Part shown: in pieces, positions 1-48,145 of the stretch
Position numbering within the stretch: position 1 is the stretch's first letter
How the letters are laid out: each line of letters begins with the position of its first letter
NCBI GenBank assembly: GCA_002269645.1
Contig: NIVC01004373.1
Coordinates: 1-48,145 of the forward strand
Length of the DNA stretch: 48,145 nucleotides
Direction of reading: 5' to 3'
Source of the DNA: Macrostomum lignano
Lineage: Eukaryota
The notes under the pieces: model-generated
The model's input: only the letters and a program-made list of their open reading frames with translations
Database searches by the model: none
Told to the model about the DNA's origin: nothing
Position numbers and translations under genes: made by a program

Positions 1-98
1 ACGAGAACATGAGCATTCTTCGACATGAGGATATGGGCAAATTTCCCAACGAGCTAATAACAAAATAAAATAAAATTGAAATTGAAATTTATACTTAC

Positions 99-249
99 AA
101 CAGGATCAGCTGGGTGGTAAAATATTATAGATTCGGTTCACAATAGACTTTGGCACAATATCCTCCTGGGTGCCGTTGCCCTTTGGTCGAATGCCGCGCA
201 GAGCCAGAAACACGGCGAGAGGAGAGCCGAGACAGAACAGATTCTCCAG
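99..249 (-). CDS. DDHD1: DDHD1-like exon, start of DDHD domain ([22 protein letters not shown]...HPADPV)
   Basis: Acceptor CAACAG|CTG, donor GTT|GTAAGT. The exon is 151 nt, one base too long for the conserved frame. Confidence 0.88.
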
Positions 250-2072
250 CTGTTGTGTTCGAGGTTTTGACATCCAATTAAGATGGAGATTAATCTTTAT
301 GAACTAATAATTATTAATTGATATGTGCACCCAAATGTACACCTATCACGAAACAATATTAAACAGTGTACAGTCAGCCAGTTAGAAAAGCCAATCCAGA
401 ACCCCCATCAATCCTAGGCAGTGTACATTCAGCCAGTTAGAAAACTCAACCCCAGAACGACCACCCCACTCCACCGCATCAATCCTAGGCAGTGTACATT
501 CATCCAGTTAGAAAACCCAACCCCAGAACCACCACCCTACTCCACCGCATCAATCCAGGCAGTGTACATTCAGCCAGTTAGAATAGCCAACCCCAGAACC
601 ACCACCCCACTCCACCGCATCAATCCAGGCAGTGTACATTCAGCCAGTTAGAAAACTCAACCCCAGAACGACCACCCCACTCCACCGCATCAATCCAGGC
701 AGTGTACATTCAGCCAGTTAGAATAGCCAACCCAGAACGACCACCCCACTCCACCGCATCAATCCAGGCAGTGTACATTCAGCCAGTTAGAAAACTCAAC
801 CCCAGAACGACCACCCCACTCCACCGCATCAATCCAGGCAGTGTACATTCAGCCAGTTAGAATAGCCAACCCCAGAACCACCACCCCACTCCACCGCATC
901 AATCCAGGCAGTATAAATTCAGTCAGTTAGAATAGCCAACCCCAGAACCACCACCCCACTTCACCGCATCAATCCAGGCAGTGTACATTCAGCCAGTTAG
1001 AATAGCCAACCCCAGAACGACCACCCCACTCCACCGCATCAATCCTAGGTAGTGTACATTCAGCCAGTTAGAATAGCCAACCCCAGAACGACCACCCCAC
1101 TCCACTGCATTAATCCTAGGTAGTGTACATTCAGCCAGTTAGAATAGCCAACCCCAGAACCACCACCCCACTCCACCGCATCAATCCAGGCAGTGTACAT
1201 TCATCCAGTTGAATAGCCAACCGAAGAACCCCCACACCAAACCCTAGCAAGTCTGGGCAGTGTACACTATCAACCTTAATAGAATAGATAGAATAGAATA
1301 CTTGTATATTTAGTTAATTTTGGTAAATTTTGCCACAAAGATCATCCGGAGATGATATTAACAAACTGCATGGTTATACCAAAAGAAAGAGACAATTCTC
1401 ATCACTCATAGTTAAAAAGCACAGCTGGCATGTACCTGGCAATAATAAAACACAAGCGCATGTCAATGTACATAAACTTTTCAATTTAATAATTAATAAA
1501 GACACCTCAATATATTAAGTTAAGCCCCTTCACCAGTTAAAATTGATGTTATCTGGCAAATGGTTACTTGTTAATGATTAGTTGCATTACCTGCGGCAAA
1601 CCTCTCCATAGGGGACCGGATTTAAAATTACTAGGAAAATTGGCTTGCTGCAAAAATGTTTTCATTTTGGCGCAATTATTGCATTTTTGACTACTTATAA
1701 GTATACAAAGATGTATAATAATTGTTCGCATTGTTAGTAATATTTACATTCATTATCCAATAAATTCATAACTTACCCGAAAATTGGTGCAAGAATTAGC
1801 GCTTTTGTGCTGCTTCTCGGCCATAGACAGCAGGGAGTACTCCAGTTCCGTTACTCTGAAACAGTGATTCAGTATCAATAAGTACTGACCTGCTGCAGAA
1901 GCACACTGCTCACAATTGCTTACTTCTTGCGAGCCTCGTCCAGTTCTTTCAGCACCTGCTGACACTCCTCTCTGTCGTTGGACTTGTCGTTCTGAAATTT
2001 GAAGATTTATGTGTTTGTCAATATGGACTGAACTCGAGATTTCATGGCTGCATGGAGACAAATGGGGGATGG

Positions 2073-2141
<69 letters not shown>

Positions 2142-2152
2142 AACAGACACAC

Positions 2153-2203
<51 letters not shown>

Positions 2204-5200
2204 AACAGACACAGACAGACAGACACACAGACAGACAGACAGACAGACACACAGACACACAGGCAGACAGACACAGAGCAGAGGCTCACCAGGTAGCTGT
2301 GCACGAACTGGTCATACAGCTGCATGGGATTCCAGCCCATAACAATATCGTAGGTGATGACGCAGCCCAGCGAGTGGCCGATGACGGACACTTTGCCGCC
2401 AGCCGGCTCAAAGTAGGGGTGCCTGGCGCAGAACATGCTGTACAGGCGGCTGAGCTCCGTCTGCAGGCCGTGGGTGATCTCGGCGCGGTACAGGGGGCTG
2501 GTGTAGTACAGCACGTCCATTGCGGATGAGTTCAACAGGGTGCGAAGGCCGCGGATATTTGGCGGTGTAATTGAGTCCACGGTGTCGCCTGCGGCATTTT
2601 TGTTTTTTATTGTCGTTGATTATTGGTCAGAATTTACTTGCTTATGAGCAGTCATTCCGATAGTTTATGAGCAGTCATTCCGATAGTTTATGAGCAGTCA
2701 TTTTGATGGTTTATGAGCAGTCATTTTCATGGTTTATGAGCAGTCATTTTGATGGTTTATGAGCAGTCATTTTGATGGTTCATGAGCAGTCATTTTGATG
2801 GTTTATGAGCAGTCATTTTGATGGTTTATGAGCAGATATTTTGATGGTTTATGAGCAGTCATTTTGATGGTTTATGAGCAGTCATTTTAATGGTTTATGA
2901 GCAGTCATTCCGATAGTTTATGAGCAGTCATTTTGATGGTTTATGAGCAGTCATTCCGATAGTTTATGAGCAGTCATTTTGATGGTTTATGAGCAGTCAT
3001 TTTGATGGTTTATGAGCAGTCATTTTGATGGTTTATGAGCAGTCATTTTGATAGTTTATGAGCAGTCATTTTGATGGTTTATGAGCAGTCATTTTGATAG
3101 TTTATGAGCAGTCATTCCGATAGTTTATGAGCAGTCATTTTGATGGTTTATGAGCAGTCATTCCGATAGTTTATGAGCAGTCATTTTGATGGTTTATGAG
3201 CAGCCATTTTGATGGTTTATGAGCAGTTATTTTGATGGTTTATGAGCAGCCACTCTGATAGTTTATGAGCAGTCACTCTGATAGTTTATGAGCAGTCATT
3301 CTGATGGTTTATGAGCAGTCATTGTGATATTTTATGAGCAGTCACTCTGATGATAGTTTATGAGCAGTCATTCTGATGGCTTATGAGCAGTCATTGTGAT
3401 ATTTTATGAGCAGTCACTCTGATGATATTTTATGAGCAGTCACTCTGATGATAGTTTATGAGCAGTCATTCTGATGGTTTATGAGCAGTCATTGTGATAT
3501 TTTATGAGCAGTCACTCTGATGATAGTTTATGAGCAGTCATTCTGATGGTTTATGAGCAGTCATTCTGATGGTTTATGAGCAGTCATTCTGATGGTTTAT
3601 AAGTAATAATTTTGATGATTTATTGTTGGCCATATTTATGGTTTATGAAATCATTGAATTTTTACAAAGGCTAATTCCAATGGTTTATAAACGGTCATTC
3701 TGATAATTGGCACCCCACCCCTTACCATCTAAAGTGAGTGCAGATCTCCATTCGACTGGCAGAAACTCCACTCTCTGATTCGCGGAATCCAAATCCGGAA
3801 AGAATTTCTTCTTAATCCGTTCGCAAGTCTGCCTCAGATCGAAGGCGCATTTAACAATGGCGCCCGTTCGCATCTTCTGCCCGATGCCGTGAATAACAAA
3901 GACTAGATGAGTAATATCAGCCAGCTTCTCTTCAACTTTGGCTTCATCTTTGTACCCTCTGACCAGGCGAGCCCCGGTGCGCTGGACGCCGAGTTTCTGC
4001 AGGATGAACCGGCTGGTTGAGTCCTGGTACAGGTGCACCTGGCGAAGGTCGTACCAGTTCACGTGACAGTCGGTCAGGCGCAGGCTGTGGATGGCTGTGA
4101 ATGGGTTTTGGGATAATCATTATAGAGTGACAAAATGGGATTTTGGGATAAATCAATTCCCAGAGTGACAACATGAGATTTTGGGATAAATCACTCCCCC
4201 AGAGTGACAAGATAATATTTTGAGATGAATCACTCCCTCAGAGTGACAACATGGGATTTTGGGATAAATCACTCCCCTAGAGTGACAAGACAGGATTTTT
4301 GGATAAATCACTCCTCCAGAGTGACAAGATGGGATTTTGGGATAAATCACTCCGCCAGAGTGACAAGATGGTATTTTTGGATAAATTACTCCCCCAGAGT
4401 GACAAGATGGGATTTTGGGATAAATCACTCCCCCAGAGTGACAAGATGGGATTTTGGGTTGGATCACTCCCCCAGAGTGACAAGACGGGATTTTGGGATG
4501 AATCGCTCTCCCAGAGTGACAAGATGGGATTTTGGGATAAATCACTCCCCTAGAGTGACAAGATGGGGTTTTGAGATAAATCACTCACCCAGAGTGACAA
4601 GATGGGATTTTGAGATAAATCACTCCCCCAGAGTGACAAGATGGGATTTTGAGATAAATCACTCCCCAGAGTGACAAGATGGGATTTTAAGATAAATCAC
4701 TCCCCTAGAGTGACAAGATGGGATTTTGAGATAAATCACTCCCCTAGAGTGACAAGATGGGATTTTGAGATAAATCACTCCCCTAGAGTGACAAGATGGG
4801 ATTTTGAGATAAATCACTCTCCCAGAGTGACAAGATGGTATTTTGGGATAAATTACTCCCCCAGAGTGACAAGATGGGATTTTGAGATAAATCACTCACC
4901 CAGAGTGACAAGATGGTATTTTAGGATAAATTACTCCCCCAGAGTGACAAGACGGGATTTTGGGATAAATCACTCCTCCAGAGTGACAAGATGGGATTTT
5001 GGGATGAATCACCCCCTCAGAGTGACAAGATGGGATTTTAGGATAAATCACTCCCCCAGAGTGACAACATGGGATTTTAGGATAAATCACTCCTCCAGCA
5101 CATGAGGACAGCTACAAGAAAATTAATTATAACAGAGAATTACATGGCCAATCACTAACAAAATTACAACAGAAAATTGTTGCTAAGGTGTGCCAGCCAC

Positions 5201-8200
5201 GTGAGCACACACTGTACAAGAGTACAAGATTATAAGCCAGAGAAGTTGAAGAAAAGACTCAAAAAAATCATGCACAATGTCAGTAACAGCCTGTCCAAAA
5301 TTCCGACAAAGAAATGAGAAGTAAACAATAAAAATTGGAACAAGCTGTCTTTTGAGCCTGTTAAAAACATTAAAAAAACAAAATTAATAAACTTTTCCAT
5401 TTCCTCGTTGCACGACTAAGAAAAACACGTGGATGACAAAAAAGTGAAGCCAAGGCCCACATACGGGCGAAAGTCAGGGCGTTGATCTCGTCGCAAGTCG
5501 ACAAGGACTGCTTTAATTTTGCGCCGGCTGGGGTTTGTTTTAAACAAAATTGGGGCAGGTAATTGAAAGTGTTCGAAGGAAAAGTAATGAAAACAGCGGA
5601 TAATGGGGTGGGATATTCGTGATAGCGAGTCAGTGGGTCAGTCAGTGGGTCAGTGGGTCAGTGGGTCAGTCAGTCAGTGGGTCAGTCAGTGGGTCAGTTA
5701 GTCAGTGGGTCAGTCAGTCAGTGGGTCACTCAGTGGGTCAGTCAGTGGGTCAATCAGTGGGTCAGTCAGTCAGTGGGTCAGTCAGTGGGTCAGTCAGTCA
5801 GTGGGTCAGTCAGTGGGTCAGTCAGTCAGTGGGTCAGTGGATCAGTTAGTCAGTGGGTCAGTCAGTCAGTGGGTCAGTCAGTGGGTCAGTCAGTCAGTGG
5901 GTCAGTCAGTCAGTGGGTCAGTCAGTGGGTCAGTCAGTCAGTGGGTCAGTGGATCAGTTAGTCAGTGGGTCAGTCAGTCAGTGGGTCAGTCAGTGGGTCA
6001 GTCAGTCAGTGGGTCAGTCAGTGGGTCAGTCAGTCAGTGGGTCAGTTAGTCAGTGGGTCAGTCAGTCAGTGGGTCAGTCAGTCAGTGGGTCAGTCAGTGG
6101 GTCAGTCAGTCAGTGGGTCAGTGGATCAGTTAGTCAGTGGGTCAGTCAGTCAGTGGGTCAGTCAGTGGGTCAGTCAGTCAGTGGGTCAGTTAGTCAGTGG
6201 GTCAGTCAGTCAGTGGGTCAGTCAGTGGGTCAGTCAGTCAGTGGGTCAGTGGATCAGTTAGTCAGTGGGTCAGTCAGTCAGTGGGTCAGTCAGTGGGTCA
6301 GTTAGTCAGTGGGTCAGTCAGTCAGTGGGTCAGTCAGTGGGTCAGTTAGTCAGTGGGTCAGTCAGTGGGTCAGTTAGTCAGTGGGTCAGTCAGTCAGTGG
6401 GTCAGTCAGTGGGTCAGTCAGTCAGTGGGTCAGTGGATCAGTTAGTCAGTGGGTCAGTCAGTCAGTGGGTCAGTCAGTGGGTCAGTCAGTCAGTGGGTCA
6501 GTTAGTCAGTGGGTCAGTCAGTCAGTGGGTCAGTCAGTGGGTCAGTCAGTCAGTGGGTCAGTGGATCAGTTAGTCAGTGGGTCAGTCAGTCAGTGGGTCA
6601 GTCAGTGGGTCAGTCAGTCAGTGGGTCAGTTAGTCAGTGGGTCAGTCAGTGGGTCAGTGGGTCAGTCAGTCAGTGGGTCAGTCAGTCAGTGGGTCAGTTA
6701 GTCAGTGGGTCAGTCAGTCAGTGGGTCAGTCAGTGGGTCAGTCAGTCAGTGGGTCAGTGGATCAGTTAGTCAGTGGGTCAGTCAGTCAGTGGGTCAGTCA
6801 GTGGGTCAGTCAGTCAGTGGGTCAGTTAGTCAGTGGGTCAGTCAGTGGGTCAGTTAGTCAGTGGGTCAGTCAGTCAGTGGGTCAGTCAGTGGGTCAGTCA
6901 GTCAGTGGGTCAGTTAGTCAGTGGGTCAGTCAGTGGGTCAGTGGGTCAGTCAGTCAGTGGGTCACTCAGTGAGTCAGTCAGTAAAAAAATCGATTGAAAG
7001 GAAAAAAAGTTATTTCTTGATATTAGCAGGTATTTAAAAAAGATCAAATTATCTCGATCTATCAGAAAAGTTAAAAGTTTTAAAAGTCAAGTTGAATTCA
7101 ACATCAGAAACAAGCAATACTCAACATTTATAAAGTTTATGAAACGGTGCAAATAACATGTAAACACTGAAAACTGTTCATGCACAAAAAACTTCAGCGC
7201 ACTTGTTTTCACCTCAACTCACCTTCCTTGGACTTGGAGCTGCCACTGGCGCTGCCGCCGCCAACGCTGCTGCCTCCTTCGCGACAAACCGGCGACTCCT
7301 CGTAGCGAAGGCCTTCGAATTTGGCCAGGTGCTCGGCTTCAATCTGGGCTGCCAGATCTTCTGGCAGGGGCTGCCAGCCGTTCTCCCGAAACCAGGTGCC
7401 GCGGGAGAGCACGGCGGTTTGTTTAACACCTGGATGCAGGATTTGTTAATTATAAATAAAGAATTTTGAACTACACGAGTTTTGTTTAATTTAATATTAT
7501 TTTTAAATTAACGGCGGATGAATTGAATTAACAATTAAGATATTTTAATCAAGTTAAAGTTGATTATCTGAACAATTCCCCTCGAGTCATTGCCAATCTG
7601 AACAATTCCCCTCCAGTCATTTCCAATCTGAACAATTCCCCTCGAGTCATTGCCTAGCTGAACAATTCCCCTCGAGTCATTGCCTAGCTGAACAATTTCC
7701 CTCGAGTCATTGCCTAGCTGAACAATTCCCCTCGAGTCATTGCCTAGCTGAACAATTCCCCTCGAGTCATTTCCTAGCTGAACAATTCCCCTCGAGTCAT
7801 TGCCTAGCTGAACAATTCCCCTCGAGTCATTTCCTAGCTGAACAATTCCCCTCGAGTCATTGCCTAGCTGAACAATTCCCTCGAGTCATTTCCTAGCTGA
7901 ACAATTCCCCTCCAGTCATTGCATAGCTGAACAATTCCCCTCGAGTCATTGCATAGCTGAACAATTCCCCTCGAGTCATTGCCTAGCTGAACAATTCCCC
8001 TTGAATCATTGCCTAGCTGAACAATTCCCCTCGAGTCATTGCCTAGCTGAACAATTCCCCTTGAGTCATTGCCTAGCTGAACAATTCCCCTCGAGTCATT
8101 TCCTAGCTGAACAATTCCCCTCGAGTCATTGCCTAGCTGAACAATTCCCCTCGAGTCATTGCCTAGCTGAACAATTCCCCTCGAGTCATTGCCTAGCTGA

Positions 8201-11200
8201 ACAATTCCCCTCGAGTCATTTCCTAGCTGAACAATTCCCCTCGAGTCATTGCCTAGCTGAACAATTCCCCTCGAGTCATTTCCTAGCTGAACAATTCCCC
8301 TCCAGTCATTGCATAGCTGAACAATTCCCCTCGAGTCATTGCCTAGCTGAACAATTCCCCTTGAGTCATTGCCTAGCTGAACAATTCCCCTCGAGTCATT
8401 GCCTAGCTGAACAATTCCCCTTGAGTCATTGCCTAGCTGAACAATTCCCCTTGAGTCATTGCCTAGCTGAACAATTCCCCTCGAGTCATTGCCTATCTGA
8501 ACAATTCCCCTTAAGTCATTGAGTATCTGAACAATTCCCCTCGAGTCATTGAGTATCTGAACAATTCCTTTCGAGTCACTGGCCATGTGAACAATTCCTT
8601 TTAACTTATTGGTTCTCTAAACAATGCCCCCTTAAGTCGCTGATCTGATAGCTCTCCCTATTAAACTTTGACCATTAGCCGTTCAAATTCCATACATTCG
8701 CAAAGCGAGGATAATTAGGTAAATACTTTTAAATGAGCTGCTTTAATTGCAGTTTTTTCATGTTCAGTATGACTGTACGTACAGGCGTTATTTTAAAAAA
8801 AAGTCAGGTTATGAAAACCAAATCTGGGAAATACAGAGAAGTTACAGGTAACACAAGCAAAATAGAACAGAATTAAGACAACTACTGGTATAAACTTCAG
8901 ACACATTTTTATCAGCTTTGATTATCTTAACTAGAAACTCGTATTAGTGAAAATTAAAACTGATCAGCCAAATTCAAATAATAATTTCCGCAGGTGAGGG
9001 GGGGGGGGCAGAATGAGCGGCCCAATAAAAGTGTCAGAAGGCGACGCACAGCATAGAAACAATATATTATTATATTATATTCGTATACTTACTCATTTTG
9101 TTAACTCGCATCTCTAAAATTGAGGAATAAATAATTTGAGCAAATTGGAAAAAGCCAAAATAAAAACGGTGCTCAAGAAATCTTTTTGGCAAATTTAAAC
9201 TCCGCGGCACCAGAAAAGCATGCAGTTTCTTTAATGCAAAAAATTTAGAAATTTAATCCTCGAATTTCCCAGAAATTTCTATAATTTAACAAACAAAAAT
9301 GAGTTGAAAAACAATAAAGCAAAAATTATGATTTATAAATTATTTTGTGTACTTTTGCGCCAACTCTTCGGCATTCGATTTGGTTTGCCGCGCCAATCCA
9401 GCTCAGAAACGGCTGCAAATTTGTTAGAATAAATCTCAGAAATAATCTTTACTTAGAAAACAATACTAATATATATATGTAGTCGACAGTTATGCAAACA
9501 ACATAAATTATTGTACTACTAAAAGGGTTAAATTTCGCAACTTAATAGGGAAAACTGATCAATAACAAATTTAACACCGTTTTTACTAGCAATGTACTTT
9601 TTATGCTGACACCGCTACCCTCCTCAGGTCATTTAGTGCACTGACACCGCTACCCTCCTCAGGGCATTCAGTGCACTGACACCGCTACCCTCCTCAGGTC
9701 ACTCAGTGCACTGACACCGCTACCCTCCTCAGGTCATTTAGTGCACTGACACCGCTACCCTCCTCAGGTCACTCAGTGCACTGACACCGCTACCCTCCTC
9801 AGGTCATTTAGTGCACTGACACCGCTACCCTCCTCAGGGCATTCAGTGCACTGACACCGCTACCCTCCTCAGGTCACTCAGTGCACTGACACCGCTACCC
9901 TCCTCAGGGCATTCAGTGCACTGACACCGCTACCCTCCTCAGGTCACTCAGTGCACTGACACCGCTACCCTCCTCAGGTCATTTAGTGCACTGACACCGC
10001 TACCCTCCTCAGGGCATTCAGTGCACTGACACCGCTACCCTCCTCAGGTCATTTAGTGCACTGACACCGCTACCCTCCTCAGGGCATTCAGTGCACTGAC
10101 ACCGCTACCCTCCTCAGGTCATTTAGTGCACTGACACCGCTACCCTCCTCAGGTCATTTAGTGCACTGACACCGCTACCCTCCTCAGGGCATTCAGTGCA
10201 CTGACACCGCTACCCTCCTCAGGTCATTTAGTGCACTGACACCGCTACCCTCCTCAGGTCATTTAGTGCACTGACACCGCTACCCTCCTCAGGTCATTTA
10301 GTGCACTGACACCGCTACCCTCCTCAGGTCATTTAGTGCACTGACACCGCTACCCTCCTCAGGGCATTCAGTGCACTGACACCGCTACCCTCCTCAGGTC
10401 ATTTAGTGCACTGACACCGCTACCCTCCTCAGGGCATTCAGTGCACTGACACCGCTACCCTCAGGGCATTCAGTGCACGGACACCGCTACCCTCCTCAGG
10501 GCATTCAGTGCACTGACACCGCTACCCTCCTCAGGGCATTCAGTGCACTGACACCGCTACCCTCCTCAGGGCATTCAGTGCACTGACACCGCTACCCTCC
10601 TCAGGGCATTCAGTGCACTGACACCGCTACCCTCCTCAGGTCATTTAGTGCACTGACACCGCTACCCCTCAGGTCTTATTAGTGCACTGACACCGCTACC
10701 CTCAGGGCATTCAGTGCACTGACACCGCTACCCTCCTCAGGTCATTTAGTGCACTGACACCGCTACCCTCCTCAGGGCATTCAGTGCACTGACACCGCTA
10801 CCCTCCTCAGGGCATTCAGTGCACTGACACCGCTACCCTCCTCAGGTCTTATTAGTGCTGACACCGCTACCCTCCTCAGGTCTTATTAGTGCTGACACCG
10901 CTACCCTCATTATATTTAAATACGGTCAGAGAAGTTAAAAAAACAAATAGGAATTGTGTAAACGCCATATTACATGCTACTACTAAGTAGGTATTTATAA
11001 ATGAATTCAGATATGCTATCATCAAGGTGGCTAATATTGCAATCAATCAAACTACACTAATTTTAAACTTTTACCTGACCAATAGATTGGCCGACAACTT
11101 CTAGCCGCGATGTCAGCTTCAAACAGGCCACCCCGGACTAGGATCTTCTCCGTGTGGCTGTCGCCGCTGCCACCAGTAGCTGGAGCTTCGGCTGCGGCAC

Positions 11201-12593
11201 CAGCGGCAGTGCACAAGAGTTCGCGGTGCTTGCACTCTAATCTCAGCGAATCGTAGCCATTAAATGGCAGCCATTTTTTCTCGCCTTCCTCTTGGTAGAA
11301 CCAGCGGATCTGGGATTGTAGTAGGCGTTTTGTATTTATATAGGGGCGATTGTGAGGCCATTATAAGGGCGATTCTTAGGCCTATTTAGGGGCGATTCTT
11401 AGGCCTATTTAAGGGCGATTCTTAGGCTACCATTAAGGCGATTCTTAGGCCAATATAAGGGCGATTCTTAGGCTACCATTAGGGCGATTCTTAGGCCTAT
11501 TTAAGGGCGATTCTTAGGCCTATTTAAGGGCGATTCTTAGGCTACCATTAAGGCGATTCTTAGGCCAATATAAGGGCGATTCTTAGGCTACCATTAGGGC
11601 GATTCTTAGGCCTATTTAAGGGCGATTCTTAGGCCTATTTAATGGCGATTCTTAGGCCTATTTAAGGGCGATTCTTAGGCTACCATTAGGGCGATTCTTA
11701 GGCTTATTTAAGGGCGATTCTTAGGCTTATTTAAGGGCGATTCTTAGGCCTATTTAAGGGCGATTCTAAGGCCTATTTAAGAGCGATTCTTAGGCCTATT
11801 TAAGGGCGATTCTTAGGCCTATTTAAGGGCGATTCTTAGGCCTATTTAAGGGCGATTCTTAGGCCTATTTAAGGGCGATTCTTATGCCTATTTAAGGGCG
11901 ATTCTTAGGCCTATTTAAGGGCGATTCTTAGGCCTATTTAAGGGCGATTCTTAGGCCTATTTAAGGGCGATTCTTAGGCTACCAGTAGGGCGATTCTTAG
12001 GCCTATTTAAGGGCGATTCTTAGGCCTATTTAAGGGCGATTCTTAGGCCTTTTTAAGGGCGATTTTTAGGCCTATTTAAGGGCGATTCTTAGGCCTATTT
12101 AAGGGCGATTTTTAGGCCTATTTAAGGGCGATTTTTAGGCCTATGTAAGGGCGATTCTTAGGCTTATTTAAGAGCGATTCTTAGGCCTATTTAAGAGCGA
12201 TTCTTAGGCTACCATTAAGGCGATTCTCAGGCCATCATATGGGGCGATTCTTAGGCCACTATAAGATCGATTTTAGACTTTCATAGGTGCGATGTTTAGA
12301 CCATTATTCACCTCTTCCGGTCGCAGCTCGGCAACGCAGTCGTTAGCCGGATACAGCGGATTAGTCATGGCTCGCCTATTAATCCTAGCAGCCGCGGCCG
12401 CGTACTCCGGGTTATTTGTAGTCGATGAAGCAGTGGATGACACATCCTCAGAGGAGAAGGACAAAGCATCGTAATCGCGCAGGTAGGAATCCGTAGATGC
12501 GCTAGTCAGTGGGTCAATGCCTCTGTAGCGGCACTGGTCTCTGTAAGACAGGCCTTCGCGTTCCGTTAGCTGCACCTCAGAAGAGTCTGCCAT
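99..12593 (-). CDS. DDHD1: DDHD1-like intracellular phospholipase A1 (PA-PLA1), multi-exon gene, 3' end outside window
   Basis: Exons joined by GT-AG introns with consistent phases: 12593-12312, 11309-11075, 7429-7223, 4094-3726, 2588-2290, 1991-1924, 1855-1777, 249-99. Translation gives ELRPEE|[33 protein letters not shown], lipase motif GHSLG and the DDHD start [19 protein letters not shown], all matching DDHD1. There is one +1 base in the last exon seen (A4 run at 119-122). Confidence 0.93.
366..1266. repeat. 70-bp minisatellite (~12 copies), intronic
   Basis: Unit CAGCCAGTTAGAATAGCCAACCCCAGAACCACCACCCCACTCCACCGCATCAATCCAGGCAGTGTACATT (copies start at 571 and 641). Confidence 0.95.
1777..1855 (-). 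CDS. DDHD1: DDHD1-like small exon ([26 protein letters not shown])
   Basis: Acceptor TTTCAG|A, donor CGG|GTAAGT; phases fit. Confidence 0.75.
1924..1991 (-). CDS. DDHD1: DDHD1-like small exon ([22 protein letters not shown])
   Basis: Acceptor TTTCAG|AAC, donor AA|GTAAGC; phases fit the neighbouring exons. Confidence 0.75.
2074..2276. repeat. (GACA)n microsatellite, intronic
   Basis: Direct reading. Confidence 0.97.
2290..2588 (-). CDS. DDHD1: DDHD1-like exon with catalytic GHSLG motif
   Basis: [34 protein letters not shown]...[15 protein letters not shown]; acceptor CCGCAG|GC, donor CTG|GTGAGC. Confidence 0.95.
2641..3600. repeat. 23-bp minisatellite, intronic
   Basis: Unit TTTATGAGCAGTCATTTTGATGG with variants. 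Confidence 0.95.
3726..4094 (-). CDS. DDHD1: DDHD1-like exon (AIHSLRL...[13 protein letters not shown]...[10 protein letters not shown])
   Basis: Acceptor TTCACAG|CC, donor ATG|GTAAG, 369 nt. Confidence 0.93.
4105..5097. repeat. 39-bp minisatellite, intronic
   Basis: Unit CCCCAGAGTGACAAGATGGGATTTTGGGATAAATCACTC. Confidence 0.95.
5628..6982. repeat. Compound (GTCA)n/GTGG microsatellite, intronic
   Basis: GTCA and GTGG tetramers in higher-order patterns. Confidence 0.96.
7223..7429 (-). CDS. DDHD1: DDHD1-like exon ([16 protein letters not shown]...)
   Basis: Acceptor ATCCAG|GT, donor AAG|GTGAGT, phase 1 to 1. Confidence 0.9.
7568..8598. repeat. 30-bp minisatellite, intronic
   Basis: Unit CTGAACAATTCCCCTCGAGTCATTGCCTAG. 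Confidence 0.96.
9606..10908. repeat. 35-bp minisatellite, intronic
   Basis: Unit CTGACACCGCTACCCTCCTCAGGTCATTTAGTGCA, alternating with a GGGCATTC variant. Confidence 0.96.
11075..11309 (-). CDS. DDHD1: DDHD1-like exon ([25 protein letters not shown]...VRGGLFEAD...PIYWS)
   Basis: Acceptor CCCAG|ATC, donor CAG|GTAA. Not in the ORF track; translated by hand. Confidence 0.9.
11343..12258. repeat. 23-bp minisatellite, intronic
   Basis: Unit GGGCGATTCTTAGGCCTATTTAA. Confidence 0.96.
12312..12593 (-). CDS. DDHD1: DDHD1-like exon 1 (MADSS...CVAELRPEE)
   Basis: ATG at 12593; donor GAG|GTGAAT at 12312/12311; phase 0 into the next exon. The start codon is tentative. Confidence 0.8.
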
Positions 12594-12732
12594 CCAGATT
12601 TGATTTATGGACTGACTATGCCAAACCGTGTAGATGAGTTATTGGACTGGGCATTGGGAGCATGAATTGAAGCATAGGGGCTCGTTTTAATGTCGATTTA
12701 TGGGATCGAATTAAGGTGTGGCGTAACTGGGT

Positions 12733-13555
12733 GGTGTTAGATAAGGAAACTATAGATAATGGGATGTTAGATAAGGGAACTTTGGATAATGGGGTGTTAG
12801 ATAAGGGAATATGCGATAATTAAAGGTGCTATATAAGGGAACATTGGATAATTAGGGGTGTTAGATAAGGGGACATGTGATAATTAGGGGTGTTAGATAA
12901 GGGGACATGGGATAATTGGGGGGTGTTAGATAATGGAACATTGGATAATTGGGGGTGTTAGATAAGGGAATATGAGATAGTTAAAGGTGCTAGATAAGGG
13001 GAAACGGGATAATTAGGGGTGTTAGATAAGGGGACATGTGATAATTAGGGGTGTTAGATAAGGGGACATGGGATAATTGGGGGGTGTTAGATATTGGAAC
13101 ATTGGATAATTGGGGGTGTTAGATAAGGGAATATGAGATAGTTAAAGGTGCTAGATAAGGGAACATGGGATAATTAGGGGTGTTAGATAAGGGGACATGG
13201 GATAATTGGATAATTGGGGGTGTTAGATAAGAGAACATGGGATAACTAGGGGTGTTAGACAAGCGAATATGGGATAATTGGGGGCGTTAGACAAGGGAAC
13301 ATGGGATAATTAGGGATGTTAGATAAGGGAACTTTGGATAATGGGGTGTTAGATAAGGGAATATGGGATAATTAGGGGTGTTAGACAAGGGAATATGGGA
13401 TAATTGGGGGTGTTAGATAAGGGAATATGGGATAATTAAAGGTGCTAGATAAGGGGACATGGGATAATTGGGGGTGCTAGATAAGGGGACATGGGATAAT
13501 TGGATAATTGGGGGTGTTAGATAAGGAAATATGGGATAATTGGGGGTGTTATATA
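12733..13555. repeat. ~31-bp minisatellite between DDX52 and DDHD1
   Basis: Unit approximately GGGGTGTTAGATAAGGGAACATGGGATAATT. Confidence 0.92.
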
Positions 13556-13731
13556 ATAGCTATATGGGCTAGATAAATACAAAAATAATTGACAAAAAAT
13601 TGTCGAAATAATTCAATTTGAAAATGCTAGAAGATTCAAGCAGAAAATGCCTTGTACTTAAAGAGTGACAAATTTACTGCAAATTCTCAAATTCATTGGA
13701 AGAATCAAGGGTCCAGCACAGTCCTGAAGTC

Positions 13732-14022
13732 TCAAGCAGACACCGCCTCCTTGGCTCTGGCCTTGGCCTTGGCTTTGCGAATTTTTCGTCTGGCTTTCTT
13801 GGCGTCGCGAACATCGCGACGCTTCCGGTTGACAGCGCGAACTCCGCCGAACACGTGGCCCCGGCCTGCGGCCTGTTCAGCCTTTGATCTTGCCGACTCT
13901 TGCGCCTGTTCCGACTGCTTCTTGTGCTTTGCTTGCTTGTTGCCTGATTGCTGCTGCTGCTGCCTTGGTGGACGGCGTCGGTTTGAGTTGCTTGGCAACA
14001 GAGCGTACAAGTCGGGATTCAC
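13732..14022 (-). CDS. DDX52: DDX52-like last exon (basic tail)
   Basis: Acceptor CAACAG|GTG, phase 0 after SGCQ; K/R-rich tail to the stop codon. Confidence 0.8.
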   Translation of the reverse strand: MNPDLYALLPSNSNRRRPPRQQQQQSGNKQAKHKKQSEQAQESARSKAEQAAGRGHVFGGVRAVNRKRRDVRDAKKARRKIRKAKAKARAKEAVSA

Positions 14023-17000
14023 CTGTTGAAGGGGTTTTAAGGAACGACAACGTTATTATCGTGATTGCTGTATATCACGATCTTGTGAATCTGATTAGGG
14101 ATCTTGTGAATCTGATTAGGGATCTTGTGAATCTGATTAAGTATCTTGTGAATCTGATTAGGGATCTTGTGAATATGATTAGGGACCTTGTGAATCTGAT
14201 TAGGGATCTTGTGAATATGATTAGGGACCTTGTGAATATGATTAGGGATTGTGAATATGATACCTAAACCGATTAGGTATCCTTATAATCCGATTAGGGA
14301 TCTGGATAATCCGATTAGGGATCTGGATAACCCGATTAGGGATCTGGATAACCCGATTATGGATCTGGATAACCCGATTATGGATCTGGATAACCCGATT
14401 AGGGATCTGGATAACCCGATTAGGGATCTGGATAACCCGATTAGGGATCTGGATAACCCGATTAGGGATCTGGATAACCCGATTAGGGATCTGGATAACC
14501 CGATTAGGGATCTGGATAACCCGATTAGAGATCTGGATAATCCGATTAGAGATCTTGATAATACGATAAGGGATCTGGATAATTCGATTAGGGATATTGA
14601 TAATCCGATTAGGGATCTGGATAATCGGATTAGGGATCTGGATAATCCGATTAGGGATATTGATAATCCAATTAGGGACCCTGATGATCCAATTAGGGAT
14701 CCTGATGATCCAATTAGGGGGGTGCTTTCACAAGTTCGAAATTTCACAACGTCGAAAAGTAAATTATTTCACAAGGTCGAAACTTCACAAGGTCGAAATT
14801 TCACAACATCGAAACTCAAATAGCAGCCACTTTCACAAGGTCGAAACTTCATAAGCTCGAAATTTCACAACGTCGAAAACTTAATATAACAAGAACTATG
14901 CAGCAGTTTTCTACGTTGCAAAATTTCGATCTTGTGAAAGGTGCTATCGACCTTGTGAAATTTCGAGTTTTTGAAACCCCCCTCAATTAGGGATCCTGAT
15001 AATCCGATTAAGGATCCTGATAATCCTATTAGGGATCCTGATAATCCGATTAGGGATCCTGATAATCCGATTAGGGATCCCGATAATCCGATTAGGGATC
15101 CTGATAATCCGATTAGGGATCCTGATAATCCGATTAGGGATAATAATTATTAAAATCCCACCTGGCAACCGCTGTTCTTCATCACCGCCAGCACAGGTCT
15201 GAGATTAGGCAGATCTCGCTTCTCCCACAGGCTGACGGCCAGACCCCGACGGCCGGCCCTGCCGCAGCGGCCAATGCGATGAATGTACTCTCGGCTAGCC
15301 GTCGGCAGATCGTAATTAATCACCATAGCAACGCTGGGAAAGTCCATACCGCGAGCCATCAGGTCTGTACTGACCAAAGCCGGTAGGCGACCTTCGCGAA
15401 ATTTGCGAAGCAGTTTGTCTCGCGTCTCCTGAGGCCTGCCGGCGGTCACCGAGTCCACCTGGAGGCCCTGGTCCCTCAGCAGCTGGCACAGCTCGCTTGC
15501 TCGCTGCCGAGTGTGCACGAATATCAGCAGGGGGTACTGCAGGTCGCCTCGGGCGAACATAGTCTTGATCTCGTGAGCTTTGCCTGCGATGAGATTGACG
15601 GTGCTGAGATTAGGTATGATTGAGATACAGAGAGAGGGAGTGAGATTAGAGAAGAGGCATGCTTAAGAAAGAGACAAAGAATTTAGATGGGAGATCTTGA
15701 GACAAAGAGAGTCATAGTGAGATTAGATTCAAAATGCTTGAGGTTAGAGACAGGATAGATAAAAGATATCTGAAGCGGAATAAGCTACAAGAGGAATAGA
15801 TTTGAGATGCGACAGGGAAATTATATTGGAGATCCTTGGGGTAAGAGAGTGAGATTAGATAAGAGATACTTAAGATTAGAGGTTGAAACTAGATTAGAGT
15901 TGATTGAGATGGAGGGTAAGATTAGATAAGAGAATACATGAGACGTACAGTGAGATTAGATTGGAAACGCTTGAGATCGAGGATGAGATTGGATTGAAGA
16001 TATTTGAGAGGGAGGATGAAATTAGATAAGATATGCTTGAGATGGAGGATGAGATTAGATAAGATATGCTTGAGATGGAGGATGAGATTAGATAAGAGAT
16101 GCTTGATGTGTAGAATGAGATTAGATAAGAGATAAGAGATGCTTGAGATTGAGGGCAAGGGTGAGATTAGATTAAAGATGTCCGAGATGGACAGTGAGAT
16201 TAGAGAAGGTGCTCGAAAAAGAGGGTGATATTAGATAAGAGATGATTAGGATTGATTTAATGAAAGGGAGGGTGTGATTAGATTTGAGATGCTTCTCAGG
16301 TGGAGGGTAAGATTAGATAAGACATGTTTGAGATGGAGGATGAGATTAGATAAGAGAATGCATAAGATTGATAATGAGATCAGATTGGAGATAAAATTAG
16401 TAAGACTAATCTACTAACTCTAGTTGGGGTAAGAAAGTCAATCAAGCCTTGATTACCAGCTTCATTAGAGCAGAACACCAGTTTCTGGTCAATAGTGTTG
16501 GTGGCCGCCTGCTTCGGTCCAACACGCACAATGGCCAGGCGGTCGAAATTCTCACGGCAGAACTGCTCCACTGCCGGGTGGGCCGTGGCGCTTAACAGGG
16601 CGCGGGACAGCTGGGGGTGGCCGCATCTGGGGGGTTGGGTAGGGCGAGAGGCGTCGTTTATCGTTGAGGAGTTGCGTCGTATTTTTAGGATAACTGTTTG
16701 GTCTACCAACATTCCCTGTCTACCCATGGCACTACTCTGCACGCCCTTACTCTGCACACCCCTGCTCTGCACACCCTGCTCTGCACACCCTGCTCTGCAC
16801 GCCCTTACTCTGCACACCCCTGCTCTGCACGCCCTTACTCTGCACACCCCTCATCTGCACACCCCTACTCTGCACGCCCTTACTCTGCACGCCCGCTACT
16901 CTGCACACCCCTACTCTGCACACCCCTACTCTGCACACCCCTACTCTGCACACCCCTGCTCTGCACACCCCTACTCTGCACACCCCTGCTCTGCACACCC

Positions 17001-17902
17001 CTACTCTGCACACCCCTGCTCTGCACGCCCTTACTCTGCACACCCCTCATCTGCACACCCGCTACTCTGCACACCCCTACTCTGCACACCCCTACTCTGC
17101 ACACCCCTCATCTGCACACCCCTACTCTGCACGCCCTTACTCTGCACGCCCTTACTCTGCACACCCCTACTCAGCACGCCCCTATTCTGCACAAACCTGG
17201 AGCAGATGGCTCCTAATTGGTCGGCAAATTCCCGAGGTCCTTCATCGCGCAGCAGCCGGTCGGCTTCATCCAGCACCAGGTAGCGCACCGAGTCCAATCC
17301 CTCCGCTTTCAGCGGCCCGCCCGCGGTCAGCAGGTGCACCAGACGCTGAGGCGTGGACACCAGCATGTCGGCGCTGCGAACCTGTTCAACAGCGGCAGTC
17401 TGGCCCGAGTCGCCGTCAATATCCGAGGTGAGCAGTCGGACTCGATAGTCTGGCAGACCCTGCACCATCTGCTTGGCACTGTGAACCACCTGGCAGTGAG
17501 TCAGACAAAATAATTATAAGACCACTAAATATTGTACTGGAAAAATAGGCCCAATACTAAATTTATTGGACCACTATATCTTACACTACCTCAAAGGGGT
17601 TGGCAAACTTTGTACTTCAGGGGCCAGATAAAGAATCCAGCTCATGGCTTCAGGCCAGATGAGAGAAGATATGAAGTGAGACATATGAAAAGAGAAAAGA
17701 TAGAAGTGGAGAGAAGAGGGAGAAAATACGAGAGCGGAGAGCTTAGAGAGGGGAGAGAGTAGAGAGAGGGGAGAGAGTAGAGAAATGGGAGAGAAGAGAG
17801 GAGAGAATAGAGAGGGAGAGAACAGAGATGAGAGAGGAGATAGGAGGGGAGAGAGGGAGAAGAGAGATGAGAGAGGGAGAAGAGAGAGGAGACAGGAGAG
17901 AG

Positions 17903-17984
<82 letters not shown>

Positions 17985-18899
17985 CACGGCATGTTAAATT
18001 ATTTAATTGAAAGTAGGCTACCGGTTTCAAGCATCTGGGCTCTTCGTCAGGCCAAAAAATAGAGAGAGAGGGGGGAATGTAGAGAGGAGATAGGGGAGAA
18101 GAGAGAGGGGAGATAGGGAGGGGGGAGTAGGCAGAGAGACGGGAGAAGAGAGGAGACAGGAGAGAGAGGAGAGAGCGGAGAAGAGAGAGGAGAGAGGAAA
18201 GAGGGGAGAGGGGAGAGAGGGGAGAGTAGAGAGAGGGAAGAGAGAGGAGAGAAAGAAGAGAGAAGGGAAAGGGGACTAGGAGAGGAGAGAAGAGAATAGA
18301 CACAAACCTTGAGCGGGTTGGACTGCAATTGTGAAGCTTCAAAGAACCCAAGGGCCGGGCCTCGAGAGAGGCTTCGAGGGCTGAATGTGACACGCGAGTC
18401 GGAGTTTGCCAACCCCTGCTCTATCCAATTATAGGACCACTGCATTTTCCAACCTGAAGTTACCAACCTGTTTAGCCAGATCAACAGTAGGCAGCAACAC
18501 CAGCGCTGCTGGCTTATTCCTTGCACCGCTAGCATTATCGGCAACCAAGTTGGACTGATCAATCCAAGTTTTAGCCACAATAGGCAGCAGGTAAGCCAGT
18601 GACTTGCCACTACCAGTTGGTGCATAGGCCAGTACATTCCTGGACTGCATTAGCACTGGTACGCATTGCATTTGAATCGGTGTGGGCTCCTGATACTGCA
18701 GTCTGACAGTGATATTATGCAACAGTTTAGTTGGCAAGCCAAGGCTGCTAAACATTGAATCGAAATTCTCTTCAGGCTGAGGAATCTCATCGCCAACAAC
18801 GCGAATATAGTGACGCTTGCGCAGGCCTTCAATTGCACTCATACTACTAGTAGTAGCATTAGCAGTAGTAGCCAATTTTGAGTAAGTTTTGTTTTTCAT
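13732..18899 (-). CDS. DDX52: DEAD-box RNA helicase DDX52/ROK1-like, multi-exon gene
   Basis: Exons (>=18899)-18468, 17489-17197, 16626-16457, 15583-15162, 14022-13732 with GT-AG borders and matching phases. Motifs: Q (PTPIQMQ), [43 protein letters not shown], and a basic C-terminal tail. The 5' start is uncertain and an upstream exon is possible. Confidence 0.88.
14079..15140. repeat. Graded 21-bp minisatellite family interrupted by a 266-bp insert
   Basis: Units GATCTTGTGAATCTGATTAGG, GATCTGGATAACCCGATTAGG and GATCCTGATAATCCGATTAGG. Confidence 0.93.
14717..14982. mobile_element. MITE-like insert with G6/C6 ends and internal inverted sub-repeats
   Basis: Starts GGGGGG, ends CCCCCC. TTTCACAAGGTCGAAA copies on the left are mirrored by TCGACCTTGTGAAA on the right. 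CAATTA occurs on both flanks. Confidence 0.5.
15162..15583 (-). CDS. DDX52: DDX52-like helicase C-terminal domain exon
   Basis: [12 protein letters not shown]...[11 protein letters not shown]...[15 protein letters not shown]. Confidence 0.92.
15620..16390. repeat. Degenerate GA-rich minisatellite, intronic
   Basis: Recurring GAGATTAGATAAGA...GCTTGAGATGGAG. Confidence 0.8.
16457..16626 (-). CDS. DDX52: DDX52-like exon with SAT motif
   Basis: [23 protein letters not shown]...[13 protein letters not shown]; acceptor CCCCAG|A, donor G|GTAATC. Confidence 0.88.
16733..17190. repeat. 15-bp minisatellite, intronic
   Basis: Unit CTCTGCACACCCCTA. Confidence 0.95.
17197..17489 (-). CDS. DDX52: DDX52-like exon with DEAD motif
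   Basis: MLVSTPQRL...[13 protein letters not shown]; acceptor GCCAG|GTG, donor AG|GTTTGT. Confidence 0.9.
17594..18418. mobile_element. hAT-like non-autonomous element with GA-rich interior
   Basis: 15-bp inverted repeats AGGGGTTGGCAAACT (17595-17609) and AGTTTGCCAACCCCT (18403-18417). No matching 8-bp TSD seen. Confidence 0.5.
18468..18899 (-). CDS. DDX52: DDX52-like exon with Q motif and Walker A
   Basis: [17 protein letters not shown]...[12 protein letters not shown]...[11 protein letters not shown]; donor CAG|GTTGGT at 18468/18467. Confidence 0.88.
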
Positions 18900-19904
18900 G
18901 TCTGACCAATGAGTCTCATGAAATTGGTAGCTCAACACAAGTTAAAATGTCCGCTGGTGTGTCCTGTGTTTTCAATATTGCCAATGTGAAAAAACAGAAT
19001 TACAAGGAAACACTTTAGCTGATAGCACACAGTTATAGCTCTGTTTTATCATAGAGTATTAAATTTAAACTTTTAACTTTAATTAAAAGCATTCATTATT
19101 ATTAAATGAATAAATAAATCTAAATATTATGTTATTGTACATAATATATTATGTTATTTTAAATAATACTATCAAAATTATCCATGCCCCATTGGTTAAT
19201 AAATGATCATAGATGGCCATAGTGCTTTCATGCTTAGGTTTTGTTTCCTTGGTGACAAAAAAAGTAAATTCTAAATTTATAAAACAAAAGTACATGTAAT
19301 TTATAAGGCAAGGGGCACCATTTTTGATTATAAAGTTAATTTTTTTACTGGTAAGTTCTCTTTTTGAAATTGATATTAAAATCATTAAAAAATGTATCAA
19401 GAAAAATCAAAAACTTTTTAAGGCTTTTTTTGTTTGTTTACAAATTTTCAATGTTCAAATTTTTGCTCAACTAATGTAGTTGCTAAAGGCTTTTATTGAA
19501 ATGTTTTTTCTTCATGGAAATTGGAATATTTTTATTAGTTAATCAAGCTAAATAAACTGATACATGGTTGATCAGGCTATTGACCAAGTATGTCAACTTG
19601 TTTTAACTGCTCAACTAAATGATACCAAATTTTGCACCCACCCTAAACTCACTGGATAATGTCTTAGGGTGTCTTTAATTTCCTAACCTGAAGTTTCCTA
19701 CCTAAAAGTGCAAAAAACTGCTAAAAATGTGCATTTTTTCAATAAATCCTCTATAGTGCCATTCTACTTTCTACTTATATCAATCCTCTTTAAATTTGAC
19801 ACAATATAATCTTAAACTATTTTGACACAATTGTGTAAACTTTTGAGTTTCAAAGTTAGCCCAGTGCAAAAAGCTGCATCTAGTGGATGTCTTTTGGACT
19901 CTGC

Positions 19905-20313
19905 TCTCTCATTTCTCTCTCCTCCTCTCTCCCCCTCTTATCTCCTCTCTAATCTATCCTTTCTAATCTCTCCTCTCAATCCTCTTTTATTTCCTCTCTG
20001 CTCTCTTATCTTTACTTTCTTCTCACTATTCTCTACTCTCCTCTCTCATTGATCCTCTATCTCATCTCTTCCCTCTTATCACCTCTACTCTTTCCTGTCC
20101 CTCCTCTCTCCCCTCCTCTCGCTTCTTCTTCCCTTATTTTCTGCTCTCTCCTCACCCCTCATCTCTCCTCTTATCTTCTATCTTTTCTCTTATCCCCCCT
20201 CTCGCCTCTCCTCTCTTCTAGGTCAATTTCTTCTCTGTTCCACTCGCATCTGGCCTGCAGCCATGAGCTGGATTCTTTATCTGGCCTTTAAGATTAAAGT
20301 CTGCCAATCCCTG
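19905..20313 (-). mobile_element. Second partial copy of the same hAT-like element end followed by a GA-rich tract
   Basis: Reverse complement of 20245-20313 reads CAGGGATTGGCAGACTT...GGCCAGATAAAGAATCCAGCTCATGGC, shared with 17594-17660. Confidence 0.55.
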
Positions 20314-20604
20314 CTTGGAAAGCCAGTTTGTGCGACATAGTACACTCATGGTTGTTATCATTTCTCATGCTTCATGTCATTAAATCATGTCATCTTTCTG
20401 GCCAATTAGCAGCCCTGAGAGGAGTTTGTGTATCTTCAGCTCCATCGCAGTTTGCAGCAGTCTAACAACCAAGAAAATAAGCATTCTTAAGGAGGCCATT
20501 TAAATTTTAGGGTACCTTTATGTGAAACTTAATGTTTAAATTCATGGTGTAACAAACTAATATTGGATTGCACTGTATAATTGGTTATATATTTATTTTT
20601 GCTC

Positions 20605-20790
20605 AGCAGTCATTTTGTCTGCAGTCATTTTGCGGTCAGTCAAATTGCCACAGTCATATTGTTGGCAGTCATTTTGTCCGCAGCCATTTTGTTGGCAGTC
20701 AAATTGTTGGCAGTTGAATTGCTTGGCAGTCGAATTGCTTGGCAGTCAAATTGTTGGCAGTCAAATTGTGGCAGTCAATTGTCATAGACC
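20605..20790. repeat. 15-bp minisatellite
   Basis: Unit GGCAGTCAAATTGTT / GCAGTCATTTTGT. Confidence 0.85.
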
Positions 20791-23700
20791 CCTTTTGGAT
20801 CATGATAGGTCCTTAAAGGGGTTGCGTCAACTTTGGGAAAAAAACAGAAATTTTCACCTTAAAACACTGCAAAAGGTCAAATTGCAATTACCAAATGGTT
20901 AGAATGTTTGTTATTAATGAACTTTTGTGGGTCTGTTTTTAGTCTGTTTTTGTCTATTTAGACCCAACTTTATTTTTTAATTACTTTTGATTGCTGCATT
21001 AATGCTTATAATTTATTGGGATTTTGCTTCGTTTGGGATTTATTTCTGAATATTGAACACATATTGAAATCACTTCAATAGTCTGTTTTAAACTGACATG
21101 AACTCCTAAGAATAGTAACAATAGTTTGAAATCATCTAATGATACAATATTAGTAGCACAAGACAATAATAATGAACAATTTCAATTTATACTTAAAAGT
21201 TGCTTGCAAATCCTAAATCTGCACTTTAAATGGTAAATACTTTTGATAGTGAGACAGACATTGGCCGCATGGCTCAAAAAGAACAGAGGCAGCCTTTGAC
21301 CAGCAGAGGCAGTAGACCAATACTGCCTCAAATCAATGAATTTGGGCCAACCACCATGCTGCCATTGAGACAAGATTTGAGGACTGCAGTAAGAGAGGCT
21401 TAGAAAAATGTTTCTTTAGAGGAATTGACTCCTTGTCATCAGCCATTGCAGCTGCAAACCAAATCTTGATGGTCCCAAAGACTCCATAGCTGCCACTGGC
21501 CCAAAACATAGCAGCATTTAGCTGTCGATTTATCTTACCAACCATTAGACTTGAAGGAGGCAATCATCAGTCTAGCATTGATTTGTGGCATTCAAAAGCA
21601 ATTGATAGATTCTGGTATTAACCCTGCACTATAAACAAAAAGTGGCCAAAAAAGTGGCCAACTGCAAATTATCAATAAGCGGCCAATTGAATTTTTTTTG
21701 TAATTCAAACATGTAAAGCTTTATTTAATTTTATTTGCTTTATATATATTATATATATCTTTTTTAGCTACATTTTTTATACTAAAGGGTATACAAAAGC
21801 TCCAAATTGGTAAATTAAGGAGTTCATTTGTAGTTGCCAAGAGGCATGAAATTTTGTTAAGAGTTACAATTTCAAATATCCTCAAGATTGCTTAGCAAAA
21901 AATGAAAAATTGATTCTCCAAAAATTATATCAAATGTAAAAATCTAATATTGTAATGATGTTACTAATTCACAGAAATAATATCCTATTTAATACAGTGC
22001 TTAAAGCTTTTTTGTTATATGATTTATGAGTACAATTTGAATTTTTGCAAGTTGCTATTGTGGTAGCGGGGACTACCAACTGGTGAACATCTTTTCCATA
22101 AATCGAATGGACTGACTTGCGTCACTGCCTCCCGTTGCCCCAGCTGTTGTCCCCACTCGTTGCCCCTTTTGCTAGTCCTGTGCTCCCACCTTTGGCCCCT
22201 TCCGTTGGTTTTGTTTGTCCTCTGCTTGGCCCCTTTGTTTTTCCTATCTGTACCCATTGGTTGTTTCTGTCCACTGTTTGCCCTATCGGTTACCCCACTG
22301 GTTGCCCCATCGCCTGCCTGTTTGTCCCATCCCCTGCCCCACTTGTTGTTTGCCCTTATTTATGCAATTGCTTTTATGTGATGCTATTTTCAACCATGTC
22401 CATGTTCCTGCTCCTGTTTAGGTTTCAGTTCCTGTTTGACATTTACCATTTTCTGACACTAGTTTCTTATTTAGTGTTTAGTTTGTTTTTGCAGTTTGTT
22501 CATCGTGTTCTGATTAATAGTTCATGCTTAGTTAACTTTACTTAATTTAGTTCGCTACTGCACCCCCGGCACTAATCGCATTATTTTTTTGTAATAATAG
22601 TACTCGTTGGCTCGATCTAATAACTTGGTTTAGCTAATATTTTGACCCAATAACTATTTGTGCTAATAATAAAATGTGAGCAGCAGTGTTCTTTAAGTTT
22701 CATTTATTGACTAAAGCCTTTGTAGTCTATCTTTAGTAATTTGCTCGTGGGGTGTAAAACAACCGAATATCTCAACTCAAAATGACCTCTGAGATCTTAT
22801 GTTTCCATAAAATGAACAAATTATGGTGGTGGCAGCAACTACCCTATTGACAGTAATCAGCTCTGCAAATTGACACATTATTTTTGGTGTCAAAATCTCC
22901 AGTGTCTACCATCTGAATGACTGTGCCACTCTAACAACCACTCTGCTACAATTACAACTACTCTCCCCCTGAACTTGAGAACCTGGCAGTCAGAGTAAAA
23001 CAGGAGAAAATTCATTGTGATTTGTCTGCACAATTTTCTGGATTAAATTTGTGCGAACTCAACACTGGCGGCAATTTGAACGCAGAATCTGCCCAACTCA
23101 TTGGTGTCACTGAAACCCAAGAGTTTCCAAACCCAAAAAAATTTCTCTGCTCCACCTCACTATGAACAATTTGCTTATCTACGATTCTAAATTTCCTATT
23201 TTTATCTTAATTCAGTCCGACATTTTTCAATGACTGATTCAATAGTTTAAATTTCATAGCACTAGCCTAGCTAATATATCCTTTGCCCAACCTTTTCTAC
23301 TTTTCTTTCCATTGGCTTTACAACAACTTCACTTGCCTTCTTTGATTTGTTTGCTTATAATTTATTGATTGTATTACTTTAAGTTTTATATTTAACAACA
23401 GCATCACAAAATTACTATAATATTTAGGGGGGCCTAATCAATTCATTCTTTGTATATACTTAAGTCTATATGTTATTGTTTTAAATAAATAAGTTTGTAA
23501 CTTGCTGTGACTCACTTAAGCTTTTCTATATATTTTATTATTAGAAGTATATTTTAGATTAATATAATCTGAAATAGCCTGCTTTAGTCTAGGACTAGGT
23601 TTATTTGTAATATTACATTGATTTAAATTTGAATATAAATTACATCAACTCTATGTATACCAAGTTGTATTTATTTATTTGTACATAAAGCATATTGTTC

Positions 23701-24169
23701 ATTTACATTGCACAATGCTTTTGGAAGGTGATTTTGTACTAAAAAATGCCCAGAAAAAACCACACTACATACTTAAAAAGACATACTTTTAGGAATGTTT
23801 TTTCGTCATTGATTGAAATCAGGGTACCTGTCTTTTCTTTTAATTTCATTTTTAGCGAATTGCCAATGATAAACTGTACTCAACTTTTTATTCCAATCCT
23901 TTGTACATCTGTCAGCTAACTTGATGGCAATTTGAATAAGCATTTTTACTTAATTTTAAAATATCTCTTTATTTATTATATTTACTTTATTTATAGTAGC
24001 CAAATTTTTATAACACTATACTCGTATGCTACATATTTTATGCGCATGAATCTGCCTTCTTTTTGTAGTATTTTTGCAAACTTATTAAACAATATTATGC
24101 TGAAGACAGAATATTATAGACAGGTATTATAGGCATAGACAGAATATTATGCTAAGACAGTTTAAGACA

Positions 24170-26100
24170 GAAAATGCATGATGACTGCAGAGTGTATGCA
24201 TCCTTTGTCTAAGAAAAGCAGATCAACAAATTCTGCCTTGGCAAGTGCAAGCTATTGAGACCCATATGCTGGCTGGCTTTATCGCTGTTCAACATATTCT
24301 GCCCTCTAGTATATGCGAGAAATGACCCAAAATTTTATCCTCACTTAGAGACCTAGTACCAAGGCCTCTGCCTCCTAAGCTTAACTATGAGGCAATGGTA
24401 GCTGATATCGGCTAGCTTCCAGTGAGCCAAAGGTCCCAGCCACATTTTATATACAAGATCTACAAGATCGAATGTCAACTTGCTAAAGAATGCCACTTTT
24501 CAAAGCATTTACACAAGTGAGGTAGGCTCTGGTTGTGTCAAGCAAGGTCACCTTTTAACATCAGCCCACAAATTGGATTCTCCTACTGCATTGAAGATCT
24601 GCTCAAACTGGCACTCAGAAATTGGTCAAGGTAAGTAAGCCACATTGCTGTAATGAGCTGACCCTCATTCAAAATTTGTCTGGCCACTTGAGAAGTTCAG
24701 CAAAGGATAAACTAGTGAATTGAACTCTTACTTAGAAGCTGGTGGAAAGAAATTCGACAATAATGCTGAGAAGGGCCAAAGGAGGCAGGCCATTAGCTGT
24801 CAGGTGTCATGGAGCTTCTAAACCAAGATCTGCAAGCTTACTAACATCCCTATCAACTATGATGAAGCTGAAAATCTCTCTGGGCCTCAGCAATTGCCAG
24901 ATGCTACAAGCTGCCAAAGTTTTGCGATAGGGAGCTAGATCTGCAATTGCTGTCCAATTCCAACCTAGTGACACACCTTGTCAAGCAGGGTCAGCTCTTG
25001 CAACAGTTCTTTGGTATAGTGTAGCTAGATATTGGTAAGAAGCAATTGTCTACCGCAGTGATCTATACTGATATGCAAGCATTTGTTGAGAAAGTTGCCA
25101 GTGATTGAAAGTTAACTGAGTTTCAAGTCAAACTTGGCTTAAATGGCGGTGGCAGCTTCTTTAAAGTCTGCATAAGTCTGATGTTGCAGCAAGATAGCAG
25201 TGCAGATATGCAATTTAAGGACTTATGTGTCAAGAAGAGGATACTGCTGGCTATAGTTCCTGACATGCATGAGTGATACAAGAGCATCAGGGCTGTCTTT
25301 GAGACTCTAGATTTTGAGGGAGTTGCACTGGAGTGTAGCTGCTAATATGAAAGTTGCCAATATTATTTGTGGCCTGCAGTTGCATGCATTAGCTCATCCC
25401 TGTTGCTACTATGAGGCAGCAGTTTTGCTTGACTCTTGTGGCACCATGCAAACAATCGGACAGATTCAGCATATGGCAGCAGAATATGCAACCAGTGGCA
25501 AATCCAAGGTAAGTGCCAAGCATTTCCAAAACTGTGTGAGTGAGCTGCTGCTTTTGGTAGATGACGATGTCAAGATTCTGCAAGTGCTTCCACCCCCAGA
25601 ATTACACCTGATGCTGGGAATCACTAATTGTGTATTTGACTCATTAAATACAGCTTGGGGTGACAACCACATTTCATTGGGCTAGTGAATGCAGCATTGT
25701 CAGAGTCAGCTATTGAGGTGGGTCCATGGAGGAAAATGCATGTGGCATTCTGTTGCATAAGGCACAGGAGTTGTACAACACCCTGCCCAACAATTTGCGG
25801 TCATATGCCACCTGCTTGAAAAAGTTGGATGCCATAGTCAGCAGTTGTTTTGGCTTGCAGCTGCAGCCAAATTTTAACAACAAAATTCATCCTGGCATAC
25901 AAAGCTAAACCTGGCCATGTCTCAAAGGTCCACATGCTGTTGCAACATGTGTTGGCCTTCTGTATTGGCACCAGTGGCTATGCTCTCGGAAAGTTTAATG
26001 AGCAGGCCTTTGAGTCAGTCCATCATGATTTTAAGCTCACGTGGCAAAGGTACATGAAGCTGGTTTAGTATCCCAAATATGCAGTTGTAGATGCCCTTCT
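24170..26100 (+). pseudogene. Decayed DDE transposase, RAG1/Transib/Chapaev-like (family tentative)
   Basis: Frame-broken motifs KLGLNGGGSFFKVCISL, VKKRILLAIVPD, MKVANIICGLQLHALAHPCC, PPPELHLMLG, KVHMLLQHV, NEQAFESVHHDF; several stops and frameshifts. Confidence 0.65.
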
Positions 26101-26755
26101 GCAGGCTGTGGTTGCCTACAATAGCTTCTATTTATGACATTGACCATGTTAATTACTGTTGTCTGTTTGCGTATTATGTTGGTTTAAAGAAAATTATGTT
26201 GAGATTATAGAGTGCCGAGTCCTAAACTAAATATAGTAAGAAGCAAAAAAGGCAAAATTAAAAATAATATTTTCTACAAAAGCAGAAGCCATTATAGTCA
26301 TTATTACACAATGCACTCTAGATAAATAGCAGAAATTTGGTAGCAAATGATTGTAGGAAGATAGTAGCAAAATGTGTATGGCCAAAGGGAAAAGAATACA
26401 TTAAGAGAATAACATTAATACTTTTTAGTATGCAATTCTACTGCCATATGATTTTTTGTTTAGCAGTCAGTTTAGCAGTCAAATCTTATAGTTATGTAAA
26501 GAAACAAGAATGTATGCCTTTATGAAATCTAACTGTTTGATACTTTGATTAAAATATAATGACTGCTAAAAATGAAGACAGACACCCTGATTTCAATCAG
26601 TAATGAAAAAATTCCTTTAAGTGTGTCTACTATAAAGGTATATTTTGCTTTAGTTTTTTATGATGTTTCTTTGTAAATTTGGTAAAAATTTTGAATAGCT
26701 TCCATCTTTTGTTCAGCATGCTAAATACCTTTTTCAAAACTAGAATCAGTTTGAA

Positions 26756-27540
26756 TTGGAGAAAATAATATATTGTTGTCCAATCCAATATTGTTCAATT
26801 TCTAGTAAAACTAAAGCTGCAATCATTAAACATATTGTTCAATTCCATAACAATCTTAGAGAAGGTCCTGAAGAAGACAGTGTATTTGAACTGAAACCCA
26901 AGGAATCTATGACTATAGGTTTAGAATCATTTCAGACTAATCCATTGGCTTCAATTTCTAGTAATGATACTATATCCTCAACAGATTCTAGGCAGTCTAA
27001 TGTTATCAATGATTTTAATGTTTAAAATAAAATCCCATCCTATTCAAATGATCTATCACAAAGTACCTATAACAGATGTAAGCCTATCTAATTTGAGTTT
27101 TATTAAGAAGACAGAAAGTGCATGGTAATTAAGAGAAGATTTGAAAGAAAGTATTGCACAAGATATTGTTCATTTTTTATAATATTTTATATTTTATAAT
27201 ATTTTATAATAATATATTAGCTTAAAAAATTGAATCTATTGAAAAGTTTTTATATCTAGATACATTTTTGATACTTGTTTTGATATATTAGTTAGTGAAG
27301 CTCGACTTATGGGATATATCAAGCCAAGTTTCCATTTGTAGATCATTAGCCCATTAAAATCCCAACATAGGATATAAAGAATGATATTATATATGTTCCA
27401 ATTGGAAATAGTATTGAAGCAGCATTAAAAAATATTGATTTTATAAAATTGGTTTTAGAAAGTGAATTGTCAAGTAAGTCTCCTTTTTGTATTAGTCAAT
27501 ACTTTAAAGAATATATTGCCCTTTTAATTAAAGACTTGAA
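26756..27540 (+). pseudogene. Possible decayed transposon ORF with a C2H2-like finger
   Basis: CPIQYC-X12-HIVQFH, followed by broken frames (IIYVPIGNSIEAALKN). Weak evidence. Confidence 0.3.
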
Positions 27541-30059
27541 TTGAATTGAATTGAATTGACTTAATTGAAGACAATTGATTGCTAGAAATGGATTCATGCT
27601 TTATCAATTTAAGCAAAGGTGCTTAATCCAAACGATTTTTTGGATTGCAGCTGTCTTGCCAGCATTATTCAGGAGTCAAATCATTGGACGGGAGTCCGCA
27701 TGTCAATGAGCATTGTGAAAACTGAGTTGACAATTGAGTCCATTTTTGATACATCATGGCCTTTCTAGCCTTGAATTTGAAACATGATTGGCAAATGGAA
27801 AATGTCAATGAGACTGTTCAAAATTTTTCTGAAGCTCCAAAATCCAAAGCGGGCTACTAATCAATTGATTAAGTCTGGTTAGCATTCTGCCAATATAGAA
27901 CATAAACTCAAATTATCTATGCATCTCCCTGCATGCAAGCATTTGCAGTGAATTAACATTTTATTAGCATTTTTAGGTATTGCTTAAATATCCTATTCAT
28001 TGAATTGAAAGTGAATTGACAATTCAAAATGACCTCTGTCAAGGAAAATTAGGTAAATTTATGGGGGGGGGAATCACTGAAAATCAGGGAAAGTGGTAAA
28101 TGTTTAGGGAATTTATTAGAGATTCAAAAATCACCTATTATCACCTTCCTAGAATTGCCTACCTAGAATTGCCTACCTAGAATTGCTAAAAACCAGGGAA
28201 TTTTCAAATAATCAAAGAATACTATAATATCTAGAATGTGGTCACCCAGATTGTCACAGGTTGGGTTAATTTTATTTTTCATGTGCTACAAGTACTAAAA
28301 TGTGTAGCTAAATTAAGGCCATAAATGTGGCCAAAAGTATAGTGGCTAATATTGGGACACTTTCAGCCACTCCTTGGCCACTTTTGTTTGGCCACCTTTT
28401 GGCCACTTTTTGTTTACAATGTGAGTCATTGACAGCTGTGGCACATCTGGCAATGTGGATATACATCAACAGCATGCCATCAAGTTCTAGATTAGGCGCT
28501 TCAAGGATTCTATTACAACAGCTATCGAGGGACTTGTGGCACAGGTTGCTCTCTAGAAAAGCGCATCAATCAACAATAGGTACGAGCAGCCGCAGGCAGT
28601 CCTCAACAGACTTGGAAAATGATCAATTTGTGGCCTCTGTACATTTGTTTTATTACTTTACCAAGCTTCAGAAAAGAACTGGTAAGAGAAAAAAAGTGAA
28701 TTTTTCAATTATTTTTAATGTTCATAATTGCTGTGACCTTACTTTTGAACTTTATAAACAGATGATAATAAAAGTTTTAAAAAGATGATTTATAAAAAAT
28801 ATAAATTCTATACATACCTAATTCTTCTTGATCTCCATATACTCAACATCCTTTCACATCATAGGCTCCAAGTCTCCAAGGCTGTCAATGCACATCAGTG
28901 CATGACACATGCCTATGTATGCTTAGCAATATGCCTCTCTGATGCAATGCAGCAAGTGGTTAATTGGTCAGGTCACATGGCTGAGCAGTGCAAAAGTGAG
29001 CTGCCAGCCATAGAAGTTATGGATTCAGCGCTAGCTATGCTATGGATATATTTCAAGGTGAGGTAGCAAATCATTCATTCTATGTGGTTTTATAATATGT
29101 GAAAAACAATTCTAAAACATGGTCAATATATGTTTGGAAATAAGGGTATTTTCATTTTATATTCAAATAGGAGATATAGAATGCAGAGTGGACAAAAACC
29201 AAACAAAATTTTATCCTTGGTAAAAAACAGTTAATAGGACTGCTAATGAAAATTTCTTTTCTACCACTGAAAGTAGCAAAAAAACAAAAATTAATTTTCT
29301 GTATAAGTGCTACAAAAAATTATACAACTTCTACCATAGACAGTTGTGCTCATCTACCTGGATGAGAAATCAAGGCCATCAGAACAGGCCATCGAGAAAG
29401 AAATAGCACGCATCCTAAAGCATGCTGCTCAAAGGTGTGCAGCTTGCCAGGAGCAGCTGTCATTTCCAGTCCCTGCTGCTGCTGCTTCTGCTGCTGCTGC
29501 TAAGTTGTTGTGTTTCCCTGTTTTGTACTAAAGCCTTTATTATAAAACACTCATATATGAGTATTTACTTGAATACTTTTAACTCTTGTGCTTTTTGATG
29601 ACATTTTAATTTGGATTAATTTTTTAACTAATTAGTTCAAATTTCAGTTTGCTTGACATTCTTTCTTTAATTATTTTTTTGTTTTAAATGTTCCATTTCA
29701 TTTTCACAATTTTTTTATCTTGCTTGAAAACATTTACAGGAAATTTTTTGCAATTTGCATAATGCTAAGTACAAATATATATGTTGAACTTACAAAAAAA
29801 CAATAATGAAGCAGTAAAATTTGAGCAACAAATAAGCAAATTTAATTCTTTACATTTGAGTATTTAATTTCTTTAAATGTCTACTCATAATAGTATATAT
29901 AGTGCAAACATCTGTCTGTCCTAAAACTGTCCGAAATTTTTGTTTTGTCAGCATCTGCATGACCATATTTGGATGTACATAAGGGGTACTTGTGGACAAG
30001 GATAATTTGTTGTCTGTCAGATGCAACTTTTTACACTAGGAGGCTATTTGCCTCACATT

Positions 30060-30163
30060 AGTAGTATACGTTTTTTTGACACAAAGCCGATTTCCTTATG
30101 GCGAAATACATAGTAAGTACAGGCCCAAAAAAATGGCAGAGTCCGAAATTTCATGTGCACGCA
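30060..30163 (+). repeat. Left terminal inverted repeat
   Basis: The first 84 bp are identical to the reverse complement of the right end; 4 mismatches over 104 bp. Confidence 0.97.
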
Positions 30164-30619
30164 GTCTGAAATTCCATGTGCACGCAGTCTGAAATTCCAA
30201 GTGCACGCTAAATATCTTTTACGCAACGTGATTATTCAGACGAATTGCATATCCACCTGTCCAAAATACAAGTAACCGATTCTAGCAATGGTGACACAAA
30301 CACACTTCAAAGGATTCCATTCAAGACAAATTTACTCCAAAGCTATTCACACATTTCAAGTGTTTTTGAAATATTGAAAACTTGTGAATATTATCACCCT
30401 TTTGAAGAAAGATAGTAAATGATCTATTCTTGAGTGCCTATAGAATTTTTGCACCAACTTGAGCAGATGGTTTACAGATACTATGTCAACAACTGCGTCA
30501 ACATGCTTTTCTTTATACTATATATATATATACGAACACACTGACACAGAAAATATTAAATAACTTAAACCAAGTTTACATTATACTACTTGTTCAACTA
30601 TACTTACATCTTAAGTGAA

Positions 30620-31481
30620 ATGAAGCGATCACGTCAGCAGGAATTGGCCGAGCGCTATGTTAAACAAGGTAAGATAATCACCTACTCTAGTTCAGTTTTC
30701 TTTTTTAGATTGACTGTTCGCTATAGTTTAGTTTCTAGATTGATTGTTAGTTCGGTTTCTGTTTAGACCGATCCTCTGTTTGTTCAGTCTCTAGATTGAT
30801 TTTCTGCTAGTTCGGTTTCTGTTTAGACTAATACTCTGCTAGTTCAGAATTTCTAGATTGATTGTCTGCTAGTTCGGTTTCTGTTTAGACTGATTCTCTG
30901 CTAGTTCAGTTTCTATATACATTGTATACATGCACCTATACCAAATTTCCCTCATCTTATCCATTATTATAGCATTCAAGAATGGTTTCTTCACGCGGCC
31001 ACCTCCAGATCAGTGCAAACGCATTTGCCACGACACCACCACATCCAATTCTGCTGCAAGAGCATCATATTCTACATCTCTCGCCAGAGTAACCTCGATT
31101 CATGTCGAGAGACAGACAACTGAGCTAGATCGCATTTACACAAGAACTGATGTTATTCAGTCAATTAGGCAGCAATCGAACCCACGACCAACTGACCAAC
31201 TGCAGTATGCACCACCACCACCATCACCAACCAGCTACAATGACCCAACAAAGCAAACTTGCAGTAAGCCTACAAGTACCAAACCAACGACAGCAACTGA
31301 AACACCATCATCATCAATTGCTATTTCTACCCAAGTTCAACCGCTGCTAAACTCGCCAATTATTGTACAGAAGGACATCAAGTCTGTAAAAGTCTCTCAA
31401 ATGAGCACAGGCTTCTACCAAGTAGAATTAGCAAAGACCTGTAATACAACTCAAGTATTTGAATATTGGGACCTATCTTAA
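30620..31481 (+). CDS. Maverick ORF1, spliced (30620-30668 + 30973-31481), Ser/Thr/Pro-rich protein of unknown function
   Basis: Exon 1 MKRSRQQELAERYVKQ, donor AAG|GTAAGA, acceptor TTATAG|CA. The phase-1 join is in frame with the 30930 ORF. The intron contains a small tandem repeat. Confidence 0.65.
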
Positions 31482-31734
31482 AAAGACATTTTTTCTAACT
31501 CTTCATAAAATTTTGCCAGCAATGTGTCCAAGTAATTGCTCTTTTAGTATATATCAAACAAGTCTGTAATCAATAATATAATCTCTATAAATTCATTATT
31601 CTAAAAAATTCTTTCAATTTTATTCGCCATTCATTGAAATTATTTAATTCAATATAAAGTCAATATCTTGTACAGTCATCATTAAACAAAAATTATTAAT
31701 CCATGCAAATAATTTTTTTTCATACGTTTCTTTA

Positions 31735-32420
31735 GCCATGGTCTGGCTTTTGCCTCAACAGTATGATTTAGCTGTGGTCCAGCTTTTGCCTCAACAGTAT
31801 GATTTAGCTGTGGTCCAGCTTTTGCCTCAACAGTTTTTAGCCGTGGTCCGGCTTTTTTGCCTCAGCAGTATGATTTAGCTGTGGTCTAGCTTAAAACTGC
31901 ATCAACAGTGATTTAGCTATAGTCCAGGCTTAACTACCTCAACGATGATTTAGCTATAGTCAAGGCTTAACTGTCTCAACAGTAATTTTAGCTGTTGTCC
32001 AGACTTAACTGCCTCAACAGTGATTTTAGCTGTGGTCCAGGCAACTGTCTCAACAGGGATTTAGCTGTAGTCCGATTAGCTTAACTGTCCAGTTATTTAG
32101 CTGTGAGCCAAGCAGCAGCACCCGTCTCAACAGTGAGAATTAGCTATGGTCAGCTTTACCTCAACTGTGATTTGGCTGCTGTGGTCTAGCATAACTGACT
32201 CAACAGTAATTTTAGCTGTAGTCGTCCAGCTTAACCACCCGTCCAGTTTTATAACCATGGTCCAGCTTAACCACCGTCTCAACGTACAGCGATTTAGTCG
32301 TGGTCCAGCTTAACCGTCTCAACGTACAGTGATTTAGCCATGGGTCTAGTAGCAATTAACCGTATCAATAGTGATTTAGCCGTGGTCCAGCTTAACTGTC
32401 TCAACACAGTAATTTAGCTT
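31735..32420. repeat. Degenerate ~33-40-bp tandem array inside the element
   Basis: Core CTCAACAGT..GATTTAGCTGTGGTCCAGCTTAAC. Confidence 0.85.
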
Positions 32421-33129
32421 AGTCCAAACAGCATTTGTGTGTCAACTGCACTGACTGCATGCGGTTATAGCAGCGGCAGTCATTATAGTCCCAACAAGCT
32501 GCGCGTCGCAGCATGATAGTGTAACTCTATATAGCTTCTGCTCAATATAGGACTGCAAAAGCTGAGTTACAACTATACCTTTTTCTGTTTGAAAAGTAAC
32601 ACTCTATATATAGGTTACTCAAGCAATCTCTTGTCACCGTGCGAGCTAAAAAATTCCAACATGCAAGCAAAACTTTCAATAAATTAATTTCATAGCACCG
32701 CGTGCAGCTTATTTTTACTCTAAAATCCAAGATTGCTAATTTTTCAAGTCGCAAAATATTTTAATTACATTCTACTTGAGAACAAAACCAATCTAATGAA
32801 GCAGCAACCAGCAGTCTTCTTATTAAACGCTTGCCATCGTGTTACTCTTGCAAATTTATAACTAGTGTGCCTAAGATTCATTAATTTTATTGTATAAAAT
32901 ATCAACCTACATTTGCGTAAAATTAGACCTAATCATGCAACCCACCCTAGAAACTTATGCCACCTTTGGCACGCAACAATGTCTTAATCAGCACGCAACA
33001 ATTAAATTTGTTTACTAGTTCACAAACAGCATGCAAAGCTTGCTATAAATACAAGACCCGAAATGGTCAATTTTTCATGAGCTCAATCATTACAGCAAAA
33101 GAAATACTATATTCAATTGCTTGTAAGAC

Positions 33130-34328
33130 ATGGCAGCTTGCATCAAGACGGAGTCAATTGTACGCTCCGACTCGAGTCCGATTTTTTACGTTGGAGAGCA
33201 GTCTACAACCACGACTGGTTCGTCCTGCCAGTTTCGATCTATTGCGTGGAAACCATCAATCGAGTGTACAAAATGGTACCCAATTATATTGCAAACCAAG
33301 GCTCCAATGGAGCTTTTTCGTGGAATCGCAGAAAGGCCAGAGCTCGATCATCCGTCTTGCAGACACGACTCTCGCGACGCAGTAAGTGTCCAATTTCATC
33401 CAGACAGCTGCGATAAGGAACTCTTCCACTCTCTCCGGTGAGCACCATATTAAATTTATACAATTAATTTTAGGAAACTATATTCATAATTTATATAATG
33501 TTTTGCAGTCAAGTCGAAAAAGGTCTATCGGTCAAGTTGAACGAGATTCAAGATGCTCGACCCTTGGCACGACTAACAAAACCAGCTCATCAGCATGCTA
33601 ACGACGTCCTCGAGTTTGTGCCTCAACAATGGCTGGCTATAAAGCCTGCTTACCCTTGTGCCACAATCAGGATCAGCAACGATCATCCACACGGGAAGGA
33701 GGTGTCCATTTCCGATTTCAAAGGTGTCAGCGGTACCTACCAAATGACAGTGCAAGCAACGAGCTTGTATTGTCCAAAAGGCTGCCTCGTCTGGCGCATT
33801 ACATTCGCTGTGCGCTCTCTGACACTCATAGAATCTTCCGACAACATGTTGCAGCGCCTCGACATGTTCAAGGGAGTGCTTGCACACCTACCCGCGACCA
33901 AGTCAGCAATTAGAAGCAGGAGTCCGTCCCCAACATCTACCTGTGAGCAAGAAGAAGCAAATGAACAAAGCCTGCAGAATTCAAGCCAGGTGACACCTGC
34001 CAAGTCACCTGCAAAGCGTCGGTCTACCACCACCGTATCGAAGAAGTCGACTACATCGAATGCAGCGCCAGCCTCTATTGAACCGCCGCCTAAAAAGCAA
34101 GTTCGAAAACGCAGCGGTGCAAAACAGCAAAACAATTCTGCCGAAGCTGGTGCAGATGGCACAGACTGGGTGGAGGCTCCACCAGCAAAGATCTTGGTGA
34201 GTACACCTGCCTCTGGAACCAGGGTAGCGTCCAAGGAGACAGCATTTTTAAAGCGTGCTGCTGCGGACGCTACTACAGCTAGCGTGTCTTCATCGGACGA
34301 CTCGTACAGCAGCTCTGATGATGAGTAA
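33130..34328 (+). CDS. Spliced ORF (33130-33437 + 33509-34328, 375 aa), putative OB-fold ssDNA-binding protein with acidic tail
   Basis: 71-nt AT-rich intron CG|GTGAGC...TTTTGCAG|T joins the two tracked ORFs in frame. Motifs PIILQTKAPM, ELFHSLRQVE and WRITFAVRSL resemble T7 gp2.5-like/NCLDV SSBs; tail SDDSYSSSDDE. The function is inferred. Confidence 0.6.
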
Positions 34329-34538
34329 CAAAATTTTTGACTAATTTTATCCAAGTTTTAACTAACTTATTCCACTATATTTATCAAATTTTTGGCTAGG
34401 GAAATATTATTTTTTAGGGAAAAGCTCAAAACATTTTTTGCTACTCCTTGTACGCTAACCAGGTTTTGTAATTTAATATTAGAATTTACGATAGTATAGT
34501 CATGTTTAACTTTTCTTATTATTTATTTTCCGTTTTAG

Positions 34539-35096
34539 CGACTTGTCCTATTAATAGTTACTGCGAGTCTGAAGCTGCACCCGTTTGAAAAATTTGATTT
34601 AAAGCAGACCAAACAGAAGCTACAGACCAGAAACCGGTTTTGCAAACTATTCCTAAGCCGACCAACAATGCTAAAGACAATTTATTCAAATGCTAAAATC
34701 CAACTTTATCCAGCAGGAAAACTAACTATATATGGCTGTAAATCAAATTCTCAGATAGTCTCAGTTTTACGATTTATCAACGACACTATTAATTGTGTAG
34801 ATTTTGATTCAGTAAAAATTCAGAGCAGTACCTATGTCGGCTTTATTGGTCATCTTTGGCCAAAATTCGGTTTCTCTAGTCTAAAAAGATATGCAGGCTA
34901 CTATTCGAATTATCTGGTTGGATACGATGCAGAAAATTTCCCACAAGCAGTTTCTGTTAGATCAGCATCAAAACCAAGGCTTTTTTGTAACATATTTTTT
35001 TCGAAAAAGTTTGTTATTATGGGCGTTCAAAACACTCATGAATTGAATAATATTCTTAACCATGTCAAGGATTTTTTAATCTCTGTTAATAACTAA
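34539..35096 (+). CDS. TATA-binding protein (TBP)-fold protein; coding exon opens at a splice acceptor upstream of the tracked ATG (34668)
   Basis: FDLK, NRFCK, QLYPAGKLTIYGCKS, VKIQS, YDAENFPQ and KPRLFCNIFFSKKFVIMG align by eye with both TBP core repeats (LDLK, KRFAA, LIFSSGKMVCTGAKS, FKIQN, YEPELFPG, KPRIVLLIFVSGKVVLTG). Confidence 0.82.
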   Translation, partial: RLVLLIVTASLKLHPFEKFDLKQTKQKLQTRNRFCKLFLSRPTMLKTIYSNAKIQLYPAGKLTIYGCKSNSQIVSVLRFINDTINCVDFDSVKIQSSTYVGFIGHLWPKFGFSSLKRYAGYYSNYLVGYDAENFPQAVSVRSASKPRLFCNIFFSKKFVIMGVQNTHELNNILNHVKDFLISVNN

Positions 35097-35319
35097 ACTT
35101 AACAAGTAAACAATTGCTGTCAAATCGCAGTTGCGATGCATTCTTTTACAAACATTTTGTCTTTTTTTATTTATTTACCAATTGTTTTCTCTAATAGTAA
35201 ACGTGTCAGCTATACCTATAACTAACCAAATCATCATTTTTCTTACAGCCGCAAATGACAAACCGGATCATCTATTAATATTATGCTCGATACGCTCGTT
35301 GTCGAGCTAGGTGCACACA

Positions 35320-36033
35320 ATGCCGCGTGCACAATGCCAAATCTGCAGAAAAAAGTTCAGTAATCAAGCCGAGCTGCATGCTCACTCGCATGGTGCTTGT
35401 TTTTCACCGCAACGATTACTGACCGGATCGCTGCAAAACCTGATCGAAAACCCACCAGATGGGTGGTCCATCGCTTTGCGCGAGTCAGCTCATCGTGGTC
35501 GGGTAAATTTTGTCGAATTTACTCCCACTCTTGAACAACAAGGCAACAGCTCTGGCGAGTTACTTCCTGGCGAGTTGATTGCGTCTTTAAGAGAACCAAT
35601 ATTTAAAATATTGGAAAAAATTGGCTCACCCAGTTTATTAATAAGAGTCTGCTTTCACTTGAAAGTGACACTATTTCGACCGAAAACAGCAGCAGACGAC
35701 AACGATGGCTCGAGCAGCGAAGAGATCATTTCGGTCTATTTTAATACCAACATTGCGACAATATCATTTGATGAGACGATTGCAAACAGTGACATGCTGT
35801 TATCTCCCGAGGCCTACAATGACTGGTTCGCACGCGTTATTAATCAGTTGTTAATAAAAATTGACAATTTTCAATCTCGAGGTAGTAATTGGCAATATAG
35901 AGCAATCGAGCAGCTAGACTTGATGCTCTGCGTTTATCGCAAAAGCCATGCAAGCACACTGTCAACAAATACGTCCCACGGTGGTGTGGGGGCGGGCGGC
36001 GGCAGTGGTGGTGGTGGCGGCGGTGGTGGTGGT

Positions 36034-36065
<32 letters not shown>

Positions 36066-36396
36066 GCGCGGGGAGTCCGGTCCAGTCCGGTCCGGTCCAG
36101 TCCGGTCCGGTCTGGTTAAGCAGCAATCGTTTAAAGTTCCAGTCTCAATCGGTCGCAAAGCTGGAGCAGTACTGCTTCTAAAGCCGCACAGAGCAGTTTA
36201 AAGCATCAAGACTATTTAAGAGTCTTACACAAGCGACAACTTGTGTTTTCGCGCATACAGTCCATTCGTTCTCGAAAACAGAAAGTTTTTTTTGATGCAA
36301 CAAAGAAAACTTGCACTAAGCTTCTTCGATACGAAGCGATCCTGGACAAGTTCAATTAATTCGCTACCCTTTGGACACTGGCACTTGGCTAATTAA
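35320..36396 (+). pseudogene. Truncated protein-primed DNA polymerase B: C2H2 finger plus N-terminal (terminal-protein-like) region, poly-Gly insertion, broken CF motif; no exonuclease or polymerase domain
   Basis: CQIC-X12-HAHSH; IDNFQSRGSNWQYRAIEQLDL and FKVPVSIGRKAGAVLL resemble the Polinton pPolB N-terminal F..EGSGW and LP....KKAVIN motifs. Stops at 36199 and 36217 precede SDNLCFRAY. Confidence 0.6.
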
Positions 36397-36688
36397 TTAA
36401 CAATATGCTCTGATCTCTTTTGTTGTACAAAGTAATAGCATGCTATAGAAGACTGTAACCCATCATTAATTTTTTCATTGATCATTATTTACAATAAATA
36501 AATGATACCGGCATTCGTTTAAATTATAATTTTAGCACTTTTTTGTGTTTAATTATTTGAAAAAGTATATTTTTTATAGTTAGATTCTCAAGACTAAGCT
36601 TGTGTTTGTAGTAGACGTAAATGTAGTGCTATCGTTCATGTTTCAAGAAAAAAAACTTTTTTTTAAACTTTCAGCTACAAGAATCGAC

Positions 36689-37171
36689 ATGAATCCCGAG
36701 CAGCAGCAGCAACAACAACTAACTGATCGTAAGCTTTTAGTTGAACGTCTATACGATTCGGCAACGATTCCGACCCGAAAAACTGTCGGGTCGATCGGGT
36801 ATGATCTTTGCGCTGGCGTCGATGGTACCATTCCGGCCTACGAGTCCCGGAGTGTGCGAACCGGACTCAAAATTCGCTTACCGCCTGGTACCTATGGCAG
36901 GATAGCGGGACGTTCCAGCATGGCTCTGCACAGCTTATTTGTTGGCGGTGGCGTAATCGACCCCGACTATACTGGTGAAATCTGTATAGTCTTGTTTAAT
37001 TACAGTCCGGAAGACTTTGAGTACTATGCCGGGCTCAGTATTGCACAACTGGTTCTGGAGCAGGCCGTGCTTGCTTCAGTCTATGTGACTGAAGCAGACA
37101 ATTCGATTCGGATGATTGAGCCGCCGACCAAGCGGCGCGGCTTTGGCGGCTTTGGCAGCACTGGCCAATAA
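36689..37171 (+). CDS. dut: dUTPase (trimeric type)
   Basis: All five motifs present: GSIGYDL, GRSS, GVIDPDYTGEI, IAQLV, RGFGGFGSTG. Likely ATG at 36689. Confidence 0.95.
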   Translation: MNPEQQQQQQLTDRKLLVERLYDSATIPTRKTVGSIGYDLCAGVDGTIPAYESRSVRTGLKIRLPPGTYGRIAGRSSMALHSLFVGGGVIDPDYTGEICIVLFNYSPEDFEYYAGLSIAQLVLEQAVLASVYVTEADNSIRMIEPPTKRRGFGGFGSTGQ

Positions 37172-37241
37172 GTATAATAATAATAATAAACTGATTTTTT
37201 TCTTTGGTGATTGGTGCACTATGCGAGAGCTTTGTAAATAC

Positions 37242-37250
37242 TATAAGCAA
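37242..37250 (+). promoter_or_regulatory. Candidate late-promoter TATAAGCAA (first of 8 TATAAG sites upstream of virion-module genes)
   Basis: Other copies at 38405, 39448, 39843, 40679, 42064, 42416 and 43753, each 21-158 nt upstream of an ATG. Confidence 0.55.
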
Positions 37251-37262
37251 TTTTAAAAATTT

Positions 37263-37706
37263 ATGCCTAAAATATATGTTGTAAAAATGTCTCCAGCGAA
37301 AGATCGAGGTTTTAAAAAGAAAAAGAAGAGCATTCGTAAAAAGAAGAAATCTATTAGAAAGATTAATAAAAAGCAACAAGGTTATGGTGTCGTAAATTGG
37401 TTAATTAATCATTTACCATTTGAAGCACATTTACCCGGCGGATATCAGTTTTGTGGTCCAGGTACGCAACTGCAAGCTAGGCTAGCAAAAGGACAACGAG
37501 GAATTAATCGGCTTGACAATTTGTGCATGCTTCACGACGTGGCCTATGATAAAAATTCTGACGTGCAAGAGAGGTTAAAAGCTGATAAGCTATTAGAATC
37601 TGGTGCACGAGAGATTGCCCACGATCCGTCTACTGGTTGGAAAGAAAAACTAGCTGCGAAGTTGGTTACCAAGGTTATGCAAGTTAAGCAACGCTTTGGT
37701 GCTTGA
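37263..37706 (+). CDS. Virion protein with basic N-terminus and parvovirus-VP1-like phospholipase A2 domain
   Basis: HLPGGYQFCGPGT (calcium loop), GINRLDNLCMLHDVAYD (HD dyad). Confidence 0.9.
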   Translation: MPKIYVVKMSPAKDRGFKKKKKSIRKKKKSIRKINKKQQGYGVVNWLINHLPFEAHLPGGYQFCGPGTQLQARLAKGQRGINRLDNLCMLHDVAYDKNSDVQERLKADKLLESGAREIAHDPSTGWKEKLAAKLVTKVMQVKQRFGA

Positions 37707-37708
37707 AA

Positions 37709-38398
37709 ATGCAGCAGCCATACAATATGCAACTAGCTCACGATTCTACATTTATTATTGCTGGACCTTCAAACTCGGGTAAAACTGAATGGACGTTGCG
37801 TTTGTTGACTGAACGAAAAGAATTATTTGATAAAAAACCGTGCCGTCTTGTTTGGTGCCATGGATCAAGTTTGAAACCAGACGATCAACAACGAATTAGA
37901 ACATGCTGGCAAAAAAGCGGTCTTGACCCTATTGTTTTTGTACCCGAATTCACACCACAGATGATTAATCGTTTTTTACCACACGATTTGGTTGTTGTTG
38001 ACGACTTGCAAAGCGAGATTGCTAAGTTGCCAGAATTTACTAGTATGTTTACAAAGCATGCGCATCATATCCCTTTGACTTGTCTGTACCTTTGTCAAGG
38101 TCTTTTTAACAAGTCTGATCCAGAAGCACGCATGCGAAGTTTATCAGCTAGTTATATTTGTCTAACTCGTAGTGTGCGCGATCGAACCACAGTTGAACAT
38201 CTCGGTCGACAAATGTATCCGCGTAATAGTAGGTTTCTAGTGAATGTGTATGAAGACGCAACAAATAACAAACCTTTTTCATATTTATTCATTGACCTGC
38301 GGCAAGTGACACCAGATTTTTTACGATTGAGAACAGGAATATTTTCTGGTGATGAACAAGTTGTCTATACTCGTGAATGTGATGCAAAGTTTGTGTAA
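37709..38398 (+). CDS. A32/FtsK-like DNA packaging ATPase
   Basis: Walker A AGPSNSGKT, Walker B VVVDDL, FTKHAHH, YLFIDL; typical Maverick ATPase. Confidence 0.95.
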   Translation: MQQPYNMQLAHDSTFIIAGPSNSGKTEWTLRLLTERKELFDKKPCRLVWCHGSSLKPDDQQRIRTCWQKSGLDPIVFVPEFTPQMINRFLPHDLVVVDDLQSEIAKLPEFTSMFTKHAHHIPLTCLYLCQGLFNKSDPEARMRSLSASYICLTRSVRDRTTVEHLGRQMYPRNSRFLVNVYEDATNNKPFSYLFIDLRQVTPDFLRLRTGIFSGDEQVVYTRECDAKFV

Positions 38399-38455
38399 TA
38401 TTATTATAAGCAAATTATAAACTGTTGTCAATATTAGTTTGTGTTTTATTTCAAA

Positions 38456-39445
38456 ATGAGTTTTTACGTTTTTTTGCCGTCAAACGATATCAGTTACGAA
38501 ACCAACTCGCCTAATGAATTTCGAGTGCGACTAACTGAACCAATAAATTTATTGAACGGATTCTTCGAGGTTGCACTAGTTGAATTACTGTGCCATGGAG
38601 CAATTACGACGCCAAATGCTCATCGTGAGCGTCGATTTGAAGTTCCATATTTTGCGGACATTGACTCAATAATACGATTAAAGAAAAACTATTGGGGTCG
38701 TGTTTGGGCAGAGGCAGACTTGGATGCTTACGTTTCCTGGCAACCGTCTGGTACAGATGAAAAATTTGCCTGGCTTTTACGAAATTCAGGCGAAAAAACT
38801 ATTGGATTAGAACTACCAGTTACATTTATGGACGCTTTCAAATTTGACTCTTGGAAGAAACTTTCTGGACTTGTCTCGGAAAAATTATCAAAACCTGCCG
38901 CTGGTAGTGTACAACCACCGGATGGTTCATACTTGGATTTGATAAAAAGTCTCGACAATACTCTAGCGCTAGTACCTGAGAACTATTATGTTTTTTATTG
39001 TGTTCTATCGCCTGGTGAAGCTATACGACTTGTTTCGCATGGAGACTATCTTCGAAAAACGGAAGGAGAAGTGTACATCAAAGTACACCAATATTGGTTG
39101 AGAAATCGTGTTTGGCGCATTAACAAAACCTACTTGGATGCTGTGCTACCTTCTCCGATGCCTAGTAAAACGGTTTACATGTACTGTTACACAGATATAA
39201 TCGAGTATCAAGCAGTGGGAAGTACATCAGTACCGTTGCTTCGAGTTGTGGAACTCCAACAAAAGAAAAACGGAGAACTTATACGCGATAGCAGTGCATT
39301 GCAAACACCCTACTACTTGAAAACAAATCGACAACAAATTCACGAGATTTCGATTCGACTATCGGACCAGCGCGGAAAACCGTTTAATTTTGATCCGGGA
39401 GCACACGTTGTTGTCGTACTGCATTTTAAACATAGGTCGGACTAA
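38456..39445 (+). CDS. Minor capsid protein (penton, PX)
   Basis: FYVFLPSN...NEFRVRL...FEVALVEL at the N-terminus; YCYTDIIEYQAVG...VPLLRVV and EISIRLSDQRGKPF...VVLHFK at the C-terminus. Confidence 0.9.
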   Translation: MSFYVFLPSNDISYETNSPNEFRVRLTEPINLLNGFFEVALVELLCHGAITTPNAHRERRFEVPYFADIDSIIRLKKNYWGRVWAEADLDAYVSWQPSGTDEKFAWLLRNSGEKTIGLELPVTFMDAFKFDSWKKLSGLVSEKLSKPAAGSVQPPDGSYLDLIKSLDNTLALVPENYYVFYCVLSPGEAIRLVSHGDYLRKTEGEVYIKVHQYWLRNRVWRINKTYLDAVLPSPMPSKTVYMYCYTDIIEYQAVGSTSVPLLRVVELQQKKNGELIRDSSALQTPYYLKTNRQQIHEISIRLSDQRGKPFNFDPGAHVVVVLHFKHRSD

Positions 39446-39501
39446 TTTATAAGCAAAGATTAATTGTGTAATAGAAAATTTTGTGAATTTGTTTTGTAAG
39501 A

Positions 39502-39930
39502 ATGAGCGAACTAACAGAAAAAGGAAAACAAAATGCTCGCTCATTGTGTCAGTGTGCTTTTTTACTACAAATTGTTTATCGGCTAAAGCATCCAAAGCAG
39601 AGAAAAAGTTTTTTACAAACACTTTCAGAGTCGGAGATACGATGTCTAGTAGACTTTCTGTTTAATATTATTAGTGGACGTATTAAAATTAGTAACTGTA
39701 ACAAAAGACGACTTGAGAAGCATCGCAGATATATACGCCAGCTTTTGGAACAGAAGACTCCAATTACTGCAAAAAGGAAAATACTTGTCCAACACGGAGG
39801 ATTTTTACCTTTTTTGGCTCCAATTATTGCCGCTCTACCTGCTATAAGCACTGCGCTTGGGATAACGTCTGGAGTAGTTGGTACCGCCGCGGGAGCAGCG
39901 AATTTAATACGATCAATTCAACGAAAGTAG
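39502..39930 (+). CDS. Small basic core protein with an adenovirus pX-like GGFLPFLAPIIAALP tail
   Basis: Basic N-terminal half, then GG followed by a hydrophobic helix similar to adenoviral pX (GGILPLLIPLIAAAI). Confidence 0.75.
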   Translation: MSELTEKGKQNARSLCQCAFLLQIVYRLKHPKQRKSFLQTLSESEIRCLVDFLFNIISGRIKISNCNKRRLEKHRRYIRQLLEQKTPITAKRKILVQHGGFLPFLAPIIAALPAISTALGITSGVVGTAAGAANLIRSIQRK

Positions 39931-39940
39931 TAGGAATATA

Positions 39941-40630
39941 ATGCGAACTAACGAGAGTAGTAGTTTTCAACGAATGTATCTAGTACCTGAATCTGTGTAT
40001 CAATCTGCATGTCAAGGTGCAGAGCAAGGATCGTCACCAACTGCTGAGACACCTCGAAAAACTGAAGTTTTAGACGCACCGCAAGATGCTCTGGCAAAAA
40101 ATATGGTGGAAATGAGAGACCAAATGGATAACTTGGACAAGGAAATGGAAAAGGAGCCAAATTACACAGCTCAATTGAAACGAAGCAGATTGGAAGACAA
40201 ACTTTTAAAATTGCGCAAAGTCTATCGCACTGGAGACGAGGACAATCTGTCACTTGTTCGCAAAGGGACTACTGTAAGAAGTTCATATGCCAGCGAATCA
40301 AGGGAAATTCCTAAAGTTTTTTTACCACGTTTCGAAGCTCTCGCTCAAAACCTATTTTCGGACATGGACAAGAATGCAGAACCAATGCTGGCTAATTTGA
40401 CTGATGCCGAGATACAAGATCTCATGGAATATGTTGTTCGAGACAGACCGCTTAAGCGACACGAGACTCAACCGCCTAGTGGACTAAAAACATTTTTAGA
40501 CTTTCTTCGAAAACGTGGAATCGCAGCAAACCAAATCGGGCGTCATGTACGAAACGAGCTAATGTCTGCTCCAAAAACTGTTGCAAAGGAGGATCTTAGT
40601 CTGTTTGAAAATTATCAAACACTGAATTAA
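39941..40630 (+). CDS. Maverick hypothetical protein (RMYLVP N-terminal motif)
   Basis: 229-aa open frame in the gene cassette; MYLVP resembles the KMxLVP start of conserved uncharacterised Maverick ORFs. Confidence 0.75.
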   Translation: MRTNESSSFQRMYLVPESVYQSACQGAEQGSSPTAETPRKTEVLDAPQDALAKNMVEMRDQMDNLDKEMEKEPNYTAQLKRSRLEDKLLKLRKVYRTGDEDNLSLVRKGTTVRSSYASESREIPKVFLPRFEALAQNLFSDMDKNAEPMLANLTDAEIQDLMEYVVRDRPLKRHETQPPSGLKTFLDFLRKRGIAANQIGRHVRNELMSAPKTVAKEDLSLFENYQTLN

Positions 40631-40742
40631 GTTGTTTTAAAATTACAGATTACGTTTTAACAAAATTGATTCGAGCACTATAAGCTTTTTAAAAAGGTTA
40701 ATTTTTTGTTTATGAAAAATATATAGTTTAATAAGACAAACC

Positions 40743-40931
40743 ATGTCATCTATCTTCCAAAAACTTTTGATTCGTCTCTGTGAGTTTTTTTGCATAAAAT
40801 CTGAATGTGTGCCGTTTCTGGGAAAGGAGCACAACGAGGATACTGACGGAGATTCGATCGAGGCTTCGTTCTTTTGTTGCAACTGTCAAACGACTAGCAT
40901 CAATCTAACTGATGATGAAGCGAGTGCGTAA
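40743..40931 (+). CDS. Small Cys-rich protein overlapping the integrase start
   Basis: 62 aa, CEFFC and FFCCNC, good ATG context, preceded by TATAAG. Confidence 0.5.
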   Translation: MSSIFQKLLIRLCEFFCIKSECVPFLGKEHNEDTDGDSIEASFFCCNCQTTSINLTDDEASA

Positions 40932-42072
40932 GGAAATTGAAGAATTTTTGACGGATGCTTTTTTTAACTTGAACAGGCCTACTTCATTTAGTGGTAACAA
41001 GACTATACTTGTTCGTGAAGTACGTAAAAAGTTTCCACAGATTACGAACAAAGTTGCAAAGCGCGAAGTTGATAATTGGGTGCGATCAACAAATGAGCAT
41101 CATTTATTTCGAAAAACACGACGAAACTTTCCAACTCCAAAAATTAGTGTGCCACCAGTTGCAAAGTTTCAGTTTCAAATCGATTTGGCAGATTTACCTC
41201 AATACAAGACGGAAAATCGAGGTTATCGTTACATACTTGTTCTTATCGACTGTTTTACTAGAGTTGTACGACTAAGACCATTGCGTACAAAGAAGCCTTC
41301 AGAAGTTAGTCAAGTATTACTAGAGATTTTTCGAAGTGGTTTTAAGCCTGTTTATTTACAAGGTGATGCTGGTATGGAGTTTCTCGGAAGAGCTACACGT
41401 CAAATGCTGAAACAGGAAGGAGTTCGATTTTTTGTTAGCCAAAGCAATTACAAGGCAAGCATGGCTGAACGATTTATCCGCTCGTTAAAGGAACGTCTAT
41501 TACGATACTTTCGAGCAAAAAATTTACCTCGATGGTTTGACATTTTACCGCAATTGGAAGATAATTTCAACTCTAGTCCTCATCGATCCTTGAGTGGAGA
41601 AACACCAAAACGGGTAGAGACAGACCCGCATTTACAAGGAATTTTGTGGGACAAAATGTTTGCGAAGTCGTACACTAAAAAGAATGAGAATAAATTTAAA
41701 GTTGGTGATTGGGTTAGAATTACACGACGTCGAGGAACATTTGAAAAAGGATACACTACGACTTGGAGTAATTCAAAATATCGCATTCATCGTGTACACT
41801 TGACAGACCCGCCAATGTACGAATTAGTGGACCCTGAAGATGGATTTGAAGTGCTGAAAGGAAGGTTTAACCAAGCGGAACTAATGTTGGTAAACGAGAC
41901 AGATGAAACACCTAATGAAATTGAAAAAGTTATTGAAACTGATCGAGCGAAAAATGGAAGTCGTCTGTATCTAGTAAAATGGAAAGGTATGCCAATCTCA
42001 AGAAGTCAGTGGTTAAACGAAAATGATCTTGACGCAAAGACTGCTAAACTATTTTCTAAAGTGTATAAGTAA
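40912..42072 (+). CDS. Retroviral-like (rve) DDE integrase with C-terminal chromodomain
   Basis: QIDLADL, LQGDAGMEF, SMAERFIRSLK; chromodomain EIEKVI...YLVKWKG...SQWL. Confidence 0.97.
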   Translation: MMKRVRKEIEEFLTDAFFNLNRPTSFSGNKTILVREVRKKFPQITNKVAKREVDNWVRSTNEHHLFRKTRRNFPTPKISVPPVAKFQFQIDLADLPQYKTENRGYRYILVLIDCFTRVVRLRPLRTKKPSEVSQVLLEIFRSGFKPVYLQGDAGMEFLGRATRQMLKQEGVRFFVSQSNYKASMAERFIRSLKERLLRYFRAKNLPRWFDILPQLEDNFNSSPHRSLSGETPKRVETDPHLQGILWDKMFAKSYTKKNENKFKVGDWVRITRRRGTFEKGYTTTWSNSKYRIHRVHLTDPPMYELVDPEDGFEVLKGRFNQAELMLVNETDETPNEIEKVIETDRAKNGSRLYLVKWKGMPISRSQWLNENDLDAKTAKLFSKVYK

Positions 42073-42113
42073 CACATGAATTGGGATTGCATGACGAAGA
42101 GAAGACTGTTGAA

Positions 42114-42572
42114 ATGGATCCTATTTTTGCTTTTTATTCTGGTCCGAATAGATCTGCTGAAGGTGGAGGTGGATATGGCATTCCTGTTTACGAAGGTTAC
42201 GGTTTTTTGTCAAATTTGGCGGACAGATTGGTGTATCCTGTACTACGCAACGCAAAGAAAGATTTCTTGGATCGTGGTCTGGAGTATTTGAAAAGTGCGA
42301 CAGCAAAAATTGGTATGGGTCGGAAGCGTCACTTGGACACAGAATCGAGCGAAGAGATGTTTAATACAACTGCAGTTTCGAGACCAAAGCGAAGGAAAAG
42401 AACCAGTGGAGTGGCTATAAGCTTAGGAAAGAAGAAACGGCAAAAGAAACGACGAACAAGACAGTGTGGAAAGGGACGCGTGAACAAAAGAAAACGCAAG
42501 AAGACCGGTGGTATAGGAAAACGTCGAACTGCTACTGCAAGCAAGAAACTTTTTAGTCTGTTTGAAAAGTAG
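42114..42572 (+). CDS. PZ-like virion protein with Lys/Arg-rich tail
   Basis: GGGGYGIPVYEGYGFLSNLADRLVYPVLR resembles the Maverick PZ G-x-G/amphipathic motif; basic C-terminus. ATG at 42114. Confidence 0.7.
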   Translation: MDPIFAFYSGPNRSAEGGGGYGIPVYEGYGFLSNLADRLVYPVLRNAKKDFLDRGLEYLKSATAKIGMGRKRHLDTESSEEMFNTTAVSRPKRRKRTSGVAISLGKKKRQKKRRTRQCGKGRVNKRKRKKTGGIGKRRTATASKKLFSLFEK

Positions 42573-42573
42573 C

Positions 42574-43896
42574 ATGAACCATTTGCTTGGACCTGATATT
42601 GCTGCTCTTAAAAGTGAATTGTCGCTATTTGATCAAAGTCCTGTTCAGTTTAGTGTTTTGGATAATCGATATACTAACATTCAACCGCAACATGGTATTA
42701 CAAAAGGATCACCTATCGAATTTGAAGTTGTGCCTGCAGGCGATTTGTATTTGGATCTACAAGAAACTGTGCTCACGGTATGCTTCAGCGTTAGTGATAG
42801 TGAAGGTGAACCTATAGATGCAACGAAAAATTTTGTTTGTTTGAATAATTTGGTTATTGGAACATTGTTTGAGGACGTTCAATTTACTATTGGCGATACT
42901 GTAGTTGAAGGTGGTAGTTTTATGTATCCATACAAGGCTATGCTTCTTACATTACTGGAATATGGACATACAGCTCAGAAGGCTGGTTTACTGCCGTGGG
43001 GGTTTTACAAGGATACAGCTGGTAAAATGAATGCAACAAGTGAAAACGATGGACGAACAAAGAGGCAGGCGCTCATTGCTAACAATAGGCGGTGCACTGT
43101 ATCGGGGCCGTTATTCTTGGATTTGTTTCGTCAGCCTCGGTATCTACTATCAAAGACACCACTACGGATCAAGCTCATACCGGCAAAAAGTAAATTTGTC
43201 CTGAGCGGGTCAACATTAGAAGCTGGTGCGGTTTTAAAAGACTATGAGATCAAGTTTTTGCGTGCAGAACTACGATTGCGGTTTGTTCAACCCTCGCCGA
43301 GTGTTATCAGTGCACATGCTCATGGACTTAAAAGTCACAATGCATTATATCCGCACCGAAGTCTAAGCCTTGGTACGTTTACTATACCCCGAGGATCGTC
43401 TAGCCATACGCATGAAAATTTGTTTCCTAGTGGGGTACCACGGCTTTTATTGATGGCAATCGTAAGCAACAAGGCATTCAATGGAAGCATGGACACAAAT
43501 CCGTTCAACTTTGAGCATGCAAATGTGAGCAGCATTGGTGTGTTTGTGAATGGAGACTCGGTACCATCGCGTCCGCTGCAGACAAACTTTGGAGATGATT
43601 GTGTGACAGAGTATAATTTTTTGCTACAACAGCTTGGAATCTATCTACAGGGACGAGATATTGGATTTAATATGCTGGATTACGCCAATGGTTACTCAAT
43701 TTTTGCATTCAGTCTTGGAAGTGAACCTGGTGTCGGACGGGGAGTGCAACTGTATAAGGAAGGAAATGTAAAACTAGAGTTACGCTTCAATGCTGCAACT
43801 AGTACCGTGTACAACGTCATATTTGGAGGTATATTTGACAAGCAACTGCAACTGACTGAACTTCGCGACATTGTTCCTGGCACAGTATGGAAGTAA
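42574..43896 (+). CDS. Major capsid protein (double jelly-roll, PY/hexon)
   Basis: KSELSLF, PIEFEV, LYLDLQET, YPYKA, GFYKDTAG, DLFRQPRYL, AFNGSMDTNPFNF, GNVKLELRF. Confidence 0.96.
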   Translation: MNHLLGPDIAALKSELSLFDQSPVQFSVLDNRYTNIQPQHGITKGSPIEFEVVPAGDLYLDLQETVLTVCFSVSDSEGEPIDATKNFVCLNNLVIGTLFEDVQFTIGDTVVEGGSFMYPYKAMLLTLLEYGHTAQKAGLLPWGFYKDTAGKMNATSENDGRTKRQALIANNRRCTVSGPLFLDLFRQPRYLLSKTPLRIKLIPAKSKFVLSGSTLEAGAVLKDYEIKFLRAELRLRFVQPSPSVISAHAHGLKSHNALYPHRSLSLGTFTIPRGSSSHTHENLFPSGVPRLLLMAIVSNKAFNGSMDTNPFNFEHANVSSIGVFVNGDSVPSRPLQTNFGDDCVTEYNFLLQQLGIYLQGRDIGFNMLDYANGYSIFAFSLGSEPGVGRGVQLYKEGNVKLELRFNAATSTVYNVIFGGIFDKQLQLTELRDIVPGTVWK

Positions 43897-44450
43897 TTGA
43901 TTCTATCCTAGATCGTGGTGTAACAGATCGCTTCCTTCGCAATGTTGTATCGAAATTGTGCGCACATTTTTTAAATGTTGTATTTCTTGGTGTTTTTCCT
44001 CAAAACTTTGTTGGTGGACTTAGACGCTTACCTTTAGACGGTAAAGACTATTTTTTTATCGTTAATACTGACGTCTCCAACCTGCCCGGAAAACATTGGG
44101 TATGCGTTTGGGTTTATGGTCATCGAGCAGGTCGCGGTAGCAAACGACTTGGTGAATATTTTGATTCTCTTGGTCTAGTACCATTGCCAAGAATAGCAAA
44201 ATGGCTAGGAAAAGAATGTGGAAATTCGAAAAATTGGTGTTATAGTCGCTTTGCTATCCAAGACCCACAGAGTGGAAGTTGTGGATTTTGGGTAATTTTT
44301 TATATTTTTCATAAGTTGACTACCAGAGGAAACCTAGAGTGTTTTATTCGAAGCGTTTTTAAACGGAATATAATTCGCACTGGTTCGTTTCGATACTTGT
44401 ATGCTAAATTACGCAATTTTGTTTTACGAGTGCTGCCTCAATATTTGTAA
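43887..44450 (+). CDS. Adenain-like cysteine protease
   Basis: IVNTD...GKHWVC (His), EYFDSLG (Asp), IQDPQSGSCG (Gln/Cys). Confidence 0.95.
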   Translation: MEVIDSILDRGVTDRFLRNVVSKLCAHFLNVVFLGVFPQNFVGGLRRLPLDGKDYFFIVNTDVSNLPGKHWVCVWVYGHRAGRGSKRLGEYFDSLGLVPLPRIAKWLGKECGNSKNWCYSRFAIQDPQSGSCGFWVIFYIFHKLTTRGNLECFIRSVFKRNIIRTGSFRYLYAKLRNFVLRVLPQYL

Positions 44451-44684
44451 ACTCGCTAATTTGTGCGTCAAATTGTGTTTGTATCTAGTTGAAATATACA
44501 ATACTGCTTGAAAAGAAGAATTTAAATGCGTTAAGTTATACGCAAAATAAGCTTTGTGTCAAATTGAATTTTGGTTGGGCTTGTAATTAGCTGCATTCAT
44601 TGCGGATAGAATTTAGGTGGATAGACAGGTGTTTGCGTAAAAGTGATTCAGCTAATTGGTTAATTCATTGCGTAAAAGCTAGTT

Positions 44685-44788
44685 TGCGTGCACGGCAAAT
44701 TTCAGACTCTGCCATTTTTTTGGGCCTGTACTTACTATGTATTTCGCCATAAGGAAATCGGCTTTGTGTCAAAAAAACGTATACTACT
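44685..44788 (-). repeat. Right terminal inverted repeat
   Basis: Ends ...CGTATACTACT, followed by the TSD CACATT. Confidence 0.97.
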
Positions 44789-45284
44789 CACATTCACATT
44801 TACCTATTAGGTTTTATAAAATTGACTAACTTTGCTCCATAAGTTTGCTCTATATGAACTAATTGACTTCAAACTTGACACAACTTTTTATAGCTTTATT
44901 CTTTGTCTAAATATGGTCTTAACTCTGTAACTCAAACAGAACAGAAATTCTAAGCTTATGAAGTTTGTAATTTTTTCTGTTGTTTACTGCTTTCACTTAT
45001 TCCTACAAACTAAGGGCCAGGCAATAGGGCTCAGTCTTCATAGCAAATGTACAATGTTATGGAATAAATTTATTTTTATAGCCTTCTCTGCACCTTCACA
45101 TATGGAGAGGCTATATTCAGCCATGATAATTTAGTGAGAAATTCAAAACACTGTGCTCTATATAGGCAAACTCTGCAGCAATTAAACAGTAGATGGCAAA
45201 TCAAGGCAATGCAAAATACAATGCTATTAAATTGGTCACACCATGGAACTTTTAACATTAAATTTCACTTAAAAGTTTTTTAAA

Positions 45285-46333
45285 GGGAGAGGAGAGAGGA
45301 GAGAAGAGAAGAGGGGATAGAGGGGATAAAAAAGGGAGAAATGAGAGGTAGAGAGAAGAGAGAAAATAGGAAATAGGAAAGATGAGAGAGCAGAGGAGAG
45401 AGGAAAGAGTAGAGATAAGGAAGTGGCAATGAGCAAGTAAAGAGAAGAGAGATGATATGACAGGAGGGAGGAGAGAAGAAAGAGAAGAGAGGGGATAGAA
45501 ATGAGAGGAGAAGAGAGAAGAAAGAAGAAAAAAGTAGAGATGAGAATAAAATGAAGAGAAGGAGACAGAAGAAATAAGATTGTAGAGATAAAAGATAAAT
45601 GAAGATATAAGGAAAGGGAGATAAGAGACAAAGGAAGACAGAGAAAAGTGGAAAGAGATGAGATAAGAGATGAGAGGGGAGAGAGGATCAGAAGAGGGAA
45701 GAAAAGAGAAGAGAAGAGAAGAAAGGAGAAAGGAGAGGAGTCAAAAGAGGGGAAAGAGAAGAGTACAGAGGAGAGAGGTAAAAGAATAGATACAATAATA
45801 AAGATGACAGAAAAGAGAAAAAGAGAAGATCAGTGATCACAGATAAGAGTGAACAGATAGGAGATGAGAGAAGAGAAGAGAGGAAAGATAAGGGAGCACA
45901 GAAAAGAGATAGGAGAGTAAAGAGATTGAGAACAGAGGGAGAAAGAGATAAGAGTAGCAATTACAAAGATAAGGGGAGAGAGGAGAAAGAAATGTATAAG
46001 GGCAGAGAAGAATGTCAAAGGGAGAAAGAAGTGGAGTGAGGAGAAATGAGGGAATAGAAGAGAGAAATTAAAGAGGAAAAAGAATAAAAGAGTTAAGAGA
46101 GTAAAGAAAAGGCAAAGAAAAATTAGAAGAGATAATATAGAAAAACAGAAATAATAAAGGAAAAAAAGATATAAGAGAACAAAGACAAGAGAGAAGAAGA
46201 ATTGTAAGGGAAGAGACAAGAGAAGAGGGGAGAAAAGAGAGAGGAAAAAAGGAAAGAAGAGATAAAGAGAAAAGCAGAGAGAAGGAGAGAGAGAAAGGGA
46301 GAGAGAGAAAGAGAGAGAGAGAAAGAGAGAAAT

Positions 46334-46386
<53 letters not shown>

Positions 46387-46480
46387 GAGAGATAGAGAGA
46401 AAGAGAAGAGACGAGAGAGAAGACAGGAAATAGAAGAAAAAATAGAAGTTTCAAAGGATCCAAAAAATAGGGAAAGGTAG
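45285..46480. repeat. GA-rich low-complexity tract
   Basis: Almost purine-only, includes (GA)n. Confidence 0.9.
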
Positions 46481-48145
46481 AAATAGAGGCCAAAGTTTTC
46501 TGATATATGCTTTAAATAGACATTTAAAATAGTTCCAAGTATTAAAATACTGCCATGTTCAAAATCTGTGGGTTTTAACAGCTAATACTAGTACTGTATA
46601 TATACAACTTAGTTGGCTCTATATGTTGTATATGAACATGGCTACTATAGTGTCCTGGCTTTAGATAGCTTTGCTAGTGACCATGATAGGCCTAGTTATT
46701 AGCAAGACAATGATCATTTATAGCCTCAAAATTTATTATATAGAAGGGTTTTAAAGTTTGAATTATATTATAGTATTTTGCTGCAATATCTAAGCTGAAA
46801 GCCTGATAGGCATAAGCCTATATAGGTTTTTATATAGGCCTACACAAGTATATATGCATGGAATGCATGAACTTGATGTATAGCAATTTGATTGATCCTG
46901 AAAGTAATATAAATAAGTTGGTATCACTAGGAGAGCGCATAAATGCTCGCAAGGAGACAGGATTTCAATACTAATCTTTGGCTTAAGCCAAAAAAGTTCT
47001 GCAATGTCAAAATGAAATGTATATAGGTACTGATTAGATAATAACAAACATCAAATGTAAGGATTGTTGGCAATTATTAGGCATTAAAGATGAAAAAAAT
47101 TTTTAAAGCAAGTATAGAAGGAAATGCTCAAAAATAGAGCACTTAAAACAAAGTTTTAGGTACGCCTAGGCATTAAGTGTTTGCAATTAGAGAATTTATA
47201 GTATGAATGAATGCATAATGTAGGAGAAATTGCACTAGTATTTTTTAAACAAAGAGAAGCAGGAACTTAGTTGCAAGGAAGTATATTGTATCTCTTATCT
47301 TGTATCTTTTATTATATATAGTTTTGAGTATTTAAAATAGGTCCTTTCAGATGAAGCAATGATATAACTTTATAGTATGAAATCTGCAGATGGATCTTCA
47401 ACTGTTCAAGTCAATCAATGCCAGATAGGATTAGGAAACTATAAATCTTGCACCTAAATAAATAAAATTTTTTAATCTTATTTGCTTGTAGTTGTATGCA
47501 ATGCAATTTGTACCTTGAAATTGGGCATAGGCCTAGGCCTAGGATGTGATTTCATACCTAGTCTTAGCTCTGGCAAAAAACCTGGCCTAATAATTTTTAG
47601 TCTTTAAGTAACTTATGACAACTATAATAGTGCATTACAATACAATATATAATAACAAACTTTCCAAAGCCAAAGGACTATTAATTAATTGATTTTCTAT
47701 AATGCTCACATTTTTGGATAGGGCCTAGCTAAAAGCACCATTGATTGATCTAGGAAATACAAAATAGTTTTGAATTTTGGAAATATAAAGTCCAGTGCTA
47801 TGCTAATGCCAATGAATAGATGTAAATTATATAAACAATAGCTAGGCCTAGTCTACTCTTTGAATAAAATTTGTTTTTGGCAATATGCCTATTAATAATT
47901 ATAGAATTTTTTGACAATTATATCAAAACAAGTTGTAGATACAATAGGTTAGGCCTAGTATTAGTAATGCCATGGCTGCCTTGTAAAATGCTTAAGAAGA
48001 CTAAGTAAAGACCTATTCTATTGTCTAAAGACAAGGTAGTGTAGGTTTAACTAGGAAGGAATGATAGAAAGATCGCGTTATAATGCCAATGTTTGATACT
48101 CTATAATTAGAAGCAGATTGTATTTTTTAACTGTCGTAAAGATAT

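Follow-up and report, generated by a model that had tools for sequence, protein, structure and literature searches.

A Maverick of the flatworm Macrostomum lignano without a polymerase catalytic core

The element and its gene complement

We describe a Maverick of 14,729 bp at positions 30060-44788 of a 48,145-nt stretch of Macrostomum lignano DNA (contig NIVC01004373.1; the whole stretch is referred to as the window), with its core genes all on the + strand. An earlier note on this DNA, made from the sequence alone, had described the ends and the target-site duplication of the element as perfect; on comparison the two TIRs are 104 nt long, are identical over their first 84 nt and differ by 4 mismatches, and CACATT stands on both sides.

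30054-30059, + strand: left target-site duplication CACATT (comparison of both flanks)
30060-30163, + strand: left TIR, 104 nt, beginning AGTAGT (end motif as in excerpts of PMC8097293)
31731-32418, no strand assigned: degenerate 36-40 nt tandem arrays of the left arm (repeat scan)
44685-44788, - strand: right TIR, ending in ACTACT (TIR comparison)
44789-44794, + strand: right target-site duplication CACATT (comparison of both flanks)

The non-coding left arm holds further tandem arrays, of 23 nt at 30140-30208 and of 32/62 nt at 30724-30915, and three overlapping open frames of 103-142 aa at 32957-33441 are without a family match. On the right side the duplicated hexamer is tandemly repeated (CACATTCACATT), and the right flank (44789-45200) is itself a host repeat with many variant contigs. 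Elsewhere in the window, the minus strand of 15150-18899 carries exons of a host DEAD-box helicase with repeat-filled introns, recognised by eye from their motifs.

33498-34328, + strand: 276-aa ORF with an acidic tail, a possible viral ssDNA-binding protein (a lead from Atlas likeness)
34539-35096, + strand: TBP-like gene, probably with an upstream exon (PF00352, E 2.3e-7; 185-aa open frame after pyrimidine-AG)
36638-37171, + strand: dUTPase (PF00692, E 1.5e-29)
37263-37706, + strand: PLA2-domain virion accessory gene, PLA2X-like (PF08398, E 3.4e-9; excerpts of PMC8502044)
37709-38398, + strand: packaging ATPase with intact Walker A/B (alignment with relatives)
38456-39445, + strand: probable minor capsid protein, named from position and size; its C-terminal 86 aa alone matched relatives
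39502-39930, + strand: pX-like core protein (PF05829, E 2.3e-6)
39941-40630, + strand: 229-aa ORF without family assignment (ORF list, Pfam)
40912-42072, + strand: rve integrase with chromodomain, D-D-E present (Pfam, alignment with relatives)
42114-42572, + strand: 152-aa basic ORF without family assignment (ORF list, Pfam)
42574-43896, + strand: major capsid protein, 440 aa, full length against relatives (113 relatives)
43887-44450, + strand: adenain-type protease, H/D/C present (PF00770, E 0.038; alignment with relatives)

The integrase, ATPase, capsids and protease had been called intact, and this is borne out by the DDE, Walker A/B and H/D/C residues and by the open major and minor capsid ORFs. 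Nearly all of the 113 relatives of the major capsid protein are 24-47% identical to it, with two (P0005 and P0006) at 67%; we take this family to be that of the major capsid protein. The minor capsid candidate has matches in 55 of 80 related loci (the best 80 of 283). The first 140 aa of the 276-aa ORF resemble, in the Atlas, clusters of DUF2738 and DUF5871 (0.93 and 0.92, family labels that rest on 10-15% of cluster members) and of Pox_I3 (0.89) (giant-virus clusters), families which presumably bind ssDNA and on which its candidacy as an SSB is based; its AlphaFold model (pLDDT 33) has no usable fold. No TFIIB partner of the TBP-like gene was recognised in the element. A replacement helicase or replicase (SF1/SF3, Tlr1/PLV type) is absent, the single Walker A in the six frames being that of the packaging ATPase, and the largest unassigned ORF of the element is at most 329 aa. 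Ten window proteins looked up in an exact-sequence collection gave no match, as did scans of viral contigs and of a phage collection with the element.

Intact Mavericks have (AGT)2//(ACT)2 ends and a 6-bp target-site duplication (PMC8097293, excerpts). The element has such TIR ends, a 6-bp duplication and a retrovirus-like DDE integrase and, judged from similarity, also the major and minor capsid proteins (the minor one matched only over its last 86 aa), packaging ATPase and adenain protease of the Maverick/Polinton lineage. It is a member of this lineage, yet not an autonomous one: the catalytically complete pPolB (TP-vOTU-EXO-PALM) of autonomous Mavericks is not present.

What remains of the polymerase gene

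35320-35976, + strand: C2H2 finger and terminal-protein (D1) domain of pPolB (Pfam, profile, AlphaFold, Foldseek; excerpts of PMC11161782)
35977-36116, + strand: Gly-rich linker of (GGC/GGT)n and (GTCCG)n repeats (sequence, repeat scan)
36113-36195, + strand: interval with the deletion junction (left part compared with the vOTU start; bridged by X1 record 4)
36195-36396, + strand: C-terminal ~66 codons of pPolB, with a frame break inside and the native stop at 36394 (P0003, reference C-termini, shuffles)
36493-36502, + strand: overlapping AATAAA signals that follow the native stop of the polymerase gene (sequence; putative role)

The 293-aa ORF at 35320-36201 contains, as had been reported, a C2H2 finger and a GSNW motif, the finger as a weak match below the cut-off (PF00096, E 0.017) and GSNW at 35881. 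In a single-sequence AlphaFold model of residues 1-219 (pLDDT 65.7) a sheet is combined with two long helices, and Ser189 of GSNW lies between helix 163-186 and strand 192-207; excerpts of PMC11161782 describe the TP/D1 domain as a 4-5-stranded sheet with two helices and, in the loop that leads from helix 2 to the last strand, a Ser or Tyr next to Gly. The N-terminal domain as modelled has TP/D1 topology, and Ser189 is the predicted linking residue. Of the three Foldseek matches below E 0.001, one is an adintovirus C2H2 protein (E 1.2e-7) and another the PolB of a MELD virus (E 3.5e-4). Among solved chains, the top nine belonged to Y-family polymerases; the matches lay in or near the little-finger domain, with middling Z scores of 4.9-5.7 and rmsd of 3.0-5.0 over 98-114 residues, and TPs are said in excerpts of PMC11161782 to derive from this domain. 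By sequence the TP domain is 45% identical to P0003, a relative labelled Macrostomum lignano by its source, and an Atlas search with it returned zinc-finger leads only. Two 199-aa TP-like proteins, P0004 and P0118, lie on contigs of 1-2.3 kb and end just past the TP domain; these are possible natural stand-alone TPs.

No exonuclease or polymerase motif had been seen between the TIRs, and DTDS, ExoI, ExoII, motif A and motif B are indeed absent from the six frames; two loose ExoIII-pattern matches and two DTD matches lie elsewhere in the element, where polymerase context is absent. Among the best 80 of 283 related loci, seven have pPolB-type ORFs (four near complete, two identical over the compared parts), which were named pPolB from their motifs and gene order because Pfam and PDB sequences gave no name, L016 and L014 being recognised in neither search. 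A profile of these seven ORFs (1124 positions) was run over 677 six-frame segments of the element. The three top-ranked segments were the 293-aa ORF, at profile positions 49-93 (E 0.011), and a pair of overlapping frames, one at 1055-1096 (E 0.43) and the other at 1084-1123 (E 0.015), while for positions 94-1054 nothing fell below E 2 among the 677 segments; as a control of sensitivity, the polymerase part of P0003 matched all seven reference ORFs at E 5e-16 to 5e-11. The slot upstream of the ATPase holds a pPolB-type ORF in seven of the eight related loci that have at least 1.5 kb there. The eighth locus, L004, is 20 kb long and carries an ATPase, a split integrase, capsids and a protease, with no match to the reference pPolBs. 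The polymerase catalytic core is absent from the element; of pPolB only the two ends are left, which supports an internal deletion, and comparison with the four near-complete relatives puts the missing span at 2790-2862 nt.

The earlier note had taken the gene to be reduced to its N-terminal part, and here it has to be corrected, as pPolB has kept its C-terminal end too, spread over two frames. In the comparison with P0003 (E 2e-14), 36150-36290 aligns at 43% and 36289-36387, in the following frame, at 67%; when the break is bridged by an X, the final 72 codons share 51% identity with the C-terminus of P0003 (E 4e-23) and match five of the seven reference C-termini at E 1e-5 or better. Clear C-terminal similarity begins at 36195, and the frame break falls within a T8 run at 36286-36293. 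In 5000 shuffles of the C-terminal polymerase frame none reached the whole-frame score, and three did so for the stretch under SDNLCF. Against pPolB C-termini frame A scored p 0.03, but this match was misregistered and was discarded. The likeness of 36113-36180 to the vOTU start fits by position and is not significant (p 0.14-0.19).

This C-terminal frame changes how several features of the region are to be read. The in-frame stops at 36199, 36217 and 36394 and the peptide SDNLCFRAY are there as listed before; in the polymerase frame the first two stops are the TTA-A of Leu-Lys and Leu-Arg, and SDNLCF is a shifted reading of RQLVF. The view of SDNLCF as a decayed vOTU motif does not hold, as it overlaps the C-terminal coding frame and lies 26 codons and two stops past AVL. 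The vOTU of pPolB has its catalytic Cys (DxxCF) ~10 residues past the AVI strand, a spacing of ~10 residues being kept by the relatives in this comparison, together with a His, and no such domain was found in the element. Exact DNxCF occurred in 2 of 20,000 shuffles of that frame (a looser form in 974 of 20,000), so an off-frame motif would be an unlikely coincidence, and this counts against the reading that we prefer below. The AATAAA noted at ~36494 was found at 36493 and 36497. Because 36195-36393 is the pPolB C-terminus, the stop at 36394 and the AATAAA signals form the 3' end of the polymerase gene itself, and reading them as the place where a stand-alone TP gene ends is either mistaken or superfluous. 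Judged by these alignments, the pPolB gene carries an internal deletion of ~2.8 kb and not a C-terminal truncation; its TP domain is followed, out of frame, by the last ~66 codons, themselves frame-broken.

Copies of the element in sequencing runs

Half or more of the words of 34600-38400 are contained in 20 runs from 8 studies, among 24 runs listed; none of the 20 is given as RNA, which has no bearing on expression. Contigs of four runs from four studies (X1, X5, X12 and X13) were placed on 32600-45200, with the left 2.5 kb of the element and 35988-36121 lying outside the placement. The earlier note had asked for a check of raw reads across the junction region: an unbranched contig of X1 (record 4) bridges the junction and the T8 run, covering 36122-36967 with no differences and no gaps. 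Its depth of 14.5 corresponds to 65% of that of the element and exceeds the flank at 45073 by a factor of 4.4; the contig speaks against a collapse in the assembly. Because X1 is possibly the assembly's own source, this contig excludes a joining error but does not amount to independent biology. In a second study, X12 record 12, which starts at 36258 and has 95% of element depth, shows no change in the T8 run. The junction is bridged directly in one of the four runs, and no piece lies over it in X5, X12 or X13 among the 32 of 693 pieces listed. No indel at the T8 run was seen among the 12 of 37 indel rows listed (rows at 14-16% of depth among them), no loose end at 36113-36195 among the 24 of 158 listed, and none of four joints fell there.

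Near-identical contigs of several kb occur in all four runs, and the absence of substitutions from 4.8-kb contigs of X1 and X5 indicates that the family is young. Behind the TIR, mixed flanks were found in two of the four runs (two contigs in X5, three in X12). The ratio of element to flank depth is 19 in X13, on a contig through the site's own flank, 7 in X1 and 52 in X5; contig depth is not copy number and these ratios differ widely, so they are read as several to many copies only. The different TIR flanks and the 19:1 ratio point to many near-identical insertions. The other flanks and the junction lie on separate contigs, and depth over 35968-36388 does not discriminate deleted from full-length copies; from contig depth and flanks together we infer that near-identical copies sit at several insertion sites and that the polymerase-dead form prevails among them. 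The suggestion of a recently mobile deletion derivative agrees with the near-identical contigs in four of four runs, the other TIR flanks in two of four and the bridged junction in one of four.

A minority sister lineage, at 7-42% of depth, differs in the TBP, TP, ATPase and 3' spacer. With 11 of 40 listed rows excluded as fixed differences, flank or outside open ORFs, 15 of the 29 listed minority sites in ORFs are at third codon positions (p 0.03). At 36257 the base of the window predominates in X1, occurs beside others in X12 and is absent from the contigs of X5 and X13, so that the subfamily make-up differs between samples. The bases of the window at 33037 and 44544 are unlike all or most of the contig depth in the four runs, and may be private mutations or assembly errors.

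Probable multiplication without a polymerase of its own, and known systems

We consider it probable, with some reserve, that the element belongs to an amplified young family of non-autonomous Mavericks that is mobilised in trans by a related pPolB. An internal deletion would have removed ~2.8 kb of the gene, including the vOTU, exonuclease and palm. The pPolB of a related Maverick in the same genome could then prime on the intact AGTAGT ends and copy the element, and the element's own integrase, capsids, ATPase, protease, dUTPase and perhaps SSB may perform the remaining steps; the 293-aa TP product may be just what the deletion spared. A full-length helper pPolB was not found in protein searches, which were weak: a search for longer proteins containing the TP returned only P0001, and in one with the C-terminal piece, which missed even P0003, none of five candidates scored. 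The 5994-aa bacterial repeat protein P0002 was rejected, its score being summed over 27 repeats and without a tblastn match to the element. Helper candidates can be named only loosely, as the minority sister lineage, the family with a 67%-identical capsid (P0005, P0006) and the family of P0003. The last is a related family with motif C, whose annotated product is without exonuclease, motif A and motif B.

The gene models of two of these proteins are unusual in themselves. In that of P0003 the TP helix runs straight into the polymerase shortly before motif C, which could be a second internal-deletion family or an intron of the annotation. That of P0001 is chimeric: its TP, dUTPase and 39941 ORF pieces are 100% identical to the element, its Gly repeat is of another length, and it also holds two Ty3/gypsy-like gag-pol blocks, as of a copy beside, or hit by, an LTR element.

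As a special case of trans-mobilisation, the 293-aa product might work as a stand-alone TP that primes for a borrowed polymerase, as the split TPs of adenoviruses do. The predicted TP fold with Ser189 kept in an open frame would suit this, as would the TP split from vOTU-pPolB in a coral polinton (PMC11161782, excerpts) and the 199-aa P0004, which ends just after the domain; against it, the ORF runs into off-frame sequence, as if the deletion had simply spared the 5' end, and the stand-alone TPs described in those excerpts have helical extensions that are missing from D1 domains. We hold this version to be possible but doubtful. With similar doubt we raise the idea of a virion-competent, polymerase-less Maverick acting as a defective-interfering satellite in the germ line, which would outnumber a rare helper, supply its own TP, SSB, capsid and integrase, and borrow the polymerase only. 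If this were true, protein-primed replication would work in trans between endogenous Mavericks, and there would be a natural route to the split TP of adenoviruses.

It is unlikely, in our judgement, that the window holds a single dead copy, deleted after insertion here or at one ancestral site, with the depth arising from segmental or chromosome duplication of the host and with full-length copies at the other sites. Most Maverick copies of vertebrates are defective (96%, in excerpts of PMC8097293), the junction is bridged in one run only, the make-up of the copies varies (the 36257 base is the majority in X1 and absent from X5 and X13), and the window bases at 33037 and 44544 differ from all or most reads. 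Yet the X1 contig over the junction has no branches and reaches 65% of element depth, the dominant X12 contig carries the frame break, X5 and X13 have no listed high-depth loose end or indel at the junction or T8 run, and the other core ORFs are all open.

Less likely still is movement with no pPolB at all, in which the integrase would excise and reinsert the element and host repair or replication would restore copies, as for cut-and-paste transposons. Integrase and ends are intact, the weak protein searches found no helper, and butterfly polintons amplified after loss of polB by a route that is left open in excerpts of a preprint (10.1101/2025.02.07.637071). The open capsid, protease, ATPase and dUTPase frames would be unexplained, however, except by extreme youth of the family; the enzyme could come from existing sister lineages, and similar polB-bearing copies are present in the butterflies, according to the same excerpts. 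That an assembly collapse lost the polymerase is scarcely credible and already largely refuted: a GC-rich repeat adjoins the junction and the contig placement omitted 35988-36121, but the junction lies to the right of the omitted repeat (C-terminal similarity from 36195) within one unchanged X1 contig, and P0001, from another record, is a weak indication in the same direction, being also without polymerase residues between TP and dUTPase.

To our knowledge, the replication and movement of Mavericks in animals have never been shown directly. Their particles are also described as unobserved in excerpts of PMC8097293. A family that is without the catalytic part of one gene and has seemingly multiplied is a clean natural test of trans-complementation, in a well-sequenced host, with the stretch contained in those 20 runs; surveys in which pPolB is a requirement overlook or throw out such families.

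Short non-autonomous Polintons in Repbase keep their ends, have the catalytic gene deleted and are mobilised in trans. The same is described for internally deleted non-autonomous DNA transposons (PMC3014272, excerpts), whereas here one of ~15 genes is lost and the element retains its own integrase and virion set. With autonomous Mavericks/Polintons of the Alpha-adintovirus type, as presented in excerpts of PMC8502044 and PMC8097293, the element shares TIR ends, 6-bp duplication, integrase, ATPase, capsids, adenain, PLA2-domain and pX proteins, and the pPolB slot upstream of the ATPase. In that slot it has a remnant only, with no vOTU cysteine, exonuclease or palm, and it measures 14.7 kb, or ~17.5 kb with a missing part of the length found in relatives. 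Tlr1 elements and polinton-like viruses likewise combine a virion module with the lack of a typical pPolB, but those described in excerpts of PMC5499653 carry a replacement helicase or helicase-polymerase, whereas the only Walker A here is that of the packaging ATPase. In the split-TP systems covered by excerpts of PMC11161782 (adenovirids, PRD1 and a Stylophora coral polinton) a TP-fold protein is also encoded on its own ORF; these encode the polymerase as a separate gene, whereas here there is none and the TP ORF ends in off-frame sequence.

The closest parallel is with polintons of the butterfly Pieris mannii, which are TIR-flanked, polB-less and apparently amplified, and for which excerpts of a 2026 preprint pose the question of mobilisation (10.1101/2025.02.07.637071; further background in excerpts of 10.1101/2023.08.22.554363). 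In those excerpts the loss of polB coincides with LINE or gypsy cargo, whereas the element described here has a clean, cargo-free internal deletion that keeps the TP and the C-terminal end. Among the literature matches listed, in which subscription journals are thinly covered, there was no cargo-free, TP-keeping internal-deletion family and no paper on the Mavericks of this flatworm. Amplified polB-less polintons have thus already been reported from butterflies, and the cargo-free internal deletion that keeps the TP is a variant of this kind.

Follow-up and report, generated by a model that had tools for sequence, protein, structure and literature searches.

Macrostomum lignano carries, in a contig of 48,145 nt (NIVC01004373.1, the whole of which is referred to here as the window), a mobile element in which most virion genes are preceded by the word TATAAG, and the question raised by this locus is what reads that word. 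An earlier note on the same DNA had proposed that the TBP-like protein of the element does so and thereby switches on a late capsid programme, or alternatively that the embedded ATAAG is an initiator. The comparative evidence described below suggests that TATAAG(CA), placed 41–165 nt 5' of most virion-module genes, is likely (with a probability of roughly two in three) to be a TATA-position core promoter that is preferentially read by the element TBP.

The element is a Maverick/Polinton that spans positions 30060–44788 of the window. It has the terminal inverted repeats with (AGT)2 ends and the 6-bp target duplication that enter the definition of the group (in the available text of PMC8097293): the left repeat, which starts with AGTAGT, lies at 30060–30163 (+ strand, 104 nt, 96%), the right repeat that matches it at 44685–44788 (− strand), and the duplicated sequence CACATT at 30054–30059 and 44789–44794. 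The other features given below are on the + strand. The integrase is of the retroviral type, as expected of a Maverick/Polinton, and of the protein-primed PolB gene the window copy retains an N-terminal remnant (35320–36201); longer ORFs are found in related elements, one of them with a PF03175 match. The capsid-module ORFs (MCP, mCP, ATPase and protease) are intact and conserved, the labels of the first three being drawn from position and motifs and that of the protease from a weak Pfam match.

In the left arm, a canonical TATAWAWR box (33044–33051), a putative early promoter with canonical equivalents at the corresponding position of C889, C4619 and C1680, lies 86 nt 5' of exon 1 of a two-exon gene (33130–34328, intron at about 33438–33508). 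Its product is likely an ssDNA-binding protein, an assignment that comes from an atlas lead to DUF2738/DUF5871 (NCLDV proteins; scores 0.92–0.94, family share 10–15%). A GT-AG joint, 33436>33508, occurs in contigs of three of four runs guessed to be RNA. Exon 2 contains a phase-0 splice donor (34197–34202), found at the same position in all six elements of the window's lineage (lineage A) and predicted to join the TBP-like exon (34539–35096, 185 codons; PF00352, E 2.3e-7), which starts at a phase-0 acceptor conserved in the same six. In all, the contigs of these four runs gave two GT-AG joints within the left arm and no start sites, and the joint onto the TBP exon is not among the joints listed for them, an absence that carries no weight. 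The first ATG of the TBP-like exon (34668) falls within the first lobe. The PolB remnant and a dUTPase (36638–37171, PF00692) also lie in the arm.

The + strand copies of TATAAG that the earlier note listed are all where it placed them, each at most 160 nt 5' of a start. The first box, TATAAGCA at 37242–37249, precedes the PLA2-domain gene (37263–37706, PF08398) by 21 nt, or by 45 nt if the second ATG (37287) is taken, and it is present as TATA[AT]G in five of five families. The same word, TATAAGCA, stands at 38405–38412, 51 nt before the putative minor capsid (penton) gene (38456–39445, labelled from the earlier note and position; the Pfam search gave no match), and at 39448–39455, 54 nt before the pX-like core protein gene (39502–39930, PF05829), both kept in 5/5 families; depending on the family, the minor capsid box is intergenic or overlaps the ATPase end, in either of two frames. 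Next come TATAAGCT at 40679–40686 (TATA[AT]G in 5/5 families), 64 nt 5' of a small Cys-rich ORF (40743–40913) and also before the integrase with its chromodomain (40909–42072; PF00665, PF00385), and TATAAGTA at 42064–42071 (4/5 families), at the integrase end and 50 nt 5' of the PZ-like basic core-protein gene (42114–42572, labelled by position); ATGs that are out of frame follow this box at offsets of 12 and 27 nt. The box of the putative major capsid gene (42574–43896, no match in the Pfam search) is TATAAGCT at 42416–42423, 158 nt upstream and within PZ, where T-ATA-AGC is kept in 5/5 families amid an otherwise unalignable K/R-rich stretch. Two further copies are doubtful: TATAAGCA at 39843–39850 within pX, 98 nt 5' of a conserved 229-aa ORF (39941–40630, PW-like by position, with homologues in every lineage-A family), kept in one of five families, and TATAAGGA at 43753–43760 within the capsid gene, 134 nt 5' of the adenain-like protease (43887–44450; PF00770, E 0.038), kept in three of five with an invariant Y-K (P about 0.25 each). 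A recount again gave six TATAAGC and three exact TATAAGCAA. The packaging ATPase (37709–38398, labelled from its Walker A motif and position) has no box, and one of five families has one there. The earlier note named it as the only such gene; a box is also missing from the PW-like ORF and, in many cases, from the protease. One minus-strand TATAAG, at 39283, was absent from the earlier list.

Between 37172 and 44450, eight copies compare with 1.7–1.9 expected under Markov orders 1–3 (p 4–7e-4) and 4.3 under order 0 (p 0.07); the count is only modest evidence, because by number alone TATAAG ranks ninth, fourth or first among the hexamers tested. By position it ranks first of 2885 hexamers, with 8/8 copies within 160 nt of a start (p 3e-6, about 0.01 corrected), so that the proposed positional enrichment is borne out. 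The left arm (30060–37171) is indeed devoid of TATAAG, against 1.4–2.1 expected, which is not significant by itself, and the canonical boxes noticed there are present at 33044 and 30519. Outside promoters TATAAG is not significantly avoided (5 copies vs 10.2 expected, p 0.06), and avoidance of TAAG is uninformative because this tetramer is depleted in all three lineages compared. Four of the eight sites fall in coding sequence, where synonymous shuffling yields 2.1; that amino acids and codon usage lead one to expect those 2.1 in-frame sites, and that two sites are poorly conserved, would suit an origin by chance or as a coding artefact. The sites at 39843 and 43753 could have arisen in this way, and they are probably not promoters. 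As an explanation of the whole pattern it is barely credible, and for the other six sites it is largely refuted already by their position, by their conservation in four other families, by the different frames at the mCP box and by the intergenic sites.

The genome holds other, diverged families whose synonymous sites are saturated, and these six sites are kept in them: the MCPs of the four other families are 67–81% identical to that of the window, and fourfold sites agree with it at only 0.23–0.35. In these families TATAAG lies 35–170 nt 5' of a start at 25 of 28 module sites (6/7, 6/6, 7/9 and 6/6; p 2e-5 to 1e-4 each), and pooled p values are inflated because orthologous sites are not independent. 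Near-copies (C84, C2529, C3758, C114, C529, C416, C1395, C522 and C2246) were excluded from the statistics, and extra copies of lineages B and A were inspected only, outside them.

The late initiator of baculoviruses is (A/G/T)TAAG, and the boxes of lineages A and B share a TAAG core, so the word might be an initiator read by the RNA polymerase of a helper virus. The spacing is at odds with this: across 34 lineage-A sites, none lies less than 41 nt from the conserved start. Out-of-frame ATGs are tolerated directly 3' of the box (21 in 1408 nt at offsets 6–27 vs 14 in 2639 nt at 34 or more; p 0.004), and these two observations fit a TATA position better than an initiator of the baculovirus type. 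Each lineage has an invariable 5' flank (TA or CT), the layout of lineage D is the same although its box contains no TAAG, and the elements are spliced, which suggests host Pol II. An initiator is disfavoured and highly improbable. The Pfam search of the element found no gene of a viral four-subunit RNA polymerase; a genome search for LEF-8, and a separate one for the protease family PF00770, both run without a positive control, gave no match. No initiator-like peak was seen at +28 to +33 from the box.

The argument for a dedicated reader comes from the co-resident lineages. Two of them, B and D, have different TBP-like genes and different boxes, CTTAAGAA and TATAAATA, at the same spacing; lineage B uses [CT]TTAAGA (7/8 and 7/7) and lineage D uses TATAAATA (6/6 and 5/6), which is fully canonical and identical to the left-arm box of the window. 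The words hardly mix: TATAAGC occurs in 0/35 genes of B and D, CTTAAG in 0/61 of A and D, and TATAAATA in 0/64 of A and B, and an unbiased hexamer ranking places each lineage's own word on top. Lineage C, in which no TBP match was found in six frames (two of two elements), shows no enriched word (one element, best p 5e-4). TATAAG(CA) is likely a private promoter read by the element's own TBP, since the word changes from one sister lineage to the next along with the TBP-like gene, a comparison of three points only. The proposal of a private box with its own TBP gains strong comparative support from conservation, lineage-specific boxes, the box-less TBP-less lineage and spacing, two of the eight sites excepted. 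Another lineage-specific factor of the element might read the word instead, such as the small Cys-rich ORF, the PW-like ORF or the zinc finger of PolB; these genes differ between lineages too, and therefore three-lineage co-variation cannot pick out any single gene. This is very unlikely, given that the TATA-like sequence, the preceding non-A (33/34 sites) and the spacing suit a TBP, and that the small ORF and the PW-like gene sit inside the module they would activate.

The TBP-like protein of the window is predicted to form the full two-lobed saddle (AF2 pLDDT 95; Z 16.5 against TBP, rmsd 2.4 over 164 residues), and it is under purifying selection, with dN/dS of 0.15 in lineage A, 0.17–0.22 in B and 0.06 in D. 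The lineage-B protein is 20–22% identical to it (PF00352, E 1e-23). That of lineage D had no match in the Pfam search and is assigned by a profile match (97%); it apparently lacks two of the four phenylalanines, and its AF2 model (pLDDT 44, poor fold) is unusable. A TBP tree sets A, B and D apart, with deep branches long or unresolved. All six lineage-A proteins have polar substitutions on the DNA face, Q at yeast L114 and T at V122; the latter position is T, S and I in A, B and D, where box position 6 is G, G and A respectively. The match between residues and bases is imperfect, with N at L205 in all A proteins though box position 2 is canonical. As for the four intercalating phenylalanines, F190 and F207 are kept throughout lineage A, together with an acidic stirrup, D-x-E, before F190 (with K in the middle in one family), and in the window F116 is Y and F99 has no aromatic counterpart.

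This loss at F99 fits a further possibility, that the promoter is real and at the TATA position but is read by host TBP/TFIID, or by a host paralogue, with another activator, the element TBP acting otherwise, in competition with host TBP or in replication. The genome also has a TBP paralogue, which we take to be TBPL1/TRF2-like, and the lineage-D box is canonical. Host TBP tolerates G6 and C7 singly: wild-type TBP was crystallised on the variants G(-26) (1qn5) and C(-25) (1qn3), and the available text of PMC1636458 describes cavities that accommodate G at position 6. Because wild-type TBP accepts these single variants, the host protein may read the box weakly. As the main reader it is unlikely, since it leaves unexplained why one non-consensus 8-mer is common to non-homologous promoters within a lineage and differs between lineages of the same host, and why the TBP-less lineage has no box.

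If the element TBP is the reader, we infer its binding, start sites, timing and partners as follows. Host TBP would start the left-arm gene from its canonical box, and alternative splicing is predicted to fuse the element TBP to the C-terminal side of the putative ssDNA-binding domain. This protein would bind the box, whose G6 and C7 are non-consensus, via the polar Q (L114) and T (V122) of its first lobe, and would likely recruit host TFIIB via the retained acidic stirrup of the C-terminal lobe; against this, PMC7221094 argues that host TFIIB is an unlikely partner for most viral TBPs. Transcription would start about 30 nt 3' of the box, and host RNA polymerase II would thereby turn on capsid, core and integrase genes in a second, probably late, wave. 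More tentatively, and at somewhat less than even odds, each co-resident lineage may run an orthogonal one-gene switch made of a minimal TBP, its own box (TATAAGCA, CTTAAGAA or TATAAATA) and altered specificity residues; splicing of the lineage-A TBP behind a replication ssDNA-binding domain would tie capsid transcription to replicating genomes, insulated from host TBP and rival elements.

The closest analogy is the late-gene system of beta- and gammaherpesviruses (KSHV ORF24, EBV BcRF1, HCMV UL87), which uses a TATT box (available text of PMC12529657). Both have a viral protein of TBP fold whose DNA face is more polar (in ORF24, polar residues at the L114, V122 and V161 positions; Table 1 of that paper), a non-consensus TATA-like box 5' of structural genes, and no viral RNA polymerase. 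The differences are that the box is TATAAGCA, TATAAG(CA), and not TATT; that the place of a 752-aa multi-domain protein with a Pol II-binding N-terminus is taken by a TBP core of 185 aa, predicted to be fused at its N-terminus to a domain of ssDNA-binding type; and that the element TBP keeps the acidic TFIIB stirrup, whereas the ORF24 model is, by a section heading of the same paper, incompatible with TFIIB. The Pfam search found no viral pre-initiation accessory families among 16 ORFs and the small ORF, several of these ORFs being without an assignment. The parallel drawn by the earlier note stands as analogy in TBP fold and box, without homology or membership.

Virophages and polinton-like viruses (mavirus, PgVV) also have a promoter motif common to the genes of a small virus, and theirs is read by the giant helper virus; the Polinton genes are spliced, and their candidate reader is encoded by the element itself. 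Likeness to baculoviruses is confined to the TAAG core of lineages A and B, and the element differs in having no recognised viral polymerase gene and in its spacing, upstream ATGs and lineage D, which point to a TATA position. Cellular TBP has the same fold (Z 15–16.5) at about 20% identity to the element TBP, and the natural paralogues here each go with a different box; a few concave-face substitutions can shift TBP box specificity (yeast TBPm3, available text of PMC1636458). With Mavericks/Polintons and adintoviruses the element shares AGTAGT termini, a 6-bp duplication, integrase, pPolB (truncated here), ATPase, protease, capsid genes and a PLA2 domain (available texts of PMC8502044, bioRxiv 697771, PMC8097293 and PMC10748475). 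One figure legend in the adintovirus paper carries the label 'TBP'. The main texts of these papers describe neither a promoter box nor a function for a TBP; 'promoter' does not occur in those of PMC8502044 and PMC10748475, nor TBP or TATA in those of PMC8097293 and PMC10748475, and no paper describing a Polinton TBP-plus-box system was found in the literature at the level of main texts.

A defined box with a candidate reader offers a handle on the timing of Polinton capsid expression and on whether a viral life cycle exists, and the pattern suggests how copies without a polymerase keep a complete expression programme. Natural TBP–box pairs that grew apart within a single genome would offer a convenient set on which to study how TBP specificity changes, and they would be a case of viral TBP mimicry that arose beyond the herpesviruses and large DNA viruses and on a much smaller scale. 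Beyond this genome, a word search with the TBP for relatives gave no match, and viral contigs yielded no locus with the MCP or its alignment; metagenomes gave three short loci of 1.2–2.8 kb, and close A-type TBPs, without genomic context or host, are present in Logan (P0003 and P0004).

The Maverick/Polinton at 30060-44788 of the window is bounded by inverted repeats of 104 nt, has AGTAGT termini and is flanked by a duplication of CACATT. In the right arm are intact ORFs for a PLA2-domain protein, an ATPase, a putative minor capsid protein (mCP, the penton), a pX-like protein, a 229-aa ORF, a small Cys-rich ORF, an integrase, a PZ-like protein, a putative major capsid protein (MCP) and a protease. 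The left arm carries a spliced gene, putatively for an ssDNA-binding protein, together with a TBP-like exon, a truncated pPolB and a dUTPase. The family has expanded recently: of the 83 matches that the TBP exon has in the same genome, 22 are identical across all 185 residues. The pPolB remnant (35320-36201) is truncated at about 36195, where contigs from three of four runs (assembled contig sets only guessed to be RNA) continue differently; the TBP-to-MCP distance is short in many near-identical copies (about 8.0 kb vs 11.2 kb), and so a polymerase-less subfamily has expanded.

The eight plus-strand TATAAG sites that the earlier note described before the virion-module genes are all present, with the distances and flanks it gave. 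Their number (8 observed vs 1.7-1.9 expected) is modest evidence, and their position is stronger: all eight lie less than 160 nt from a start, which places TATAAG first among 2885 hexamers (p 3e-6). Four sites fall within coding regions, for which amino acids and codon usage together predict 2.1, so that the window alone is not decisive. Canonical boxes, noticed earlier in the left arm, extend to other elements, as TATAWAWR precedes most left-arm genes of lineage A (the window's own) and of lineages B and D, other Polinton lineages of the same genome.

Four further lineage-A families of this genome were compared, whose MCPs are 67-81% identical to that of the window; fourfold sites are saturated between lineage-A families (0.23-0.35, 10 pairs). 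Of the 28 TATAAG sites in the modules of these four families, 25 precede a start by 35-170 nt. A TATA[AT]G box precedes PLA2, mCP, pX, the small ORF/integrase and MCP in all five families, PZ in four, the protease in three, and the ATPase and the 229-aa ORF in one each. The MCP box retains T-ATA-AGC within a basic part of PZ that cannot otherwise be aligned, and the mCP box is, depending on the family, either intergenic or inside the end of the ATPase gene, where it occurs in two different frames. Because the box is kept across families, six of the eight window sites are well supported; by family conservation those at 39843 and 43753 are possibly due to chance. The preferred word is TATAAGCA, with C at position 7 and A at position 8 in 27 of 34 sites each, preceded by a base other than A in 33 of 34.

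It had also been suggested that the embedded ATAAG acts as an initiator of the baculovirus type. The box precedes the start by 41-165 nt in lineage A, by 39-149 nt in B and by 28-166 nt in D, most often by 41-60 nt. The density of out-of-frame ATGs is 2.8 times higher at 6-27 nt behind the box than at 34 nt or more (21 in 1408 nt vs 14 in 2639 nt, p 0.004, with sites partly orthologous), the pattern that a transcription start some 30 nt downstream would produce. An initiator peak did not appear downstream of the box, and the lineage D word lacks TAAG. On these grounds a TATA position is favoured and the initiator disfavoured. The box is real, and that it serves as a core promoter is very likely.

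Further Polinton lineages, reached via family searches, provide a natural control. In lineage B the TBP is a different one (PF00352, E 1e-23) and the box is CTTAAGAA. Lineage D, a large family with 90 matches to its TBP-like ORF, consists of elements of 10 kb that code for capsid proteins, have long inverted repeats (contigs C261, C976 and C2246; loci L020-L037) and showed no pPolB; its box is TATAAATA, and its TBP-like ORF is very divergent (profile match 97%), with no Pfam match and a poor structure model. Each lineage's word tops its own unbiased ranking and is almost missing before genes of the other lineages, and box position is individually significant in 9/9 tested elements. Lineage C gave no TBP match in either of two elements (C506 and C3469), and the one tested has no enriched word at box distance; its genes show A-rich runs immediately 5' of the ATG. 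That non-homologous promoters share one word, and that this word changes from lineage to lineage within a single host, speaks for a reader encoded by the element. The weak point of this argument is lineage D, whose word is canonical and the same as the window's own left-arm box.

C506 and C3469 (L056-L063), as well as C860 (L106), are AT-rich Polinton-like elements with A-rich runs directly before starts, a feature of viruses that depend on a cytoplasmic helper for transcription. Among the proteins of lineage B (C114, C754 and C393; L038-L049) is one of the PC4 family (PF02229), and the TBP gene of this lineage is itself preceded, at 74-77 nt, by a CTTAAGAA box, which suggests positive autoregulation. 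In C491 and C566 (L067-L074) lie elements about 10 kb long; they have inverted repeats of some 900 nt and match the pPolB family, with no match to reference capsid or TBP sequences.

The best explanation, with a probability of 0.68, is that the element's TBP reads the box as a second-wave switch. A complete TBP fold is modelled for the exon at 34539-35096 (pLDDT 95; Foldseek E 1.5e-9; Z 16.5), which is under purifying selection (dN/dS 0.06-0.22 in pairs without saturation). Aligned to the host TBP (yeast numbering), the lineage A C-lobe, which we take to read the 5' half of the box, retains F190, P191, F207, V213 and the acidic stirrup. The N-lobe, presumably facing the G6-C7 half, has Q for L114 and T for V122 in 6/6 proteins, Y for F116 and no aromatic counterpart of F99. 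The V122 position is S in lineage B (G6) and I in lineage D (A6). A neat residue-base code is countered by L205, replaced by N in lineage A though the base at position 2 is canonical. Wild-type TBP accepts G6 or C7 singly, according to PDB titles and PMC1636458. KSHV ORF24 is, like the lineage A TBP, polar at the L114 and V122 positions (PMC12529657, section 15); the proposed Polinton switch would work like the herpesvirus vTBP system without belonging to it.

In 6/6 lineage-A elements examined, the first strand of the TBP is preceded by a phase-0 acceptor, and the upstream gene has a phase-0 donor at an unchanged position. This conservation predicts a splice from 34196 to 34539 that fuses TBP behind the upstream gene's domain, the exon being expressed as an alternatively spliced fusion to the putative ssDNA-binding gene (33130-35096). 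The atlas neighbours of that domain are NCLDV DUF2738/DUF5871 proteins, which we take to be ssDNA-binding. The first intron of the gene appears in contigs of three of the four runs; the joint onto the TBP exon is not among the joints listed from those sets, a silence that is uninformative. A second GT-AG intron (30666-30971) is present in all four. The gene order of lineage D resembles this arrangement, and no TFIIB-family match occurs among the ORFs scanned. Elsewhere, in C297 (L010:6439-7821, minus strand), a deoxynucleoside kinase (PF01712) shares one continuous reading frame with the TBP exon as a fusion, and in C889 and C2529 a kinase ORF overlaps the extended TBP frame.

Within the literature searched, the parts seen link Polintons to TBP only in the adintovirus paper and its preprint, as a figure-legend label. 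A term look-up in main texts found neither promoter box nor TBP in PMC8097293, PMC10748475, PMC11296320 and two 2026 preprints.

The small Cys-rich ORF (40743-40913), without a Pfam family, lies directly 5' of the integrase, a position kept in lineages A and D, and the left arm includes a degenerate array of short repeats (31730-32440). Outside the element, host DEAD-box helicase-like exons lie amid simple-repeat introns at 15150-18899 (minus strand), and another host gene fragment is found at 1753-2520 (minus strand).
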